Part shown: piece by piece, positions 1 through 64,000 of the stretch
Layout of the letters: each line of letters begins with the position of its first letter
Position numbering within the stretch: the first letter of the stretch is position 1
IMG/VR virus record: IMGVR_UViG_3300022868_000009
Span: 248,001-312,000 of that record
DNA length: 64,000 nt
Strand: one strand, 5' to 3'
Notes under the pieces: model-generated
What the model saw: only the letters and a program-made list of their open reading frames with translations
Told to the model about the DNA's origin: nothing
The model's database searches: none
Position numbers and translations under genes: made by a program

Positions 1-868
1 CATCATATTCTAATCTTATAATTTTTCCTTTAGCTCTTAAATCAGCAACAAAATCATCCATATTTTCATTTGAACCATTATAAGTTCCCTGAATTATGAA
101 AAAATCTCCAACATCAGACTCTGCAATCTCACAACCCAATGTTTCATATTCTGGTGATTGAGACAATGAAGCGGTATACCAATTATCAGTATAATAATAC
201 TTAGTTCCAAATGTTGTTTCAGTATCAGTTATATATGTAAATTGAATAAATATAGGAGCAGTCTCACTTAAACCAACACCATTAGTTAAATTGTAATTAA
301 TAGTATCTGGTAACGCAGCGTTATTTTGATTTAAAAATGTTGTTCTTTGTGGTGATAAAACTCTCACTGAAGGTACATCTAACTCAATATATTTAATCCA
401 AACTTGTTCGTCATAGTATTGAGGCACTCCAAATTGTACTTCATTTTGTCTATTAGGATCTTCATTATCAAAGAAATAATTAGATAATTCATATACATTA
501 TTATTATTATAATCATAAGTATAAACCTTAATTAAAAAACCTTTATAAGTTCCATCATCTATTGTGTTATTTTGAGATAATTTAATTTTTATTTTATCAT
601 ATAAAACTGGACTAGAATTATATGTTTGTGATTTTATAAAATTGTATGTTGTACTTAATTGAGCATATTTTCTAGATATAGGATCAATATTAATTAATTG
701 GTTATTTGGAATATTAATAGCAGTTGCTCTATTAGATGTGAACAACCTTTTACTATTATCATTTAGATTAGTGTATACTTGATATTGCTCAGATATATTG
801 TTATCATTATCATAAGTCCATTCAAGTAGAATATTAGTATCTAATTTTAAATATTTGTTCAACGACAT
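1..868 (-). CDS. Partial ORF running off the window edge; probable virion structural protein
   Basis: ATG at 868-866 gives MSLNKYLKLDTNILLEWTYD..., apparently open to the window edge; TAATATATA motif upstream at 892-900. Confidence 0.6.
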   Translation of the reverse strand, partial: MSLNKYLKLDTNILLEWTYDNDNNISEQYQVYTNLNDNSKRLFTSNRATAINIPNNQLINIDPISRKYAQLSTTYNFIKSQTYNSSPVLYDKIKIKLSQNNTIDDGTYKGFLIKVYTYDYNNNNVYELSNYFFDNEDPNRQNEVQFGVPQYYDEQVWIKYIELDVPSVRVLSPQRTTFLNQNNAALPDTINYNLTNGVGLSETAPIFIQFTYITDTETTFGTKYYYTDNWYTASLSQSPEYETLGCEIAESDVGDFFIIQGTYNGSNENMDDFVADLRAKGKIIRLEYD

Positions 869-941
869 AAATTTTTACTATAATTTTAAACTATATATTA
901 AAATGACAAATATGAAACTAGAAAATTTATAGATTATTAAA

Positions 942-2498
942 TTAAATTGTAATAGTTAATTCATCATATGGATATTCCTGTTTTTTATAAATATTATCCC
1001 TTCTCGATAAATAGTGATTATATAATGTATTAGTATATTGCTTTGAAAATCTATCAACTATATCAAATACAATTAATTTACTTTTTTCAGAATGTAATCT
1101 TAATCCACGTCCAATAGACTGACGTATAATTTGATCAGATTTAAAAGAATCAGCAAATACAATATTAACAATTGATTTTATATTAACACCTGTACTTAAT
1201 GTACCATAACTCGCTACAAGTATTTTTGGATTACCACTTGTAATCTCCATATATTTTTTAATTTGTATTCTAACATCCGATTTAACAGAACCATCTATAT
1301 AATAAAAATCTTTTCCCTGTATATTATTTCTAAAAAAATCATATAATTGTGTACCATAGTCAATACTATGAAACAAAACTAACGAATTTTGTTTAAATTT
1401 AGTAACCAATTTAGTTAAAAATAATTTTCTTTTTTCTGAATTATGAATATATTGTTTCTCTAATTCAAAAGCTTTCTTACCACCGCCCCTCTTCTTAATC
1501 ATAAAAACATTTTCTGCAAATTCATGATCATCATAATTTAATTGTAAAGACTTTATTTTTAAATTACTTATAACACCAATCTCCTGTAGTTTTTTAGCTC
1601 TCACAGTTAAAAGTTTAGGACCCATTAATGATTCAATAGTCATTAATTCTGAAGTTCCATTTAATGGATATGTACCAGACATACCAAATCTATATCTAGC
1701 ATAACCAAATGTTCTTTCTAGAATAGTATTAATAGTTTTAGCTTTAGCTTTATGTGCTTCATCAGTACCTATTAAATAAAATTGTTTGAAAAATTCTTTT
1801 GGATATTTCTCTAAAGATTGATATGTGCCAATATAAATATTCGGTTCAACATTATCTCTATTTTTTCTTGGTTTATCAGACATAATCTCTTGTATCTTAA
1901 TATCTAAAGGTTCTTTTTGTTCTTTATTATAACCCTCATTATAATCTAAAATATCATCATAAAATTGTGTCACCAAAGATATATTAGGAACAATTAACAA
2001 AAATTTAGCTTCAGGGTCAATATATTTTAATATGAAAAATACAACAGTCGCAAACACTAATGACTTACCACCCGCTGTAGCAATTTCTACTAAACCATAC
2101 CTGTGTTTTAACAACTTAAACATCGCATCTATCTGATGTTCATACGGGAAAAATATTTCTCCTTTATCAGTTTTATATCCTGTATAAAACTCATTACAAA
2201 AATTTTCAATTTCAATTTTTTTAATATCATTGTTCCTAGGAAAGTTTTCTTTATTTTCTATCTCAAACGGATACCCATATTCTTTACAAATTTCATATAC
2301 ATAGTTCCATAAACCAAAATTTATAAAACCATTTTTGAAAAAATCAATTTTACCATCCCAAACACCTAATTTATATCTTTTCATAAATCGATAATTATTA
2401 ACGAATGGATTTAATAAATGTTTTAATTGATTGTATTCTTCTCGGGTAGATTCTTGTAATATTATCTTAGTGTTGTGTTCATTCAACTTAAATTTCAT
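942..2498 (-). CDS. uvsW: UvsW-like superfamily 2 DNA helicase
   Basis: T4 UvsW-like N-terminus (WDGKI), motif I ATAGGKS, DEAH, SGT, STGVNI, QSIGRGLR; adjacent to a UvsY-like gene. Confidence 0.9.
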   Translation of the reverse strand: MKFKLNEHNTKIILQESTREEYNQLKHLLNPFVNNYRFMKRYKLGVWDGKIDFFKNGFINFGLWNYVYEICKEYGYPFEIENKENFPRNNDIKKIEIENFCNEFYTGYKTDKGEIFFPYEHQIDAMFKLLKHRYGLVEIATAGGKSLVFATVVFFILKYIDPEAKFLLIVPNISLVTQFYDDILDYNEGYNKEQKEPLDIKIQEIMSDKPRKNRDNVEPNIYIGTYQSLEKYPKEFFKQFYLIGTDEAHKAKAKTINTILERTFGYARYRFGMSGTYPLNGTSELMTIESLMGPKLLTVRAKKLQEIGVISNLKIKSLQLNYDDHEFAENVFMIKKRGGGKKAFELEKQYIHNSEKRKLFLTKLVTKFKQNSLVLFHSIDYGTQLYDFFRNNIQGKDFYYIDGSVKSDVRIQIKKYMEITSGNPKILVASYGTLSTGVNIKSIVNIVFADSFKSDQIIRQSIGRGLRLHSEKSKLIVFDIVDRFSKQYTNTLYNHYLSRRDNIYKKQEYPYDELTITI

Positions 2499-2561
2499 AA
2501 TGCCTAAAAATTTTTATCACCGTGCCATAAATGATTATTATATTTTAAAGTGATTGTTTCA

Positions 2562-3023
2562 CTACATATCTAATCCAGTAATATTATGGATTTCTATCTT
2601 ATTCTTAATAGACCATATAACATGATCTACACTTTTTCTAGATTCTCCTAAAAATTGTATATGATTTTCATACAATTCTAACTTAGCCTTTTGCCAAGCT
2701 AAATCAGATTCTATTAACTTACCTTTTTCACTACCATTAGTCTTAATTTGATATTTAGTAGCATAATATTCAAATCTAGCCTTAGTCATTTGTTTCAATT
2801 TAGGAACATCTTTATATATTCTATAAGTATATATTGCAATTTCATCATTTAATATTTGTCTATAAGATATAGCTTCAGATTCTAATTGCATTGCATCTTT
2901 CAAATCACTGGTGATTCTGTTAGTTAAATTTTGAATAATTCTATTACATTTATTTCTTTGTTCCTCTAACTTATCAGCCAATTGTTCAATTATTTCTTCA
3001 AAATTAACTTCATTTTCTTTCAT
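2562..3023 (-). CDS. uvsY: UvsY-like recombination mediator
   Basis: 153 aa helical protein with FEYY...IESD...SIKNKIE pattern; next to uvsW as in T4-like phages. Confidence 0.65.
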   Translation of the reverse strand: MKENEVNFEEIIEQLADKLEEQRNKCNRIIQNLTNRITSDLKDAMQLESEAISYRQILNDEIAIYTYRIYKDVPKLKQMTKARFEYYATKYQIKTNGSEKGKLIESDLAWQKAKLELYENHIQFLGESRKSVDHVIWSIKNKIEIHNITGLDM

Positions 3024-3053
3024 GACAATTATAATATAAATTCAATTTTGGGT

Positions 3054-3803
3054 TTAAATTTTTTGATAATTGATATCAAAATAATAATTAAACTTATAAT
3101 TCTTAGAAGATTCAGTTTGATTATATGTCATAAACAATTCACCTAAACCATTACTAGGAAACTTCTTAACAACATTTAAATTACTTTCCAAATCACCTTT
3201 TTGCTTCGCTTCAAATGTGTATTCTGGGTTATATTTCAAAACTGAACTTGTACCTATTTTTTGATCATTTTCAATAGAAATATATTCAATATACATATCA
3301 ATATTTAAAAATTTATATCTATCTAAAACATTCTTTTCTATATAATAATAAATAGATTGATTAATATCTTTATTTAACAAATCATCATAATAGACAGATT
3401 TAAATGCTCTATTCTCTTTAATTTTAACAAATAAATATTCCTTTAAAATTGTCTTAACATCAATGGTATATTCCCATATAGTACTAATTTCTCTAATTTT
3501 GACGTTTTGTTGGGATTCTTTTATAGTATGATTATCATTTTTTAAAGACGTTAAATTCAATGTAAATACAGTTTCATCTCCTACATGTGTTTCACAATCA
3601 TAATATTGAAATCCATTATTTTTTACTAGATCTCTATCACCAGAAGTGAAAAATTGAGAATATTGTATTGTCTCATTATCAATAATAACATCATCTTCGA
3701 TTTCTAACATTTTAGAACCAAAAAAAGATTTCTCCTCTATCATATTAAGAGTACCAGGTACTCTAGAAGTTTTAAATTTTCTTAGTATAAGATTATTTTT
3801 CAC
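3054..3803 (-). CDS. Hypothetical protein, probably virion-associated
   Basis: Last gene of a structural-looking operon (1116 aa, 1825 aa, 249 aa). Confidence 0.45.
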   Translation of the reverse strand: MKNNLILRKFKTSRVPGTLNMIEEKSFFGSKMLEIEDDVIIDNETIQYSQFFTSGDRDLVKNNGFQYYDCETHVGDETVFTLNLTSLKNDNHTIKESQQNVKIREISTIWEYTIDVKTILKEYLFVKIKENRAFKSVYYDDLLNKDINQSIYYYIEKNVLDRYKFLNIDMYIEYISIENDQKIGTSSVLKYNPEYTFEAKQKGDLESNLNVVKKFPSNGLGELFMTYNQTESSKNYKFNYYFDINYQKI

Positions 3804-6800
3804 TATGTTAAATTCTTTTTTGTATCATCTTTAGATGTATCTAAAACTTCTTTATCTGTAAATATGTAATATTCTTTATCCCAAGTTGATTTAAATATAA
3901 ATCTTTCTACATAACTATAACCAAACTCATCAACCATAGGGTAAATTGATCTATCTTCTTCTGTATTTCTTATCTTTAATACATTTTCCACTGGGTTTAT
4001 TTTAGAATAAATAATCTCAGAAACCTTACCAAAATCTTCCAGATTTTCATTAAACTTATAATTTCTTTCTAATGCATTAAAATAATATTCACCTTCTGTT
4101 ACTCTTGGCATAGTATAACATACTTGAACTTCAACATTATCAAAATATGCATTATAAGTTGGACTTGATATTGGTGTAGCCAAAAATACAACATCAAAAT
4201 CACAATACACACTAAAATCTATATTTATTTCAATGTTACTAGAAGTAACTGCAGAACTTATATCTATACCAGAAATTGTATATTTATCTATAATCCAATA
4301 TGGATTATAAATTGTTGTTTTAGATAAATTATCAGAACTCGTATTATTTATCAAAATATCAACGAGATAGTCTTTAAAAAACAAATTCTTTTCAATGGAT
4401 ATTAACTTATAATATATAAAATCACCCTTTTTTTTAATAATAACATTAATTTCTGATATAATTGCCTCATTGGGAATGTCAAAATTAAAATTAGATAATC
4501 TTAATGTATCTGAATATCCTGTTAATGTTACAACAAGACCCGCTGAAATATCAGGTATTAAAAAATCAATTTTAGCAGAAATATTATCACTTTTATCTAA
4601 AATATTTTCTTCATCAACCCAATTTATAACAGTAGTATAACCTGATGTACCACCAGTTAATCCATTTGTAGTTATTTCAACATCACTAGCAAAAGATTTT
4701 TGACAAAATATTCCATTATGAGATGAATAATCTGTACCATCAAATAATTCAATATTTTTGAAAATAGGTTCATATGGCCCACTATATCTATATATTTCTT
4801 TATTATAAATTTGTGTTTCACCATGTTGTTGAACCTTTTTACTTATGTCTTTCTCATTTATAGTAATTTTTCTTGAAATAGGTTCATTAATGTCATAATT
4901 AACAGACGCACTAGCATCTACAGGTTTATATTTATCATAAATATTAGTTCTTGGACCTTTCAATGCACTATGATTAAATGATTGTTTCTTGATAGTTAAT
5001 AAATCTGGTCTACTAATAGAAACCATATATGGTGGGAAATCTTTGCCCCAAGACTCTAATTCTTCCATGGTACCATTTGTAGTGGCACTTGGAACCATAT
5101 TCATATAAGCATAATTACCATTTTCATCAATATAATGATAATATACATTTCTATCAAATCCATAAGTATTATTTAAATCATTTAAAGCAGATATTACATT
5201 TGAAGCAGTCAATGTAACAGTATTATAACTAATACCTGTATTATTATATGGTGTTCCATCTAATGCCTTAGCATAATAATATCCATAATTCTCACCAAAT
5301 ATTTTAATATTATTTAAATCATATAAATCCTTAAACATTGTTAATTTTGTATTAACAACAATTAATAAATTTTTATACTTATCATTTAAAAATATATCAA
5401 TACCAGTATCAGATGTATCAATATAATTTTCATTAATAATTGCAGAACTTTCAAAATCTAATTCATTTACAACTTCATATAACTCATATGTAGCACCACA
5501 AACAACAAAATCAGAAAAATTAGATGTCATATCATCTTCCTCCCAATTATCTAATGAAACATAAATAGTACAACCAGTATCACCACTAAATTGATATATT
5601 TGTGCAGTTAATCTAGTAGAATCAATATAATAAGAACTTCCAGTTGAATAAAAATGAGAATAATCTCCAGTTGTGTCTATATCATAAAAATCATATAAAG
5701 GTAGAGTTAAACCTGCAAATGTAAAACCTGTGGTTTTTATATAATAATCTTTATAATCTATAAAACTAGCATCATATGATCTTTTTAATTTTAAAGGGCC
5801 ATTGTTAACATAAGCTAAATCTGTAAAACTTGTTAAAGTCATAGTTTGTCCAGTAATAAAACCCCTAATACCTAAATTTTCATAATGCCAATTCACAGTA
5901 TCCATGTATCTTGTTTGATAAAAACTATATCCAGACACATCAACATAATCTGCAATAGTTCTTCCACTATCACCATCACTATTATAAACTGTTTCAATAT
6001 ACTGATAACAAGGATTAAATATAATACTACACTTATATTCATCATATTTCTTTTTACCGGAAATTATATTATAAATTTTATAATTAGAATCTCTAAATAA
6101 ATTTGCAACAGAATCTAAATCAATTCTCAAACCTTTAAAAAGAGTTGAAGCTGCATTATAATTATTTGTTGTTTTAAATATTGAATATTTAGTAGTAGAT
6201 TTAATATATAGTTGACTCTCATATTCATAATACATCTTATTCTTGAAAAAATAATCAAAATAATCAAAAGTAGAACCAACATATAAACTCAAATTAAATT
6301 TTTGACTATCATCATTCATTAAATTTGTTTCAATATTAGTACTTTGTTGAACATACTTTTCATTAGTACCATTATCATGCAAACCACCAACACGATACAT
6401 ATAATCCATATTTTTATCTGTTACACTTGGAGTATCTTTATAAATATTAGTTGTTTTATTGAATTGTGAGCCTACTTTATTATTATTATTTAATTTGTAT
6501 GAATAATCACTGTGACTTATACTATTCATAAAACCCCATTTACAAACTGTCTCATTTTTAATCCACATAGGATTAATATCTTTTGTTTCTGTTATTTGAT
6601 ATAATTCATCTGTAGAAATATACTCTGACGAAACATTCATTATCTTATTTTGACCAGGAACACCTTCTGGCATAACTTTAAATTGTTTAGGAGTTGAATT
6701 ATCTCTAAATTCAGTTGTATATAATTTATGTTCATCAGTATCAACATATTCTGTTTTCTCATAATCAAAATCAGCATAATGTGTATCAACTCTATCAAAA

Positions 6801-9280
6801 TCCCAATCTTTAATATCACTAAATTTAACTCTATAAACAGGATACATTAACGGTTTTCTTAATTTCTTATTTACTCTTATATCTTTAACTACAGAATATT
6901 CTGAATCATTTGATTTAATCCAATATTCTAATTTGGAACTATTAGATTTTATAGCATAATCAGTATCTATATAATACTTTAACTCAATTTCATCATTTTG
7001 ATCTATCGGCAAATTATATATATTTACATATGTTAATGAAGTATTAGAATCAGTTAAAGCTACAATATTTTCATTATAAAACACACCACCAGAATATATA
7101 TTATCATAATCAATACTAGGACTTAATAAATAATCAGTTAAAGTATCAGTTAAAGTATCATATTTCATTAATCCAGTACTAGCACTATTTTCAAACCACT
7201 TAAAAATTACATTATTATTATTATCATAAAAAACATGAGATGTTGAACCAGTAATATCATAACTAGTTGTTTGTGTAATATTTTTTTCATAATATTCTTT
7301 TTTAATAAACAAACCTTCAGTAGTACCCAAAAAAATTGTTCCATCATCTTTTAAATCAAATGTTAAAGGAATACCTTCCATAGACGTATTTGCAGAATTA
7401 TATTCAACAGAAGCTATAGGTTCTAAATCATAATAAACTGTAAAAATACCTGCATCTAATCCATTACTAATAACACTATATAAATTATTATTTTGTACTT
7501 CAATTTTACAATTAAAAACATCTCCTGTTACATTTGTATTATAAAATGTAACATCATATTTATTAGAAAGTTTTACAGACCAAGATACAGTTAAAGTACC
7601 ACCAGATCGAGCACAGGCAAAAATTGTAGAACCTGTAACAAAAATACTTTTAATTTGTTCAGCATCTTCTATACCAGAATTTAAATTAGTAATTGTATCT
7701 TCTACACCACTATCAAAATCTTTAATCCACATTCCTTCATATGTACCAACATACAATACATTATTATCTAAAAATAATGATTGCACACCTGAATTTGGTA
7801 ATGAAGAATTTGAAGTAGTATATGAATTTAATAAAACTAAATCTATATCATATATGAATAAACCATCATCAGCACCAATGTAAATCTTATCATCATTAAA
7901 ATAAACTACATTAAATGGTGGAATTGATTCTGTGATTGATGTATAAGAATAAGCAATATCTGATTTCTCAATAATATTTTGTTCAACTTTTAAAACATGA
8001 AACTTGTTGTCAATATCAACTAAATACAAATCACCATATAATCCCTTGAAATATCCATCATCATCAATATACGTATCACAAGTAAATTCACCAGTTCTGC
8101 CATTTACAACATTTATATAAGATGTACCAGTATTTTGAAAAACAATATCAACAATATTATCACTATGAATATCTGTAATAGATAAATCATAATCACTTAT
8201 AATTTTATATGTATCAACATTATCATCACTCTTTTTAACTACTCTATATAAATCTTCTAAAGCATAAATATAATACTCATTATTATTATCCCAAGTATTA
8301 ATAAAAGGCATGGTTGAACCAGTTGTTCCACTAACAACAAATATATTATTTACAATATCTAAACCATCTATTAATGTAGGTGGTTGATATGAAGTTAAGT
8401 TACAAACCTCATCCATTTGTTCCACATAAAAACCATAATATCTATTAACAGAATATTTATTTAAACCGAAAGGTGATGCAGGTGTATCATCATATAAAAA
8501 TTTAAAGTTGACAATGCTTGGAAATATCAAATTATTTAATTGATACCCCTCCGTTATAAATTGTTCTAATTGAAAATGTGGTTGTTCATAATATAATTTA
8601 TCATCTAAAAAGAAATCCTTTTCAGTATAAGTACCATAATCATAATCAATACCATACCATCTACTAAAATTATATTTTTTAGCATCAAACTCAAATGGAG
8701 ATTCAGGAAATCTGTCATTTTCAGTAAAATTTCTATACATCCAATATCCTAAAGGTGATTGATAAGTTAAATCAAATGTTGTAACACATTTCCATTTATC
8801 CACAATCTCACTTCTAAAATTATTTTTAGTTAAATTTACTATTTCATATGAATTACTATCATAAACTGCAGAATCATCAACTCTTAATATAATAAAATTT
8901 GAAGGTAAATTGTTAGGTCTAATATATAGAGGAGCCAAATATTCAAATTCTTCTTCATACCACTGATCTTGAATATTTTTAGCACCAGCATAATAAATAT
9001 CATCAAATTGACAATCATATGTATTATACATTTTATCACTATCATCTTCATATTTAACTTTAAAAGCTAAATTAGAAGGCAAACCTTTATAAAATATAGG
9101 TAATTGATCCTCCAAATAAGTATTCTTATTCATAGAAAAATGTTTAAATCTTTCATCACTTAATTGTCTATTAACCTTGAAAGATTCTAAATATAAGTTA
9201 TAATCAGTATTAACCACTACACTTACATTTGTTGTAAGTGTAGGATTAGTTCTTATTATTTGAAAACTTTTATCTATCAT
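3803..9280 (-). CDS. Very large virion structural protein with an internal beta-propeller-like segment
   Basis: 1825 aa; repeats such as IYIGADDGLFIYD, LYVGTYEGMWI, IFLGTTEGLFI; many [ST]-G-x-[TS] motifs. Confidence 0.55.
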   Translation of the reverse strand: MIDKSFQIIRTNPTLTTNVSVVVNTDYNLYLESFKVNRQLSDERFKHFSMNKNTYLEDQLPIFYKGLPSNLAFKVKYEDDSDKMYNTYDCQFDDIYYAGAKNIQDQWYEEEFEYLAPLYIRPNNLPSNFIILRVDDSAVYDSNSYEIVNLTKNNFRSEIVDKWKCVTTFDLTYQSPLGYWMYRNFTENDRFPESPFEFDAKKYNFSRWYGIDYDYGTYTEKDFFLDDKLYYEQPHFQLEQFITEGYQLNNLIFPSIVNFKFLYDDTPASPFGLNKYSVNRYYGFYVEQMDEVCNLTSYQPPTLIDGLDIVNNIFVVSGTTGSTMPFINTWDNNNEYYIYALEDLYRVVKKSDDNVDTYKIISDYDLSITDIHSDNIVDIVFQNTGTSYINVVNGRTGEFTCDTYIDDDGYFKGLYGDLYLVDIDNKFHVLKVEQNIIEKSDIAYSYTSITESIPPFNVVYFNDDKIYIGADDGLFIYDIDLVLLNSYTTSNSSLPNSGVQSLFLDNNVLYVGTYEGMWIKDFDSGVEDTITNLNSGIEDAEQIKSIFVTGSTIFACARSGGTLTVSWSVKLSNKYDVTFYNTNVTGDVFNCKIEVQNNNLYSVISNGLDAGIFTVYYDLEPIASVEYNSANTSMEGIPLTFDLKDDGTIFLGTTEGLFIKKEYYEKNITQTTSYDITGSTSHVFYDNNNNVIFKWFENSASTGLMKYDTLTDTLTDYLLSPSIDYDNIYSGGVFYNENIVALTDSNTSLTYVNIYNLPIDQNDEIELKYYIDTDYAIKSNSSKLEYWIKSNDSEYSVVKDIRVNKKLRKPLMYPVYRVKFSDIKDWDFDRVDTHYADFDYEKTEYVDTDEHKLYTTEFRDNSTPKQFKVMPEGVPGQNKIMNVSSEYISTDELYQITETKDINPMWIKNETVCKWGFMNSISHSDYSYKLNNNNKVGSQFNKTTNIYKDTPSVTDKNMDYMYRVGGLHDNGTNEKYVQQSTNIETNLMNDDSQKFNLSLYVGSTFDYFDYFFKNKMYYEYESQLYIKSTTKYSIFKTTNNYNAASTLFKGLRIDLDSVANLFRDSNYKIYNIISGKKKYDEYKCSIIFNPCYQYIETVYNSDGDSGRTIADYVDVSGYSFYQTRYMDTVNWHYENLGIRGFITGQTMTLTSFTDLAYVNNGPLKLKRSYDASFIDYKDYYIKTTGFTFAGLTLPLYDFYDIDTTGDYSHFYSTGSSYYIDSTRLTAQIYQFSGDTGCTIYVSLDNWEEDDMTSNFSDFVVCGATYELYEVVNELDFESSAIINENYIDTSDTGIDIFLNDKYKNLLIVVNTKLTMFKDLYDLNNIKIFGENYGYYYAKALDGTPYNNTGISYNTVTLTASNVISALNDLNNTYGFDRNVYYHYIDENGNYAYMNMVPSATTNGTMEELESWGKDFPPYMVSISRPDLLTIKKQSFNHSALKGPRTNIYDKYKPVDASASVNYDINEPISRKITINEKDISKKVQQHGETQIYNKEIYRYSGPYEPIFKNIELFDGTDYSSHNGIFCQKSFASDVEITTNGLTGGTSGYTTVINWVDEENILDKSDNISAKIDFLIPDISAGLVVTLTGYSDTLRLSNFNFDIPNEAIISEINVIIKKKGDFIYYKLISIEKNLFFKDYLVDILINNTSSDNLSKTTIYNPYWIIDKYTISGIDISSAVTSSNIEINIDFSVYCDFDVVFLATPISSPTYNAYFDNVEVQVCYTMPRVTEGEYYFNALERNYKFNENLEDFGKVSEIIYSKINPVENVLKIRNTEEDRSIYPMVDEFGYSYVERFIFKSTWDKEYYIFTDKEVLDTSKDDTKKNLT

Positions 9281-9294
9281 AATTTATAATAATT

Positions 9295-12200
9295 TTATTG
9301 AAAACCTACTGATACTTGTGATTGTGTTGATATATAATTAGCCGTTCTGTGTTGTTTCATATTAAATATCAAAGTAAATTGGAACGGTCTAATACTGTTC
9401 TCAGTTTCTACAAATATTTTCAACGGTCTCTTTAATATACGTGAAACAGGTTTTTCAGTTGGATTTATAGTAAATGAACTTCCACTTACAGCATCAAACT
9501 TAAAATATAAATTTATTGGTATAATCATCTCTTCTTGACCATTTATTAATTTCAACTTTTCCTGTCCTGTGTCAATTAAATCTGATATATCTATAACTAA
9601 TGGATATATACTAGATAAAAATGCATTTTGGTTTGTTAATGTCCCATCAGTCCAACTAATACCAGTTAACAAATTGAACGTATAATCATCTCTAGTAAAA
9701 GTTGTCCCTGTTAATCCAAGATTTGAACCATATGTTCCACCATCAGCATTTAACCAATTATAAGCAGTTGCTTTATCAGACTCTGTTATACCTGAATATA
9801 AATTCTGTCCGTTGTGATTATCAGAAAACCAAAGAAATTGATTGTCTTCTTGATTATGTAGATAACCATCAGCATCAATATAACAGGATGAATCATCTGT
9901 AAATTGAAAGAAACTATTTGTTCCACCAACTGTATAATTTCTATCAGAAAATAAACCTAATGGGTTATTTTGTGCAATATTCTTCAAACTAATATAATAA
10001 TCTTTTATAACATAAATATTATTATAATAAATTCTATCTGCAGTAGCACCACTTATTTCTCCATAATCTTCACATTCAACTATAATATTAGTTTCCGAAT
10101 TATTACCAATTTCAGTTTCTGTTGTACCTTTAAATAATGTAACAAGAAGTTCACCTTTAGCTCTACTAACTTGTTCTTCTAAAGAAGATATCTTATTTGT
10201 TAATGTTTCTAAATAATCAAATAAATTAATTAAATTACCTTGAGCATCTCTAAATGACGTTGCCAAAGTTTTATCATTATGTGCATAATAACTATCATTT
10301 TGAGTAAAACTATCTCTAACGTGTCTATAAACACCTTTAGCATCCATTTCATTATCAAATTCAACTCTTACTGATTCTTGACTATTTTGTAATGTTATTA
10401 ATTGAGAATCATCATTAGTGTTTTCATATTCATCAGGAAAATCAATCTTAACAATATCCGACCATTCTGATTCAATCAAAGCATCGGGCCAACCAACCTC
10501 AGAAATAGATTTAACTTTTATTTCAATAGATTCATTTTCCTTAATGGGAATATCTACTTGATTTATATTTGGTTTTTCTGCATTTGCAACATCTTCAACA
10601 ACCCAATACCACACATTTTTGGTACTATCAAAACTTCTCTCTCTAGGTTTTGTTACATATTCTTTCCAATTAGAAAAGAAACCATTAGTATTTTGTGTTT
10701 GTAATATAGTTTGATTACTTAAAGGTATTTTTTGACCAGATGCAGTTGTTATAACTGTATTAGTTGGTGATGGTGTCATACCAATAGAAGGTGCATTAAT
10801 TTGTGAACTTCTAGGAGTAAATTCAGCACTACTACTTTCAGGATTATTTATAACCGATCCACTTGTTGTTGGATCTGGTTTTAAGTTTGGTTGCGTTAAT
10901 AAACTTGTATCAATAGTTAAACCTTGTTGACCAGATAAATCTTCTAAATTCACAGTAGGTTTAATATCAAAACTCTCTATTGGATTAGTTTGACCATCTT
11001 TAGCACTATATCTATACTGAATTTTAAATGCAACCACATCTTGTATTTTATCTTCAAGACTTCTAGCCATTGGAATATCAAAGAAACCTCTTAATCTATA
11101 TTTAGGGCTTGCAGATAAAGTTGTAACAACATTAGAAATTTGATTAACAATTGAGCCATATTGTTTAGATTCACTCTCTTGTTGTGTTATAAGTCTATTT
11201 AACTCATTTTGAGATTTATTTTTTTCACCAATACTTTTATATTGTTTTGTGTTTAATTCTTTATTTTTTTCAATAATAGAATCATTTAATTGGTTTAATC
11301 TAGACTTAATAGATTCTTTTCTTGTATGTAAATCTTTCTTTTCTTTTGAATTTCCATTATCTGTAAGATGTTTATTAATTTGTACAACTTTAAAATTATC
11401 TATTTCCAATACTGGTTTATTTGGAATTAATGCCTCATCAGTTGGTGTTTGTCTTCTTATTAAATCTTTTAATAATTTACCATAATCATATATATTATCT
11501 AAATAATAACTTGTCAAATCTATCGTATTATCCGTATTTAATACTAAATCATTTGTATAAAATGCACTACCTTGAGACCAAACACTACCAATTATATTAT
11601 TATCAGTATTTACAGGTTTCATAAATACAAGATTATATTCATTATAACCCACACCAATATTAACAGATTTATCTAACTCACCAGCTGAGTATATCTTTAA
11701 AACATCTGTTCCAACAGGAATAGGATCATAACCTTCAACTCTTTCAACTATTATCTTAGGCGTAGATGAAGCTTTACTAATTTCAATTATTTTATATCTA
11801 GTATTACTTTCTTTTTTATTTATTATTATTTCATCATTAATAGATAATTCTTTATTAACACCATCTTTAGTTCTATAAGTTAGAGTATTTAAGTGATACC
11901 AAAATTTCTTTCTTATTGTATCATCCTCTGTATTTAAAACACTAAAAAAACCAACATTATTTAATGTTTGTAAATTAATATCATAAATATCTTCATCCAA
12001 ATATTTATAAGGGTCCAAATTATCAACAACACCTGGTTGAGCCAAGTACCAATTAATAAAAGTGTCATAATTAATATCTGATTTATTCAAAAATGTGTCT
12101 ATAAAACTATTTAAAGAATTTCTTCCTGTCTCTGTTAATTGTCCATAACTACCAACTTGAAATTTTACAATATGTCTCCTTACCAAAACTTTCTTATTCC

Positions 12201-12645
12201 TATCATCAATTTTACCAGTTAAATCAAAATTTACATGTATGTTAGGGTTAATTAATTCTTCGAAAAACCAGTTAGTTTTACTTTCAAATTTATCAATGTT
12301 ATTTAAATTACTAATAGGTACAGGTTCTCTATTAAGATCAACTTGATAGATCTTTTTTGTAGTTTGTCCATCTATAATATAAGTTGAACCTTGACCTTCT
12401 CCGCCTGTTAATTTTTTAATATTTTGATTTAGTAAATCTATTTGTGATTTCAAATAACCAACTGTAGGCATCTGAAATGTTGAATTAGTATAATTACCAC
12501 TATTATCTTTTATCACCCAATCAACTGTTACATTACTATCATTAGTTGATAGTAGATCATTTATTGATGATAAAATTTCTATACTATTTTTATTAAGAAT
12601 AGCAATATCTTCTAATAATTTAACAAAGGAATTTTCTTGACTCAT
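9295..12645 (-). CDS. Large virion structural protein with a central coiled coil
   Basis: 1116 aa; coiled-coil segments and a low-complexity S/T/P linker; late-type promoter at 12669-12677. Confidence 0.5.
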   Translation of the reverse strand: MSQENSFVKLLEDIAILNKNSIEILSSINDLLSTNDSNVTVDWVIKDNSGNYTNSTFQMPTVGYLKSQIDLLNQNIKKLTGGEGQGSTYIIDGQTTKKIYQVDLNREPVPISNLNNIDKFESKTNWFFEELINPNIHVNFDLTGKIDDRNKKVLVRRHIVKFQVGSYGQLTETGRNSLNSFIDTFLNKSDINYDTFINWYLAQPGVVDNLDPYKYLDEDIYDINLQTLNNVGFFSVLNTEDDTIRKKFWYHLNTLTYRTKDGVNKELSINDEIIINKKESNTRYKIIEISKASSTPKIIVERVEGYDPIPVGTDVLKIYSAGELDKSVNIGVGYNEYNLVFMKPVNTDNNIIGSVWSQGSAFYTNDLVLNTDNTIDLTSYYLDNIYDYGKLLKDLIRRQTPTDEALIPNKPVLEIDNFKVVQINKHLTDNGNSKEKKDLHTRKESIKSRLNQLNDSIIEKNKELNTKQYKSIGEKNKSQNELNRLITQQESESKQYGSIVNQISNVVTTLSASPKYRLRGFFDIPMARSLEDKIQDVVAFKIQYRYSAKDGQTNPIESFDIKPTVNLEDLSGQQGLTIDTSLLTQPNLKPDPTTSGSVINNPESSSAEFTPRSSQINAPSIGMTPSPTNTVITTASGQKIPLSNQTILQTQNTNGFFSNWKEYVTKPRERSFDSTKNVWYWVVEDVANAEKPNINQVDIPIKENESIEIKVKSISEVGWPDALIESEWSDIVKIDFPDEYENTNDDSQLITLQNSQESVRVEFDNEMDAKGVYRHVRDSFTQNDSYYAHNDKTLATSFRDAQGNLINLFDYLETLTNKISSLEEQVSRAKGELLVTLFKGTTETEIGNNSETNIIVECEDYGEISGATADRIYYNNIYVIKDYYISLKNIAQNNPLGLFSDRNYTVGGTNSFFQFTDDSSCYIDADGYLHNQEDNQFLWFSDNHNGQNLYSGITESDKATAYNWLNADGGTYGSNLGLTGTTFTRDDYTFNLLTGISWTDGTLTNQNAFLSSIYPLVIDISDLIDTGQEKLKLINGQEEMIIPINLYFKFDAVSGSSFTINPTEKPVSRILKRPLKIFVETENSIRPFQFTLIFNMKQHRTANYISTQSQVSVGFQ

Positions 12646-12764
12646 TTTGAAATGAATTTATTTTTTATTATATATTAAATTGAATCAATTAAAAGAAGGA
12701 AAATGATAATTATTATTTATCATAATTTTACGCCATTTTTAGCTAATGATAATAAGTTAAGTAA

Positions 12765-13520
12765 TTATAAATGCGGATCAAAATTAAAAAAAGTTATCTG
12801 TTCTTCTATTATTCTAAAAAAGAATTTTACTTCATTATTTTCTTTGTCAACATTTGTATATGGTGTAACTTTTTCAATCCAAGATTTATCTTGTGCAAAA
12901 TGTATTAACGATTGGTTTAAAAGTGTTTCATCTTTGTGATCTTCTTTAAATAAATCTAAAGACATAGTTTTACTAATTCTTAATTCATCTAATATTTTAA
13001 CTTCAGATTTTACATTAGACCACCAATCCACAAAATCTTTTTTAACTTGATGTAATAAATTTAAATTCTTAAGATTAGAATCTTTTAATCTCAACTTAAT
13101 TGATTTAACACATTGGTGTCTTGGAAAATCATACCTTAAAAATCTATCATTAATTTTAAATTTCCCTATTTTATAGACTAGATTTTTTATACTATTATAG
13201 AATCCATATTCTAAAATTTTATTCTTTATACCTATAAAAAATGATAATTTATCGTCTTTAATACTTCTTAATGTCAAAAATGCAGTTTCTAAACTTTTCT
13301 TCATTTCTAATTCACCAAGTAATTCATTAATCTTCGTTATTCTATCAGTTGAAAAAAAATAGTAAAAACTACCAGTATTTAAATAGTTTTGGAAAGCAAA
13401 ATCATTACCATGTTTATTAACCAAATCAAAAAAAATTCTAAATCCTTCTTTACCAGCTAACAATGGTTCTATTTGTATTTGTTCATTTATAAATTGTATA
13501 TATGTATTAATAACTTTCAT
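12765..13520 (-). CDS. Hypothetical protein with CTS-like leader (MKVINTYIQFINE)
   Basis: N-terminal motif shared with about 16 ORFs in the window. Confidence 0.6.
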   Translation of the reverse strand: MKVINTYIQFINEQIQIEPLLAGKEGFRIFFDLVNKHGNDFAFQNYLNTGSFYYFFSTDRITKINELLGELEMKKSLETAFLTLRSIKDDKLSFFIGIKNKILEYGFYNSIKNLVYKIGKFKINDRFLRYDFPRHQCVKSIKLRLKDSNLKNLNLLHQVKKDFVDWWSNVKSEVKILDELRISKTMSLDLFKEDHKDETLLNQSLIHFAQDKSWIEKVTPYTNVDKENNEVKFFFRIIEEQITFFNFDPHL

Positions 13521-13852
13521 AATAATCCAAGTTTAATTGCTTCTATTTTTGTATTTAAATCATTAATATTTTTAATATCCTCAGATTTACAAAATACATA
13601 GTTCGATTCACCACCCAAATTCTCTTCAATGCCAGTGTATGTTATTAAATTGTAATCTAGTTGATAAATTATACCTTTTATATAATTTTTAAAAGATTTT
13701 GGTTGTTGATCTGAATAACCATGCCCATCTTGCCAATATATCTTATTATTGAAAAACATTTCTTGCAATCTATAAAATTCTGATTTATCACACGATATAA
13801 TTAAATATTTTTCATTCGTTGTTCTTTCATTATATGTTTTTAAATACTTCAT
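13517..13852 (-). CDS. Small protein carrying both the MKYLKTYNE leader and the C-terminal EAIKLGLL tag
   Basis: Both motifs visible; core resembles the 55.9-62.4 kb family (..LQEMFFNNKIYW..). Confidence 0.75.
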   Translation of the reverse strand: MKYLKTYNERTTNEKYLIISCDKSEFYRLQEMFFNNKIYWQDGHGYSDQQPKSFKNYIKGIIYQLDYNLITYTGIEENLGGESNYVFCKSEDIKNINDLNTKIEAIKLGLL

Positions 13853-14337
13853 TAATAACTTTCATATCCATAAACACTATTCAAATATTCCTCTTTACTT
13901 ACTTTTGTTTCTTTACCATTTTTGTAAATATAATACTCACTTGGTGCAGTTTTAATTTTATCTTCATTAACAAAATTATTATATCGCATAATATTATTCT
14001 CATTATTCATGCCTGTCTCACCAACTAATGAATTTGGACTGCTTTCATCACTTCTATTAAATTTCTGATCATAATCAGCATTTACAATAGATTTTTCATA
14101 GAATTGATCTACAATAGCCTTAGCAATATCATAATCACCTTTACCAATATTCTCATCGAATATTTTTTTGATTCTGTTCTGATTTTCAGCCATCATCATA
14201 TTAAGAAAATCGTTAGCTTCCTGGTCATTATACTCAGTACCAGCATCTCTCTTATTTTCTTTAATGATATCCTTGATAATTTCTTGGATAGTCTGAAATT
14301 TATTGTCAACTTCTTTTGGTGTGAATTCTGTATACAT
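13852..14337 (-). CDS. Hypothetical protein
   Basis: 161 aa ORF behind the TATATA motif at ~14367; internal MRYNNFVNE resembles the leader motif. Confidence 0.55.
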   Translation of the reverse strand: MYTEFTPKEVDNKFQTIQEIIKDIIKENKRDAGTEYNDQEANDFLNMMMAENQNRIKKIFDENIGKGDYDIAKAIVDQFYEKSIVNADYDQKFNRSDESSPNSLVGETGMNNENNIMRYNNFVNEDKIKTAPSEYYIYKNGKETKVSKEEYLNSVYGYESY

Positions 14338-14439
14338 ATCTTTTAAATTTTATTTTCATTCAACAGTATATATAAAAATTTAATTGTAAACTAAATATCC
14401 AATGATTAATATAATTTTAAATAAAAGAAAAACATACAA

Positions 14440-16071
14440 ATGATCACAATAAACGATCTTAACATACACTTCCCACTAAAACTTATACCAAGAAACCAAC
14501 AAATAGAATCACTACATTTTGTTAAAGAATCAATTAATACTGGTAATAAATTTGTACTTCTTAATATACCAACAGGTGTGGGTAAATCATATTTCGCAAT
14601 AATGTTTATGAACTGGTATAGAAACTTTGTTAATGAAGATGCAAAATTTGATATTTTAACAAACTCTAAAGTACTACAAAACCAATATATAAAAGATTAT
14701 GTTTTTATAGAAAATTTTAAAGGTAGAAGTAATTATAAATGTGAACCTTTTAACACAGACTGTGAACAAGGAAAAGAATTATGTTCAATTATGAAAAGAA
14801 AATGTTCAGATTGTCCATATGATATGGCAAAAGAAAAATGGAAAAACAGTAATATCTCACTTACAAACTTCCATTTATTTAACACAATTGCATTATATTT
14901 GCCATCTTTATTAAAAGAAAGATCTTCTAATGTTCTATTAATAGATGAAGCACACGATTTTGAAAATGTTTTTTGTGATTTCATTTCAACAAGATTAAAT
15001 GTTAGAGGTCTTAAAATGATGGGTTTTACATTATCAGAATTAGAAAAAATAGACAAACAAATACAAAAAGTAAAAAGGATTGACCAATATGTTAATTTAC
15101 TTGAACGAGTTATAATACCAGACTTAAATGAAAAAGATGTACTATTTTCAAAAGAGGTTATAGAAAAATCAATTACATCAAAAAGAAAAACAGAAATAAC
15201 TAAATATATATCTCAAATACAAACAAACAAATTAAAATATAAAAACTTTATCGAAGAATTCAAAAAAAATAAAAATAACTGGGTTCTAGATATTAATCTT
15301 AACAAAAAAGCCAAAATATATTCCGGAATTGAATTAATAACACAACCAGTATGGGGTAATGAATATTTAAAAGAATCTATATGGGATAAATATGACCATG
15401 TTATATTTATGTCTGGCACCATTCTAAATAAAGAAATGTTTAGCTATATAAATGGACTGGATAAAGAAGTTTCAACATATTATGAAATGAATAGTCCATT
15501 TTCTATTAAAAGAAGACCAATATATTATATAAAAGCTGGTAAAATGACTTATAATGAAAAAATAGAAACATTCAAAAATCAAAAAGAATGGATTAAAAAA
15601 ATTATAAAGAAAAACGCTAAAAGAAAAGGTATAATACATACAACTACATATGAATTCGCAGATATGTTAAAAACCCAAATTTATAACAAAAGATTAATTT
15701 TTCATGAAACAAAAAACCGTGAAGAAATGTTAAATAAACATATTGATAGCAAACAACCGACAATATTAGTAAGCCCAAGTATGAATAGTGGTGTTGATTT
15801 AAAAGATGATTTAAGCAGATTTCAAATTATAATGAAAATACCTTTCCCAAATATTAGTAGCAATAAGATTAAGCAAAGACAAAAAACAAATAAAGAATGG
15901 TATAACTGGAAAACATGTGTTGATTTTATTCAATCTTATGGTAGGTCATTGCGATCTGAAGAGGACTGGGCTGAAACGTATGTACTAGATTCTAGTTTAT
16001 CAACGTTACTTAAATATAATAGTAATTTAATTCCGAGATATATCACTGACGCTATTAAAGTTCTAAAATAA
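14440..16071 (+). CDS. DinG/XPD-family ATP-dependent helicase with Fe-S cysteines
   Basis: PTGVGKS, KGRSNYKC..C..C..CPY, DEAH, SGT, KIPFPN, QSYGRSLRSEEDWA. Confidence 0.88.
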   Translation: MITINDLNIHFPLKLIPRNQQIESLHFVKESINTGNKFVLLNIPTGVGKSYFAIMFMNWYRNFVNEDAKFDILTNSKVLQNQYIKDYVFIENFKGRSNYKCEPFNTDCEQGKELCSIMKRKCSDCPYDMAKEKWKNSNISLTNFHLFNTIALYLPSLLKERSSNVLLIDEAHDFENVFCDFISTRLNVRGLKMMGFTLSELEKIDKQIQKVKRIDQYVNLLERVIIPDLNEKDVLFSKEVIEKSITSKRKTEITKYISQIQTNKLKYKNFIEEFKKNKNNWVLDINLNKKAKIYSGIELITQPVWGNEYLKESIWDKYDHVIFMSGTILNKEMFSYINGLDKEVSTYYEMNSPFSIKRRPIYYIKAGKMTYNEKIETFKNQKEWIKKIIKKNAKRKGIIHTTTYEFADMLKTQIYNKRLIFHETKNREEMLNKHIDSKQPTILVSPSMNSGVDLKDDLSRFQIIMKIPFPNISSNKIKQRQKTNKEWYNWKTCVDFIQSYGRSLRSEEDWAETYVLDSSLSTLLKYNSNLIPRYITDAIKVLK

Positions 16072-16078
16072 ACAAGAA

Positions 16079-16102
16079 AACCTCCTATTAATATAGGAGG
16101 TT
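16079..16102. terminator. Bidirectional intrinsic terminator hairpin
   Basis: aacctcctat-taat-ataggaggtt between convergent genes. Confidence 0.75.
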
Positions 16103-16105
16103 ATA

Positions 16106-16471
16106 TTATTTATTGTATGATCCTGTGTTTGTCCAATCTCTTTTAGTTACCAATCCTGTTTGTTTTTTAAATTCTGTTTCTTGTGTTATTGATAAATTTT
16201 TATAACCATTTACAAGATTTGTAACTTTATCTAAACCTTTTTGATATGTTTCATCCGTTTCATCTTCAAATTTTTTATACCATTTTTTAGTAATAGCTGA
16301 CCACATAGGTTCACTACCCACCTCCGGATGATTTTCCTTATAATCTTGTAAATATTTTGTGCATTCTTCATAATCACCACAATTATCTATGTAATCCAAC
16401 ACATCTTGTAAATCATTATCATCTTGTAAATCATTATCTTGTAAATTTTCAAATTTTTTTAAGTGTTTCAT
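16106..16471 (-). CDS. Hypothetical protein with CTS-like leader (MKHLKKFE); start probably 16471 rather than 16501
   Basis: Leader motif begins at the second Met; short LQD(D)ND tandem repeat. Confidence 0.55.
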   Translation of the reverse strand: MKHLKKFENLQDNDLQDDNDLQDVLDYIDNCGDYEECTKYLQDYKENHPEVGSEPMWSAITKKWYKKFEDETDETYQKGLDKVTNLVNGYKNLSITQETEFKKQTGLVTKRDWTNTGSYNK

Positions 16472-16505
16472 AATCGTTTTTTTTTTGTTGTCATTTGACA
16501 TATAT

Positions 16506-17126
16506 TTAAAATTTTTGGATAAACCAAAAATTATCTCTTCCCCAAGTGGTCTTTACAATTTTCCCTTTAGCTTGTAAATCAGTTAAAACATTATTAACAT
16601 CAGCTTCAGAAAAACCAACATGACCAGCAATAGTATAAGAACTCATCTTAACACCTTTATCTTTCATAACATGTAAAACATCATTACCTATTTCATTAAT
16701 ATCTTTAGAAATACCTTTAGTTTTTCCTAAAGTATTTAAACCTTTTGGTCCTTCACTTTGTAAATCATTAATAGTCTTAGAAATACCTAAAACTGGTTTT
16801 GCAATAGCTGGTCCTTTAGCTTTTGTATCATTCAATTGATCTAAACTATAACCTGGTTGATTACCTTCAAATTTTTGAATAAATTCAAATTTATCGTGTC
16901 CTAATATATTATTCTTAACGATATGACCACCGTCTTCTAGACCTTTTAGTATATTGTTAACTTGAGCTACAGTAACAGCACCACCCAAAGCGGTTTTAAT
17001 TGACATAGCAGTTGCAGGAACGCCTTTATCTTTCATTGCTGATATAACTTGATCTTTTAAATCACCTATTTCTTTTGCTACTTTATTAGCTTCTGTGATA
17101 AACTCTGTTAATGTTTTAATTTTCAT
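16506..17126 (-). CDS. Tandem winged-helix (Zalpha-like) protein with CTS-like leader
   Basis: Two repeats of V..MKDKGV.....I....G....VNN(I/V)L..L...G.IVK; leader MKIKTLTEFITE. Confidence 0.65.
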   Translation of the reverse strand: MKIKTLTEFITEANKVAKEIGDLKDQVISAMKDKGVPATAMSIKTALGGAVTVAQVNNILKGLEDGGHIVKNNILGHDKFEFIQKFEGNQPGYSLDQLNDTKAKGPAIAKPVLGISKTINDLQSEGPKGLNTLGKTKGISKDINEIGNDVLHVMKDKGVKMSSYTIAGHVGFSEADVNNVLTDLQAKGKIVKTTWGRDNFWFIQKF

Positions 17127-17171
17127 AATAACAATTATTATTTTTTCTTTTACTTATATATAAAAGTTAAA

Positions 17172-17230
17172 AATTCATTTTTTTAATTCAATACTATATA
17201 TAAAATTCGATTACCTAAAATTTTTAAACT
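17172..17230 (+). repeat. 59-bp direct repeat, copy 1
   Basis: aattcatttttttaattcaatactatatataaaattcgattacctaaaatttttaaact, identical to 18006-18064. Confidence 0.9.
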
Positions 17231-17231
17231 A

Positions 17232-18005
17232 TCATAATTTTATATTTGGAAATAGGTTTTTAACATTATCATAATAAAGATTTCTAATATCATCTATAGA
17301 TATATTAAATTCTTCTAATAAATTAGTTGGAGAATGTTTAGTTTTACCTGTCAGAACATCTTCAAAAAAATTTAATTTTTCGTCTAATAAAGTTTTAAAA
17401 TCTGATTTTTGTCTTTTTGCCATTTTATTTATACCTCTTAAGTATGCTAAAATTTCATCTGGTGTGATGATTTTATTTAATAATCCATTTTTTTCTTTAA
17501 TCATTATGTTATATAAATGTTTATTATTATAAGTAATATTATATCTTTTAGATAATTTATCATTATAATCTGATTTAACCATGTCGATTATTTCATCTGT
17601 AAAGTATTTTTGGAAATGTGACATTTCATGATCAACTAATTCAGATATTTTATAAGATAATTCCTCATATATTTTTTTAATATTGAGTGGATTTAATTTA
17701 ATTTCTTCAATAGGAATACTAAATGTTATTACACTTACAAATATCATAAAATTTGTAGTTTTTGGTAAAATTTGACCACCAACTTTAACTGAATAATTAT
17801 CACTTTTTTTAAAATTGATATCAATATCAAAATAAAATCTAATATCATCAAATTTTTTTTCCTCTTTAATTTTTATACTCTTTGAATCATTAATATTTTC
17901 AACATTCTCAATTATATCAACACATTTATTAAAAAAATATTTTTGTAATGATTTTCTAATCTCTCTCTTTAAATTAAAATATTCGTAATATTTAATATAC
18001 TTCAT
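17232..18005 (-). CDS. Putative zincin-motif protein with CTS-like leader
   Basis: HEMSH plus a downstream E (PDEILAY); leader MKYIKYYEYF; flanked by 59-bp direct repeats. Confidence 0.55.
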   Translation of the reverse strand: MKYIKYYEYFNLKREIRKSLQKYFFNKCVDIIENVENINDSKSIKIKEEKKFDDIRFYFDIDINFKKSDNYSVKVGGQILPKTTNFMIFVSVITFSIPIEEIKLNPLNIKKIYEELSYKISELVDHEMSHFQKYFTDEIIDMVKSDYNDKLSKRYNITYNNKHLYNIMIKEKNGLLNKIITPDEILAYLRGINKMAKRQKSDFKTLLDEKLNFFEDVLTGKTKHSPTNLLEEFNISIDDIRNLYYDNVKNLFPNIKL

Positions 18006-18064
18006 AATTCATTTTTTTAATTCAATACTATATATAAAATTCGATTACCTAAAATTTTTAAACT
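18006..18064 (+). repeat. 59-bp direct repeat, copy 2
   Basis: Identical to 17172-17230. Confidence 0.9.
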
Positions 18065-18120
18065 TATAACTCTTATTAATATATATTTTTCGGAGAAACA
18101 CATAAAATTCAATAAATATT

Positions 18121-21100
18121 ATGACGAAAAAACTTGAAGAACGATATAAAAAATTAACCCATCGTGAGCATATTCTACAACGACCAGAAACATATATTGG
18201 TTCAACTGTCACAGAACTTAAAAAAATGTTCATTATCGAAGATATAAATGATATTAAAAATTTAAATATTGTAAATCAAATGGTACATTATAATCCAGGT
18301 TTTATTAAAATATTTGATGAAATAATTACAAATGCATCAGATCATTATATTAGAACAAAAAAAGTCAAATATATTAAAGTTATTATAGAAAAAGATCATA
18401 TTTCAATTGAAAATGATGGTCCTGGCATACCAGTAGAAATACATAAAAAAGAAAAAATTTATGTACCAGAATTAATATTCGGTCACCTTTTAACTGGAGA
18501 AAATTATGACGATACAGAAGAAAGAATAGTAGGCGGTAGAAACGGATATGGTTCAAAACTCACTAATACATACTCAACGAAATTTATTGTAGAAACTGCA
18601 GATGGTACAAATAAATATAAACAAGAATTTTCAAATAATCTTGAAATAAAAGGTAAACCAAAAATTACAAAAAATAAAAAGAATTTTACAAAAATAACAT
18701 TCTATCCAGATTTTAATAGATTTGGTCTAACAGAAATTACAGAAGAACTTCAACAAATAATGCTGAAAAGATGTGTGGACATATCTGTATATTGTCCAAA
18801 TGTAAAAGTATATTATAACAATACATTAATACCTGTTAAAACATTTAAAGACTATATGAAAATGTATGTTGAAGACCAAGACTATTTTTATGAAAAAGTA
18901 AACACATCATGGGAGATTGGAGTATCCAAATCCGAAGACGATTTATTCCAACAAATATCAATGGTAAATAGTATATCAACTTATCAAGGTGGAACTCATG
19001 TTAATTTTATAACTAAACAAATAACAAAAGGTGTTGCTGATATCTTAAATAAGAAATATAAAAATATTAATATTAAAGAAGCAGATATTAAAAGAAACCT
19101 TTTCATATTCGTTAATTCTAAAATAGTAAATCCTTCTTTTGATACACAAACAAAAGAAAACCTAATAACAAGAATGACACAGAAAAACACTGAAGGTGTA
19201 AACATATCAGATAAATTCTTGAAATTGCTAGCTTCTTCAGAAATAATGGAGAGCGTTCTTAGATATATCGAAGCAAAAGAAAAATCATCATTGGCTAAAG
19301 AAAGTGGTAAGAAGGTTTCTAAAGTTAGGATTAAAAAACTTGACGATGCAAATAAAGCAGGTACTACTCAATCACAAAAATGTATGTTATTCTTAACAGA
19401 AGGTGATTCAGCTTTATCTACGGCTTTATCAGGATTCGCAGTAACAGGTAGAGATTATTATGGAGCATTCCCCTTGAAAGGAAAACCTTTGAATGTCAGA
19501 GACATCGCAATGGATAAAATACGAGCCAATGAAGAAATTAAAAACATAGTATCAGCATTAGGATTAGAATATGGTAAAAAATATAAATCAACAAAAGATC
19601 TGAGATATGGCAAAGTTGTTATTATGTCTGACCAAGATTTGGATGGATATCACATTAAAGGATTATTAATAAATCTATTTGATACATTTTGGCCCGAATT
19701 ATTACAATTAGATTTTTTATATGAATTTATAACACCAATTGTTAAAGTAACAAAAGGAAAACAATATAAATATTTCTACAGATTAGAAGAATATAGAAAA
19801 TGGAAAAATAGCTCAGATACAAAAGGATTTTTTGTTAAATATTATAAAGGTCTTGGTACAATAGAACCAAAGGAATCTAAAAGATTTTTCAAAAATATCG
19901 CAAAACACTTAATAAGATTTAATTATAAAGATGAAGAAAAAACCGAAAATCTTATTGATTTAGCTTTCAATAAAAAAAGAGCAGAAGATAGGAAAAAATG
20001 GTTACTTAACTATAATCCAGCCAACGAAATAGATAAATTCACAACAAAAACAACTATTGATTCATTTATAGACGATGAACTAATAGAATTTTCAATGGCA
20101 GATAATATAAGATCAATACCTTCATTGTTAGATGGTTTAAAACCATCACAAAGGAAAATCTTATTTACAATGTTTTTGAATAATTATAAAAATGAAGTTA
20201 AAGTCAATCAACTAAGTGGTTCTATTATTGATAAATCAGCATATCACCATGGACCTGCTAGTTTAGAACAAGGCATAGTTGGAATGGCACAAAATTTTGT
20301 TGGTTCCAATAATATAAACTTATTAGTACCAAATGGTCAATTTGGTACAAGAATAACTGGTGGTAAAGATAGCTCTGCGTCAAGATATATCTTCACAAAA
20401 TTAAATAAAATATCTAATGTTATTTTTGATAAAAGAGATACAGATGTTTTAAATCACAATTATGATGATGGTAAGAAAATAGAACCTGAATATTATATAC
20501 CAGTAATACCAATGATACTTGTAAATGGTGCAAAAGGAATCGGAACAGGTTATTCTACAGATATTACACAATTTAATCCTGTTGATATAATAGAATATTA
20601 TGAAAACAAACTCACTAAAAAGAAAACAGACAAAATAATAAAGCCTTGGTTCAATGGATTTAAAGGTGAAATTAAATGGGATGAAGAAAATGGTAGATAT
20701 CTAACAAAAGGTATTTATGAGAAATTAAATGCAACAACAATTAGAATAACAGAATTACCAATCGGTACCTGGAATGATAAATATTTTGATCATTTAGATA
20801 AATTAATTGATAGAAAAGTTATTAAAGATTATACCAAAAATTGTACTGATATAGAAATAGATATTACTATTAATATAGGTAGAGAAGAAATCCAAAATAT
20901 TGATAGTATTAATAAAGTTTTTAATCTTATTAGTTATATAAGCCTAGACAACTTAAACGTGATGGATAAAGAAGGTAAAATAAAGAAATATAAAGATCAA
21001 TATGAAATATTAGATGATTTCTTAGTTATAAGATTAAATTATTATAAATTAAGAAAAGAAAATATGTTAGCTAAATTAAAACGTGAAAAATCTATTCTTT

Positions 21101-21384
21101 ATAATAAAATGAAATTTATCAAATATATTCTAGAAGATAAACTGGATTTTAAAAACAAAAAAAGAGTAACAATAGAAAAATCCATGATCGAATTAGGCTT
21201 AAAAAAAATTGATGATAATCTAGATTATTTGTTAAATATGAACTTTTTATCATTAAGTAATGAAAAATTACGTGATTTAAAAAACACATATGAAAATAAA
21301 AAGAGTGAAATTGATGTTATTCAAAATATATCAATAAATAAAATGTGGTTAACTGATTTACAAAATGTTAAAAAATTATTATAA
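18121..21384 (+). CDS. Type IIA DNA topoisomerase, single polypeptide (ATPase + TOPRIM + breakage-reunion domains fused)
   Basis: HILQRPETYIGS, GGRNGYGSK, TEGDSA, PLKGK, DQDLDG, YYKGLGT, DGLKPSQRK, YHHG, SRYIF (catalytic Tyr). Confidence 0.95.
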   Translation: MTKKLEERYKKLTHREHILQRPETYIGSTVTELKKMFIIEDINDIKNLNIVNQMVHYNPGFIKIFDEIITNASDHYIRTKKVKYIKVIIEKDHISIENDGPGIPVEIHKKEKIYVPELIFGHLLTGENYDDTEERIVGGRNGYGSKLTNTYSTKFIVETADGTNKYKQEFSNNLEIKGKPKITKNKKNFTKITFYPDFNRFGLTEITEELQQIMLKRCVDISVYCPNVKVYYNNTLIPVKTFKDYMKMYVEDQDYFYEKVNTSWEIGVSKSEDDLFQQISMVNSISTYQGGTHVNFITKQITKGVADILNKKYKNINIKEADIKRNLFIFVNSKIVNPSFDTQTKENLITRMTQKNTEGVNISDKFLKLLASSEIMESVLRYIEAKEKSSLAKESGKKVSKVRIKKLDDANKAGTTQSQKCMLFLTEGDSALSTALSGFAVTGRDYYGAFPLKGKPLNVRDIAMDKIRANEEIKNIVSALGLEYGKKYKSTKDLRYGKVVIMSDQDLDGYHIKGLLINLFDTFWPELLQLDFLYEFITPIVKVTKGKQYKYFYRLEEYRKWKNSSDTKGFFVKYYKGLGTIEPKESKRFFKNIAKHLIRFNYKDEEKTENLIDLAFNKKRAEDRKKWLLNYNPANEIDKFTTKTTIDSFIDDELIEFSMADNIRSIPSLLDGLKPSQRKILFTMFLNNYKNEVKVNQLSGSIIDKSAYHHGPASLEQGIVGMAQNFVGSNNINLLVPNGQFGTRITGGKDSSASRYIFTKLNKISNVIFDKRDTDVLNHNYDDGKKIEPEYYIPVIPMILVNGAKGIGTGYSTDITQFNPVDIIEYYENKLTKKKTDKIIKPWFNGFKGEIKWDEENGRYLTKGIYEKLNATTIRITELPIGTWNDKYFDHLDKLIDRKVIKDYTKNCTDIEIDITINIGREEIQNIDSINKVFNLISYISLDNLNVMDKEGKIKKYKDQYEILDDFLVIRLNYYKLRKENMLAKLKREKSILYNKMKFIKYILEDKLDFKNKKRVTIEKSMIELGLKKIDDNLDYLLNMNFLSLSNEKLRDLKNTYENKKSEIDVIQNISINKMWLTDLQNVKKLL

Positions 21385-21410
21385 TATTTTATTTTTTTGA
21401 ATAATTATTA

Positions 21411-21418
21411 TATATTTG
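21411..21418 (+). promoter_or_regulatory. Bacteroidota-type -7 element TATATTTG
   Basis: Matches TAnnTTTG; ATG starts 5 nt after the motif's last base (21423). Confidence 0.5.
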
Positions 21419-21422
21419 TATT

Positions 21423-21812
21423 ATGGAAAGGGAATATGAAAAATTAAAATTTATACTTAATAAAAAACCCCATAAAAGAGGTATAACTAACTATAATAAA
21501 TATTGGGATAGTTTAAGAAAAGAATCAGAAGAAGAATATTTTAGACAACAATATGAATTAGTAGAAGATGAATTACATGTGTGGTTTAGTAGAAAAACTG
21601 TTACTTCATTTATGTATAAATTATTTATTGGTTTATCTATAGTATTTATATTTTTGAATGTTATATTAGCTTTAATTTTCTTAGTGTTATCTTTTATTTC
21701 ACAATTATATATGAAACACAGTGACCAAAAAATTATAAGTACACAATTTTTTTACCGACTATTAGAAATAGATGAAAAAACTGAACCTTTTTCAGAAATA
21801 GATAAAAATTGA
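21423..21812 (+). CDS. Hypothetical membrane protein
   Basis: Long hydrophobic stretch LFIGLSIVFIFLNVILALIFLVLSFI. Confidence 0.6.
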   Translation: MEREYEKLKFILNKKPHKRGITNYNKYWDSLRKESEEEYFRQQYELVEDELHVWFSRKTVTSFMYKLFIGLSIVFIFLNVILALIFLVLSFISQLYMKHSDQKIISTQFFYRLLEIDEKTEPFSEIDKN

Positions 21813-21838
21813 AAACTTAAAAAATTGTTTAAAAAAAT

Positions 21839-21868
21839 TAAAACCAATCTGGTATCAGATTGGTTTTA
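21839..21868. terminator. Bidirectional terminator hairpin
   Basis: taaaaccaatctg-gtat-cagattggtttta between convergent genes. Confidence 0.75.
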
Positions 21869-21891
21869 AAATTTATATTAAATTTATTACT

Positions 21892-22284
21892 TTATAATGT
21901 AGGTAAATTTGAAGTTGGTCCTGACATTAATCGACCAGATTGTTTTGCTGGCATATAAACCCATTTTGTATGTTTTTTATCAATACCAATCAATCCTCTA
22001 AATTTATCTACTTCTGCTTCTTTTACTAATTCATCAACATCTTTTTTAGTTAACTTTAATTTAGTTCTATGTGTTTGTAAAATCTTTTGTTTATGTTTAG
22101 TATTTTTATTTAGTTTATTAAATTTTTCTAATATATCACCTTCTACACCAAGTTTTGTCATCAATTCAGTCCAACCTTTTTTTACTTTTTCTAAATTTGC
22201 TTTATCTTCTTTTGACATAAATGAAAAACCTTCATCTATTTGATTCTCTTTTGAGAATGATTCATATGTCATTAAATGTTTCAT
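21892..22284 (-). CDS. Basic hypothetical protein with CTS-like leader (MKHLMTYESFSKE)
   Basis: Leader motif; TAATATATA at 22311-22319. Confidence 0.6.
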   Translation of the reverse strand: MKHLMTYESFSKENQIDEGFSFMSKEDKANLEKVKKGWTELMTKLGVEGDILEKFNKLNKNTKHKQKILQTHRTKLKLTKKDVDELVKEAEVDKFRGLIGIDKKHTKWVYMPAKQSGRLMSGPTSNLPTL

Positions 22285-22402
22285 AATTTTAATTTTATTT
22301 TTCTTTATTTTATATATTAAACAAAAAAATTCATTTTTTAATCCATTGAAATTTTTAATTTTTGAAAAAATTCCGTATATTTAATTAAACTAAAACACTA
22401 AA

Positions 22403-22771
22403 ATGAAAAAATTAATTAAAATATTGATAACAATTTATAACGTAATATCAATACCTAGTATATTAATACACGAACTTCTACACATAATTGCAACCTATTT
22501 AACAGGAAACACAGTTAATTGGTATAATTCAGAATTTAGATGTTATCTAGACACCGGTGAAATGTATGCCTCTGTAGTAATTAATAAAAAATTAACAAAG
22601 GTAAAATCAGCAATAATATCTATGGCTCCTATATTTGCGGTATTGTTAACTCTATCTTTAAGTTTTATTTCCCCTTTCTTTATATATATATTAGCTTACC
22701 AAGCAACAACTTTCATATATTCATTACCAAGCAAAACCGATTTTGAAGATTTTTTAGACTTATTAGAATAA
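22403..22771 (+). CDS. Putative membrane zinc metalloprotease (HExxH, DUF3267/M50-like)
   Basis: IHELLH, then AP(I/F) and hydrophobic helices, PSKTD. Confidence 0.6.
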   Translation: MKKLIKILITIYNVISIPSILIHELLHIIATYLTGNTVNWYNSEFRCYLDTGEMYASVVINKKLTKVKSAIISMAPIFAVLLTLSLSFISPFFIYILAYQATTFIYSLPSKTDFEDFLDLLE

Positions 22772-22806
22772 TTATTATATATTAAATATAAAATAAAATT
22801 TTATTA

Positions 22807-23301
22807 ATGATCGGCCCTTTTGAAGGTAAATATGAGTTTCTAAGTAATTTCTACAATTTTTATAAGAAACATGGAATTATGATTTCATTCAATGGTATTG
22901 AATGTGAAACATCTGAACATGCATATCAAGCTGCAAAATCAACCACTTTTGATGATTTCATGTATGTTATGAATTCATCTACAGCATCAAAATCTAAAAA
23001 AAGAGGCAAAGAAATTAAGAAAAGAATTGATTGGAGAGAAGCTAAATTTAAAGTTATGTATGAAGTTTGTAGAAGAAAATTTGAAATACCAGAACTTAAA
23101 CAACTTTTGTTAAATACAGAAGAAGAAGAACTCATAGAACTTAATTGGTGGGGAGATGAAGTATTTGGTGTCAATAGCAATACAATGAAAGGCGAAAATC
23201 ATCTCGGTAAAATATTAATGAAAATAAGAGATGAGTTTAACGGTAAAGTTGATGAAAATAAATCAACTGGACTCGGCAAAATATTATTTCCAGATGAATG
23301 A
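22807..23301 (+). CDS. NADAR family protein (YbiA-like N-glycosidase/ADP-ribosyl hydrolase)
   Basis: FLSNFY, SEHAYQAAK, KF...LL.T, WGD..FG, GENHLGKILMKIR. Confidence 0.9.
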   Translation: MIGPFEGKYEFLSNFYNFYKKHGIMISFNGIECETSEHAYQAAKSTTFDDFMYVMNSSTASKSKKRGKEIKKRIDWREAKFKVMYEVCRRKFEIPELKQLLLNTEEEELIELNWWGDEVFGVNSNTMKGENHLGKILMKIRDEFNGKVDENKSTGLGKILFPDE

Positions 23302-23861
23302 TAATTATTGGTATTAGTGGAAAAATTGGTAGTGGTAAAGATACTGTCACCAATTCAATTATTAAAAACTTCAAAGAATACAAATTTAAAAATAAAAAAT
23401 TTGCACATTATGTTAAAAAAATCTGTGCACTTCTCACAGGTATAAATCTTAAAGTGCTCACTAATAGACAAACAAAAGAAAAATATCTAGAAGATTGGGG
23501 AATGACAGTTGGTAGGATGTTTCAATTAATAGGAACAGAATCAATTAGAAATAATTTACACCCTGATGCCTGGATTTTAACACTAGTTGCCAACAGCAAA
23601 GGACAAAATGTTATTATATCAGATGTAAGATTTAAAAATGAAGCAAATTACATAAAAAATAATGGTGGTATTCTAATAAGATTGGAAGGCGATCCAAAAG
23701 AAATAAGAGGAAAAGATGGTAGAGATTTAAATCATATATCAGAAACAGATTTAGACGATTATGAAGATTTTGACATAATATGGAACAACAAACCACCCAT
23801 CGAAAATCTCAAAAACTTAATGAAAATAATAAAAGATAAGATAAATGAAAAATATAACTAA
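23298..23861 (+). CDS. Deoxynucleoside monophosphate kinase (T4 gp1-like)
   Basis: IIGISGKIGSGKDT, Q.IGTE..R, ISDVRFKNE, HISE. Confidence 0.9.
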   Translation: MIIIGISGKIGSGKDTVTNSIIKNFKEYKFKNKKFAHYVKKICALLTGINLKVLTNRQTKEKYLEDWGMTVGRMFQLIGTESIRNNLHPDAWILTLVANSKGQNVIISDVRFKNEANYIKNNGGILIRLEGDPKEIRGKDGRDLNHISETDLDDYEDFDIIWNNKPPIENLKNLMKIIKDKINEKYN

Positions 23862-24162
23862 AGTTTATGAAATAAAAGACTCTAAAATTGATATAACAAT
23901 CAATTATGGTTTAGATAAAGAACAAATATTAAATCACCCAATATCTTTTGATGAAAAAAATCCACATATATTATATGTATTTCTTTCAAGTAAAGAAATG
24001 GAAAAACATACAGATTGGTTATGGGAAAATAAAGAAAATAATCCTTTCGTAGTTGTTATGTTAACACAATACGAAGAAAAAGATTTCGATGAAATAGAAT
24101 CAAGCATAGATTTATTATATACTTCTGTAAAAGAAAAATTTGAAAATAAGAATGACAATTAG
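23845..24162 (+). CDS. Hypothetical protein
   Basis: Operon-like overlap with neighbours. Confidence 0.5.
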   Translation: MKNITKVYEIKDSKIDITINYGLDKEQILNHPISFDEKNPHILYVFLSSKEMEKHTDWLWENKENNPFVVVMLTQYEEKDFDEIESSIDLLYTSVKEKFENKNDN

Positions 24163-24406
24163 TGAACTATTTGAAAAAGAAAGACCAATGTATGTTATTT
24201 GTGTAAAATCAGATTCAGCTTATAATGTATCTGAAGGTACAAAATATAAAATTGAATCTTATACTACTAGAAGTCTTAAATTATTCATGTTATTTAAAAA
24301 TGATAATAATGATGAATTAGAATTACAAGTAGGTGAATCTTCAAAACATTTTATACCAATTATTTCTGATAGAAAAAGAAAATTAGATAGAGTGAGAGGA
24401 TTATAA
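24140..24406 (+). CDS. Hypothetical protein
   Basis: Overlapping ORF; C-terminal RKRKLDRV. Confidence 0.5.
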   Translation: MKIRMTISELFEKERPMYVICVKSDSAYNVSEGTKYKIESYTTRSLKLFMLFKNDNNDELELQVGESSKHFIPIISDRKRKLDRVRGL

Positions 24407-24691
24407 TTATCTTTTAACATCTCTAATAACTTTATCCATTCCTTTTTTCATATCTTCTATTAAAGATAATATAGTTTTATATTGTGGATCTTTTTTATGA
24501 TATTTATCTAATTCTTGATATAATCTTTGTAATTCTTCTTCAAAATCTGGTCGTTTATTTTGTTTGCCAGTTTTTATTCCTTTAGTATAAACAGTTCCTT
24601 CCTCATCTACAAACCTATTTCTCCAATTCCAACCTATAGGCCCAATTTTATTTTCATTAACATAATCATCAAAATTACAAATATGTTTCAT
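24407..24691 (-). CDS. Hypothetical protein with CTS-like leader (MKHICNFDDYVNE)
   Basis: Leader motif. Confidence 0.55.
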   Translation of the reverse strand: MKHICNFDDYVNENKIGPIGWNWRNRFVDEEGTVYTKGIKTGKQNKRPDFEEELQRLYQELDKYHKKDPQYKTILSLIEDMKKGMDKVIRDVKR

Positions 24692-24773
24692 AATATTTAG
24701 ATATTTTTATCTAAATATTAAAAAACTTAAATTATTTTTTATACTAAGTAAGTAAATCTAAAATTTTAACTTC

Positions 24774-25205
24774 ATGAAAAAAACTATGACGATTGATTAT
24801 AACGAATATATGTCTTTAATCAATAGTAAAGATGAACTTCGAAAACAAATGGAAATACTTAAAAAAGAAGTCTTTAAGAAAAACGAAGAATTATCTTTTA
24901 TTAAAGATAATGCGGAAGAAATATTAGTAATTGAAAAAACAGAAGATGGTTCAAAAATAGAAAGCAGAAGAAAAGAAAAAGATGTTATATCAAGTATTGT
25001 TAATGAAAATATGAAATTAATGGAAAAATTAGAAAAGACAAAAGAAAAATTATCAGAACTTAAAGATGAGTTTGATTTAATAAAATATGAATATGAAGAT
25101 TATTTAAAACTAAACCATGAATTAAAAATAAATAATTTTGAAAATAAAATTCAAAAATTAGAAAAAAGAAATATTCTACAAAGAATAATAAATAAAAAAC
25201 AATGA
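24774..25205 (+). CDS. Coiled-coil hypothetical protein
   Basis: E/K-rich heptads. Confidence 0.55.
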   Translation: MKKTMTIDYNEYMSLINSKDELRKQMEILKKEVFKKNEELSFIKDNAEEILVIEKTEDGSKIESRRKEKDVISSIVNENMKLMEKLEKTKEKLSELKDEFDLIKYEYEDYLKLNHELKINNFENKIQKLEKRNILQRIINKKQ

Positions 25206-25525
25206 AAATGGCTTTTATCTATTTAATTGAAAGTGACAACGAACATGAAAAATTATATAAGATAGGTTTTACAAGAAATAACGATGTCAAAAAAAGATTA
25301 AAACAACTTAAAATTGGTAATACATCTAAATTAACAATAATAGAAAAATTTGAAACAAACCACAATAGAAAAGTAGAAATTACACTACACAATATTTATT
25401 CAGTAAAAAATATTGATGGAGAATGGTTTAAACTTGAAAATTATGATGTTGATAATTTTTTAGAAAATTGTTCTAAAATTGAAAAAAATTTTGACCTACT
25501 TGAAAATGAAAACCCATATTATTAA
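25202..25525 (+). CDS. GIY-YIG superfamily protein (T5orf172/MUG113-like)
   Basis: FIYLI...YKIGFT...RLKQL..GN...E..LH...GEWF. Confidence 0.85.
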   Translation: MKMAFIYLIESDNEHEKLYKIGFTRNNDVKKRLKQLKIGNTSKLTIIEKFETNHNRKVEITLHNIYSVKNIDGEWFKLENYDVDNFLENCSKIEKNFDLLENENPYY

Positions 25526-25543
25526 AAAATAAATATATTATAT

Positions 25544-26041
25544 ATGCAAATTACAATAACACCAAATGATATTATAGAAAGATGTCTATGGTATGAATAT
25601 AAAAAGTTTTGTCTTAAAGACAAATCAGAACAAGAAATAGAAGAATTAATAATTGAAAACAAACCTTTTGTTATTACAGAAAATAACGCATATGTAACTG
25701 GATTATTGAAAATAATATCAACTAATAACTTAACACATAGATTTAAACAATATATAAATGAATTACTAGATATAAGATCAATTATTTATGAAAATAACGT
25801 TTATATAAATAAAATAATTCTAATGAAAGAATCTATTTCATTTAAAAATAGATTTCCTATATCATATAATCCAGACTTATCATTTAAATTAGCTCTAGAA
25901 GAAATGAACAATTTTATCAATACTGTAGTAAAAGAATTTGATAAACTTGAAGTAATTGAAGTTAGTAGAAAAATTAAAGGACAAATTAAAAAATATAATT
26001 GTGTTAAATCTACACAAATAGCAAAATTAGTTAAACTTTAA
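25544..26041 (+). CDS. Hypothetical protein
   Basis: 165 aa ORF. Confidence 0.55.
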   Translation: MQITITPNDIIERCLWYEYKKFCLKDKSEQEIEELIIENKPFVITENNAYVTGLLKIISTNNLTHRFKQYINELLDIRSIIYENNVYINKIILMKESISFKNRFPISYNPDLSFKLALEEMNNFINTVVKEFDKLEVIEVSRKIKGQIKKYNCVKSTQIAKLVKL

Positions 26042-26499
26042 ATTGTTTTAGGGTAACCATTAATAACAAGATCATTTGATATTTTATCTGTTTGTCTAGT
26101 TCCTAAATCGGTTTGTAAAGCAGGAGAATTATTTGATCTGTACATAGCAACAATATCAGTGCTCTTGATAGTGGCTTCAGGAGCATTTCTAAATAAACTA
26201 CCTTCAATATTAAAATCAACAGTATAACTATTCTTTGAATTTACTTTAATAATTTTAACAGGAGTCATATCACCAGTTTGCCAATATCTTATCATTACAA
26301 CATCCCCAGTCGTGTAAACATTACCAACTTCATGATTATGTGAAATATCATCTTCTAATTTCTTAATCTTATTCTTAGTTTTAAGATAATCATCATCATT
26401 AAAATTCAACTTCTTTAAATACTTATTTAATTTTGCAATATCTTTTTGTTTACCTTTAAAAGATTCATTTAATTCGTTATACGTTAGAAGATGTTTCAT
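26038..26499 (-). CDS. Tudor/KOW-like domain protein with CTS-like leader ([12 protein letters not shown])
   Basis: GDVVMIRYW...VKIIKV...YTVDF SH3-like barrel pattern. Confidence 0.55.
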   Translation of the reverse strand: MKHLLTYNELNESFKGKQKDIAKLNKYLKKLNFNDDDYLKTKNKIKKLEDDISHNHEVGNVYTTGDVVMIRYWQTGDMTPVKIIKVNSKNSYTVDFNIEGSLFRNAPEATIKSTDIVAMYRSNNSPALQTDLGTRQTDKISNDLVINGYPKTI

Positions 26500-26834
26500 G
26501 TTTTTAATAATATTAAGTTCTTATCACAAATATCATATATTTTATTATATATAGAATTTGAATTTTGTAAATCAGTTTGCAATATATTTAATTCTTTTAC
26601 TAAATCATCCCAACATTGACACTTTTCCAATATTTCTAATTTTTTAGTTTTAAATAAATTGATCAATTCTTTAACAAAATTAGGTTCATCAATTGTAGAA
26701 TTAGTAAAATTATTCCAAGTTTGAGATATATCTACAACGATATTCCAATCTATATCAGATTCAAATTGAACATCACCATCAAATATTAATTTTCCGGTTT
26801 GTTGTTCTTTAATATATTGATTATATTTTTTCAT
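26496..26834 (-). CDS. Hypothetical protein with CTS-like leader ([10 protein letters not shown])
   Basis: Leader motif. Confidence 0.55.
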
Positions 26835-26958
26835 ATTTTATTCATAAATGCTTTTTTCATAATAATTTTATTTTCTTTTCTGATCCAATAAGGTCATTTC
26901 AATTATTAGGACCAACATTAAATACAAGAAATGAATTTTTTAGGGCTAATTATCTTCA

Positions 26959-28797
26959 TCATTTTGAGGGAAGTATATGAGATAAAATTCCGGTATTAAG
27001 CGTAGTTAGGTATAAATTTCCATCAACAGTAATAAGTTGTTTACTTTGACTTGCAGATATATTCATAGTTGCACTACCATCTATCAATTCTCCACCTTCT
27101 GTTTGAATAAGTATCTCTTTTCCAACAGCCGCTGAAAAAGGTATAATTGTTAGTTTTCTACCCTCAATCGCAATTTGTGCGGATAAAATAGTCATTGTAA
27201 CTGCTGTCGTTGAATTAATAAAAATGACATTATCTGTTGATAATACAGTATAACCACTTGTTGAACCAGATATTTTAGTCACATTAATATAATTGGCTTG
27301 TTTTGAATATAAATCACCATTTATATCTAATGTTCTACTTGAAAAATCACCATCTAATAAAGGTGAATTTGTTGTTGTATTATCAATCATTAATCTATTT
27401 GAAAAAGACACTAAACTATCTTTACCAACATCATAACCAATTATAATATTATCTTCAAATGTTAAACCAGTTGTCTCAGTTGAGAATGCACCGGAGCCAA
27501 TACTAACATTTCTGTTATATGTAGCGGCTTTTTGAGCATTATTGTTTCCAATAAAAACATTTCTTTGCCCACCTATAACATATCTACAACAATTATTACC
27601 AATAGCAACATTTTGTTTATCATCAGTTGTATCACCTATTACACCACCTGCTTCATGTCCTATAAAAGTATTTGATGAGCCTTCTTTTATTCCCATGCCA
27701 GACTTATAACCAAGTGTTGTGTTTTTTGTACCAGTGGTTAAACCAGAACTTGAATATTGTCCTATATGAAGCGACTCAGTTCCAAATAGTATATAATCTT
27801 TATTATATATTTTCGTACCATCAAATGTTAAATTACTTGAAGAACCTAAAACATCACCATCATTAAATTGTATTTCTGTATCAGAACCTGCCACTAAACT
27901 TGTATTAGCACTTAAAAAATTATTATTTGCTTGTGTTTCTGTATAAACATCAGCAATACTATATCCTGAAATTGTAGTCGGTGTTGATGTTATATCACTC
28001 CAACCAAGATTTCCATAAAATGTTGTAGCTGTTATTATTGTTGAATTTATTGTTGATGAACTTAAACTAATAAAAAATGCTTCACCATTACCTTTAACAT
28101 ATCCATTTATTGTTGTAGCACTAGATTGAAATGTTACAACATTATCAAAATCTGAACCACTACCAACTCTAAAGTCAACTGACCCTCTAGTCGAATCCGT
28201 TAATATTTCAGGTGTAGGTGTTGAATTATTATAAGCATTTTGTAGGTTTGTTATAGAACTGAGACTAACATATGTTTCTACCCAATCTTGGCTCGCTAAA
28301 GTTTCTCCACTAAATAAAAAATTAGAACCACTAATACTTAATGGTATTTGATCTAAATAAATTGTGCCACCAGATACCCATATATCTTTCCATTGTCTAC
28401 CAGTAGAACCTAATGAATATATACCATCAACGATAGGAACCAAATCACCAGTAATACCAGTAGAACCAGATAATGTTATATATCGATCATCAAGAACACC
28501 ATCTTCAAGTTGTACTTTTGTATAATATTCAACATAAATATTTTGTATTAATTCTTTTTTGATAGTATTTAATTTCTGTAATGCCTGTATTGCGATATCA
28601 GATGTTTCAAAATCTAAATTTAAATCAACATCATCTTCTTGTTTTATAATAACATAATTGTTTTTATAATAAAAATATGATAAATTTGGCGTGACATTAT
28701 ACTGAAAATTATCATATTTGTCGTATAATCTTATTCTATTGTCACTAGTATCTGGGATTTGTATGAAATTATCTAATTTATAATTAAAAGTAGCCAT
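26959..28797 (-). CDS. Fibre/spike-like virion protein with beta-roll repeats
   Basis: NTTLGYKSG / NTFIGHEAG / NVAIG / NVFIG repeats; N-terminus shared with 29212-30414. Confidence 0.65.
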
Positions 28798-28924
28798 GAA
28801 AAAGAATAATATTTTTAACTATATATTAATTAAAAATACCAAAAAACCTTGTTTTACATCAATTCTACATTAATCCTACATAATTTTTACATTTTTTCAT
28901 GAAAATCTATTTATATATAAGATT

Positions 28925-29230
28925 ATGAAAAAAATGAAAACAATCGTAATTCAAGAAGATTTACACACAAAACTCAAAAAATATTGTAAAGATAACAATA
29001 TTAAAATAAATGAATATGTAGAAAAAATAATTTTAGATCATTTACAATTCACATTAGAAAGTGAATCACAACTTCCATTAGTTTTAAAAAATTCTAAAAA
29101 TGAAATAGTAGAAACAATTATATGTTCTTCAATTTCTAGAGAATATCAAAAAAATATGCCAATAGAAATAACTTTAATTAGAAATGTTGGTGATGAGGGT
29201 CATATAGGAAATTATTCTATTAATCTATAA
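28925..29230 (+). CDS. Ribbon-helix-helix DNA-binding protein
   Basis: KTIVIQEDLHTKLKKYCKDNNIKINEYVEKII. Confidence 0.6.
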   Translation: MKKMKTIVIQEDLHTKLKKYCKDNNIKINEYVEKIILDHLQFTLESESQLPLVLKNSKNEIVETIICSSISREYQKNMPIEITLIRNVGDEGHIGNYSINL

Positions 29231-30414
29231 ATATATCTAAATGTTCCATCACCAGTATAATATGGTGTAATTATACAACCTGTAGAAGTATCTATTGATA
29301 TAACATCCCATTCATCCATTGTAGCATCATTAATTTGATAATTATGTGTCCATATAGCTGCATCAACGCCGTCACCTTTTAGAATTCTTAATTCACCTTC
29401 TTGTCTATTAGTACCATTAAGAATAATATAATCTACAATAATAGCATTCCAATTTGTATTTGTTGTTACTGTTGTGTTACCACTAGCATCTGAAATATTT
29501 GTAGTTGCATCATCACTATTAATTATAACTGCATTATCAGTAACATCAACATTTAAACCAGTACCACCAACAAATGTTAGAGTGTCACCTAAATCTACGA
29601 AATCAGTTCCAGTATCACCTGAAATAGTGAAACCACTGTTTACAAGAGAAGCATTTTCAATACTATTAGCATCTATACCAATTGTTAATGATTGAGTTGC
29701 CCAATTAATAACTGATTCAGTGATATTTAAACCATCACTAGCACTTATGGTAATACCTGAAAGATATCTACCTTCTAAACTAATATTAGGAACTGCAGTA
29801 TCATTTCTATATAATATTAAATTACCATCAACTATACTAAATGTACCACCTGTGACAAATATATCTTCAGTTGATGCACTTAAAAAATTTTCATTAACTT
29901 GTGTTTTAGTATAATAATTTGTTAATCCACTAATACTACCAGTAATTATTTCACTACCATTAAAATATAAATCATCACCAGAAACATATAGAGATAAACC
30001 ACTAATTGTTACTAAAGTTGAACATATATTAAACCATTGTTTAGTATATGATCCAAGTGAGTGTGTTGCATCTGTTAATGGAACTAAATCACCGTATATA
30101 TTACTAGAACCAGAAAGTGGTATATACTCATAAATACCAGGTTCTGATGTTCTATTTAAAAAGTATTTTTTAATAGTATTTAATTTTACCAAAGCACATT
30201 CAGATTCATTGTTATCAGCAAAATCTAATACATTATTATAATTTTTCTTATTTTCAACCAACATATATACAAATCTACTCTTTGCATAAAAAGATGTAAC
30301 GTAAGGATCTAGAGAAAATCTATGGACTCCCCTAATATCATATATTTGTATAGCAGTATCATTTATACTTGGTGTCTGTACAAAAGAATCACAAGAATAA
30401 TTATATGTTGACAT
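29212..30414 (-). CDS. Fibre-like virion protein, paralogue of 26959-28797
   Basis: Shared N-terminal domain (NY..D.F.Q.P...LDF...KLNTIKK) and LSGS..I.GDLVP...SLGS...QW. Confidence 0.6.
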   Translation of the reverse strand: MSTYNYSCDSFVQTPSINDTAIQIYDIRGVHRFSLDPYVTSFYAKSRFVYMLVENKKNYNNVLDFADNNESECALVKLNTIKKYFLNRTSEPGIYEYIPLSGSSNIYGDLVPLTDATHSLGSYTKQWFNICSTLVTISGLSLYVSGDDLYFNGSEIITGSISGLTNYYTKTQVNENFLSASTEDIFVTGGTFSIVDGNLILYRNDTAVPNISLEGRYLSGITISASDGLNITESVINWATQSLTIGIDANSIENASLVNSGFTISGDTGTDFVDLGDTLTFVGGTGLNVDVTDNAVIINSDDATTNISDASGNTTVTTNTNWNAIIVDYIILNGTNRQEGELRILKGDGVDAAIWTHNYQINDATMDEWDVISIDTSTGCIITPYYTGDGTFRYIYRLIE

Positions 30415-30418
30415 AATA

Positions 30419-32122
30419 TTATGTTATAATAGTTTTAGTAGTTGTACCTGTTAATTGTGAAAAGTTAACCACATTAAAATCAGCGACATAAGTTTGACCA
30501 CTCGATAATGGGAACACAACACCAGAAACATATACACTACTCACACCTAAACTAGGTTCGAATGTATCAGTAATACCAGAAACCATTTCAGTTATTAATT
30601 CAGATTCAGTATAACCAGATAATGTTGCACCAGTTGAACCTGATATAATAGGCACATCATATGAATCATAGAAATTAATAGTAGCCGCAGATAATTCATA
30701 AACCACTAATGATATTTCAGATGAATAACCTCTATTACCTACTGTATCATCAGCATAAAATTTAAATGGATATTCTCCAACATATTCTATCATTCCAGTG
30801 TCACCTGAAAATGTCACAGCTGATGTTGAACCAGAAATATATGAATTACTCTTACTAATAACACCATCAACGGCATCATAAATACCTTCTATATAATAAT
30901 CTTTTAATTCAGCACCAGTAATAAACGGATCACTTGGATAATATAAATACAATGTATTAGATACATCATATAAAGTAAATTCAGGAGCCGTAGAATCAAC
31001 TATTAAATCTTTAACATCTGTAACTCTATTATTTGCTATATCAGCGACAGAGAAAACTAGTTCATAATTACCATCCTGACTTATATAATCTATTTCCTCT
31101 AAAGAACCAACTCTTGTAATAGTAACACCTACATTATCAACAGATATCACACCATCTCTAGGAATAGTATTACCACTATCAGCATAATCATAAACAGATG
31201 AGATAAAGTAACTTCTAATATCGCCCTTACTTATAGTAGGATTTAATGGTAATGTATTAACACTATGTGAAATATAAGTTATTAATGGAACTTGTGAATC
31301 TATAATTGGATATGTTCCACCACTAGCAGGATTTGCTAAATATCTAGTACTTTGACTCTCCATAACCCAATTAATTCTACTATTAGCTTGGTAAGCATTA
31401 AACTCACTTAAAAAACTTAATTTAGCTTTATCATCATGTGTTGTTGTAACAATCAAATCACTACCATCTTGTTCTATTATATCAATTTCAGCATAAGTTA
31501 AAACTAATTGTGGTATATAATTTAAATCCAATATTTCTAATTGTGTAGATCCAGTATTACCAAACATATCATATATTTGATCTGATGATATAGAATTAAA
31601 GAATAAACCACTAAATGTTTGTGCTGCTGATAATACAGCAGAAATAGTGCAATCACCAACATTTGCAACCATAACTTCAACTTCAACAGCGTTATCATTT
31701 GGATTATATAAATAAACTTGTGGTATTCTGTGTTGTTCAGTACCAGTTAAAATCATAAAATTAGACATATATCTCTTAGTCAAAGCATCATCTTCAAAAT
31801 AATACTCCAAATAAGATTGTGTATCACAACATATAGATGTAACATTATTACAACAACTAGCCTGACTAACTGTAGAATCATAATTAACCTTAATCATAAG
31901 ATATGTAATATCTGTACCCAAAAATCCATACATTATTGGTTTATCAGCTTCACCAGATTCCAATTTCATTTTTGATACGAAAAATGTTTCATATGGTATA
32001 TTTAAATCACTTAAACTTAATTTACCCACAATATTAGGGCCTTCTGCAACTATCATACTACAGTCGTAATTAGTGATATATTTATTTGTTGATTGTAATA
32101 ATTGACTTGGCTTTATTTTCAT
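30419..32122 (-). CDS. Virion protein with Ig-like repeats; start probably 32122 (MKIKPSQ)
   Basis: DG.Y.L.FSV.D.ANN and YPFKFYADD.VGN Ig-like ends; the longer call overlaps the divergent gene and promoter. Confidence 0.55.
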   Translation of the reverse strand: MKIKPSQLLQSTNKYITNYDCSMIVAEGPNIVGKLSLSDLNIPYETFFVSKMKLESGEADKPIMYGFLGTDITYLMIKVNYDSTVSQASCCNNVTSICCDTQSYLEYYFEDDALTKRYMSNFMILTGTEQHRIPQVYLYNPNDNAVEVEVMVANVGDCTISAVLSAAQTFSGLFFNSISSDQIYDMFGNTGSTQLEILDLNYIPQLVLTYAEIDIIEQDGSDLIVTTTHDDKAKLSFLSEFNAYQANSRINWVMESQSTRYLANPASGGTYPIIDSQVPLITYISHSVNTLPLNPTISKGDIRSYFISSVYDYADSGNTIPRDGVISVDNVGVTITRVGSLEEIDYISQDGNYELVFSVADIANNRVTDVKDLIVDSTAPEFTLYDVSNTLYLYYPSDPFITGAELKDYYIEGIYDAVDGVISKSNSYISGSTSAVTFSGDTGMIEYVGEYPFKFYADDTVGNRGYSSEISLVVYELSAATINFYDSYDVPIISGSTGATLSGYTESELITEMVSGITDTFEPSLGVSSVYVSGVVFPLSSGQTYVADFNVVNFSQLTGTTTKTIIT

Positions 32123-32172
32123 TTTCTGATATACTTTTTTTAATATATATAAAAAAATCATACTGATTTTAA

Positions 32173-34554
32173 ATGCAAAACAATTTAACATATTTACTTA
32201 GTAAGAAGTATGATATGACTTTCTCAATGAATTGGGTTGGCACTCAACCAAACCTTTTTAATGTTGGTGATTCTCAAAAATTATCAACAAATGATACAAC
32301 GACGGGAATCAAAAATTTTACATCTTATGACATTTCTACAGAAGAAGAAACTACAAATAGTTATCTAAAAATATTATTTAAATATAAAAATAGTCCTGAA
32401 AATTGTGAAAATTGGAGCGATTTAATACCAATTGAAAATATCACAGGTTTAACATTAAATTCTTCATATACATTTGATATAGAATTACAAGTTTTTAGAG
32501 TTGATGATAGTATAACAGGAAATATACCATCTGATATTTATCTTAACTATGTTAAATTATATGGTGATTATGAATATACAGTTACAGATAGTTTAGCTCT
32601 ACTTTTACCAGGTGAAGAAACAATATTAGAACCTATAGAAACTTATAAAGTATTTGATTTAGAAGATTATCAAATAAACGCAAGAAACCTTAAACTAGGT
32701 GGGTATGAAATAAAATATAGATTTACACAAAATAATGGAAGATCATATACAGAATGGGAAAATTTAACAACAGAAAATTTAAAAACATTAAGATTAGATG
32801 AATTAAGATTTGCTAATGTACAATATTTAATTAAAAATATTGGTACAGACACATTTATAATCAATGATATTACGTTAATAGGAGATTTTCAAAATGTGTC
32901 TGCTGATTATATAAAAGTAAACAGATATGGATTAAGAGAAGATTGTATAACATTTTTTCAAAATACAACCGTAGGTATTAATGCATTTAATAAAAATGCA
33001 TTAACAAACGGATTAAGTTGTTATCAAAATCCATTAACCGATCTAGAAAATAAAGATAAATCTGGGTTTTGGAATCCTTATGACTTTGATAAAATAGTAG
33101 GATTAGCTAATCTATTTGGGGGACATGTTTCAGATATTGCTGGATGGACTTCAACTTATTGTTTAGCTGATCCAGACGGAAACGGTATAGATAAATATTT
33201 ACATGAACATCAACTTAAAAATATAATTGATATGCAAGATGTAAAAATAATAATTCCAGAAAATAAATTTCCAAACGAAACTATCAAAATAAATATATTT
33301 AACTTAGATCTTTTTGATACATTTGAAGTTCATATTATGAAAGACCCATTCAAAGAAGCTTTTGGAATAACAAAAAGACCAGGTGAAGATGATATAGTGT
33401 ACATATGCGAATCAAATCGATTATTTAGAGTTAAACATGCTCAAGCATTTAGAGAAGTTATGAATGCATCAACTTATTATAAAGTTATTCTAGAAAAATA
33501 TGAAGATAGAAAAAATATTCAATTTATTGATGAAGATGCAAAAGATTTAATCGATGAATTAACTAAAAATACTTCTATAGATGAAATACTTGGTATTGAA
33601 AATGAACAAGATGAAGATAAAATCTCAAATAAAGAACAAACATATACATTATCATTTGATAAAATAAGAGCAGAAATACACAAAGACGTACTATTTGAAA
33701 ATTATAATATAAATCAAGATAATACAACAATTTCAAAATCTCAATATGATTTCAAAGATGTAATTGGTAATACTGCTGTAGATTATTTAAAAACAGACCC
33801 TACATTAGGAAAAGGTAATAATAGGTCTTTTATTACTTGGTTTAATTTTAATTATAAATATACATCAGAAAATTATTTATCTAATGAAGTATTTGATGCA
33901 TATACACCAACTAAAAATGCAGTATTTCCTCTATTATATAATTATGATACTACTGAAAAATTAGGTTATAGATACTGGTTAGAATATGATAAATTAATAT
34001 TTCAAATAAATGAAAAATATTTCAGTTTAGAATATAATTTTATGACTGGTATATGGTACGGTATAATAATAAACCTAAACCAAAAACAAGGATCAATATC
34101 ACTGGATATTTATAAAAGAAGTTATGATATTGAAATTACAATGTTTAATAAAGACTACGAAAAAATCACAATGACAACAGAAGATACAATAGAAAACAGT
34201 CACGAACAATATAATACAGGTTATACATATACTGATGCAATTGCTGATGGTTATGAACCTGTTAAAAATATCCAGAATATATATTCTGTTACAGATGATA
34301 ACTTGACAAATGTTAGTAGTATAACATATGAAAATATTGAACCTTCAGAATTCTCACATGATCAATCTATTAAAATTATAGGTTCAGATATACAATATAC
34401 AAACTTAAGGTTATTCAATGACGTTATTAAAGAAGAAAGCCAAGAAAATTTATTAAAACAATTTATTATCAAAGATGCACAATATTTAATTTTATCAGAC
34501 AACTCATCAAAACAAGTCATAACAACAAATTATTGGAACAAAAATTTTAAATAA
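32173..34554 (+). CDS. Neck/head-closure protein (T4 gp14-like core) with extra domains including a LamG-like C-terminus
   Basis: FKEAFG..KRPGEDDIVY...NRLFRV resembles gp14 RP.EGDLIY..LFEI. Confidence 0.55.
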   Translation: MQNNLTYLLSKKYDMTFSMNWVGTQPNLFNVGDSQKLSTNDTTTGIKNFTSYDISTEEETTNSYLKILFKYKNSPENCENWSDLIPIENITGLTLNSSYTFDIELQVFRVDDSITGNIPSDIYLNYVKLYGDYEYTVTDSLALLLPGEETILEPIETYKVFDLEDYQINARNLKLGGYEIKYRFTQNNGRSYTEWENLTTENLKTLRLDELRFANVQYLIKNIGTDTFIINDITLIGDFQNVSADYIKVNRYGLREDCITFFQNTTVGINAFNKNALTNGLSCYQNPLTDLENKDKSGFWNPYDFDKIVGLANLFGGHVSDIAGWTSTYCLADPDGNGIDKYLHEHQLKNIIDMQDVKIIIPENKFPNETIKINIFNLDLFDTFEVHIMKDPFKEAFGITKRPGEDDIVYICESNRLFRVKHAQAFREVMNASTYYKVILEKYEDRKNIQFIDEDAKDLIDELTKNTSIDEILGIENEQDEDKISNKEQTYTLSFDKIRAEIHKDVLFENYNINQDNTTISKSQYDFKDVIGNTAVDYLKTDPTLGKGNNRSFITWFNFNYKYTSENYLSNEVFDAYTPTKNAVFPLLYNYDTTEKLGYRYWLEYDKLIFQINEKYFSLEYNFMTGIWYGIIINLNQKQGSISLDIYKRSYDIEITMFNKDYEKITMTTEDTIENSHEQYNTGYTYTDAIADGYEPVKNIQNIYSVTDDNLTNVSSITYENIEPSEFSHDQSIKIIGSDIQYTNLRLFNDVIKEESQENLLKQFIIKDAQYLILSDNSSKQVITTNYWNKNFK

Positions 34555-34580
34555 TGAAATTCCTCAAATAGAAATAACCC

Positions 34581-34611
34581 AAAAAAAAGAGCGCCGAAGC
34601 ACTCTTTTTTT
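34581..34611. terminator. Bidirectional terminator
   Basis: A8-gagcgc-cgaa-gcactc-T7 between convergent genes. Confidence 0.7.
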
Positions 34612-35446
34612 ATTTTAATGTTATCAAATTTAAAGGATCCAGTGTCTTATCATTATAATATATTTCATAATGTAAATGAGATCCAGTTGATAAACCAGTA
34701 CTACCAACATAAGCTATAACATCATCAACATCTACTGTATCACCTAATTCAACGTTAAAATTAGATAAATGAGCGTATAATGTTTTATAACCATTTTGAT
34801 GATTAATAACTAATCTGTTGCCATATCCGATTCTAGAATATATTTTCATAGTCACAATACCTTTACCAGGTGAATATATATCTGCACCATATTCTGTGTC
34901 TAAATCTATACCATCATGGAAATCTATTTTTTTAGTTATAGGATGTTTCCTATAACCATATCCTGATGTTATCCGATTAAGATCAATTGTTGATATTGGA
35001 GAACGATATGGTATATATTCCAATTCATTAACATAATCTGAAAGTTCGTTATATGACTCTTTTTGAATTTTGAGTCTAGTTTCAAATTTATCAACATTCA
35101 AATATGAATCTTTTATAAAAGATTCTAAATCTTCGTCAAATAAAAAGATATTTTTATATCTTTCAACACCACCAAATCCACCATTTCTATCATATGGTAT
35201 TTCATTAACTCCAAGTACATTTCTAAACATTGAATCGTTTTTTTCAAAATCCATTAATGCTGTTTTTAAAAGTGTAACTTTGTTGTTAATTTTTTGGTAG
35301 GTGTTTGTTAGGGCTTTTTTATCATTTTTTAGTTCAATATTTTCTCTACTTTTATCAATAGAAATAATATTAACTGTTAAAAACAATAATAATAAAAGTA
35401 AAACCCAATTTTTTTTGAAAAAGATTTTTTTCTTTTCATTTTTCAT
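34610..35446 (-). CDS. M23 family peptidoglycan endopeptidase with N-terminal membrane anchor and coiled coil
   Basis: GYRKHPI, HDGIDL, GYGN, YAHL, GSTGLSTGSHLHYE; TM WVLLLLLFLTV. Confidence 0.9.
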   Translation of the reverse strand: MKNEKKKIFFKKNWVLLLLLLFLTVNIISIDKSRENIELKNDKKALTNTYQKINNKVTLLKTALMDFEKNDSMFRNVLGVNEIPYDRNGGFGGVERYKNIFLFDEDLESFIKDSYLNVDKFETRLKIQKESYNELSDYVNELEYIPYRSPISTIDLNRITSGYGYRKHPITKKIDFHDGIDLDTEYGADIYSPGKGIVTMKIYSRIGYGNRLVINHQNGYKTLYAHLSNFNVELGDTVDVDDVIAYVGSTGLSTGSHLHYEIYYNDKTLDPLNLITLK

Positions 35447-35716
35447 CTTTAATTTTTGTTTTTTAAGACTTGTAACCCCAACCATTTTAGTGTAATATTA
35501 CTAAAGTAGTATCAATATTCAATTTTAATTTAAAATCTTCCAAAGTCATATAAAATGAAAGATTACAGTCTAGTAACGATTTATATATAAAAATAAATTA
35601 CTCAAAAAATTCTAAAAACACGAATTAATTATAATTAGATTTATTTATTTAGTTTGAAAAAATTTTTTGGCATGAAAATTGTATTATATTAAATATAAAA
35701 ACTTAAAAAATATATT

Positions 35717-36781
35717 ATGAAAACACTACTTTTAACAATTTTACTCGCAATTACAACATTATTCTCATATTCACAAATAGATGAATATGATGATGTTTAT
35801 TATTCTCCTCTAAAAGAGAAAGATACTATATATATAGTGGATACTATATACACAGACACAACAGTTGAAAAAAACACACACGTAACGAATAACTATTATG
35901 ATGATAATGATTATGAAGATTATTATTACACAAAAAGAATCCAAAGATTTCATAGATATTATAATTATGATTACTATTCAACGTATTATTCAGATTACTA
36001 TTTTTTATTTGATATAGGTGGTGTTGATTTTTACTTTACAAATTATTATTATCCATATTATTACGGACATTATTATAGACCATATCATTATCATTATTAT
36101 AGACCATATTATTATTCATACTACAATAATTATCACTACTGGGGATATAATCATTATTATTATAATTATAATGGATGGAATAATGGACATAACTATGGAT
36201 ATCATAATAATGAACAATATACCAACAACAATAATATTTATTATGGACACAGAAATAATTCAATTACAAATGGATCTAGAGGAAATAACAATAGAACAGA
36301 TAATGTTGCAGTTTCAACTAATACAAAAAACCCAACTAGTAACCCTACATCTTATAGTCACAAACAAGACCAGTCACACACACCTGTTGCAACTAATACT
36401 TTAGAAAATAAAAAACCTTATACAAGACCTTCAAATTATAGTAAAGATAAAAGTCCATATACAGAATTATTAAATGGTTCAGAAAATAAAAAACCATATA
36501 ATAAACCTAATTTTAGACCTAACAATACAAAGAAACCTACTAACACATACACTAAACCTAACAATAAACCAACTTATAAACCAACTTATAAACCATCTAG
36601 TTCAAGATCAAGTTATTCTAAACCTAGTAGAAGTTCATCAAATTATTCTAGACCAAGTTCAAAATCAAGTTACTCTAGACCTAGTTCTAGTAGAAGTTCA
36701 TCAAGTTACTCTAGACCTAGTTCTAGTAGAAGTTCATCAAGTTCATCAAGACCATCTAGTAGAAGTGGTGGGCGAAGATAA
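35717..36781 (+). CDS. Secreted Tyr/His-rich then Ser/Arg-rich low-complexity protein (Bacteroidota-like)
   Basis: Signal peptide, DDVYYSP, YYRPYYY tract, SSSYSRPSSSR repeats ending SGGRR. Confidence 0.7.
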   Translation: MKTLLLTILLAITTLFSYSQIDEYDDVYYSPLKEKDTIYIVDTIYTDTTVEKNTHVTNNYYDDNDYEDYYYTKRIQRFHRYYNYDYYSTYYSDYYFLFDIGGVDFYFTNYYYPYYYGHYYRPYHYHYYRPYYYSYYNNYHYWGYNHYYYNYNGWNNGHNYGYHNNEQYTNNNNIYYGHRNNSITNGSRGNNNRTDNVAVSTNTKNPTSNPTSYSHKQDQSHTPVATNTLENKKPYTRPSNYSKDKSPYTELLNGSENKKPYNKPNFRPNNTKKPTNTYTKPNNKPTYKPTYKPSSSRSSYSKPSRSSSNYSRPSSKSSYSRPSSSRSSSSYSRPSSSRSSSSSSRPSSRSGGRR

Positions 36782-36789
36782 TCGTTCAT

Positions 36790-36819
36790 AAAAAAACCTC
36801 TCGATTGAGAGGTTTTTTT
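36790..36819. terminator. Bidirectional terminator
   Basis: aaaaaaacctctc-gatt-gagaggttttttt. Confidence 0.85.
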
Positions 36820-36825
36820 ATGCGA

Positions 36826-37218
36826 CTATTTATATAATAACCGTATTAAATCTTGTGTAATTATTTTAATCAATTTTTGATCACCAACTTGAACATCTGG
36901 TATATTCTTAAGAATAGAAAAATTGTCATTTCCCTCAATAACTAAATTTTCAATGTGTTGGTACATTTCTAAATCTTTTTTATAATATTCTTTAAGAGAT
37001 TCTACAAATTTCTGACAATTAAATCCAACTCTATTATTATATTTTATCATTTGTAAATCTTCACCTTCATTACTATCTTTTTCAATAATAAAATACCATA
37101 ATTTTTTCTTAGAAACTTTTATATTTTCTAATACATTATAAGCTTTACTAGCTTGAACATTTTTTGGAAATGTAGCTACTTTACCATAAAAATTTACATC
37201 ACTTGTATTACCTGTCAT
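36826..37218 (-). CDS. Hypothetical protein
   Basis: 130 aa ORF. Confidence 0.55.
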   Translation of the reverse strand: MTGNTSDVNFYGKVATFPKNVQASKAYNVLENIKVSKKKLWYFIIEKDSNEGEDLQMIKYNNRVGFNCQKFVESLKEYYKKDLEMYQHIENLVIEGNDNFSILKNIPDVQVGDQKLIKIITQDLIRLLYK

Positions 37219-37289
37219 ATTTTATATTAAGATTTTAAGATTTTAATTATATATCTTCTTATAGAAGTCTAAAAAAGTCAAAAATTTTA

Positions 37290-37544
37290 TTAATTATTAT
37301 GTTTATCATAATACTTATCAACATTATAATTCCAAAAATTTCTTAATACTAAATTTGAATTAATTACATCAATAGCAAGTTTTTGAAGCCATCCTAAAAA
37401 TTCATATGTAGTATCATTATGTAAAAGATAACCAGAAGTCATTTTCTCAACCAATTTATTCTCATAATCAACCCCAGTATTTTTTAAATTATCATTTCTG
37501 TGTTTTAATTCATACAATTCTCTTATATGTCTATCTTTTTCCAT
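37290..37544 (-). CDS. Hypothetical protein, possibly baseplate-associated
   Basis: Coupled to the gp6-like gene. Confidence 0.45.
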   Translation of the reverse strand: MEKDRHIRELYELKHRNDNLKNTGVDYENKLVEKMTSGYLLHNDTTYEFLGWLQKLAIDVINSNLVLRNFWNYNVDKYYDKHNN

Positions 37545-39496
37545 TATACAGTTTTATTCTCTTTCTTAGTAACACCATCAAATATTATATTAATACTTGT
37601 TAAACCATCAGAATCTGGATTCTCATTGTAATATAAATTGTCTCTATCTTTCCAACCACCTCTTATAATAGCATATTCATCTTTACTAATAATAATATCA
37701 CCATGCACTGGGTCTAAACCTATTATAGCATTATTATCATAAGAATTTACTTTATCTTTATCATTAATAACCAATTCACTTATAGGTGTTATACTTTTTG
37801 TATTTATACTAACAATAGATTTTTTTGATAATTTAGAAAATTTTAAATTTTTTTGTTTCAAACCTTTTTGAATTAAATTAGAATTTCTTGCATGATAATC
37901 TTCATTATTTTGACTTACAAAATGAATATCAATAGAATCAACACCATCAACTCCTTTTAAAATTTTGATTAAATCTGATTTTACTATTCTATCAAATCTT
38001 TCGTTATTTAATAAATAATCAGACATTTTAGATATAATATCTTGTTTAATATTAGTTTCAATAACATCATCATATCTTCTAACATAAACATAAGAAACAT
38101 ATTTAGTTATCTTAGGTTGAATTATAACCAATTCAGAAGTCATACTCAATATACCCATTTTTTTAATATAATTAACAATTTTTTGCTGTTCTACATCATC
38201 TAAATAAAATACATCAACAGGAACATTAAAATAATTAACACTATCAGTAAAATAATTAGATATTTTAGGTATCAAGTATAAATAAATTTGATTGTCATTT
38301 GTATTACTAAAATACTCATAATAAGCATTCTCAAAATTTATCATTTTGTTTTGAATATATGCACTACTCTTGCCATTTGAAATAGATTTTTTTAATTCTT
38401 GCATCTTTGTATTGATAACAGTAGATGTAATATTAGAACCAAAGTTATTATCATCAGACTTATTAAAAGCATTTATTTTACTAAACATATTTAATCTCTT
38501 TAAATGAAATATAAATTGTGGAGGAGTAGATAAAATAAAATTCCTAGAAACATAAGGAATTAAAGATTTTGTAAATTTAGGTGATTCGCCATTACTAGAC
38601 AATCCAATATTAACATCAACTTCAATATTAAATAAATCTTCCATTTCTAAAGAATTACCATCACTATCATTAATCATATCAATAAACGTCCAATCATTAT
38701 TAATTGGATTTAAAATATCACCCCTTTGACCTTCTGTTAATAAATATTTAACTTCTATAATTGAACCTAATGCAGGTATAAAACCAAAATCATCAGTACC
38801 AAATTCAACATCTACACCACCATTAAAACCTGTTTTAACAACACATGATAATTCACCAGATGTCATACTATATTTATGTTCTTTAATAGTTAATGGATAA
38901 CCATTAACATAAACTAAAACATTAAAATTTTCAATTAAAGATTCACTAGAAATATTAACACTTATAGATTGATCAGGCTCTGCAGCACCAGTAAAAGTTT
39001 GAGTTTCAAATTGACCTTGAATAATATTTGCAAAAAATTGTGTACTTGTGTTCATATTATAAATATTAGAATCAGTACCAAGTACGATAGAATATTTTAA
39101 ATTATTCGTTTTATTTTTAACAACAGTATAATTATTAATAGTAAATGTGCCAGAAGATATTTCCTCATTAATATTAATACCTGGTTTTAATTTAAACATT
39201 AATGTACCTGTAGCACTAATCGGTCTAGTAGGGCTATGTCCTGCAATTCTAGATATATTCCAAATAACTTTAGGATCAATTGTTTGTTCAATATTTATTT
39301 GTTCAACCGATCTTTTTTGATAAATCATAGTATGTCTAAAAACCTCTTCAATGAAAATTAACATTTGACCATAAGGGGAACTAGAATTAAAAAGAAGATC
39401 AGATTTCTGATACTGGTTTCGTAACCAAGTATTAGTTTGATTTACAAGACTATCAAATTTTAATTCTATAAAATTAAATATATTCTTTGCAGGCAT
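37544..39496 (-). CDS. Baseplate wedge protein (T4 gp6/BW2-like)
   Basis: SI..I.RIAGHSP.R..SA.G.L, IQG, V.FG...FG.IP..GS.IEV.YL.TEG.RG, GE. Confidence 0.75.
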   Translation of the reverse strand: MPAKNIFNFIELKFDSLVNQTNTWLRNQYQKSDLLFNSSSPYGQMLIFIEEVFRHTMIYQKRSVEQINIEQTIDPKVIWNISRIAGHSPTRPISATGTLMFKLKPGININEEISSGTFTINNYTVVKNKTNNLKYSIVLGTDSNIYNMNTSTQFFANIIQGQFETQTFTGAAEPDQSISVNISSESLIENFNVLVYVNGYPLTIKEHKYSMTSGELSCVVKTGFNGGVDVEFGTDDFGFIPALGSIIEVKYLLTEGQRGDILNPINNDWTFIDMINDSDGNSLEMEDLFNIEVDVNIGLSSNGESPKFTKSLIPYVSRNFILSTPPQFIFHLKRLNMFSKINAFNKSDDNNFGSNITSTVINTKMQELKKSISNGKSSAYIQNKMINFENAYYEYFSNTNDNQIYLYLIPKISNYFTDSVNYFNVPVDVFYLDDVEQQKIVNYIKKMGILSMTSELVIIQPKITKYVSYVYVRRYDDVIETNIKQDIISKMSDYLLNNERFDRIVKSDLIKILKGVDGVDSIDIHFVSQNNEDYHARNSNLIQKGLKQKNLKFSKLSKKSIVSINTKSITPISELVINDKDKVNSYDNNAIIGLDPVHGDIIISKDEYAIIRGGWKDRDNLYYNENPDSDGLTSINIIFDGVTKKENKTV

Positions 39497-40152
39497 TATT
39501 GTCTAATATTATTTTTTAAAACATCTCCAACTGTCTCCACAATTGTTGTTAAATTATTTTTTTCAACATGTATAAATTTATCATATATTTGAAAATCAAA
39601 TTTAAATAAACCATCTCTTTCTTTTGTAATATTTAATTTAACATCATGTTTATTACTAACATTAATATCAAAATTAAACGCTAAATATTTACACGGAACC
39701 ATAGTAACTTGTGGATCATATTTAAAACCATAAATAGATATTTCATTAACATCATTTTTAGAAAACCATTCATTAATCATAACAGCAGGCGAATTAATAA
39801 ATTCCGATAAAATTTTTATATTTTTTCCAAATTTATTTTTCTTAAAAACATTAGAAAGATTTTTTTTAAACTCATCTATATCTTCAAAATAAATAGCCTT
39901 ATATAAACAATTAATATCATATAAATATAAGCATTCATTTTTAGTTAAATATTGTTTATCTGAATCAACAACAAATATCAACTTTGTATGTAACACTTGT
40001 GTTTTCTTATAATATAATTTATTAAAAGCAACAACCAATTTCAAATCATCAGAACCTTCTATTTTCTCATAAACATGATCGACAGTTAAAACTTGACTAT
40101 CATCAAATTTTTCTTTCGTAGCTTTATATATTTCGTCAATACTTATATTCAT
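39496..40152 (-). CDS. Hypothetical protein
   Basis: Within the structural operon. Confidence 0.5.
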   Translation of the reverse strand: MNISIDEIYKATKEKFDDSQVLTVDHVYEKIEGSDDLKLVVAFNKLYYKKTQVLHTKLIFVVDSDKQYLTKNECLYLYDINCLYKAIYFEDIDEFKKNLSNVFKKNKFGKNIKILSEFINSPAVMINEWFSKNDVNEISIYGFKYDPQVTMVPCKYLAFNFDINVSNKHDVKLNITKERDGLFKFDFQIYDKFIHVEKNNLTTIVETVGDVLKNNIRQ

Positions 40153-42761
40153 TATAATAATTTTCTTGTTATTTCATATCTTTCTGAAACTGTAGACGTA
40201 TTAGATTCATCAACTCTTAATATTCTAATATTCATTCCTTTATAATAATTCATATCAGAATAATTTTTCATAGTTAAACCACTACTAGTACTATCCAAAT
40301 TAATATTATAGTAATATGTTGTTCCAGTCATACCAGTTGATTGTATCGTATAAACGCCTGTTAAATCTACAACAGTATCTCCACTATTAAAATAAAAATT
40401 GTCTACATAAACTGTATCACCAGATTGAAATATAGGATATTTATAAGGTTCTAAATAAAGTGAACTAGTTGAACCACTAACAAATGTTATTAACCTTTCA
40501 TTAACATTAGTATGATTATAATAAGAATTTGCATATGTAGAACCAGTTGGATTCGAAGAATTATATTCATATAAATCCACTGGTAAATTAACACTAAACA
40601 ATCTAATCTCTGAATTTGAATCACCGTCATAAAAATTCATATTCACATTTAACTTATTTAACACCGATGTCATATTTGCATCAATAGTTATATCCATAAC
40701 TTGCGCATATTCTAAATCTTTTGTTAACATAATATATAATTCACCACCAAAATCAACAATATCATCATTATCAACTGTCAATTTAACTTGATTAGTTGTC
40801 GGTATAATTATTGGATAACTTGTACCACTAGCAGTTTGGTTATAATTATATATTTCAGTTGAAGTTATATCATATATTTCTGAATATTCAGAATTCAAAG
40901 CTCTCATTCTCAATGTAGGATAATTACCTGTATAATCAGTTTCTATTTTAATTGAAGGTGAATCCACAAATTGATAAGTAGAATATAAAGTTAACAATTC
41001 TTCTAAATTAATAATTTGTGATTTAATTAAATCTAAATCTGTTTGAGAATAAATCAAACTTTTTATGTTCCATAACTCTTCATGAAAATAAGTATATCCA
41101 CTTAAAACTTTCATATAATTATCACTCATTTGAGCATTTGTCTGCAATATTCTCTTATATAAATCTAGACTAAATGAATTATAGATACTAGTTGGATCAT
41201 AACTCATAGGCAAAACATCATTATCAATATCATAATTTATATTTAATATAAAATCATAACTAACACCATCTTGTACCCCGTTACTCACATATTTTGGATA
41301 TGGTCTTATTAATGTGCCATCTGGATCAACTGCACCATCCAAATCGTTATTTGGATTATTAAGAAATTCTACACCATATAAATTAGTTGTAATATTTCCT
41401 GATCCATCATCAATTTCATAATACCATAAAATAGCATTAAAATAAAAATCAGAAGGAGCCTCGTTATTATAACTATAACTATTAAATTCATTAAATGTTT
41501 CTAAATTAGCAATAGTCATTTTATAATAATGTTCTGTTTCAAAGTCAATTGTTAAACCATCAATATCATCTGAATTAAAACTAACAAGACTCTCGACATA
41601 ATCAGATTGATCTAAATCAACATTATTAGTTAATTCTATACCATAATAATTTCCTTTTTTCCTCAATTTATCACCACTTGAACAAATATATGTTTTATCG
41701 TCTGTATCAAAATAACCAAAATAAGAGCCTGGATAATCAGACGGATTTAATCTTATAGGAGAATTCAATGATTCTGCGCCCATAATTTCATCTTGTATTT
41801 CTTCTGGAATAATAGGTAATTCTAAATTTGGATAATAATTATTATTATCTTCTATTTTAAATAAGATATTTGGAGTTTGACCCTCGTGATGAGGAATCTT
41901 AGCTATTATCTCATTGTAATTTCTTCTACTTGTCTGTACTTGGCTATCTACTTGTGTATCACCAGCATATTGTATAAATCTAGTATAATCTAAATAAATT
42001 GTAGCCGATTCGCTGATTATACTATGTACAGTAGAACCTAAATCAAGATATGTTATACTGCCAACAACAGTCACATTTTCAATTGTGTATGTTGTGTCTA
42101 CTAAATATATGTTTGTTGTACCTGAAAAATTAACTTCATCACCAATTTTGAATTTAGCAACACTTGATATTTCCACACTTATTGTACCACCACTGTAGTA
42201 ACCAGTTGAACTATCTACAACACAACTATAATAATTAATTTCTCTTTCTTTCCATAAATACTCTCTAAAATAATCTGTATTAGTTACAGTAGATGCATTC
42301 GGATTTTGAAAATCAGGAAGATTTTTATCCCAGTCTACCAAATGTACACCTGGTTCAAAATCCATCAAATTTAATTTTCTACACCATTTCCAAAAAATCA
42401 TTTCGGTAGGTGTTTGTAACTCTGATATATTGTAGAAATCCGTGTTCGAGTTTATTCTACTTTCTCGTTCAACATCATCATAATTAGCAACATAATTTCT
42501 TAATGATTCAATTAAATTATCACCAAATGATAAAGCAGGTGGACTTGGTTCATAACAGAAAAAGTCTCCTTTTTTATTGGTTGTAATATCAAAATTTAAT
42601 GTATCTCCAGATTGATTTGGAAAATTAAGACATACAAATTTTGTAAAATTTACTTTGAAATTCTGATTATTATGCGCTTGATTAATATCTTCTGCTGCAC
42701 TTGGAAAAGCATAAAAACTTGTTCCACGTTCTTTCATTGCTTTGTAAAGTGGTGTAGCCAT
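40152..42761 (-). CDS. Large virion structural protein
   Basis: 869 aa, MATPL start, [ST]-G-x-[TS]-rich, late-type promoter at ~42785. Confidence 0.55.
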   Translation of the reverse strand: MATPLYKAMKERGTSFYAFPSAAEDINQAHNNQNFKVNFTKFVCLNFPNQSGDTLNFDITTNKKGDFFCYEPSPPALSFGDNLIESLRNYVANYDDVERESRINSNTDFYNISELQTPTEMIFWKWCRKLNLMDFEPGVHLVDWDKNLPDFQNPNASTVTNTDYFREYLWKEREINYYSCVVDSSTGYYSGGTISVEISSVAKFKIGDEVNFSGTTNIYLVDTTYTIENVTVVGSITYLDLGSTVHSIISESATIYLDYTRFIQYAGDTQVDSQVQTSRRNYNEIIAKIPHHEGQTPNILFKIEDNNNYYPNLELPIIPEEIQDEIMGAESLNSPIRLNPSDYPGSYFGYFDTDDKTYICSSGDKLRKKGNYYGIELTNNVDLDQSDYVESLVSFNSDDIDGLTIDFETEHYYKMTIANLETFNEFNSYSYNNEAPSDFYFNAILWYYEIDDGSGNITTNLYGVEFLNNPNNDLDGAVDPDGTLIRPYPKYVSNGVQDGVSYDFILNINYDIDNDVLPMSYDPTSIYNSFSLDLYKRILQTNAQMSDNYMKVLSGYTYFHEELWNIKSLIYSQTDLDLIKSQIINLEELLTLYSTYQFVDSPSIKIETDYTGNYPTLRMRALNSEYSEIYDITSTEIYNYNQTASGTSYPIIIPTTNQVKLTVDNDDIVDFGGELYIMLTKDLEYAQVMDITIDANMTSVLNKLNVNMNFYDGDSNSEIRLFSVNLPVDLYEYNSSNPTGSTYANSYYNHTNVNERLITFVSGSTSSLYLEPYKYPIFQSGDTVYVDNFYFNSGDTVVDLTGVYTIQSTGMTGTTYYYNINLDSTSSGLTMKNYSDMNYYKGMNIRILRVDESNTSTVSERYEITRKLL

Positions 42762-42860
42762 TTAAATATACTATATTTTTTTATTATATATTAAATAAAC
42801 TCATTCATAATTCAAAAATTTATTTTTAAAACTTTTAAAAATAAGAACACTAAAATATAA

Positions 42861-43238
42861 ATGAGATGGAAACCCGGTACAATATTTCAGGCAGATGAAA
42901 GATTTATTTTTGCAAGAAAAATGATAGATAAAAATACACTAATAATTTGTACCAGAGATGATGAATATAAAATGTACAAAAAAATTATCACAGAAAAAAT
43001 ATATTCTAAAGGCAAAGTATTTATAAATAAAAGAATAGTAGAAATAAATCTAATGGCTGATGATATTACAAGAAATGGTTCATATTATAAAATAATAAAA
43101 CCAATGTTTACTCCGTTTAAAAGTGAACACTTAGCAATAAGACTAGATAAGAATTTTAATAAACTAGAAGAAATAATAGATTTCCAATTAGACAAAATGA
43201 TAAATCTAAAACTTAGTATTTTTGCCCCTGTCGTCTAA
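42861..43238 (+). CDS. Hypothetical protein
   Basis: 125 aa ORF. Confidence 0.45.
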   Translation: MRWKPGTIFQADERFIFARKMIDKNTLIICTRDDEYKMYKKIITEKIYSKGKVFINKRIVEINLMADDITRNGSYYKIIKPMFTPFKSEHLAIRLDKNFNKLEEIIDFQLDKMINLKLSIFAPVV

Positions 43239-43610
43239 ATAAACATTTAACATATCATACATACTAATAGCCAGTTTTATCTGAAACTCAACTTCCTTAA
43301 ACTTACCAGAATTTAACATATTCATCAATTGAAATAAAGAATGATCTTTAAAAAGATAAAGAGTTAAACCATCCATTTCTTCTTCATCAACTAACTCTTC
43401 AACTTCAATTTTTTGATCCTCAATCTTTTTCTCAATTTTTTTCAATTCTTTAGCATCTTTTTTATTTTTAACATCGATATATTGTGTATTTCCAAGAGAA
43501 TCATGCATATAATATCCAAGTACTTTACCACCATGTCCATATACAATTTGAGGCGGTTTATTTATAGGGTATCTGTCCATTTCACTACCAAATAATTTAT
43601 GAATATCCAT
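43206..43610 (-). CDS. Hypothetical protein
   Basis: 134 aa ORF. Confidence 0.5.
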   Translation of the reverse strand: MDIHKLFGSEMDRYPINKPPQIVYGHGGKVLGYYMHDSLGNTQYIDVKNKKDAKELKKIEKKIEDQKIEVEELVDEEEMDGLTLYLFKDHSLFQLMNMLNSGKFKEVEFQIKLAISMYDMLNVYLDDRGKNTKF

Positions 43611-44034
43611 TTAATATTTTTATTGCTTTTTTAGACGAAATTAAACCAAATTCAGCATCTACTTTAATTAAATTATCATATAATCCATCTATATCCATAT
43701 CATCAATTATAATAAATGATTCTACATCATTTAAATATATCCAATGATTAATTTCTTCACTTCTATTTTTATATTCAAAACCAATAGGAGTAACATCTAT
43801 TATGTTCTTTATACCTCTCTTTTTAAATATTTCTTGTATTTTTTCTAAACCTGCCGTTCTCCATGTACTAGTCACTACAATTTTCGCATCGGTTTTATTT
43901 TGAATTTCGTTGATAAATTTGACTACTTCTGGATTAAATTTTGATAATTTATCCTTAGCCTCTTTATAATCAATTGAAATTTGATGTTTTCTAGTTACTA
44001 AAACACCATCTATATCCAAAAATATTATTTTCAT
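43597..44034 (-). CDS. HAD-superfamily phosphatase (Swiss-Army-knife RNA repair type, HAD_SAK_2)
   Basis: IIFLDIDGVL, IVVTSTWR, R.EEI..W, FIIIDD. Confidence 0.85.
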   Translation of the reverse strand: MKIIFLDIDGVLVTRKHQISIDYKEAKDKLSKFNPEVVKFINEIQNKTDAKIVVTSTWRTAGLEKIQEIFKKRGIKNIIDVTPIGFEYKNRSEEINHWIYLNDVESFIIIDDMDIDGLYDNLIKVDAEFGLISSKKAIKILNGYS

Positions 44035-44158
44035 ATTTAATATATATTAAAGAATATAAATCCATTATGAAAAATTTAATGACATGAAAATTGGTTTAAA
44101 AAGAAAGCACATCATCGAAGCACTTAAAATGAATTTATTATAATAATATATAAAATAT

Positions 44159-44764
44159 ATGAGAAACCTTAAAACATATGAAGATTATTTATATGAATAT
44201 TCTGAAATTAAAAAAGAAGAAACACTACACATATACACAGATGGTAGTTATTCTGACCAAGTTTCAAATTATAAAATAAGTTATAGTGCAGTTTTAATAA
44301 CAGAAAACGAAAACGAATATTATCTTTCAGGACATATGGTTAGAAAATATGTTGATCAATTATTTGGTTCTCAAACACCATTAAATAGTTTAACTGCTGA
44401 ATTAGTGGCTTTAAATCAACTACTTTATATTATGAATAGCTATAAAATATCTAATAAAAATCTTCTAATTTATACAGATTGTGAATCTGTTTACGAACAC
44501 TTCAATGAATCTTTGCCTGTAATAAAGAAAAAAAATATGTCTAAATTAGTCAATAATATAAAACATAATATTAACAATTTAAAAAATAAAAAAAATATCG
44601 TTGATATTAGATGGATTCCAGGACATAAACAAATATACGGTAATATGATAGCAAACTATCTAGCCAAAAAAGGTGAAGATATCAACACTTTTAAAATATA
44701 TTTTAATATGGCAGATAGACATTTTAAAAATATGAAAGACTACGATTGGTTCAAAAAACTTTAA
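44159..44764 (+). CDS. rnhA: Ribonuclease HI with CTS-like leader (MRNLKTYEDYLYE)
   Basis: IYTDGS, AEL.A, IYTDC, WIPGH...GN..A..LAK; the last catalytic Asp appears as N. Confidence 0.8.
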   Translation: MRNLKTYEDYLYEYSEIKKEETLHIYTDGSYSDQVSNYKISYSAVLITENENEYYLSGHMVRKYVDQLFGSQTPLNSLTAELVALNQLLYIMNSYKISNKNLLIYTDCESVYEHFNESLPVIKKKNMSKLVNNIKHNINNLKNKKNIVDIRWIPGHKQIYGNMIANYLAKKGEDINTFKIYFNMADRHFKNMKDYDWFKKL

Positions 44765-45399
44765 AAATCACCACCTTTTATTGGAGGAGCACCCCAGTGA
44801 CAAACTAAATATTGTGGCATATTTTCAAGTTTCTTAAATTTCAAACCTTTACTAGCTAAAGTTAAAACAAATAACCAATCATGACCATAACCAGTTTTCC
44901 ATTCTATACCAGAAATATTCTTATGACAAATAGAACTTGTTCCGATCTGACCAAATCTCGGTTCAACCAACCTTTTATGTAATATTTTAAAATCTTTACT
45001 ACCAACTAAATAATCATCATAATATACCCAGTCATATTTATTAATATCAAATTGAGACATTATAGTTTCTAAATGTGTTTTACCCCAAGCATCATCACTA
45101 TCAAGATAAGCGATAACTTCACCTTTAGCATGGTTTAATCCTTCTGTTCTAACATTTCCACTATAAGTTGGCTGTTTTGGTATTATTATACATTCAATAT
45201 TTGGAATATCATCCCAATTTTCTTTATATATCTCATAAGTTTTTGTACAACCATCTGAAACAATAATTAATTCAGTATTTTTATATGATTGTTTTATAAA
45301 AGTTTTAACAGCTCTTATAAATTTTTTATCTCTATTTTTAGCAGCATTTGGATAATCACCCAAATAACTTGCCATTATAACTGAAACTAATTTATTCAT
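44761..45399 (-). CDS. Glycosyltransferase family 2
   Basis: VSVIMASY, ELIIVSDGC, R..GL..AKGE.IAYLDSDD, GHDW. Confidence 0.9.
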   Translation of the reverse strand: MNKLVSVIMASYLGDYPNAAKNRDKKFIRAVKTFIKQSYKNTELIIVSDGCTKTYEIYKENWDDIPNIECIIIPKQPTYSGNVRTEGLNHAKGEVIAYLDSDDAWGKTHLETIMSQFDINKYDWVYYDDYLVGSKDFKILHKRLVEPRFGQIGTSSICHKNISGIEWKTGYGHDWLFVLTLASKGLKFKKLENMPQYLVCHWGAPPIKGGDF

Positions 45400-45414
45400 A
45401 TTATTTATTTTATT

Positions 45415-46587
45415 TTAAACTGCAACCTCCATTTTTATATTAGGATGATATTCATAATTAACAAATTCAAAATCTTCATATCTATAATCATAAATAGAAA
45501 CTTTTTTTTCTATTTTTAATTTACAGGGTTTAAAACTATCCCTTGTTAACAATTCTGTTAATTGTTCCTCATGATTCTTATAAATATGAACATCTCCCCC
45601 CTGCCAAATAAATTCATCAGGTTTCATATTAACAACAGATGCAATCATATTTAATAAAATAGAATAAGATGCAATGTTAAATGGTAAACCTAAACCAACA
45701 TCCACAGATCTTTGATATAATTGCAAAGATAAAGATTTAGTAGATACATTTAAATCATTTAATTTATGTATTTGTTCAACTCTATCATATTTATCCATAA
45801 AAGTAACAATTTGATATTTATCATTATCAAAATAGTATTCTAATCTTTCTTTATGTGACAATGTTTTAACATAACATTGAAATAATATATGACATGGTGG
45901 TAACATCATATCATCAACATCATTAACATTCCATGCATTAACAATATGCCTTCTTGAATCTGGATTTGACATTAAACCATCAATTAAATTATCAATTTGA
46001 TTTATACCTGGAAAATATACATCTTTCCAACCAAGATGATCTACTATCTTAGTTTCTGATTTAGTATAATTATATTCTTTCTTTACTTCAACTTTTTCAT
46101 AATGTCCATTCCAATCAACCCATTGTTTACCATAAACTGGTCCAAGATCTCCCCATTTAAGAGCAAAATTATCATCTTTTTCAATTTTAGTTTCAAATTC
46201 TTTCTGATTCAACATTTTAAATTTCTTTACAGTCTTTTCATCTATTAAATCATTTTGCATATATTTTTCTAATTTCTTACTTCTGTAATCTTTATACGGC
46301 CAATCACTCCAAAAAGTGACACCATTATCAATTAAATATTTGATATTAGTATTACCAAATTTATCATATTTCTCGTCATAAGATTTTAAAAACCATAATA
46401 ATTCATGAATTAATGATTTATTGTGTATTTTTCTTAATGTTAATAATGGAAATCCATCATCCATTTTAAATCTTATATTATAACCAAAAACACTTTTAGT
46501 ACCAATATTAGTTCTGTCTGCTTTATCAGAACCATTTTCAAATATATGTTTGATAAGTTCTTTATATTTCTTATCATGTATATTCAT
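45415..46587 (-). CDS. thyA: Thymidylate synthase with insertions
   Basis: DRTNIGT, ELLWF, LGPVYGKQW, SRRH, LPPCH, YQRSVD..LGLPFN, GDVHIY. Confidence 0.95.
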   Translation of the reverse strand: MNIHDKKYKELIKHIFENGSDKADRTNIGTKSVFGYNIRFKMDDGFPLLTLRKIHNKSLIHELLWFLKSYDEKYDKFGNTNIKYLIDNGVTFWSDWPYKDYRSKKLEKYMQNDLIDEKTVKKFKMLNQKEFETKIEKDDNFALKWGDLGPVYGKQWVDWNGHYEKVEVKKEYNYTKSETKIVDHLGWKDVYFPGINQIDNLIDGLMSNPDSRRHIVNAWNVNDVDDMMLPPCHILFQCYVKTLSHKERLEYYFDNDKYQIVTFMDKYDRVEQIHKLNDLNVSTKSLSLQLYQRSVDVGLGLPFNIASYSILLNMIASVVNMKPDEFIWQGGDVHIYKNHEEQLTELLTRDSFKPCKLKIEKKVSIYDYRYEDFEFVNYEYHPNIKMEVAV

Positions 46588-46610
46588 ATTATTCTTTATT
46601 TTTGGAAAGA

Positions 46611-47141
46611 TTAACGTTTCATTAATTCTCTATATTGTTCTTCTAATTGAGATATTTTATCTTTCATATATTCATTCTCACTAGTTAATTTTTCAACCTC
46701 ACATTTATATTCATTTAATTCAATTTGCAAATTCCCAGTCGTTGTACCTTCACAACACTTATCAAATATATCACCATCTTCTTCCATTAAAATAGTTGAA
46801 ATATATTTTCCAGATATTTCATTTTTTATATCATTTAATTTCGCATGTAATGCATTTTGATAATTAATATCAGAATCTAATTCTAATTCATCTTTAATCC
46901 ATCCAGATGATACTTCTAAACAATGATTTTCATGTTCTGTTATTAATTGTCGAACTTGTGGTTTAATTGCATTTGATATCAATAAAGTAAAATTACTTTT
47001 ATCTGCATATGATTTACATAATATCTCACTTATAGTGTCAGCAATAATATTTGATATTATTTCGTAAGCTTCTGTTGATACAACCATTTCGGTGTATGTT
47101 TGTTCTCTATTTTCATTAAATATGAAACCTTTTTTAATCAT
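46611..47141 (-). CDS. Hypothetical protein with C-terminal coiled coil
   Basis: 176 aa ORF in the GT/thyA operon. Confidence 0.55.
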   Translation of the reverse strand: MIKKGFIFNENREQTYTEMVVSTEAYEIISNIIADTISEILCKSYADKSNFTLLISNAIKPQVRQLITEHENHCLEVSSGWIKDELELDSDINYQNALHAKLNDIKNEISGKYISTILMEEDGDIFDKCCEGTTTGNLQIELNEYKCEVEKLTSENEYMKDKISQLEEQYRELMKR

Positions 47142-47152
47142 TTTTTAAATTA

Positions 47153-48370
47153 TTATTTTTTAGATACTATCTCTTTATAAAGATCAGTTCTTTTTTTATT
47201 TACTACACTCATTTCAAACGTTTTCATAAAATATTCATGATTTGCTTCACCATGATCAATAATAGCATTTGGGTTATCAACATACCATTTCATTTTATTA
47301 TACCAATCACTATTTTTTTCACTAACATAAAAACCTTTTTGTTTACCGTCATTTTTGCCTTCTATATCATCTATAAGATAAGGACCATAATCACTTAATA
47401 TTATTGGCATTTTGTGAGCACCAGATTCAATTACTTTTAATTGAGATTTACAATAATTAAACATATGATTATTTTTTAAAGGTGCTAAAGAAATATCAGC
47501 CTCTCTATACATTGTACCATATTCTAAAATGGCTTTTGTCCATCTTCTTTGATAAAATTCATCTTTGTATTTTTCAACATATCCAAAAGTAACATTATCA
47601 TTTTTTTCATTATTATCTAAATGAGATCTATAATTATGATCTTTTATATATTTATTACCACTTGTAAATATACTCTCAAAATGACCCCATTGACTTCTTC
47701 TAGAATCATCAATTGCAGTTTGGCCACCAGCCATTCTGATTCTTAAATCAAACCCACACAAATAAATTTGTGCCTTTGTCAAAAATTCTTTATCAAATAA
47801 TTTAAAATCATCCTTTAATAATCTTAAATCTGGCATATGAGAAATACCACCACCCCATATAAATCTAGTTTTTTCAGATTCAACTTTAACAGAGTTCCAT
47901 TGTTGCTCTTTAATATTTAAAGCATTTTCAATAACAGTAATATTTGGATTATGTTCTCTAATTATATCTGCAAACAAAGGAGAAGTAGTTGTTATATGAT
48001 CTGAATTTTTAAGAATTTTTTCAATAACTGATTGTGAATTATTCTTTTTCCATGATCTATAATTTAAATGAGTACTATTCAATATCCAATAATCATCAAT
48101 ATCATAAACTAATTTAATATTATATTTTTTAATAATTGAATAAAAAACAGATTCAATTTCAGGTTTTAAAGGTAACATTTTATTATAAAATAAAATATCA
48201 TATTTACTCATAAATTCCTCGCTTAATAACGGTAATGTACCATCAGAAAGAAGTCTAATGTCTACATTAATATCTGGGTCATTCATACATAAATGTGGAT
48301 TTAATATCCGATAATATCCAACACCATCGTTATCACCTGAAACTACAAGTATATTAATTTTTTTGCTCAT
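47153..48370 (-). CDS. GT-B fold glycosyltransferase (GT4-like)
   Basis: GVGYYRI..PH, YDIDDYW, WGGG.SH..DL, DISLAPL...FN.CKSQLKVIE. Confidence 0.85.
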   Translation of the reverse strand: MSKKINILVVSGDNDGVGYYRILNPHLCMNDPDINVDIRLLSDGTLPLLSEEFMSKYDILFYNKMLPLKPEIESVFYSIIKKYNIKLVYDIDDYWILNSTHLNYRSWKKNNSQSVIEKILKNSDHITTTSPLFADIIREHNPNITVIENALNIKEQQWNSVKVESEKTRFIWGGGISHMPDLRLLKDDFKLFDKEFLTKAQIYLCGFDLRIRMAGGQTAIDDSRRSQWGHFESIFTSGNKYIKDHNYRSHLDNNEKNDNVTFGYVEKYKDEFYQRRWTKAILEYGTMYREADISLAPLKNNHMFNYCKSQLKVIESGAHKMPIILSDYGPYLIDDIEGKNDGKQKGFYVSEKNSDWYNKMKWYVDNPNAIIDHGEANHEYFMKTFEMSVVNKKRTDLYKEIVSKK

Positions 48371-48440
48371 AAATAGTAATATTTTTAATTTTATATATCC
48401 TTAGAGATTAAGTTTAATAAAAATTATTTTTTAAAATTCA

Positions 48441-48471
48441 AAAAACCTATTCGACGAATCGAACAGGTTTT
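48441..48471 (-). terminator. Intrinsic terminator hairpin
   Basis: aaaacctattcga-cgaa-tcgaacaggtttt downstream of the minus-strand rpsU cluster. Confidence 0.65.
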
Positions 48472-48496
48472 CTATATTTGAAGTATAATTTTATTT

Positions 48497-48678
48497 ATTT
48501 TTTAAAATCATGTACATTACAATAATTATTTTTTGAAACTATTTCTATTAACTCATCAAGAGTAACTTTTATGAGAAATTCACCTCTCTTTACATTCTTT
48601 GCAAATTTGCATGTCTTTTATTCCTGTACCAATACAATCTTCACAAAGTTTGTGAACATAATATAATCCTTTCAGGAT
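48497..48678 (-). pseudogene. Decayed CxxCxGxG zinc-finger ORF remnant
   Basis: Reads HKLCEDCIGTGIKDMQICKECK, then an apparent frameshift; no start codon. Confidence 0.35.
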
Positions 48679-48912
48679 TTAATTTAATTTTTCTAATTCT
48701 TCATAAAATTTTTCCATTAACTTCTCTTTATACATTATCCAATCTTTATTTGTCTTATCAAAATAACTAAAAACAAGCAAAGGTGATATTAAATAAATTA
48801 TAGGTACTCTTAATAACCAAAAAGGGTATATACATATTTTACCAATTTTATTATAATTAGACCAATCCTCTTTTATATATTGATTATACACAAACTTATA
48901 GAATTTTCTCAT
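48679..48912 (-). CDS. Hypothetical membrane protein
   Basis: Hydrophobic central segment. Confidence 0.5.
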   Translation of the reverse strand: MRKFYKFVYNQYIKEDWSNYNKIGKICIYPFWLLRVPIIYLISPLLVFSYFDKTNKDWIMYKEKLMEKFYEELEKLN

Positions 48913-48929
48913 TTAAATTTTTTCTTTTG

Positions 48930-49133
48930 TTAATAAATAAGTACATATTCTACATTAATATAACATTTCTTTTTTAACTCCACTAAATCAACTTTTAATT
49001 CCTGTGGAATTCCATACAATCTACCATGATATTTAGATTTCATTTTAATTTCTAATTGATCTGAAACAAATCTAATATAATCACCTTTTGTTTCAAAAAT
49101 TTCCATATCATGACCACTAACATTTAATTTCAT
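48930..49133 (-). CDS. Hypothetical protein
   Basis: 67 aa in a co-oriented cluster. Confidence 0.45.
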   Translation of the reverse strand: MKLNVSGHDMEIFETKGDYIRFVSDQLEIKMKSKYHGRLYGIPQELKVDLVELKKKCYINVEYVLIY

Positions 49134-49148
49134 ATAATTTTATTTATT

Positions 49149-49523
49149 TTATTTTCCTAAGCCAAATAAACGTTGAAAAAAATTTCTTGAAGGTTTAACC
49201 ATAATAATCTCTTTCAATTCTCGAACAACTTCTTGTTCATTTTTTTCTTCAACTTTAGGTTCAACTTTAGGTTCAACTTTAGGTTCAACTTTAGGTTCAA
49301 CTTTAGGTTCAACTTTAGGTTCAACTTTAAGTTTTTTAGCAGAATCAACTGATCTAATTAAATCTTTATAATTTGCTTCAAATCTGTGTCTTTCATTAGA
49401 ATCTAACATTTCTTTTAAAATACTATCAATTTTAATTTTATACTCTTCATAATTTAAATCAACTTTTAATAAAGGTTTAACTTTATGCCAAAAGTAATAA
49501 GCAACTGTTGTTTTTGGTACCAT
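49149..49523 (-). CDS. Hypothetical protein with (KVEP)n repeat and C-terminal amphipathic RNFFQRLFG
   Basis: Seen in the translation. Confidence 0.6.
   Translation of the reverse strand: MVPKTTVAYYFWHKVKPLLKVDLNYEEYKIKIDSILKEMLDSNERHRFEANYKDLIRSVDSAKKLKVEPKVEPKVEPKVEPKVEPKVEPKVEEKNEQEVVRELKEIIMVKPSRNFFQRLFGLGK
49248..49329 (+). repeat. Perfect 12-bp tandem repeat (ttcaactttagg), 6 full copies plus a partial
   Basis: Read directly from the sequence. Confidence 0.9.
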
Positions 49524-49541
49524 AATTTTATGTTTTTAAGT

Positions 49542-49997
49542 TTATACTAATTTTATTTCTATATTTTCATTCTTGTAAAAATGTTCCTTCATTAAAAATA
49601 TAACAGAAGTTTTTCTTAAAAAATAAGTCTTTGAAGTAAAACATTCTTTATCATCCATAATCTTAATAACCAAGCCATCTTTCATTTTAAATTCACCATC
49701 TCTCAATAAATCTATAACTTGTTCATATGTTAAATCAACTTCTTTAAATTTAAGAGATTCGCCATTTTTAATTACATATCTTGTTTCATTATATTTCTTA
49801 CTAATTGTATCTGTAGTTTCATCTACAAAATCTTTAACCTCTGAATTTTTATAATTTTCCATTAATCCATCAACCCTTTTTTTGAAATTAGATTTTTTAT
49901 ATTTTTCTTGCGCTTTCTTAGCACTAACTTTAACATTTCTCTTTACAGAATATTTGAGTGTTTCAAATAATAACTGTTGTTTTAAAAAATTCCACAT
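49542..49997 (-). CDS. Hypothetical protein
   Basis: 151 aa ORF. Confidence 0.55.
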   Translation of the reverse strand: MWNFLKQQLLFETLKYSVKRNVKVSAKKAQEKYKKSNFKKRVDGLMENYKNSEVKDFVDETTDTISKKYNETRYVIKNGESLKFKEVDLTYEQVIDLLRDGEFKMKDGLVIKIMDDKECFTSKTYFLRKTSVIFLMKEHFYKNENIEIKLV

Positions 49998-50011
49998 TTT
50001 TTTTATATTTT

Positions 50012-50464
50012 TTAGTTAATAAATTCTTTATGTACTATTACATTTTCTCTGAATTCTTCAGAGAAAGTTTTCTTCAAATCTTCATTCTCTTTTTTCAATA
50101 CCTTATTCTCTTTTTTCAATTCTTCTATCTTCTTATATTCAGGTGTTAAATTACCATCCCAATTTAACCATTCTTCAGTTTCACCAATAATATTCAAATA
50201 ATTCTCAATCAATCTTGTAACACCAACTTGATAATCTTCCAATTTATCATATAAATCACGAGTCCAATCATTATAAAATATAAATTTACTCTTAGAATGA
50301 TACCTTTCTGAATGTAATTCAACTTTTCTAATTTTTTTATAACCAAAAAAATTTTTTTTTATAACATCCTTATATAAAGTAGTTTTTATTTCCCAAGAAA
50401 AACTACTATCATGAAAAGTCGTATAATACTTTTTACCCTTATAATGAATTTCTCTATATGTCAT
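50012..50464 (-). CDS. Hypothetical protein
   Basis: 150 aa ORF directly downstream of rpsU. Confidence 0.55.
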   Translation of the reverse strand: MTYREIHYKGKKYYTTFHDSSFSWEIKTTLYKDVIKKNFFGYKKIRKVELHSERYHSKSKFIFYNDWTRDLYDKLEDYQVGVTRLIENYLNIIGETEEWLNWDGNLTPEYKKIEELKKENKVLKKENEDLKKTFSEEFRENVIVHKEFIN

Positions 50465-50466
50465 TT

Positions 50467-50661
50467 TTAGTTGTCTTCTGACTCCTTTAATTTCTGAACA
50501 TAAATCGCTTTCAATTTTTGTTCTCTTTTCTTAACTGATTTCTTTTTATAATCTTTCTTGTCCCTGATTGCTTTTAAAACACCAGTCTTAATATATTTTT
50601 GCTTATATTTTTTTAAAGCTCTATCAATTTTATCTTTACTATCTACTTTAATTATTAACAT
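50467..50661 (-). CDS. rpsU: Phage-encoded ribosomal protein bS21 (Bacteroidota type)
   Basis: MLII.V...IDRALKKYK.K..KTG.L..IR....Y.K.SV.KR....KA.Y. Confidence 0.92.
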   Translation of the reverse strand: MLIIKVDSKDKIDRALKKYKQKYIKTGVLKAIRDKKDYKKKSVKKREQKLKAIYVQKLKESEDN

Positions 50662-50721
50662 TTTTTATATTTATTATTTTTATTCTGTTTTGTTTAATTA
50701 TTTGTTAAAATTTCACTAACA

Positions 50722-50729
50722 CAAATATA
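50722..50729 (-). promoter_or_regulatory. Bacteroidota-type -7 element TATATTTG upstream of rpsU
   Basis: caaatata on the + strand, ~60 nt upstream of the rpsU start. Confidence 0.5.
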
Positions 50730-50768
50730 GTAAAAATTTAACAAATAAAAAATTTAAAAAGAAAAATA

Positions 50769-51842
50769 CTAAGAAACTACATACTTATATAACTTCTTGT
50801 GATAGTCAAGATCCTTATAATCACTAACCATCAAATAAACTATATAACAAAAATAAAATATTTTATCAATCATCAAACTTCTATCAACATCACCACCAAC
50901 AAACCTAAATTCAACATAATCATCATCAATAATTCTTCTTAAATTCATACCGAAAGTTTTAGAACCTAGATTATTAGATAATTCCTTTAATTCGATTTCC
51001 AAAAACTTCTCAACATCATCTACAAAATTATCACTACTAAACTCAGGAAACTCACCCTTCTTTATCTTATCTAAAAATGTCTGACAATATGCAGTAAATT
51101 GTCTATATTCAATATCTTTATAAATATAGGGTTTTTCACTAGTCTCAACCATCATAATTAAACCCTTTACAAAATTCCATCTATCTACATCTTTATTTAA
51201 ACCAATATTAATATGAATAGAAGTGTGATTATTCATATACCAATAATCCTGTTTATTAAAATCATCATAAAAATCATTAATCATTTCTAAACCTTTATCC
51301 AAACCAGTCACATATTTCTTAGGTGAAAATTCAACCCCCCTAGATAAAGTTTGATCAAACTCAAATTTTAAATCATCATAATATTTAGTATAAAAATTAG
51401 GCAAATATTCACCAATTTTATTTATAACATATCCAAGATTTTCAAATTCATCTTCTTCCTCTTCCTCATATTCAATTTCTAAATTATCAATAATATTAAT
51501 CATATTAGAAACTATATATTCCTCTGTCTTATTCTTACAACTATTCATAATATTATCCAAAGAATCAGATATATTTCCAAAATCAAACTGATTATAAACT
51601 ATCTGTTTTAAAAAATCTAAATCATAATCAATTTTATCAATGTCTAATCCAACACGTAATTTTTTAAATATTTCTAATAAATACTTATCCTCTACTTTAG
51701 AAACTTTAACATTCTCATCATCTGTTTCTAATTCAAATTCAAAAGCTAATGTAAAATGTTCTACCATACCAGAATCAAATAATAATTTCTTATCTTTTCT
51801 ATTAAATTCTAGTAATTGTTTATATGTTATAAGATATTTCAT
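50769..51842 (-). CDS. Putative amidoligase (COOH-NH2 ligase type 2) with CTS-like leader
   Basis: FEFELE, EFSP, TSIHINIG, VEFR; leader MKYLITYKQLLE. Confidence 0.75.
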   Translation of the reverse strand: MKYLITYKQLLEFNRKDKKLLFDSGMVEHFTLAFEFELETDDENVKVSKVEDKYLLEIFKKLRVGLDIDKIDYDLDFLKQIVYNQFDFGNISDSLDNIMNSCKNKTEEYIVSNMINIIDNLEIEYEEEEEDEFENLGYVINKIGEYLPNFYTKYYDDLKFEFDQTLSRGVEFSPKKYVTGLDKGLEMINDFYDDFNKQDYWYMNNHTSIHINIGLNKDVDRWNFVKGLIMMVETSEKPYIYKDIEYRQFTAYCQTFLDKIKKGEFPEFSSDNFVDDVEKFLEIELKELSNNLGSKTFGMNLRRIIDDDYVEFRFVGGDVDRSLMIDKIFYFCYIVYLMVSDYKDLDYHKKLYKYVVS

Positions 51843-51878
51843 TTCAACTTTATATATTAAAAATTAATATATACTAGT

Positions 51879-52271
51879 ATGAAAAATTTTTTAAATTTTA
51901 TAAATAATAATCACGAATATTCAAATAATGAAATGAATAAAATTATTAAATTCATTGGCAAATTATGTAAATATGAAAACAAAAAAGCAAACGCAATATT
52001 CAATTTTAACATATCAAAAAATATACTTAATGATACAGATTTTAATGCATCAGTAAGATCAAATAACATATATTCAAACGATATAAAACAAGTTACAAAA
52101 ATACTTGATAAAGTATGCGAAAAATTAAATATGTATCCAACAATAAATATTATGATTAATACATTTGGTAGATCAACAAATTATAATATTAACTGTACAT
52201 TTGAATTTACAGAAAAAAATAAATTAGACATTCTTGCAACTATAGAAGGAAATAAATTAGGACTATTATAA
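51879..52271 (+). CDS. Small dual-tag protein (leader-like N-terminus, ...EGNKLGLL)
   Basis: Terminal motifs. Confidence 0.7.
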   Translation: MKNFLNFINNNHEYSNNEMNKIIKFIGKLCKYENKKANAIFNFNISKNILNDTDFNASVRSNNIYSNDIKQVTKILDKVCEKLNMYPTINIMINTFGRSTNYNINCTFEFTEKNKLDILATIEGNKLGLL

Positions 52272-52616
52272 ATGAAACATCTTAAAAAATATAACGAAGA
52301 GAAAATAGAAAATAAATGGAAAAATACAATAGTAATTTATGAATCTTACTCGGATTCATGGGTATATGTAGATGGTTCATTGATATCAGAATGGTCTGTT
52401 ACCATATTTGATATATTATTAATATTATCAGAGGATAATGTTAATATATTGAAATATAAAATATCAATGTTAACAGATCATTTTCCTCAAAATATAATTG
52501 ATCATTTAAACGATCACCCAGAACAAGAATTTCCAATGTATGATTTAGATATATATGAACAAGAAATAATAAAAAGAAAAGCAGAAAAAGAAGGACAAAA
52601 AATGGGTCTGTTTTAA
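52272..52616 (+). CDS. Small dual-tag protein (MKHLKKYNEE ... EGQKMGLF)
   Basis: Terminal motifs. Confidence 0.75.
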   Translation: MKHLKKYNEEKIENKWKNTIVIYESYSDSWVYVDGSLISEWSVTIFDILLILSEDNVNILKYKISMLTDHFPQNIIDHLNDHPEQEFPMYDLDIYEQEIIKRKAEKEGQKMGLF

Positions 52617-52617
52617 A

Positions 52618-52941
52618 ATGAAACATATTTCAACATATAACGAATACTTACAAACACCCTTAAATTTATCAATACCAATATAGAAGATAATGATAAATTT
52701 ACAAATTACCTAGAACAATCAAACCTAATATCAAAAAATTCTTTATTTAGAACATATCATAAAGGATGTATATATCATACATTTTTAATATCAATTATAG
52801 ATAATCATTCTTAAAAATTAGTTGTTCAAACCCAGATAATGTATCTGGGTTTGAACAAAAAGGAGTAAATGAAATATTATTTGATCCAGATATAATTATA
52901 TAATTATAAGATTAGAAGCAAATAAAATGGGATTATTATGA
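52618..52941 (+). pseudogene. Disrupted dual-tag gene (MKHISTYNE ... RLEANKMGLL)
   Basis: Both terminal motifs intact, but internal stops and frameshifts; contains a perfect 17-bp inverted repeat. Confidence 0.7.
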
Positions 52942-53219
52942 AATATTTAAAGACATACAACGAATCAAAATATAAACCATCATATACTGCACGCCCAATG
53001 CCAGATAAATATCGGCTTAGATGTGAATATTTAATAGATAAATACGGTAAACTAAATACAAATAATAAAATTACACATTTATCAGAAGAATCAGAAATTT
53101 TACAAATAGATATAAATGATGATTATAGATTAGATATTTTTAAAACTACTGATAAATCGTTACTTAATATGAGAGAATTAGAAATGAAATTACAAGCAAA
53201 AGAATTAGGATTGTTATAG
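52938..53219 (+). CDS. Small dual-tag protein (MKYLKTYNE ... QAKELGLL)
   Basis: Terminal motifs. Confidence 0.75.
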   Translation: MKYLKTYNESKYKPSYTARPMPDKYRLRCEYLIDKYGKLNTNNKITHLSEESEILQIDINDDYRLDIFKTTDKSLLNMRELEMKLQAKELGLL

Positions 53220-53281
53220 ATTTAATGAAAAGGGGAATTTATATTATAATATATTTAATGTATCATAATTTAGCACCTTTT

Positions 53282-53667
53282 TTATAATAATCCCATTTGA
53301 TTTGCCTGTTTAACATTATCGAGTGATATACCAACATTTTTTTCTAACCAATTTTCAATTGTAATATAATTGTATTTTTTATAATCAGGATCTTGTAAAT
53401 TATTTTGTAAATATACCATACTACCCCCAATTAAAATCATAATCTTTAACATTAAATATTTCATAATTTTCTTGAGAAATAGATATCAGAAAATAACTAG
53501 GTCTACCACCAGAATAACGAAAAATATAATCATAATCTATATCAATATTATAAAAATCATCATATAATGAAAATAATACAAAATTAATACATAATATATG
53601 TATACATAATATTAAAACAGATGATATAAAATTATTAGAAAAAATATGTTGTTTTAAGGTATTTTAT
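53282..53667 (-). pseudogene. Decayed dual-tag gene; the residual ORF 53282-53464 ends QANQMGLL
   Basis: ATA-AAA-TAC-CTT-AAA-ACA (ATG>ATA, KYLKT) overlaps the upstream stop; frameshifts in between. Confidence 0.55.
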
Positions 53668-54050
53668 AACAATCCCATTTTTTTCGCAGTTAATATTTTT
53701 TCTATTTCAGAACCTAATAAAAATGCATTTAATTTTATGAGTATAGAATTATCTAAATCATCATATTGTACATTTCTTTCATATTCACTATCTGATAAAT
53801 TATAATAATAAATAATACCGGTTGTATTAATATTACTTTGATAAATGTCAAATTTTAAATCATCTAATTTTATTTTTATTAAATTAGTAGATGTAGATCT
53901 ACCATAAAGATCAGATATTCTATTATTACCATCATTATTTTTTTCACCGTATTTATCTAGTAAATATAAACACCTATTAAATACTTTATCAGGCATTAAA
54001 TAACAATGATTTCTATTAATTTTTTCTAAATATGATTTCAAATATCTCAT
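53664..54050 (-). CDS. Small dual-tag protein (MRYLKSYLE ... TAKKMGLL), paralogue of 52938-53219
   Basis: Shared MPDK...RC.YL.DKYG core. Confidence 0.75.
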   Translation of the reverse strand: MRYLKSYLEKINRNHCYLMPDKVFNRCLYLLDKYGEKNNDGNNRISDLYGRSTSTNLIKIKLDDLKFDIYQSNINTTGIIYYYNLSDSEYERNVQYDDLDNSILIKLNAFLLGSEIEKILTAKKMGLL

Positions 54051-54091
54051 TAATCTTATATATTAAATTTAAATAAGAATATATAAATAAT

Positions 54092-54394
54092 ATGAAATAC
54101 CTTAAAACATATAATGAAAATAAATCATTTAATGATAAAGTTAATATGATTAAAAAAATAGTAGACACCGTTGGTAAAACTGATGATAGAGGTAAAATTT
54201 TAAATTTAAACTATAAATCAAAAGGTTCTAAAACCTATCTTTTAAAAATTCAAGATACATGCTGGATAAGTATTGAGATGATAGGTACAAGATTTTTAAG
54301 AAATTTAGATTCTAGAGTAATTGAATCTATATATAAAGAATTAAAAGAAAAATACCCAGAGTTTTTTATGGGAGATAAATTAGGTATTTTATAA
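54092..54394 (+). CDS. Small dual-tag protein (MKYLKTYNE ... MGDKLGIL)
   Basis: Terminal motifs. Confidence 0.75.
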   Translation: MKYLKTYNENKSFNDKVNMIKKIVDTVGKTDDRGKILNLNYKSKGSKTYLLKIQDTCWISIEMIGTRFLRNLDSRVIESIYKELKEKYPEFFMGDKLGIL

Positions 54395-54900
54395 AATAAA
54401 AGTCTTAAAAAATTTTCCAAAAAAATTTTCCAAAAAAATTTTAGAAACAAAATCCCAGTTTCTAAGTTATACTTTGTAACGGATACCCAAACGTAATTAT
54501 ATTATATATTATATTATATACACTTTTTAAATTTACACTTTCTGACAAATACTTAATATCTACTACAAAACAGTTACTAATTTAAATGAACACTACTTAC
54601 TCTATAAAAACAAACTTACTATTCTGTGATATAAAAAGTACTCTATTTACTATAAAATAGTTAATACCTTATATAGATAATACTTTATTTTAAAATAAAC
54701 TTCTTTATATTATTTAAAATAAACTTCTTCATGACCTCATATATTCACTATATCTATATATGTAGATAGGTGGCCCGTGAGCTATTTTTACTTATTATTA
54801 TTAATCTTAAATTAGGAGGATTTTTATAATCCTTATCTATTATTATTTTTTTGTCATGGATCATTGTGACATCTTTTTTTATTTTTATATTAAGGTTGCT
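54395..54900. other. Non-coding AT-rich region with short repeats at a strand-composition switch; candidate replication origin
   Basis: (aaaaattttccaa) repeats, tttaaaataaacttctt x2; + strand changes from C/A-rich to G/T-rich. Confidence 0.45.
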
Positions 54901-54905
54901 TTCCT

Positions 54906-54913
54906 TATCTTTG
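54906..54913 (+). promoter_or_regulatory. Bacteroidota-type -7 element TATCTTTG
   Basis: TAnnTTTG preceded by ttcct, as in the other copies. Confidence 0.65.
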
Positions 54914-54936
54914 TAATGAATAAAAATTATAATGAG

Positions 54937-55488
54937 ATGGAAAATTATTTTAAAATTGAACATGGAAGAAAGGTTGAGACATACACACCTAAAGATACAT
55001 ATGTATTAACATGGAATGAAAGACATGGTGATGCTGATCAAAGTATGCCTACATCTATGACTATACACAGTATGGATGAGTTATGGTTCATGTTATGGTT
55101 TAGTAAGTGGTTAGATAGATACAGACAGTATAGTGACTTAGATGAGTATAGTAAGGTACTTAATAAGTATAGTAAGGAGTTATTGGGTAGTAGTTGGTAT
55201 ATAACTGATTGGTGTAGTGATGTGTATGATCATGATTGTATATATTCTAGTTGTTATTGTGGTGTGGATGCCATGAAGTTATATTATTATGATGAGCATG
55301 GTGTTAAGTATGAAGAGGAGATTGATGGTAGTACATATATATCTTTAGTGAAGATGGGATATAAGTTAGATTGTTGGTTCATTGATAAGTATCCACATAT
55401 AGCTAATGAGTTACAGGGTATGATATGTGATGCTGCATTGGAAGATAAGAAGGATGTTATTGAGGCTAATAAAATGGGGTTGATATGA
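54937..55488 (+). CDS. Early protein with C-terminal EANKMGLI tag; related to 59584-60093
   Basis: GDAD and LYYYDEHGVK motifs; start placed downstream of the promoter (54916 also possible). Confidence 0.7.
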   Translation: MENYFKIEHGRKVETYTPKDTYVLTWNERHGDADQSMPTSMTIHSMDELWFMLWFSKWLDRYRQYSDLDEYSKVLNKYSKELLGSSWYITDWCSDVYDHDCIYSSCYCGVDAMKLYYYDEHGVKYEEEIDGSTYISLVKMGYKLDCWFIDKYPHIANELQGMICDAALEDKKDVIEANKMGLI

Positions 55489-55817
55489 TAGATAAGAATA
55501 TAGTTATAGTATCGTATAGTAAAGAGGAGTTTAATTATGTATTGAATCTATTTAAATCTAGGGAGTTCAGTAGGTCTACGATTGATTCGTATCTACGTTA
55601 CGTTAATGATGATGGTCATTATAATGATTATGTATATCCTATTGCATTAATTGTGAGGTTTAAATTAATGTCAGCAACGTGGCAGTATAAAGATATGTGG
55701 GATCATATTAATGATTTATTAGATAGGGGTGAGGTTGATAGTGTTATTGATTGTAAAGATTTCAAAGAGATGGGTGGTGATAATTATATTGAAGGTATTA
55801 AATTAGGTTTACTTTAA
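55485..55817 (+). CDS. Small tag protein (...EGIKLGLL)
   Basis: C-terminal motif. Confidence 0.75.
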   Translation: MIDKNIVIVSYSKEEFNYVLNLFKSREFSRSTIDSYLRYVNDDGHYNDYVYPIALIVRFKLMSATWQYKDMWDHINDLLDRGEVDSVIDCKDFKEMGGDNYIEGIKLGLL

Positions 55818-55846
55818 AGTTTAGAAGGTATTCCTTATCTTTGTAT
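55815..55846 (+). promoter_or_regulatory. Repeated early promoter taaagtttagaaggtattccttatctttgtat
   Basis: Near-identical copies at 58048, 58798 and 63287; contains TATCTTTG. Confidence 0.75.
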
Positions 55847-55889
55847 TGAATATAATTTAAAGAATAGAAAATGATAAAAGGAATAAGTA

Positions 55890-56207
55890 ATGACATATAA
55901 GGTATTGATTAAGGTTCGTAATGAATCTGAATGGATATCATGTTGTGATATGTTGTATAGTCATGGTTATCGATGGCAAGACAATTGTATGGACTCAAAG
56001 AAGATACATGGATATAAGTTGATAAGTGAAGGTGATATATATTTAGTTATATATAATCATACTGACCCTCATCATCATGATGATCGTTTATTTTATAATA
56101 CTAATGTTAATGTTGATATTTATGGGCCGGATGTTATTATAATTAATTATGTTGAAGGTATGGATTTACATGAGATAATAGAAGTTAATAAATTGGGATT
56201 AATATGA
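55890..56207 (+). CDS. Small tag protein (...EVNKLGLI)
   Basis: KVRNESEW.SCC.MLYSHGY.W core. Confidence 0.75.
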   Translation: MTYKVLIKVRNESEWISCCDMLYSHGYRWQDNCMDSKKIHGYKLISEGDIYLVIYNHTDPHHHDDRLFYNTNVNVDIYGPDVIIINYVEGMDLHEIIEVNKLGLI

Positions 56208-56539
56208 TAGTATTTAGTAAAGATATAAAGAAAATAAATATTAAGGTTCGTAATGAATCTGAATGGGTATCATGTTGCAATATGTTGTATAGTCATGGTT
56301 ATCATTGGAATGTTGAGTCTGATTTTATGGAGATATATTCTGAATGTTTAGAAACTGCTAAGGAATATATTAAGACTTATGCAATAAATGATGGTATATA
56401 TTTAGTTGTTTATAATGATAATAGTGGACGGTTATATTATAATTATAAATATAAGACTGATGGTATAATAAATCTTGATTGGTATGATGGTATGGATTTA
56501 CATGAGATAAATGAAGCTAATAAATTGGGGTTAATATGA
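56204..56539 (+). CDS. Small tag protein (...EANKLGLI); recent paralogue of 55890-56207
   Basis: Near-identical DNA over the KVRNESEW...GY segment and the GMDLHEI tail. Confidence 0.75.
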   Translation: MIVFSKDIKKINIKVRNESEWVSCCNMLYSHGYHWNVESDFMEIYSECLETAKEYIKTYAINDGIYLVVYNDNSGRLYYNYKYKTDGIINLDWYDGMDLHEINEANKLGLI

Positions 56540-56841
56540 AAGAGAAGATATACATAATATTAAATAATATAGATGATTGGATTAATTGTTGTAATCAATT
56601 AGACAATGAGGGATATTTTTGGGCAAGAAGTAGTGACTCATATAAAGATAAATATCATAAATGTAAAACTTTCGGTAATCCTGAAAATTATATAGTAATA
56701 GGTCATAATGAGTATGATGATAATCGTTTATATTATGGTAATATATATAATGATAAGAAGTTTGATGGTATTATTTTATATTGGGATGCTGATGTAGATT
56801 TAGAAAGTTATTTTGCAGGTTTAAAAATGGGATTATTATAA
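56536..56841 (+). CDS. Small tag protein (...AGLKMGLL)
   Basis: CC.QL..EGYFW core plus tag. Confidence 0.75.
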   Translation: MKEKIYIILNNIDDWINCCNQLDNEGYFWARSSDSYKDKYHKCKTFGNPENYIVIGHNEYDDNRLYYGNIYNDKKFDGIILYWDADVDLESYFAGLKMGLL

Positions 56842-56951
56842 TAATATTTTCATGTTTGACCAGGGAGAATTTAGGTTGGAGGAAAGGGGATATTTTTATT
56901 TGGTGAAGGTTTGTTGTGTATTTGTGTATAAATTAAAATGTAAAAAAGATT

Positions 56952-57332
56952 ATGATAAAATGGATTAATATAAGGCTGGAAGGTTATGGTAAAGGTAAAG
57001 GTAAAGGTAAAGGTAAGAAGAAACTGAATAAGATGGTTATGCGTAAATTGTTACATCAAATTGATTGTAAGGTTGGTTTTCGTATTAAGGATGGTGGATG
57101 GAAACCAGTTTTAAATAGTTTAAAAGAATATAAGCATTATAAATATATATGGATTGCTATATGTCCTTTTGGTAAAGATATGGCTGCGGATTATCATGAA
57201 AATAAAGAAGAATGGGAGAGTTATAAAGACGGTATTGAGGCGGATGAAGCTGAGGTATGGTTGAGTTGGGAAGAGTTTATGGATTTAGATATTCAGATGA
57301 TTGTTAATGGTTCTAAAATGAATTTATTATGA
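56952..57332 (+). CDS. Small tag protein (...NGSKMNLL) with a (GK)5 microsatellite
   Basis: ggtaaa repeats at ~56988-57017. Confidence 0.7.
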   Translation: MIKWINIRLEGYGKGKGKGKGKKKLNKMVMRKLLHQIDCKVGFRIKDGGWKPVLNSLKEYKHYKYIWIAICPFGKDMAADYHENKEEWESYKDGIEADEAEVWLSWEEFMDLDIQMIVNGSKMNLL

Positions 57333-57721
57333 AAGATATAAAGTGGATAAATATAATGTTAGACTGGGATAAGTTTAAGTGGGAACAATTCCATGATGTT
57401 GTTGATTATTATAAAGAGTTATTTCCTAAATTAGATTGGACAACTGTTCAAACTGAGATACAGATACATGATAAAATTCGAAATGAATCTGTTTTTGATA
57501 TTTTAGGTTTATCTATATGTTTGGAACATGATAGTAATGATTTTAATATTAATAATTGTGAAAATACTATAAATAATTGGCATCCTGTTATATTTAAGTA
57601 TGGTATTGGTGATGATTTATATGACAAGCAAACTGGTATTGAAATAATTGTTAAATATAGTAAAGATTTCCGTGAAGAGATTGAGTTTTATTTAGAGGGT
57701 TCTAAAATGGGTTTATTATGA
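57329..57721 (+). CDS. Small tag protein (...EGSKMGLL)
   Basis: C-terminal motif; IKWINI shared with the previous gene. Confidence 0.75.
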   Translation: MKDIKWINIMLDWDKFKWEQFHDVVDYYKELFPKLDWTTVQTEIQIHDKIRNESVFDILGLSICLEHDSNDFNINNCENTINNWHPVIFKYGIGDDLYDKQTGIEIIVKYSKDFREEIEFYLEGSKMGLL

Positions 57722-58050
57722 AAAAAACAATAATATTTTTACATAACAATAAGGATTTGGGCAACTTGTTCATGTATTTACATGTTATTGGATGCAAATG
57801 GTCTAGTGGTAGACCTATTATAATAGATAGTGAAATACAAAGATTTAATTTATCTTGTTCTAGATCTAAATCTGTTGCAATTATCGTTGATGATGGTAGT
57901 CTTACTTATGTATCAAATAAGAAAGATATTGTTTATAGTTATATATCTGGTGATAAATTTAAATATTATGATCATTATGAGTATGTAGATTTTGATAAGG
58001 AGTTTGATATTGATGTAACTATTAATGGTAATAAGATGGGATTACTTTAA
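57718..58050 (+). CDS. Small tag protein (...NGNKMGLL)
   Basis: YLH.IG.KW...YDHYEY core. Confidence 0.75.
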   Translation: MKKTIIFLHNNKDLGNLFMYLHVIGCKWSSGRPIIIDSEIQRFNLSCSRSKSVAIIVDDGSLTYVSNKKDIVYSYISGDKFKYYDHYEYVDFDKEFDIDVTINGNKMGLL

Positions 58051-58080
58051 AGTTTAGAAGGTATTCCGTGTCTTTGTATT
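58048..58080 (+). promoter_or_regulatory. Repeated early promoter copy (TGTCTTTG variant)
   Basis: taaagtttagaaggtattccgtgtctttgtatt. Confidence 0.65.
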
Positions 58081-58102
58081 ATAATTAAAGGAGGAAACAA
58101 AA

Positions 58103-58438
58103 ATGAAAATGATAATATATGCACATAATGACGAAGATATTTATAAGTTATCAACTTATTTACATTATATTGGAATTAAATGGCAAACTGAAATTTTTAT
58201 TATGAATGATGGTGAAATGACAATAGATTGTAATAGAGCTGAATCTAAATCTATTGCATTTTGTGTTAAAAATAATCGTGTGTCATATATGAATGATGGT
58301 GGTTCTTTTGGTGGTGATGTTTATAATTTTTTCAAAAGGCAACCATATGAATGTTATGACCATTATGAGTATATTGAATTTGATAAGGAGTTTGGTGTTG
58401 ATATGGTTTTAGAATCAATAAAGATGGGTTTATTATGA
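58103..58438 (+). CDS. Small tag protein (...ESIKMGLL)
   Basis: Paralogue of 57718 and 58435; AAGGAGG upstream. Confidence 0.75.
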   Translation: MKMIIYAHNDEDIYKLSTYLHYIGIKWQTEIFIMNDGEMTIDCNRAESKSIAFCVKNNRVSYMNDGGSFGGDVYNFFKRQPYECYDHYEYIEFDKEFGVDMVLESIKMGLL

Positions 58439-58800
58439 AAAAAACAATAATATATGTACATAGTGATGAGGATATGATTAATTTATTAAGTTATTTACAT
58501 TTTGTTGGAGTTACATGGCATGGCTCTGCTATTATAAAAGATGATGATAGTTCCGATAATTTTTTTAATGCCGATGCCAGATATATAGATATTAGTTGTA
58601 AAAAAACGGGAACTGTTGGATTTTGTATTGATCAAGATGATTATATTACATATATGGATGATGGTACTTTTAAAGGCGAGAATGTTTATGAATATTTCGG
58701 TAGAGATTTTATGGAGTATGATCATTATGAGTATGATGAATATGTTGAAAAGTTTGATATTGAACCACTCATAAATGGAATAAAGATGGGTTTACTTTAA
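58435..58800 (+). CDS. Small tag protein (...NGIKMGLL)
   Basis: Paralogue of 57718 and 58103. Confidence 0.75.
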   Translation: MKKTIIYVHSDEDMINLLSYLHFVGVTWHGSAIIKDDDSSDNFFNADARYIDISCKKTGTVGFCIDQDDYITYMDDGTFKGENVYEYFGRDFMEYDHYEYDEYVEKFDIEPLINGIKMGLL

Positions 58801-58830
58801 AGTTTAGAAGGTATTCCGTATCTTTGTATT
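58798..58830 (+). promoter_or_regulatory. Repeated early promoter copy
   Basis: taaagtttagaaggtattccgtatctttgtatt. Confidence 0.75.
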
Positions 58831-58852
58831 ATAATTAAAAAGGAGAAGAAAA

Positions 58853-59107
58853 ATGAAAAAGAAACAAAATAAAAAAGAAGAGAGTAAATATCAATACAGA
58901 AGTGATACTGCTGTTAGGGTTGAAGAAACTGAATATAGTGTAAATGAGTATGACGAATGGGATCGCATAGTATTTTATTTATGGAAGAAGAGTGGTTATT
59001 GGTCTGTGAATGTTTTTGCTCCTGTAACTGATGGTAAAAGGGTTTCATTAGAACCTTTACAAGTAATTCATAAGTATTGGACATCTTATAATAAATTATC
59101 AATATGA
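58853..59107 (+). CDS. Hypothetical early protein
   Basis: Behind a promoter and AGGAG. Confidence 0.6.
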   Translation: MKKKQNKKEESKYQYRSDTAVRVEETEYSVNEYDEWDRIVFYLWKKSGYWSVNVFAPVTDGKRVSLEPLQVIHKYWTSYNKLSI

Positions 59108-59370
59108 AAAGATTAAATATATTTGTAAGAAGTGGATTACAGCAAACGTTGTTTCTACATTATTTATATACTAATGGTTATAGTTATAAAGATAGAAAGG
59201 ATCTTTATTGGAAATTTACTAATGGTTCAGGTGCTATTGTGGTTAATGTAATTGATAAAATAATATTAGGTGGTAACACAGGTTGGTTTGCAACACAATC
59301 ACATATGAATGTAAAAGAATTTGTTGATAAGGCGTGGGAATTTGAAAGTATGAGGATTGGTGTATTATGA
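59104..59370 (+). CDS. Small tag protein, divergent tag (...ESMRIGVL)
   Basis: LY.NGY core plus tag variant. Confidence 0.65.
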   Translation: MKRLNIFVRSGLQQTLFLHYLYTNGYSYKDRKDLYWKFTNGSGAIVVNVIDKIILGGNTGWFATQSHMNVKEFVDKAWEFESMRIGVL

Positions 59371-59414
59371 TTAAGGAATATCATATATGTATTATAAATA
59401 AAAAGGAGAAAAAA

Positions 59415-59606
59415 ATGCTAACAATATTAACAATATTATTAATATGGAATCAATTTAGTGGTTGGTTTAGAAAGATGTTTTGTAAAATTGGTTTACACAC
59501 ATGGATTAAAGTCTATTCACATAATGAAAAAGGTTGGCATATAAAGGAAAAGAAATGTAGAATATGTAATAAGGAGGTAAAAAATGATAAAAATAATAGA
59601 AAATAA
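59415..59606 (+). CDS. Small protein with C-x3-H...C-x2-C motif (DUF1660-like)
   Basis: FCKIGLHTW...CRIC; AGGAG before ATG 59415. Confidence 0.55.
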   Translation: MLTILTILLIWNQFSGWFRKMFCKIGLHTWIKVYSHNEKGWHIKEKKCRICNKEVKNDKNNRK

Positions 59607-60093
59607 AACACAAACTAAAAGAATTGAACCTTATTATAGGTTAAAATTTAGTTACATGATTGGTGATGCTGATGGTGACACTACAGAGAAGATTGATATT
59701 CCTCTTAACAATCCATATGTCGAAAGAGTTGTTGATGTTTTAAATAATTGTGATACACCTAAAGGTCATTGGGGTATGATATTAGACTCTGAACATTTCA
59801 CTAAGTTATTGAATCAGGGTAAAATGACACAGAGTGATTATAATTTTTGTAAAGTGGTTGTATTTGGTGATGACATTGATGAACACATGGAAGAGTTTTT
59901 CAGCAAGGAAAGAATTGAGGCTGACAAATTAAAATTATTGGAGATAACTGGCGATGAAAAATCATACGCTTATGAATTTGAAGAGGCTTGTATTACTTCG
60001 ATTGGACATAGTTTCGCAGTTTTTGAAGGTATTGATTTATATTATATTGATGAATATGGAGTAAAACATGAGACCAAAATAGTTGATGATTAA
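59584..60093 (+). CDS. Early protein related to 54937-55488 but lacking the tag
   Basis: IGDADG, LYYIDEYGVKHE. Confidence 0.7.
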   Translation: MIKIIENKTQTKRIEPYYRLKFSYMIGDADGDTTEKIDIPLNNPYVERVVDVLNNCDTPKGHWGMILDSEHFTKLLNQGKMTQSDYNFCKVVVFGDDIDEHMEEFFSKERIEADKLKLLEITGDEKSYAYEFEEACITSIGHSFAVFEGIDLYYIDEYGVKHETKIVDD

Positions 60094-60110
60094 AACATTA
60101 AAATGGTAAG

Positions 60111-60140
60111 GAATTTCAGAAGGAGTTCCTTATCTTTGTA
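60111..60140 (+). promoter_or_regulatory. Early promoter copy
   Basis: tttcagaaggagttccttatctttgta. Confidence 0.65.
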
Positions 60141-60167
60141 TTAATATTAATTTAAAGAAGAAATAAA

Positions 60168-60395
60168 ATGATAAAATATAAAATAACAGATGAAAAAATT
60201 GAAGTAGGCGACATTGTTGCTTATGGAATAACATGGAGAGAGAAACGTGTAAGAAAGCACGGTTATGTACTTGGTGTTTGGGAAGAATATTGGGATGAGG
60301 ATTCACAGAAGTTTAGAAATAAGGTTGAATGTGTTGATAAAGATAATCATATAATTCGTAGTGAAGAATGGTTAAAAAAGGTGGTATTGATATGA
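60168..60395 (+). CDS. Hypothetical early protein
   Basis: 75 aa; IEVGDIV SH3-like start. Confidence 0.55.
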   Translation: MIKYKITDEKIEVGDIVAYGITWREKRVRKHGYVLGVWEEYWDEDSQKFRNKVECVDKDNHIIRSEEWLKKVVLI

Positions 60396-60697
60396 TAAAA
60401 CGATATTATAAAATAGGAATAGATATTCCTGATAATAAATTTGTTAAGTTGATATCAGATCATTTATATTCTTTGGGTTATAAATGGTGTAGTGATTTTA
60501 GAGACGAATCTTTTTATGATAAAGTAACGAATGAATGTATAAGAAGTAATGTGCGTGGTATTGGTGTTGAATGTAATGGTCGCATGAGTTACAATGTTGT
60601 TAAAAATCAAACTGAAAAGTGGTATTCTCTTGAAGAATATGTAATAAAATATGATTTAGTGATTGAATATGAAGGATTAAAAATGGGTTTATTATGA
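60392..60697 (+). CDS. Small tag protein (...EGLKMGLL)
   Basis: LYSLGYKW core; ATGA overlap start at 60392. Confidence 0.75.
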   Translation: MIKRYYKIGIDIPDNKFVKLISDHLYSLGYKWCSDFRDESFYDKVTNECIRSNVRGIGVECNGRMSYNVVKNQTEKWYSLEEYVIKYDLVIEYEGLKMGLL

Positions 60698-60801
60698 GAA
60701 AGAGAAAACGAATCAAGGAAAATATTGACTATTTGTTATTTGGAATGGATTGTGCATTGATAGTATTATTTGTATTATTCATAGTATTAATTATAATTTA
60801 G
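60694..60801 (+). CDS. 35-aa single-pass membrane peptide (below the ORF-track cutoff)
   Basis: MRKRKRIKENIDYLLFGMDCALIVLFVLFIVLIII; ATGA overlap with the upstream gene. Confidence 0.55.
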   Translation: MRKRKRIKENIDYLLFGMDCALIVLFVLFIVLIII

Positions 60802-60810
60802 GAGGAAAAA

Positions 60811-61161
60811 ATGAGAAAAATATATTTAGCAACAAATTATTTCACAGCGTTAACCCCGCTTGATGATGATAACAATTTATTAAAATTAGAAAGAGGTAAA
60901 GATCCTGTTATTATTTGTACCCTTGAGAAATATCTGGAAGATGTTGATAACACAATAATCACAGGTAACATATTAAGATTAGAAATAATTGCAAAAACAG
61001 ATGATGGTTGGATAATTGAACAAGAATTTATAACACCGGGAATGTTAGAGAGTTTGAATTGTAGAAAGATAAGTCTTGACTCACAATTTATTGAAACTTT
61101 AAATCGAAGCCAGAAAGTGGCTTTAGAGTTAAAGAATATAAATGAAAAATTGTCAAGGTAA
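60811..61161 (+). CDS. Hypothetical early protein
   Basis: AGGAGG upstream. Confidence 0.6.
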   Translation: MRKIYLATNYFTALTPLDDDNNLLKLERGKDPVIICTLEKYLEDVDNTIITGNILRLEIIAKTDDGWIIEQEFITPGMLESLNCRKISLDSQFIETLNRSQKVALELKNINEKLSR

Positions 61162-61329
61162 ATTTTTTTATTAAGTAGAATCACCGTATATTTGTATTAT
61201 ACAATTGAGAAGATAGAAAAAGAAGAGAAATAAACAGAATGATTTTTTAATTCAGAATAAAGTTCTTATCTTTGTATAGACAAAAACAAGTAAACATAAT
61301 ATTAATTAATTTAAAAAACGAAAAACAAA

Positions 61330-61644
61330 ATGGCAAACAAAAAAGATTTAACAAACGCAATTGCAATAGCTACAGGCAAAACAAAAAAAGATAGCAAAGA
61401 ATTAGTAAACGTCATAATGGCATCTATTAAATCTGAATTAAGTAACGGTGAAGGTTCTATCGTAAAATTAGTAAACTTTGGAACATTTAAAGTAGTTAAT
61501 CGAAAAGCAAGAAAAGGAAGAAATCCAAGGACTGGTGAATCAATTGATATCCCTGCAAAGAATGTAGTTAGATTCAAAGCTGGTAAAGGTCTTAAAGAAG
61601 CGGTTGATTATACTGCTGAAGAAAGAGAAGAATTAGGAATATAA
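61330..61644 (+). CDS. hup: HU/IHF-family DNA-binding protein
   Basis: NKKDL..AIA...VKLVNFGTFKV..RKARKGRNPRTGE.I.IPAK.VVRFKAGK.LKEAV. Confidence 0.95.
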   Translation: MANKKDLTNAIAIATGKTKKDSKELVNVIMASIKSELSNGEGSIVKLVNFGTFKVVNRKARKGRNPRTGESIDIPAKNVVRFKAGKGLKEAVDYTAEEREELGI

Positions 61645-61667
61645 GAAATAAAACTCCTGAAATATCG

Positions 61668-61694
61668 AAGCCACCTGGAGAGGTGGCTTTTTTT
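61668..61694 (+). terminator. Intrinsic terminator after HU
   Basis: aagccacct-ggag-aggtggctt plus T-tract. Confidence 0.85.
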
Positions 61695-61721
61695 ATTTGA
61701 AAAAATTCCTTATATTTGTAT

Positions 61722-62042
61722 ATGAATAACGAAAAATATATAAGGTTTAAGGTAAAAACTCTATCAGATAGTAAGAGTATTCAAGAATTTTTATTTTCTT
61801 TAGGATATATGTGGTGTTCAGAAAATAGGAAAGAATATTATTATATGAATTTTGAAACGTCTGATATTTTATTATGTCTTGAGAGTGACTTTAATCCTAA
61901 TATAGATCATATTTTTCATGGTGATGTAGAGATATTAAATTATGATAAAAGATGGATGGATAAGATAATAAAATCTTATGATATGAGTAATTATAAAGAT
62001 TTTATTCAATATAAAAATGCAAAACAACTGGGATTAATTTAA
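61722..62042 (+). CDS. Small tag protein (...NAKQLGLI)
   Basis: FKV...SK.IQEFLFSLGY.W core; TATATTTG just upstream. Confidence 0.75.
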   Translation: MNNEKYIRFKVKTLSDSKSIQEFLFSLGYMWCSENRKEYYYMNFETSDILLCLESDFNPNIDHIFHGDVEILNYDKRWMDKIIKSYDMSNYKDFIQYKNAKQLGLI

Positions 62043-62072
62043 TATTAAGAACAAACTCCGTATCTTTACACT

Positions 62073-62378
62073 ATGAAAAAACATGAAAAATTTATATTAT
62101 TTAAGGTTGATACTTCAAGGGAAAGTAAGGAAATTCAAGAATTTTTGTTTTCTTTAGGTTATTCTTGGCGTGGAGATAATAATATGGAATATTTCTCTGT
62201 TGAAATTGGGGCTTATATTTTATTATGTGTTGATAGTAATAATATTAAGAGCAAAAATTGTATTTTTTATGGAAATGATAAAATGCAATATGATCAAGAA
62301 CTTATAAAATCTTATAACATGAATAATTATAAAGATTCTTTATGTTTTATAGAATCATTTAAATTGGGATTATTTTAA
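62073..62378 (+). CDS. Small tag protein (...ESFKLGLF); paralogue of 61722
   Basis: Shared core. Confidence 0.75.
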   Translation: MKKHEKFILFKVDTSRESKEIQEFLFSLGYSWRGDNNMEYFSVEIGAYILLCVDSNNIKSKNCIFYGNDKMQYDQELIKSYNMNNYKDSLCFIESFKLGLF

Positions 62379-62517
62379 AATTGAGAACAAACTCCGTATC
62401 TTTACATAGTTAAAGGGCGGAGAATTTTTATAGGTTCTGGGAGAGTAGACTCCAACTTGCGATATATTTTTTTTAACACAATTTTTATTTCTTAGAAGTA
62501 ATCCGTATCTTTGTTAT

Positions 62518-62949
62518 ATGAAAATGAAAGTATTATATATTAAAGCTGAAAACATGAAAGATGGTGATTTTGACATTATGTTAAAATTTGTTAATAATAA
62601 TAAAAATTTAGATTATTATTTAACAGGTATAAATATGGGGGGTATTATGAGAACATTTATATGTATAGCCGTAAATGATGATAATTATAATGAGGTTAAA
62701 GAAAAATTATTCTCTAAATATAATACACCATCACATATTACTGATTTTCAAAATTATGAAGATTATAAATATCCCTATTTATCAATTGAAATATCAATGG
62801 AAAATGAACATGCAGATCATTTAACTATTCATCCTTTGAATGATGATGATGTAGATGTTAAAAATTTTGAAATAATTTATAGTAATATTGATGACATATT
62901 TGATGATATTGATATGCATATAACTACAAAAAAACTTGGTTTATCTTAA
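62518..62949 (+). CDS. Small tag protein (...TTKKLGLS)
   Basis: Tag variant; TATCTTTG just upstream. Confidence 0.7.
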   Translation: MKMKVLYIKAENMKDGDFDIMLKFVNNNKNLDYYLTGINMGGIMRTFICIAVNDDNYNEVKEKLFSKYNTPSHITDFQNYEDYKYPYLSIEISMENEHADHLTIHPLNDDDVDVKNFEIIYSNIDDIFDDIDMHITTKKLGLS

Positions 62950-62964
62950 CTAAAAAAAATAATT

Positions 62965-63285
62965 ATGAGAAAATTTAATTGTATTAAAATAGAAAATGAA
63001 GAACATTTAAATGAATGTTATAAAAAGATAATTGATCTTAAAACACATTATCCATATAACACTTTTGTTGATAGATTTATTATGATAAAGGGTTATTGTA
63101 TTGGTTTTGAAATAGAAGAAATAGAAGAAGGAAGATTAATTTTAACATTTTTAACTGATAATGATCTTCAACGATTTGATGAATCAAATGAATTAGCTTT
63201 TAATTGTAATTATTTTAATGATATTGATTCTTTTGTTGAATATCATAAGATTTATTTTGATTGTAGATCATTAGGGGTTTTATAA
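62965..63285 (+). CDS. Small tag protein (...DCRSLGVL)
   Basis: Tag variant. Confidence 0.65.
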   Translation: MRKFNCIKIENEEHLNECYKKIIDLKTHYPYNTFVDRFIMIKGYCIGFEIEEIEEGRLILTFLTDNDLQRFDESNELAFNCNYFNDIDSFVEYHKIYFDCRSLGVL

Positions 63286-63286
63286 G

Positions 63287-63317
63287 AAAGTTTAGAAGGT
63301 ATTCCGTATCTTTGTAT
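63287..63317 (+). promoter_or_regulatory. Repeated early promoter copy
   Basis: aaagtttagaaggtattccgtatctttgtat. Confidence 0.75.
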
Positions 63318-63338
63318 AAATATTAAAATAATATAATT

Positions 63339-63800
63339 ATGGAATTAGATAAAGCAAGAATAAAAATGAGAGAATTGTTATCAAAACATGGTCTTGATAA
63401 TTGGAGTTTTGATTTTGATAGAGCAGTTAGACGTTTAGGTCAATGTGTTTGGAAAAAGAATAGTATCATGACTCGAAAAATTACTATGTCTAGAATTATG
63501 ACTGAAAGTAGAACTGATAAAGAAGTTATTAATACAATGTTACATGAAATAGCACACGCAATAGATTTTGAAACAAGGGGTAGAAGTGCTCATGATGATG
63601 TTTGGAGATCAATTGCATTGAGTATTGGTTGTGATGGTAATAGATCTAGTAATGTTGATGTTGAGGTTTCAGAAAAGAATTATAAGTGGTTGGCTATATG
63701 TCCAGAGCATGGTGTTTTGGGTGGATGGCAAAGAAAACCAAAAGATAATAAAATGTGTAAAAAATGTAAAAGTAAAATCATAATAAAGGAAAATAAATAA
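63339..63800 (+). CDS. SprT-like zinc metalloprotease
   Basis: RRLGQC, TMLHEIAHA, H..VW, C-terminal CPEH...CKKC. Confidence 0.88.
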   Translation: MELDKARIKMRELLSKHGLDNWSFDFDRAVRRLGQCVWKKNSIMTRKITMSRIMTESRTDKEVINTMLHEIAHAIDFETRGRSAHDDVWRSIALSIGCDGNRSSNVDVEVSEKNYKWLAICPEHGVLGGWQRKPKDNKMCKKCKSKIIIKENK

Positions 63801-63801
63801 C

Positions 63802-64000
63802 ATGAAAATAAAAGAAATAATAAGAAAAATATATGATAAAACCGGACATGGATATACTGCTACGGCTATTAGTGTTTTAAAAAAATCTGGTTTGATGGGT
63901 GATAAAACACATCAAAAGATTAAGAACATTGTTGAGAATGAAATTCAAAGATATGAAAAAGAATATTTTGAAAAATATAAGTCTTATATTAGTGAGTATA
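63802..64000 (+). CDS. Partial hypothetical protein (runs off the window)
   Basis: MKIKEIIRKIYDKTGHGY..., open to the end. Confidence 0.5.
   Translation, partial: MKIKEIIRKIYDKTGHGYTATAISVLKKSGLMGDKTHQKIKNIVENEIQRYEKEYFEKYKSYISEY

What the first reader, a model, noticed from the sequence alone, without database searches (positions are those of the whole stretch)
51879..54394. Dual-tag genes: packaging-like leader plus C-terminal KxGLL tag on the same proteins
Seen: the genes at 51879, 52272, 52938, 53664, 54092 and 13517 (and two pseudogenes) carry both motifs and sit behind late-type TATATA promoters. The 54.9-63.3 kb tag proteins lack the leader and use host-type promoters. 13517-13852 also has a core like the early GY.W family. 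Inference: the same tag-dependent function is supplied in two waves, pre-made in the capsid at injection and then newly made early, which suggests a modular host-takeover or anti-defence arsenal.
Basis: inference. Interest (0 to 1): 0.8.

Follow-up and report, generated by a model that had tools for sequence, protein, structure and literature searches.

The report
Phage effector genes with two address tags
A giant phage of Bacteroidota bacteria carries dozens of small, fast-evolving genes that all end in the same nine-residue tail, and some also start with a short leader resembling phage T4's "load me into the capsid" signal. This looks like a modular toolkit for taking over the host, and its shared tail has no described counterpart that I could find.

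Summary
In the window, 23 ORFs end in [ILFY]-E-[GAS]-x-K-[ML]-G-L-[LI]-stop (0.007 expected). Five of the six named genes also begin M-[KR]-[YH]-L-K-[TKS]-Y. The exception, 51879, has only a degenerate leader. Both motifs are selected at protein level. The tail is restricted to a small lineage: at least 44 copies in about 86 kb of this 348-kb phage, plus sister phages, but 0 of 1,712 genes in 80 relatives. The leader is clade-wide, resembles the T4 capsid-targeting sequence MKTYQEFIAE, and also sits on untagged proteins (RNase HI, and topoisomerase IB in a relative). Relatives carry a T4-type portal, capsid protein and gp21-like protease. In sister phages both signals flank unrelated cores, including ankyrin and LRR repeats. 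Leader genes lie behind a TTAATATATA motif shared with baseplate and tail genes. Leaderless tagged genes lie behind Bacteroidota-type TAnnTTTG promoters. My best reading is a modular effector set. The leader most likely routes proteins into the capsid for injection, and the tail is a common docking peptide of unknown partner. The claim that 13517 has a GY.W-like core is weak.

The parts
51843..51878 (.). Divergent late-type promoter region with two TATATA cores (51851-51856, 51868-51873), between 50769-51842(-) and 51879(+).
   Evidence: TAATATATA is present on both strands. The core lies 28-31 nt before each start codon, the same spacing as at structural genes.
51879..52271 (+). Tagged gene (130 aa, ...IEGNKLGLL) with only a degenerate leader (MKNFLNF). 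First gene of the + operon.
   Evidence: No Pfam family.
52272..52616 (+). Dual-tag gene (114 aa, MKHLKKYNE...GQKMGLF).
52618..52940 (+). Decayed dual-tag gene. The leader piece (MKHISTYNEY, 52618-52680) and the tag piece (LEANKMGLL, 52885-52938) share a frame that has many stops between them. The middle is open in other frames. It contains a 17-bp-stem hairpin at 52822-52858.
   Evidence: The pieces were compared separately and match relatives only through leader and tag.
52938..53219 (+). Dual-tag gene (93 aa, MKYLKTYNE...AKELGLL). Its tag is the E-variant that dominates in a sister lineage.
53282..53464 (-). 60-aa ORF with an MKYL start and an NQMGLL end. Possibly the relic of a longer dual-tag gene, since about 200 nt of non-coding DNA lie upstream.
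53664..54050 (-). Dual-tag gene (128 aa, MRYLKSYLE...AKKMGLL). Paralogue of 52938 and 54092.
   Evidence: (BLASTP 8e-10 to 52938).
54051..54091 (.). Second divergent late-type promoter region (TATATA at 54057-54062 and 54080-54085).
54092..54394 (+). Dual-tag gene (100 aa, MKYLKTYNE...GDKLGIL).
13517..13852 (-). Dual-tag gene (111 aa, MKYLKTYNE...AIKLGLL). Second gene of a TATATA-class operon that runs into large virion genes (9295-12645, 3803-9280).
   Evidence: (78%-identical homologue P0002 keeps both motifs). The AF2 model shows a disordered leader, an alpha/beta core and a C-terminal helix followed by an LGLL coil.
54916..63285 (+). Early array of 16 tag-only genes, with no leaders. The genes are 54916-55488 (start revised from 54856), 55485-55817, 55890-56207, 56204-56539, 56536-56841, 56952-57332, 57329-57721, 57718-58050, 58103-58438, 58435-58800, 59104-59370, 60368-60697, 61722-62042, 62073-62378, 62518-62949 and 62965-63285. 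Untagged genes are interspersed, including an HU-like gene at 61330-61644.
   Evidence: The median pI is 4.9. At least 11 belong to the GY.W family.
54901..63317 (+). Copies of the early promoter element TTCCGTATCTTTGTAT, which contains the Bacteroidota -7 box TAnnTTTG. They lie at 54901, 55831, 58064, 58814, 60126, 61262, 61706, 62392, 62501 and 63302, plus weaker copies at 61182 and about 62055.
   Evidence: (15 matches against 1.45 expected; all those in this range are on the + strand). Four of them abut the ATG, which implies leaderless mRNAs.
44159..44764 (+). Leader-only gene: RNase HI with an MRNLKTYED leader.
   Evidence: (Pfam RNase_H 1.9e-12, residues 22-172).
50769..51842 (-). Leader-only gene (357 aa, MKYLITYKQ), conserved in Mahaphage-type relatives, where the homologue appears to lack the first 8 residues.
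21892..22284 (-). Leader-only gene (130 aa, MKHLMTYES) behind a TATATA-class element.
26038..26499 (-). Leader-only gene (153 aa, MKHLLTYNE), next to tail-fibre-like genes.

Best explanation
The window comes from a roughly 348-kb, 25%-GC jumbo myovirus. It belongs to the Bacteroidota phage clade that includes the 'Mahaphage'-type huge phages, Lak phages and phage PAU.

The finding is one locus of a lineage-specific, modular effector repertoire. Each protein has up to three parts.

1. An optional leader of 8-10 residues, M-K-[YH]-L-K-[TK]-[YF]-[NE]-E. It is disordered in models and is a relative of the T4 capsid-targeting sequence.
2. A variable, fast-turning-over cargo domain. This is a small alpha/beta 'GY.W' domain or other unknown small domains here, and ankyrin or LRR repeats in sister phages.
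3. A constant 9-residue tail, hydrophobic-E-[GAS]-x-K-[ML]-G-L-[LI]-COOH. It is the end of an alpha-helix closed by Gly, followed by two terminal hydrophobic residues.

Shown: the motifs, their protein-level selection, their modularity, their lineage distribution and their link to two promoter classes.

Inferred:
- Leader-bearing genes are late genes. Their products are loaded into the prohead through the scaffold core by the leader and enter the cell with the DNA.
- Leaderless tagged genes are transcribed at once by host sigma-A RNA polymerase.
- The tail is a short docking peptide that plugs all these binding modules into one common partner. They would then act as adaptors or inhibitors during host takeover.

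The partner is unknown. My leading guess is a host AAA+ protease or a similar hub. This is by analogy with adaptor tails such as SspB's and with poxvirus ankyrin/F-box families.
For: Non-randomness and protein-level selection:
- Searches give the chance expectations (0.007 for the tag).
- Searches show synonymous codon variation at most motif positions, and the conservative M/L and L/I alternations need several base changes.

Lineage distribution:
- At least 44 tagged genes lie in three separate regions of the source contig (window, L023, L035).
- Tagged genes also occur in a 166-kb sister phage (L033), a 42-kb contig (L038) and a sister lineage with the tag variant DSxE[LI]GL[LI] (L039, L041, L045).
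- Negative controls: 0 of 20 chance-hit contigs, 0 of 1,712 genes in 80 relatives and no match in 185,579 reference genomes.

Modularity:
- Among 95 leader or tag proteins, 4 carry ankyrin and 2 carry LRR repeats, all with leader and tag.
- In the AF2 model of the LRR protein (pLDDT 90), residues 1-8 are disordered and the tail is a coil after the capping helices. The GY.W-type protein shows the same layout.

Leader as a capsid-targeting signal:
- The T4 CTS is MKTYQEFIAE (PMC8442874). The leader here is MK(YL)KTY[NE]E, and one paralogue starts MKTYEDYIKQ.
- The leader occurs on 54 of 1,712 genes around the head modules of 80 relatives.
- The clade has Portal_T4 (2.7e-57), a Gp23-type capsid protein (1.8e-26) and an ORF just upstream of it that aligns to T4 gp21 with the catalytic His and Ser motifs kept (hhalign E 2.4e-5, probability 76%).
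- Leader genes share the TTAATATATA element and its spacing with baseplate and tail genes. Structural proteins themselves lack the leader, so it is not a general feature of late genes.
- The locus holds a decayed copy, as T4 internal-protein loci do (PMC3012670).

Association:
- Leader and tag co-occur (19/7/43/110, Fisher p=2e-5).
- No leader occurs in any early-promoter operon.
Against: - There is no proteome, transcriptome or binding data, so packaging, timing and tail function are all inferred.
- The head module and protease were shown in relatives, not in the source genome itself.
- The leader ends in aromatic-x-Glu or aromatic-Glu, not the L/I-x-Glu of T4 gp21 sites.
- The leader also heads RNase HI and a winged-helix protein, which are unusual capsid cargo.
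- The basic-pI trend of leader proteins seen in the window fades in the larger set (p=0.06).
- In both models the tail follows a confident helix, so part of its conservation may be structural.
- The Gly codon is biased to GGA (67% against 26% genome-wide), and more so when the next gene overlaps (79% against 56%). This shows an overlaid ribosome-binding role.
- No candidate reader of the tail was identified.
- The operon and promoter classification is a crude heuristic in AT-rich DNA.
Confidence: 0.45

Rival explanations
1. Both ends are assembly propeptides, as in T4 Alt. The leader targets the protein to the prohead core. The tail is a second propeptide, or a safety catch, that the prohead protease removes after the conserved Glu at -8 (hydrophobic-Glu then Gly/Ala/Ser). 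Injected proteins would then lack the tag, and the tag on early proteins would do something else.
For: - The tag logo has [ILFY] at -9, Glu at -8 (31 of 62) and [GAS] at -7 (57 of 62), often with a hydrophobic residue at -10.
- gp21-type proteases cut after Glu in short hydrophobic-x-Glu motifs, and T4 Alt loses both termini (PMC9026906).
- A gp21-like protease is present in the clade.
- Leader and tag are positively associated.
Against: - 43 of 62 tagged genes have no leader, and many sit behind early promoters where no prohead exists.
- Glu at -8 is present in only half of the tags and is replaced by Asp-Ser in the sister lineage.
- The best-conserved residues are the last four, downstream of the proposed cut.
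Confidence: 0.15
2. The tail is a degron. Its non-polar C-terminus marks these proteins for a host protease, so that early and injected effectors are short-lived, or so that they swamp the protease as decoy substrates.
For: - The tail is strictly C-terminal with an exposed hydrophobic end.
- Non-polar C-termini and the ssrA ...LAA tag are known bacterial degradation signals (general knowledge).
- The motif sits on many unrelated proteins.
Against: - The motif is longer and more specific than known non-polar degrons, and it ends in Leu-Leu rather than Ala-Ala.
- It is unclear why more than 40 genes, including ankyrin and LRR binders, would all need to be unstable.
- No data bear on it.
Confidence: 0.15
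3. The tail has no independent function.
For: - The GGA bias at Gly is stronger when the next gene is coupled.
- 38 of 79 tags overlap or abut the next start codon.
- The tail follows a confident helix.
- A distant untagged GY.W homologue, P0024, ends ...KHLGDEN, which suggests that K-x-L-G belongs to the fold.
Against: - 41 of 79 tags have no coupled downstream gene yet keep the motif.
- Codons at the other positions follow genome usage.
- The tag sits on ankyrin, LRR and at least five unrelated small families.
- It is more conserved than any core position (Gly is the only near-invariant column).
- The sister lineage keeps [LI]-G-L-[LI] while changing the rest of the tail.
Confidence: 0.12
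4. The tail is a sliding-clamp-binding motif, of the type Q-L-x-L-F found at the C-terminus of E. coli Pol II. It would tether these proteins to the host or phage clamp.
For: The tail matches in position and in the hydrophobic pattern [ML]-G-L-[LIF]-COOH. Three window tags have Gln just before it (53282, 61722, 52272). The comparison rests on my memory of the consensus.
Against: - The defining Gln is replaced by Lys in 45 of 62 tags and by Glu in the sister lineage.
- None of the replication proteins seen (helicases, topoisomerase II, RNase HI, HU) carries the tail.
- There is no rationale for more than 40 clamp binders.
Confidence: 0.05
5. The leader is not a capsid-targeting signal. It would be another N-terminal signal for a subset of late proteins, such as a translation-initiation context or a stability or localisation signal.
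For: - The leader heads RNase HI, a winged-helix protein and a type IB topoisomerase.
- Codon biases occur at leader positions 5 and 6 (AAG and ACA).
- No cleavage has been shown.
Against: - Other leader positions vary synonymously.
- Structural late genes lack the leader.
- It resembles the T4 CTS closely, including an MKTYEDYI variant.
- DNA-acting enzymes are plausible co-packaged cargo.
Confidence: 0.2

Closest known systems
T4 internal proteins IPI/IPII/IPIII and their capsid-targeting sequence (CTS, MKTYQEFIAE)
   Same: Both have a short N-terminal leader of similar sequence (K-T-Y-[QNE]-E) on otherwise unrelated, fast-evolving small proteins. Both sit in plastic loci with gene decay, and both occur in phages with a T4-type portal, capsid protein and gp21-like protease. 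The T4 proteins are injected anti-restriction and takeover factors (PMC3012670, PMC9026906, PMC8442874).
   Different: The leader here carries an extra Y-L-K and ends aromatic-(x)-Glu rather than I-A-E. It occurs on dozens of genes per genome, including enzymes. Neither packaging nor cleavage is shown. T4 internal proteins have no shared C-terminal tail.
T4 Alt (packaged ADP-ribosyltransferase with N- and C-terminal propeptides)
   Same: It is an injected effector with signals at both ends, both processed by the prohead protease (PMC9026906).
   Different: Alt is a single protein. The tail here is a conserved 9-mer shared by more than 40 genes, most of which have no leader and are probably early.
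Poxvirus ankyrin-repeat / PRANC (F-box-like) multigene families, and bacterial adaptor tails such as the SspB C-terminal ClpX-binding peptide (from my own knowledge)
   Same: The architecture matches: a variable protein-binding module (ankyrin, LRR or a small domain) plus one constant C-terminal element that docks onto a common cellular machine. Both are expanded, rapidly diverging viral paralogue arrays.
   Different: The tail here has only 9 residues and no sequence similarity to either element. No partner is known and no degradation is shown. This is a functional analogy, not membership.
Ejection-protein paralogue families of phiKZ/SPN3US-type giant phages
   Same: These are large sets of head-packaged, protease-processed proteins delivered with the DNA (PMC9026906, PMC5694885).
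   Different: The propeptides there are long and cut at S/A/G-x-E. They have no common terminal 9-mer and no matching early-expressed set.
Bacterial beta-clamp-binding pentapeptide (QL[SD]LF; Pol II ...QLGLF)
   Same: The position is C-terminal and the hydrophobic pattern is [ML]-G-L-[LIF].
   Different: The defining Gln is absent from most copies, and the carriers are not replication proteins.

Membership tests
T4-type CTS-bearing packaged (internal) proteins | An N-terminal leader of about 10 residues similar to MKTYQEFIAE, on unrelated cargo proteins. | tested here: met
   The leader logo from 26 genes is M-K-[YH]-L-K-T-Y-[NE]-E. One paralogue starts MKTYEDYIKQ. The T4 sequence comes from PMC8442874. 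Cargos include unknown small domains, ankyrin, LRR, RNase HI and topoisomerase IB.
T4-type CTS-bearing packaged (internal) proteins | The leader ends in a gp21-type cleavage site (L/I-x-Glu). | tested here: inconclusive
   Glu is at position 8 (10 of 26) or 9 (14 of 26). The residue two or three places before it is Tyr, Phe or Thr, not Leu or Ile. The specificity of this clade's protease is unknown.
T4-type CTS-bearing packaged (internal) proteins | The genome encodes a gp21-family prohead protease with a T4-type portal and capsid protein. | tested here: inconclusive
   This is met in relatives. L034 has Portal_T4 at 2.7e-57 and Gp23 at 1.8e-26. The ORF upstream of the capsid gene gives Pfam S77 only at E 0.005 (below cut-off), but hhalign to T4 gp21 gives E 2.4e-5 with the catalytic His and Ser motifs conserved. 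The head module of the source contig itself was not retrieved.
T4-type CTS-bearing packaged (internal) proteins | The protein is present in virions with the leader removed, and is delivered into the cell. | not testable with these tools
   This needs virion proteomics or terminal mapping. No open proteome of a close relative was found.
Beta-clamp-binding motif proteins | Conserved Gln at motif position 1. | tested here: not met
   Position -5 is Lys in 45 of 62 tags and Gln in 2 of 62. It is Glu in the sister lineage.
Beta-clamp-binding motif proteins | The carriers are replication or repair proteins. | tested here: not met
   Helicases, topoisomerase II, RNase HI, HU and thymidylate synthase in the window lack the tail. 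The C-terminal half of the DNA polymerase was not found.
ssrA-like / non-polar C-terminal degrons | An exposed non-polar C-terminus ending in small residues (...LAA-COOH). | tested here: inconclusive
   The last four residues are [ML]-G-L-[LI] and are coil in both models. They are non-polar but not Ala-Ala. Turnover is not testable here.
Ankyrin/F-box (PRANC)-type viral adaptor families | A C-terminal F-box-like domain of about 30-40 residues. | tested here: not met
   The constant element is 9 residues long and no Pfam family covers it. Only the architecture is alike.
GY.W small-domain family of the early array (membership of 13517) | Profile similarity of the core, excluding the shared tail. 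| tested here: inconclusive
   An HMM built without 13517 and without tails gives no hit at E<=10. hhalign gives E 0.024 and probability 2%, but aligns strand 1, helix 1 and the 'YW' motif in register.
Bacteroidota sigma-A promoters | A -7 box TAnnTTTG with a -33 TTTG about 19 nt upstream. | tested here: inconclusive
   The -7 box is perfect in at least 9 copies. The upstream conserved block (AAAGTTTAGAAGG) has TTTA rather than TTTG, at non-canonical spacing.

The most novel reading that the evidence does not exclude
The C-terminal [ML]-G-L-[LI] tail is a new universal docking peptide. It would turn more than 40 rapidly evolving phage binding modules per genome (GY.W domains, and ankyrin and LRR repeats in sister phages) into adaptors that deliver host defence or housekeeping proteins to one host machine, for example an AAA+ protease. 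This would be a bacterial counterpart of the poxvirus ankyrin/F-box strategy. The adaptors would be deployed in two waves: pre-loaded in the capsid through a T4-like targeting leader, and then made from early promoters.
Probability: 0.15. Interest if true: 0.9.

Novelty: new variant of a known kind. Interest (0 to 1): 0.68.

Why it matters
If the leader is a working capsid-targeting signal, the T4 internal-protein paradigm extends to a whole clade of Bacteroidota jumbo and mega phages. It would then give a simple sequence rule for predicting their injected proteins, which include enzymes such as RNase HI and, in a relative, topoisomerase IB.

The shared tail marks a large set of phage proteins that are otherwise impossible to annotate as one functional class with a single presumed partner. 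Finding that partner would explain dozens of 'hypothetical' early genes at once. It could also reveal a new host-takeover hub in Bacteroidota.

Ankyrin and LRR modules carrying both signals suggest programmable target recognition. That is of interest for phage-host arms-race biology and as a possible protein-delivery or targeting scaffold.

Tried and rejected
- Family and fold searches gave nothing. Pfam and PHROGs on the tagged proteins found no family, apart from ankyrin and LRR in sister phages.
- A profile search of 1.8 billion proteins with the GY.W family returned only 27 hits. All were small unannotated proteins or spurious repeats.
- tblastn of tagged proteins against GenBank phages found nothing.
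- Foldseek of the 13517 model against PDB and BFVD gave no significant match, only weak hits to uncharacterised small phage proteins. The ESM Atlas was also uninformative.
- The idea that the tag is a DNA-level repeat or mobile junction is rejected as the main cause, because of synonymous variation and the uncoupled copies. A ribosome-binding overlay (GGA) is real.
- Plain TATATA as a promoter mark is rejected because it is not enriched. It is replaced by TTAATATATA with fixed spacing.
- The sigma-70 consensus scan shows no enrichment, as expected for this host type.
- PAU gp270, annotated as 'internal capsid protein', has a leader-like start but is not homologous to 50769.
- The C-terminal half of the phage DNA polymerase, wanted for the clamp test, was not found. 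In L033 the gene is split by homing endonucleases.
- There are no tRNA or tmRNA genes and no Rfam families.
- Literature searches for the motifs found nothing relevant.
- A reference-genome scan for the dual-tag junction gave only two chance hits.
No protein read through a stop was handed to any tool. The pseudogene pieces were compared separately.


Full report
**What the window is.** The window has 25% GC and encodes T4-style functions. These include a fused topoisomerase II, helicases, thymidylate synthase, a gp6-like baseplate wedge protein and tail-fibre-like proteins. Its 1,116-aa virion protein is 38% identical to proteins of the 634-735-kb 'uncultured phage' genomes LR756501-4 and LR745206. 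It is more distantly related to Sphingomonas phage PAU, the Lak megaphages, and Tenacibaculum, Chryseobacterium and Flavobacterium phages. The source is IMG/VR contig IMGVR_UViG_3300023257_000007 (348,222 bp), which has a near-identical twin of 344,634 bp.

**The C-terminal tag is real.**
- Twenty-three of 83 called genes end in the motif or a close variant, against 0.007 expected from composition.
- The pentapeptide occurs only once internally in 19,491 residues.
- Pooling 62 tagged genes from five loci gives a 9-residue logo: [ILFY] at -9, Glu at -8 (31), [GAS] at -7 (57), Lys at -5 (45), Met or Leu at -4 (61), Gly at -3 (57), Leu at -2 (56) and Leu or Ile at -1 (55).
- Codons vary synonymously, and at most positions they follow genome-wide usage.
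- The Met/Leu and Leu/Ile alternations are conservative for a protein but not for DNA.
- The exception is Gly, which is 67% GGA against 26% genome-wide. The bias rises to 79% when the next gene overlaps and is 56% when it does not. In coupled arrays the tail therefore also supplies a Shine-Dalgarno-like GGA. However, 41 uncoupled genes keep the motif, so this cannot be its main cause.

**The leader is real and wider than the finding says.**
- M[KR][YH]L.[TKS]Y heads 8 window genes, against 0.001 expected. Looser forms head about 7 more.
- Five of the six named genes have it clearly. 51879 has only MKNFLNF.
- It also heads untagged proteins, including an RNase HI (44159-44764, Pfam 1.9e-12) and a winged-helix protein.
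- Structural proteins behind the same promoter class start MA, MS or MP instead, so the leader is not a general late-gene feature.

**Promoters.**
- Plain TATATA is not enriched.
- TTAATATATA is: 12 of its 15 copies lie in the 8.6% of the window that is intergenic. It sits 27-37 nt before start codons, most often 31. These include the starts of baseplate and tail genes 9295, 26959, 32173 and 40152, and of 50769, 51879, 53664 and 54092.
- The 54.9-63.3 kb array carries at least 10 copies of TTCCGTATCTTTGTAT, all on the + strand. The whole window has 15 copies against 1.45 expected.
- This element contains the Bacteroidota -7 box TAnnTTTG. In four cases it abuts the ATG, which implies leaderless mRNAs. 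One copy lies inside ORF 54856, so that gene most likely starts at 54916.
- By a crude operon classification over nine loci, no tagged gene in an early-promoter operon has a leader (0 of 13). In TATATA-class operons 21 of 34 do (p=1.3e-4).

**Distribution elsewhere.**
- A scan of IMG/VR for one DNA form of the tag found tagged ORFs only in this phage, its twin and one 166-kb phage. Twenty chance-hit contigs had none.
- The source contig has two more clusters outside the window. L023 has 12 tagged genes and L035 has 9 tagged and 7 leader genes. That makes at least 44 tagged genes in about 86 kb examined.
- Scanning for the tag-to-leader junction found a 42-kb contig (L038) and a sister lineage (L039, L041, L045). 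In that lineage the tag reads [LF]-x-D-S-x-E-[LI]-G-L-[LI], and L041 has 11 consecutive dual-tag genes.
- Lys at -5 is therefore dispensable, and the invariant core is [LIM]-G-L-[LI]-COOH.
- Around the capsid genes of 80 more distant relatives (1,712 genes, 26-48% GC) the leader occurs 54 times (typically MKHLRKFEE or MKHLKRFNE) and the tag never does.
- Reference bacterial and archaeal genomes gave only two chance hits.
- In short, the leader is an old, clade-wide signal and the tag is a recent, lineage-restricted one.

**Modularity.**
- Within the window the tagged genes fall into several sequence families. Eleven or more belong to the GY.W family.
- Among 95 leader or tag proteins from all loci, four carry ankyrin repeats (best E 1e-21) and two carry LPX-type leucine-rich repeats (3e-21). 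All six have both leader and tag.
- A type IB topoisomerase (2e-25) and RNase HI have the leader only.
- The AlphaFold2 model of the LRR protein (pLDDT 90) shows residues 1-8 disordered, a regular solenoid and two capping helices ending at Lys, followed by a four-residue coil.
- The model of 13517 (pLDDT 70) shows the same layout: a disordered leader (1-14), a beta-alpha-beta core, a helix at 96-107 and then LGLL.
- No known fold matched.

**Is the leader a capsid-targeting sequence?**
- The T4 CTS is MKTYQEFIAE. It is cut once by gp21, which cleaves after L/I-x-Glu. It is the only conserved part of the otherwise diverse injected internal proteins (PMC8442874, PMC9026906, PMC3012670).
- The leader here shares K-T-Y-[NE]-E, and one paralogue starts MKTYEDYIKQ.
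- In the relative LR745206 the head module is T4-like. It has Portal_T4 (2.7e-57) and a Gp23-type capsid protein (1.8e-26). Directly upstream of the capsid gene is a 707-aa ORF whose N-terminal domain aligns to T4 gp21 with the catalytic His and Ser motifs conserved (GEFDHP and VSSRA here). The scores are hhalign E 2.4e-5 with probability 76%, and Pfam S77 at E 0.005, below cut-off.
- This makes a T4-like loading and processing route plausible for the clade. It does not show it for this phage or these proteins.
- The basic-pI bias of leader proteins in the window is weak in the larger set.

**What the tail does is unknown.**
- Its strict C-terminal position, its exposed hydrophobic end after a helix, its presence on unrelated binding modules and its conservation above any core residue point to a short docking peptide for one shared partner.
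- I favour an adaptor or hub model, by analogy with SspB-type adaptor tails and poxvirus ankyrin/F-box families. This is analogy only.
- The rivals are: an Alt-like C-terminal propeptide cut after Glu at -8, a degron, a purely structural and coupling relic, and a clamp-binding motif. The last is disfavoured because the defining Gln is absent.

**Verdict.** The 'two waves of a modular arsenal' interpretation is a reasonable, partly supported hypothesis. The claim that 13517 has a GY.W-like core is weak. I found no description of either the tail or the dual-signal architecture in the searchable literature.

Noticed in passing
window 54856-55488: The longest ORF starts at 54856, but an early promoter copy (54901-54916) lies inside it. 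The real start is most likely the ATG at 54916 (MNKNYNE...), which would make the mRNA leaderless.
   Followed up: partly
window 61706-61724, about 62055-62075, 62501-62520, 54901-54918: At four early genes the TAnnTTTG box ends 3-4 nt before the ATG, which implies leaderless early mRNAs. Other early genes (58103, 58853, 60811) have strong AGGAGG-like Shine-Dalgarno sequences, which is unusual for a Bacteroidota system.
   Followed up: no
window 62392-62480: An early-type promoter (62392-62407) is followed by no ORF. Instead there is a relatively GC-rich stretch of about 70 nt with a GGAG...CTCC hairpin and a T-run, just before the next promoter. It may be a small early RNA. Rfam has no match.
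   Followed up: partly
window 52822-52858: A perfect 17-bp-stem inverted repeat lies inside the decayed dual-tag gene. It could be a terminator or the footprint of an insertion.
   Followed up: no
window 63339-63800: The last gene behind an early promoter encodes a SprT-like zinc metalloprotease (HEIAH motif, phrog_1006 at 2e-26). It has neither tag nor leader.
   Followed up: no
window 61330-61644; L035 4259-4537: An HU-like DNA-binding protein (phrog_379, 4e-32) sits inside the early array with its own promoter and an intrinsic terminator (about 61672-61697). A second paralogue lies inside another dual-tag cluster of the same genome.
   Followed up: no
window 59584-60093 versus 54916-55488: The untagged gene 59584 is similar to the middle of tagged gene 54916-55488 (BLASTP 37% over 35 residues, E 0.006). 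The tagged gene then continues for about 50 more residues to the tail. This may be a natural tag-plus/tag-minus pair.
   Followed up: no
L038 5436-6821 (-): A type IB topoisomerase (Pfam Topoisom_I, 2.3e-25) carries the MKYLKTYNE leader and no tag. If it is packaged, this would parallel the virion-packaged topoisomerase of poxviruses.
   Followed up: partly
L033 14102-18538: In the 166-kb sister phage the DNA polymerase gene is split. Only the N-terminal half (15703-17172, -) is seen, and it is flanked by two homing/HNH endonuclease genes.
   Followed up: no
L034 31380-33284 (-) and 38506-38895 (+): The Mahaphage-type relative encodes an RNase II/R-family exoribonuclease (RNB, 5e-112) inside its head module and an NFACT-R RNA-binding protein just after the capsid gene. 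In some relatives the protein at this position, just after the capsid gene, carries the leader; its N-terminal sequence resembles the NFACT-R protein but homology was not tested.
   Followed up: no
window 18121-21384: Topoisomerase II is a single 1,087-aa fusion of the parts that T4 encodes separately (phrog_543 plus phrog_551).
   Followed up: no
window 45415-46587: Thymidylate synthase is 390 aa long. The PHROG match spans the whole protein but covers only about 275 profile positions, which suggests a large insertion.
   Followed up: no

What the first reader, a model, noticed from the sequence alone, without database searches (positions are those of the whole stretch)
55806..63317. Tag-stop-promoter DNA cassette repeated through the early array
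Seen: gg(t/a)ttactttaaagtttagaaggtattcc(t/g)t(a/g)tctttgtatt occurs at ~55806, ~58039 and ~58789, with partial copies at 60111 and 63287. The unit fuses the last codons of the tag (GLL-TAA) to the next promoter. A second unit, agaacaaactccgtatctttaca, occurs at ~62048 and ~62384. Inference: these repeats are recombination points for gene amplification and shuffling, which would give any incoming gene both a promoter and the tag.
Basis: partly seen in the sequence, partly recalled or inferred. Interest (0 to 1): 0.62.

Follow-up and report, generated by a model that had tools for sequence, protein, structure and literature searches.

The report
Repeated early promoter abutting tagged genes
The repeated unit is a Bacteroidota-type promoter that begins inside the last codon and stop codon of the preceding small gene in a phage genome of over 430 kb, and natural strain variants show that the copies also exchange sequence, much as promoter cassettes do in T4-like phages.

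Summary
The repeat is real and far beyond chance. It is one tight subfamily of a class of at least 31 same-strand promoters. These are packed into about 22 kb of a huge phage genome (at least 433.7 kb, salt-lake and marine metagenomes).

The conserved core carries the Bacteroidota sigma-A -7 box (TAnnTTTG), plus TCCG, GAA and a T-tract at -36 to -32. In five copies the upstream gene's stop codon lies exactly 21 nt before the -7 box. The last codon (xTT) plus TAA therefore forms the -33 element. That overlap is the "tag-stop-promoter fusion".

The tag, K-[M/L]-G-L-[L/I/F], ends 106 ORFs in 69 sequence clusters. Only 7 of them adjoin a class promoter; 51 overlap or abut the next start codon instead.

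The recombination idea is partly supported by metagenomic strain variants:
- The leader after copy C is swapped for the copy-B version in four samples.
- One contig carries a patch of copy-B sequence at copy C.
- One contig carries a hybrid gene lacking 750 nt.
- An 845-nt indel ends inside a -7 box.
- Two further indels lie within 15 nt of promoters; other breakpoints lie elsewhere and use microhomology.

The closest known system is the PeSL regulatory cassette of T4-type phages. I found no evidence that incoming genes acquire the tag this way.

The parts
55806..55848 (+). Copy A. Last codons of ORF 55485-55817 (KLGLL, TTA CTT TAA), then the promoter (-7 box TATCTTTG at 55836-55843). Drives 55890-56207 and two translationally coupled paralogues.
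   Evidence: 40.9 bits; stop 21 nt before the -7 TA
58039..58081 (+). Copy B. End of ORF 57718-58050 (KMGLL), then the promoter (-7 box TGTCTTTG at 58069, a private A-to-G change). The leader has GGAGG. Drives 58103-58438 and 58435-58800.
58789..58831 (+). Copy C. End of ORF 58435-58800 (KMGLL), then the promoter (-7 box at 58819). Drives 58853-60093 (four genes).
   Evidence: (46.9 bits)
57958..58112 (+). Extended repeat around copy B (155 nt, 80-85% identical to 58708-58862). It covers the paralogous C-terminal coding region (YDHYEY...KMGLL), stop, promoter, leader and start codon. It is the substrate of the B/C exchanges.
   Evidence: (D9, D12)
58708..58862 (+). Extended repeat around copy C, partner of 57958-58112.
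60105..60143 (+). Copy D (partial). Promoter with -7 box at 60131 after an untagged gene. A 13-pair hairpin (60105-60134) overlaps the spacer. Drives 60168-60395 and following genes.
   Evidence: (32.4 bits)
63287..63319 (+). Copy E. The 31-nt core is identical to copy C, after ORF 62965-63285 (SLGVL-TAA; stop 24 nt before the -7 TA). Drives the SprT-like gene 63339-63800.
   Evidence: (PF10263)
62048..62070 (+). Second unit, copy 1. Promoter variant with -7 box TATCTTTA, after ORF 61722-62042 (QLGLI, ATT TAA). The ATG of 62073-62378 lies 4 nt after the box, so the mRNA is probably leaderless.
   Evidence: D15; 27.1 bits
62384..62406 (+). Second unit, copy 2, after ORF 62073-62378 (KLGLF, TTT TAA). 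The product of a tandem duplication of gene plus downstream promoter. No ORF for 113 nt downstream.
   Evidence: D14, D15; 23.9 bits
54890..54918 (+). Class promoter (-7 box at 54906) with an ATG 2 nt after the box.
   Evidence: 30.8 bits
61171..61279 (+). Two class promoters (-7 boxes at 61187 and 61267) upstream of the HU-like gene 61330-61644.
   Evidence: PF00216
61667..61721 (+). Terminator hairpin (61667-61690) whose T-run forms the -33 T-tract of the next class promoter (-7 box at 61711). The ATG lies 3 nt after the box.
   Evidence: (z -4.0)
62490..62516 (+). Class promoter (-7 box at 62506) for 62518-62949. In another haplotype a deletion of about 629 nt starts at this ATG.
59364..59402 (+). 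Deletion scar. Only the leader of a further tag-stop-promoter copy remains. Other haplotypes carry 845 nt more here, ending in a full copy.
56886..56938 (+). Decayed class promoter. A 2-nt insertion and two substitutions break the -7 box in this genome. It is intact (TATATTTG) in the diverged haplotype.

Best explanation
The unit is a transcription signal: a strong host-type (Bacteroidota sigma-A) promoter. It is one subfamily of a class of at least 31 promoters that head short operons of 1-4 small, mostly translationally coupled ORFan genes in one 22-kb same-strand block of a huge phage. The class consensus is a T-tract at -36 to -32, GAA at -24 to -22, TCCG at -16 to -13, TAT(A/C)TTTG at -12 to -5, then TAT. 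Where there is almost no intergenic room, the promoter overlaps the end of the preceding gene. The last sense codon (CTT, ATT or TTT) plus TAA lies at -36 to -31 and supplies TTTA in the register of the canonical TTTG. Most genes of the block end in the peptide K-[M/L]-G-L-[L/I/F], so the overlap reads as 'tag-stop-promoter'. As a by-product, the 31-46-nt identical cores, and up to 155 nt of similarity where the flanking genes are paralogues, serve as substrates for homologous exchange and mark sites where indels are tolerated. The copies therefore evolve in concert, and operon boundaries are where the array is reshuffled. This is how PeSL cassettes behave in T4-type phages. Shown: the sequences, their positions relative to ORFs, the class statistics and the strain-level mosaics and indels. 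Inferred: promoter activity, sigma-A dependence, early timing, and the recombination pathway.
For: Promoter evidence:
- The -7 box fits TAnnTTTG / TAHHTTTG, the consensus reported for Bacteroidetes sigma-A (PMC6847099).
- There are 38 PWM sites against 1 in the reversed control. 31 lie on the + strand in 22.5 kb, all intergenic or at gene ends and 2-56 nt upstream of an ATG on the same strand.
- There is no excess of E. coli-type promoters (133 found, 127 expected).
- The phage's own sigma factor is a 198-aa ECF-like protein, unlikely to read this motif.

Overlap with the gene end:
- The stop codon is exactly 21 nt before the -7 TA in 5 copies, always xTT TAA.
- CTT is the last codon in 3 of 7 promoter-adjacent tags against 2 of 99 others. 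The three CTT copies are related by descent, so they are not independent.
- In 7 other class members a terminator's T-run takes the same place.

Constraint:
- In a haplotype about 5% diverged, cores A and B are kept while the leaders just downstream carry many changes.

Concerted evolution and recombination:
- Copies A, B, C and E are 95-100% identical over the 19 nt upstream of the -7 box, where the class averages 58%, although the genes flanking A and E are not paralogues of those at B and C.
- The leader after copy C is the copy-B version in 4 contigs from 4 samples and in runs X8 and X11; the leader after copy B resembles the copy-C version in L052.
- L036 has a copy-B patch of about 140 nt at copy C.
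- L043 has a B/C hybrid gene lacking 750 nt.
- An 845-nt indel ends inside the -7 box.
- A 39-nt insertion and a roughly 629-nt deletion start 7-14 nt after -7 boxes.
Against: - No transcript data: none of the 24 runs holding this DNA is RNA, so promoter activity, start sites and timing are untested.
- The -33 element is TTTA or a T-run rather than TTTG, and the conserved GAA...TTCCG in the spacer is not part of the published host consensus. A phage factor may be needed.
- Enrichment of breakpoints at cassettes is modest: 3 of 8 well-supported breakpoints against 0.7 expected, P about 0.03. Selection for viable indels that end between genes could produce it.
- The patch and the hybrid gene each rest on one short-read contig. 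L043 also ends in 311 nt unrelated to the phage, so it may be partly chimeric.
- High identity of A, B, C and E could reflect a shared operator rather than gene conversion.
Confidence: 0.75

Rival explanations
1. One reading: the unit is primarily a recombination cassette, kept because it lets genes be amplified, shuffled or captured while receiving a promoter and the C-terminal tag. It would be an integrase-free gene-capture system.
For: Exchange between copies and indels ending in or beside copies are seen in natural variants. Tandem duplicates carry their downstream promoter with them (57718+B against 58435+C; 61722+P' against 62073+P'; D9, D14, D15). An orphan P' copy at 62384 drives no ORF. 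Tag codons favour GGA for Gly (71 of 106 against 30% genome-wide, P about 3e-15), which could mean the tag-coding DNA shares descent.
Against: Every conserved position is accounted for by promoter function or by coding for the tag. There is no recombinase, no att-like inverted repeat and no stem-loop in copies A, B, C and E. Only 7 of 106 tags adjoin a class promoter, while 51 overlap or abut the next start codon. About half of the breakpoints lie elsewhere and use microhomology. Tag exchange was seen only between paralogues. The GGA bias tends to be stronger where a start codon follows (39 of 51 against 32 of 55, P = 0.06), which fits a Shine-Dalgarno-like role instead.
Confidence: 0.12
2. 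The units are promoters that need a phage-encoded factor, like a T4 MotA-box middle promoter, or carry an operator. The conserved GAA-N4-TTC inverted repeat with TCCG in the spacer would be the factor's site. The near-identical A, B, C and E subfamily would be a co-regulated set rather than a product of gene conversion.
For: The spacer elements GAA (-24 to -22) and TCCG (-16 to -13) are conserved across the class but are not in the published host consensus. The canonical -33 TTTG is replaced by TTTA or a T-run. A, B, C and E are identical at positions that vary in the class and stay so in a haplotype about 5% diverged.
Against: The -7 box is a full host consensus. In Flavobacterium johnsoniae AT-rich motifs near -18 and -28 are more evident than a motif at -33 (PMC6847099), so a weak -33 is normal. 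No candidate factor was identified. This view does not explain the templated multi-nucleotide leader swaps between copies.
Confidence: 0.2
3. Chance similarity of AT-rich intergenic DNA, or an assembly artefact.
For: The genome is 25% G+C. Loose versions of the 15-mer (3 mismatches) are only about twice as frequent as expected.
Against: The 26-mer has 6 forward hits and 0 reverse or control hits. The PWM gives 38 sites against 1 in the control, with strict strand and position bias. The same sequence was recovered at 100% identity in independent assemblies from many samples.
Confidence: 0.01

Closest known systems
PeSL (promoter-early stem-loop) regulatory cassettes of T4-type phages (Arbiol et al. 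2010, PMC2839356; Comeau et al. 2014, PMC4122927)
   Same: Repeated composite units of about 50-100 nt. Each runs from the stop codon of the upstream gene, through a strong host-consensus early promoter, to a Shine-Dalgarno sequence and start codon. They are concentrated upstream of ORFan genes in a plastic region. Indels between close relatives are bounded by or adjacent to copies. They are proposed to shuffle genes together with their own promoter.
   Different: The host machinery differs (Bacteroidota -33/-7 against E. coli -35/-10), as does the phage lineage (a genome over 430 kb related to the 735-kb LR756501). The defining stem-loop is absent from copies A, B, C and E. It is present in copy D, and 7 other class members have an upstream terminator. 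Here the stop codon is part of the -33 element, and the upstream ORFs share a C-terminal peptide. Mini-circles were not tested.
Bacteroidota sigma-A promoters (-33 TTTG / -7 TAnnTTTG; Baez et al. 2019, PMC6847099 and references therein)
   Same: The -7 box fits TAHHTTTG. A T-rich element sits in the -33 register. The position is intergenic, upstream and on the same strand.
   Different: There are extra conserved positions (TCCG at -16 to -13, GAA at -24 to -22, TAT after the box). The -33 is TTTA or a T-run. Several copies place the ATG 2-4 nt after the box (probably leaderless), and others carry strong GGAGG leaders, which are unusual for Bacteroidota.
Integron gene cassettes (attC sites with an integrase)
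   Same: Arrays of small, same-strand, mostly unknown genes separated by a repeated unit, with gain and loss of units between strains.
   Different: No integrase was seen and there is no attC-like imperfect inverted repeat. Each unit carries its own promoter, whereas integron cassettes are promoterless. Exchanges look like homologous or microhomology events, not site-specific ones.
T4 early and middle promoter classes
   Same: Dozens of closely spaced strong promoters in a block of small host-takeover genes. A class-specific motif upstream of the -10/-7 box recalls the MotA box.
   Different: No MotA/AsiA homologue was identified. The motif and host are different.

Membership tests
Bacteroidota sigma-A-type promoter | -7 element TAnnTTTG (TAHHTTTG) | tested here: met
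   TATCTTTG or TATATTTG in 27 of the 31 clustered sites. Copy B has TGTCTTTG in this genome but TATCTTTG in haplotype L052. The two P' copies (62061, 62397) and 77352 have TATCTTTA, and 76536 has TACCTTTA.
Bacteroidota sigma-A-type promoter | -33 element TTTG about 19-21 nt upstream of the -7 box | tested here: inconclusive
   A T-tract lies at -36 to -32 (class consensus TTTTT). In tag-fused copies xTT+TAA gives TTTA in the right register, a 3 of 4 match. The published F. johnsoniae data show only a weak -33 motif.
Bacteroidota sigma-A-type promoter | Placed upstream of genes on the coding strand, outside coding sequence | tested here: met
   31 of 31 clustered sites are on the + strand, like the genes. 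An ATG opening an ORF of at least 30 codons follows within 2-56 nt at most sites.
Bacteroidota sigma-A-type promoter | Transcription starts 4-5 nt after the -7 box | not testable with these tools
   None of the 24 public runs that hold this DNA is on record as RNA.
PeSL regulatory cassette (T4-type phages) | Strong promoter matching the host's primary sigma consensus | tested here: met
   By sequence only. Activity was not measured.
PeSL regulatory cassette (T4-type phages) | Stable stem-loop (terminator or attenuator) within or beside the promoter | tested here: not met
   Copies A, B, C, E and P' fold no better than shuffles (z -0.75 to +0.6). The feature is met in copy D (13-pair hairpin) and in 7 other class members that have an upstream terminator of -15.8 kcal/mol or lower.
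PeSL regulatory cassette (T4-type phages) | Concentrated in a hyperplastic region upstream of ORFans | tested here: met
   31 copies lie in 22.5 kb. The flanking genes have no Pfam family and only marginal PHROG matches, and the one family searched by sequence (B/C) has no homologues outside this phage.
PeSL regulatory cassette (T4-type phages) | Indels and replacements between close relatives are bounded by copies | tested here: inconclusive
   B/C exchanges and one end of the 845-nt indel lie in copies, and two other events lie within 15 nt of a -7 box. The 310-nt deletion, the 144-nt insertion and three other breakpoints lie elsewhere. Enrichment P is about 0.03.
PeSL regulatory cassette (T4-type phages) | Excised mini-circles carrying one chimeric cassette | not testable with these tools
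   Only contigs, not raw reads, were available, and they break at the repeats.
Integron attC cassette array | attC-type imperfect inverted repeat at each junction, plus an integrase | tested here: not met
   There is no significant hairpin in the units. No integrase was seen among the genes inspected in the window, but it was not searched for genome-wide.

The most novel reading that the evidence does not exclude
The 46-nt unit (last tag codons, stop and promoter) and the commoner tag-stop/start overlap (GGA TTA TTA TGA) would together form a plug-in junction system. Any ORF that recombines into the array at these conserved junctions would be expressed at once and, if the crossover falls in the tag codons, would also gain the K[M/L]GLL C-terminal peptide. 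That would explain how one pentapeptide came to end over 100 proteins of 69 unrelated clusters in a single phage. In effect it would be an integrase-free gene-capture and tagging array.
Probability: 0.1. Interest if true: 0.8.

Novelty: new variant of a known kind. Interest (0 to 1): 0.5.

Why it matters
- It gives a concrete promoter consensus for a huge uncultured phage, and with it a host assignment to Bacteroidota.
- It shows an unusually tight packing in which a stop codon doubles as the -33 element.
- It extends the PeSL idea (promoter cassettes as junctions of modular shuffling) from T4-like coliphages to a very different phage and host, using natural population variants as evidence.
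- It locates the operon boundaries of an array whose members share an unexplained C-terminal peptide. That helps anyone who wants to express or delete these genes.

Tried and rejected
**Searches for relatives**
- Megablast of the region against GenBank phages: no match.
- Word-index protein search with the B/C family profile: only the phage's own proteins.
- Related-locus search with the SprT-like protein: only the same phage.
- The 735-kb relative LR756501 has 1 hit to the tag-coding pattern against 31 in this genome, so the tag is not clade-wide at the DNA level.
- G003 (166.6 kb, 17 tag hits) shares only 1.3 kb at 99.9% identity with this genome. It is probably another piece of the same genome, so it could not serve as a comparator.
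- A second tag-rich array (genome 327-335 kb) showed no structural variants in 9 contigs.

**Searches for function**
- Pfam and PHROGs on ten array proteins: nothing above threshold.
- Language-model atlas search: no hit at 0.9 or more.
- Rfam and ARAGORN on the array: nothing.
- The 62408-62490 stretch after the orphan P' copy folds no better than shuffles.

**What the tag might bind**
- I considered that the tag is a beta-clamp-binding motif, because it resembles QLxLF and the Pol II tail QLGLF (from my own knowledge).
- No DnaN-like clamp, gp45-like clamp or ClpP was found in the 434 kb held.
- One complex prediction of the E. coli clamp with a tagged tail gave no verdict. This is neither for nor against binding.

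**Read-level test**
- Only Logan contigs were available, and they break at copies B and C. The 750-nt B/C deletion and the L036 patch could therefore not be confirmed or refuted. The 310-nt and 845-nt events were confirmed.

**Rejected readings**
- ECF-type promoter for the phage's own sigma: the GAA-to-CGT spacing of 7 nt is far too short.
- attC- or MITE-like element: no inverted repeats.

Full report
**Setting**

The window is bases 248001-312000 of a 344,634-bp IMG/VR virus record. A second record from a sister sample overlaps it at 100% identity with an offset of 85,475 bp. The genome is therefore at least 433,697 bp. G+C is about 25%. The fused type II topoisomerase is 55.7% identical to that of the 735-kb uncultured phage LR756501, the nearest GenBank phage. 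The DNA is found in salt-lake and marine metagenomes.

**Observation**

- Copies A (55806-55848), B (58039-58081) and C (58789-58831) share a 43-nt unit.
- Copy E (63287-63317) shares 31 nt with C exactly.
- Copy D (60111-60143) is a looser copy.
- The second unit is a 23-mer present exactly at 62048-62070 and 62384-62406.

The 26-nt core, with two degenerate positions, has six hits in the record. All are on the + strand, and the reversed-pattern control has none. In A, B and C the unit begins with the codons G-L-L-stop of ORFs ending KLGLL or KMGLL.

**What the unit is**

Anchoring on the motif TAnnTTTG and building a weight matrix gave 38 sites at 18 bits or more, against one in the reversed genome. 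Thirty-one of them lie on the + strand within genome 302.9-325.4 kb (window 54.9 kb onward). Each sits at a gene end or in an intergenic gap, mostly 2-56 nt upstream of a same-strand ATG.

The class consensus has these elements:
- a T-tract at -36 to -32
- GAA at -24 to -22
- TCCG at -16 to -13
- TAT(A/C)TTTG at -12 to -5
- TAT after the box

The -7 box is the one described for the Bacteroidetes primary sigma factor: -33/-7 TTTG/TANNTTTG, refined to TAHHTTTG, with the start site 4-5 nt downstream and only a weak -33 signal in Flavobacterium johnsoniae (PMC6847099). E. coli-type promoters are not enriched. The phage's own sigma factor is a 198-aa ECF-like protein.

I conclude that the unit is a host-type promoter, and hence probably an early one. 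I also conclude that the host is a member of the Bacteroidota. Activity and timing are inferred, because no RNA run holds this DNA.

**Why it looks fused to the tag**

In five copies (A, B, C and the two P' units) the stop codon lies exactly 21 nt before the T of the -7 box. It is always xTT TAA (CTT three times, ATT, TTT). TTTA therefore falls at -35 to -32, the register of the canonical TTTG. In seven other class members the same place is taken by the T-run of a strong terminator hairpin, for example 61667-61690. The promoter's upstream element is thus built from whatever ends the preceding unit.

The tag itself is a genome-wide feature. In total 106 ORFs end in [M/L/I/Q]-G-[L/I/V]-[L/I/F/M/Y/S], with KMGLL 23 times and KLGLL 21 times. 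They fall into 69 BLAST clusters on both strands. The second tag position is encoded by six different leucine codons or by ATG, so the tag is selected as a peptide.

Only 7 tagged ORFs are followed by a class promoter. Thirty-two overlap the next start as ATGA and 19 as TAATG. The 'cassette' is therefore the minority junction type of the array.

**Is it more than a promoter?**

Copies A, B, C and E are 95-100% identical over the 19 nt upstream of the -7 box. The class as a whole averages 58% there. The genes next to A and E are not paralogues of those next to B and C. That points either to extra constraint, such as a shared operator, or to homogenisation between copies.

Against the window they show the following.

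1. **845-nt indel.** There is an 845-nt difference at 59376/59377. Other haplotypes carry a paralogue of the 88-aa gene (intact at 95 aa, or frameshifted), its own class promoter, a 36-aa membrane ORF, a 121-aa gene ending RMGLL and a full tag-stop-promoter copy. The window has lost all of this. The right breakpoint lies inside the -7 box (...TCTTTGTA | TTATAAAT...). The left one lies in a look-alike sequence at the 5' end of the paralogue, with the microhomology TGTA. Runs X5, X8 and X11 confirm it.
2. **Leader swap.** The leader between promoter C and its start codon is the copy-B version in four contigs from four samples and in runs X8 and X11. This is a multi-nucleotide replacement. In a roughly 5% diverged haplotype the leader after B resembles the copy-C version. 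Two switches within 45 nt, through shared stretches of 19 and 11 nt, cannot be an assembler artefact.
3. **Patch.** One contig (L036) has the last 20 or so codons, the promoter and the leader of copy B grafted onto the C gene.
4. **Hybrid gene.** One contig (L043) has a hybrid gene, with the B N-terminus and the C C-terminus joined at a 19-nt identity, and lacks 750 nt. It is a single observation, and that contig ends in unrelated DNA.
5. **Insertion after P'.** A 39-nt in-frame insertion lies directly after the P' promoter's ATG.
6. **Deletion after a promoter.** A deletion of about 629 nt starts at the ATG 10 nt after promoter 62506.
7. **Events elsewhere.** A 310-nt deletion inside genes uses the microhomology TGATA. 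A 144-nt insertion lies before a tRNA gene. The events in items 5-7 recur in several independent assemblies, and the 310-nt deletion appears in three runs.

Of eight breakpoints in the well-supported events, three lie within a cassette. About 0.7 would be expected, giving P of about 0.03. That figure does not correct for selection favouring indels that end between genes.

**Interpretation**

The units are promoters first. Recombination between them is real, but it looks like a consequence of their sequence identity and their position at operon boundaries, not a dedicated function. There is no recombinase, no att-like structure and no stem-loop in the main copies. Many events use short microhomologies away from the units.

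I saw no case of an unrelated gene acquiring the tag; tag-bearing ends were exchanged only between paralogues. The strong preference for GGA as the tag's glycine codon (71 of 106 against 30% genome-wide) tends to be more marked where a start codon follows (P = 0.06). It sits at Shine-Dalgarno distance from that start. This suggests a role in translational coupling rather than shared descent.

**Comparison with known systems**

The closest described system is the PeSL cassette of T4-type phages. A PeSL runs from the stop codon of the upstream gene, through an AT-rich stretch and a strong host-consensus early promoter with a stem-loop, to a Shine-Dalgarno sequence and start codon. PeSLs are concentrated before ORFans in hyperplastic regions and bound the indels between sister phages (PMC2839356; PMC4122927).

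The present units work like PeSLs but are not members of that family:
- The promoter grammar is Bacteroidota-type.
- The stem-loop is missing from copies A, B, C and E.
- The stop codon is part of the -33 element.
- Mini-circles could not be tested.

**Verdict**

The finding is a new variant of a known kind, of moderate interest. The unexplained C-terminal peptide shared by over 100 ORFs is the more unusual feature of this region and deserves its own study.

Noticed in passing
whole record; in the window 51879-63285 on both strands; dense again at genome 329-343 kb and beyond: 106 ORFs, mostly 60-160 aa, end in the pentapeptide K-[M/L]-G-L-[L/I/F/M/Y], usually preceded by E/N-[G/A/S]-x. They fall into 69 BLAST clusters. 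The function is unknown. The tail resembles the clamp-binding tail QLGLF, but nothing tested supports that.
   Followed up: partly
window 50467-50661 (-): A phage-encoded ribosomal protein bS21 (PF01165 in the precomputed annotation of the same gene on contig L025). It lies next to an array whose leaders carry strong GGAGG Shine-Dalgarno sequences, which is unusual for Bacteroidota-type expression signals.
   Followed up: no
window 54906, 61711, 62061 and 62506 (-7 boxes): At four class promoters the ATG lies only 2-4 nt after the -7 box, at the expected transcription start. These genes are probably translated from leaderless mRNAs. The in-frame 39-nt insertion after the ATG of 62073 in another haplotype keeps that ATG.
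   Followed up: partly
window 56886-56938: A class promoter is broken in this genome by a 2-nt insertion and two substitutions, but it is intact in the diverged haplotype (L052; runs X8, X9, X11). This is a promoter presence/absence polymorphism.
   Followed up: partly
genome 20.7-21.3 kb, 97.2-97.8 kb, 336.8-337.3 kb, 354 kb, 367 kb, 417 kb (outside the window): Dispersed arrays of a tandem repeat with a period of about 60 nt, 82-90% identical to each other. They lie inside ORFs that also end in the tag (a BLAST cluster of nine ORFs).
   Followed up: no
G000 194.07-194.67 kb (L057:1438-2034): The phage encodes a 198-aa ECF-like sigma factor (Sigma70_r2, E = 3.8e-13), presumably for a later promoter class that I did not look for.
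   Followed up: no
genome 313723 (window coordinate 65723, just past the window) in haplotype contigs L036, L051 and L061: A 144-nt insertion carrying a 46-aa ORF lies directly upstream of a tRNA gene. 55 nt of it are identical to genome 115236-115290, so it may be a small mobile or duplicated module.
   Followed up: no
window 61330-61644, with paralogues at genome about 317.2, 323.2 and 423.2 kb: There are several HU/IHF-like (PF00216) genes, each behind class promoters. The window copy has two promoters in tandem.
   Followed up: no
records G000, G001 and G003: G000 and G001 are overlapping pieces of one genome (433.7 kb merged). G003 (166.6 kb, same G+C, same tag and repeats) shares only a 1.3-kb stretch at merged 344.5-345.8 kb, exactly where G000 ends. 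This suggests a repeated gene that breaks the assembly and a true genome near 600 kb or more.
   Followed up: partly
L043/L072 positions 2525-2835: The last 311 nt of this JGI contig match nothing in the phage and encode a 107-aa ORF on the opposite strand. The junction falls at a repeated TTTTGTAAA. It is either a chimeric contig or a further rearrangement.
   Followed up: partly
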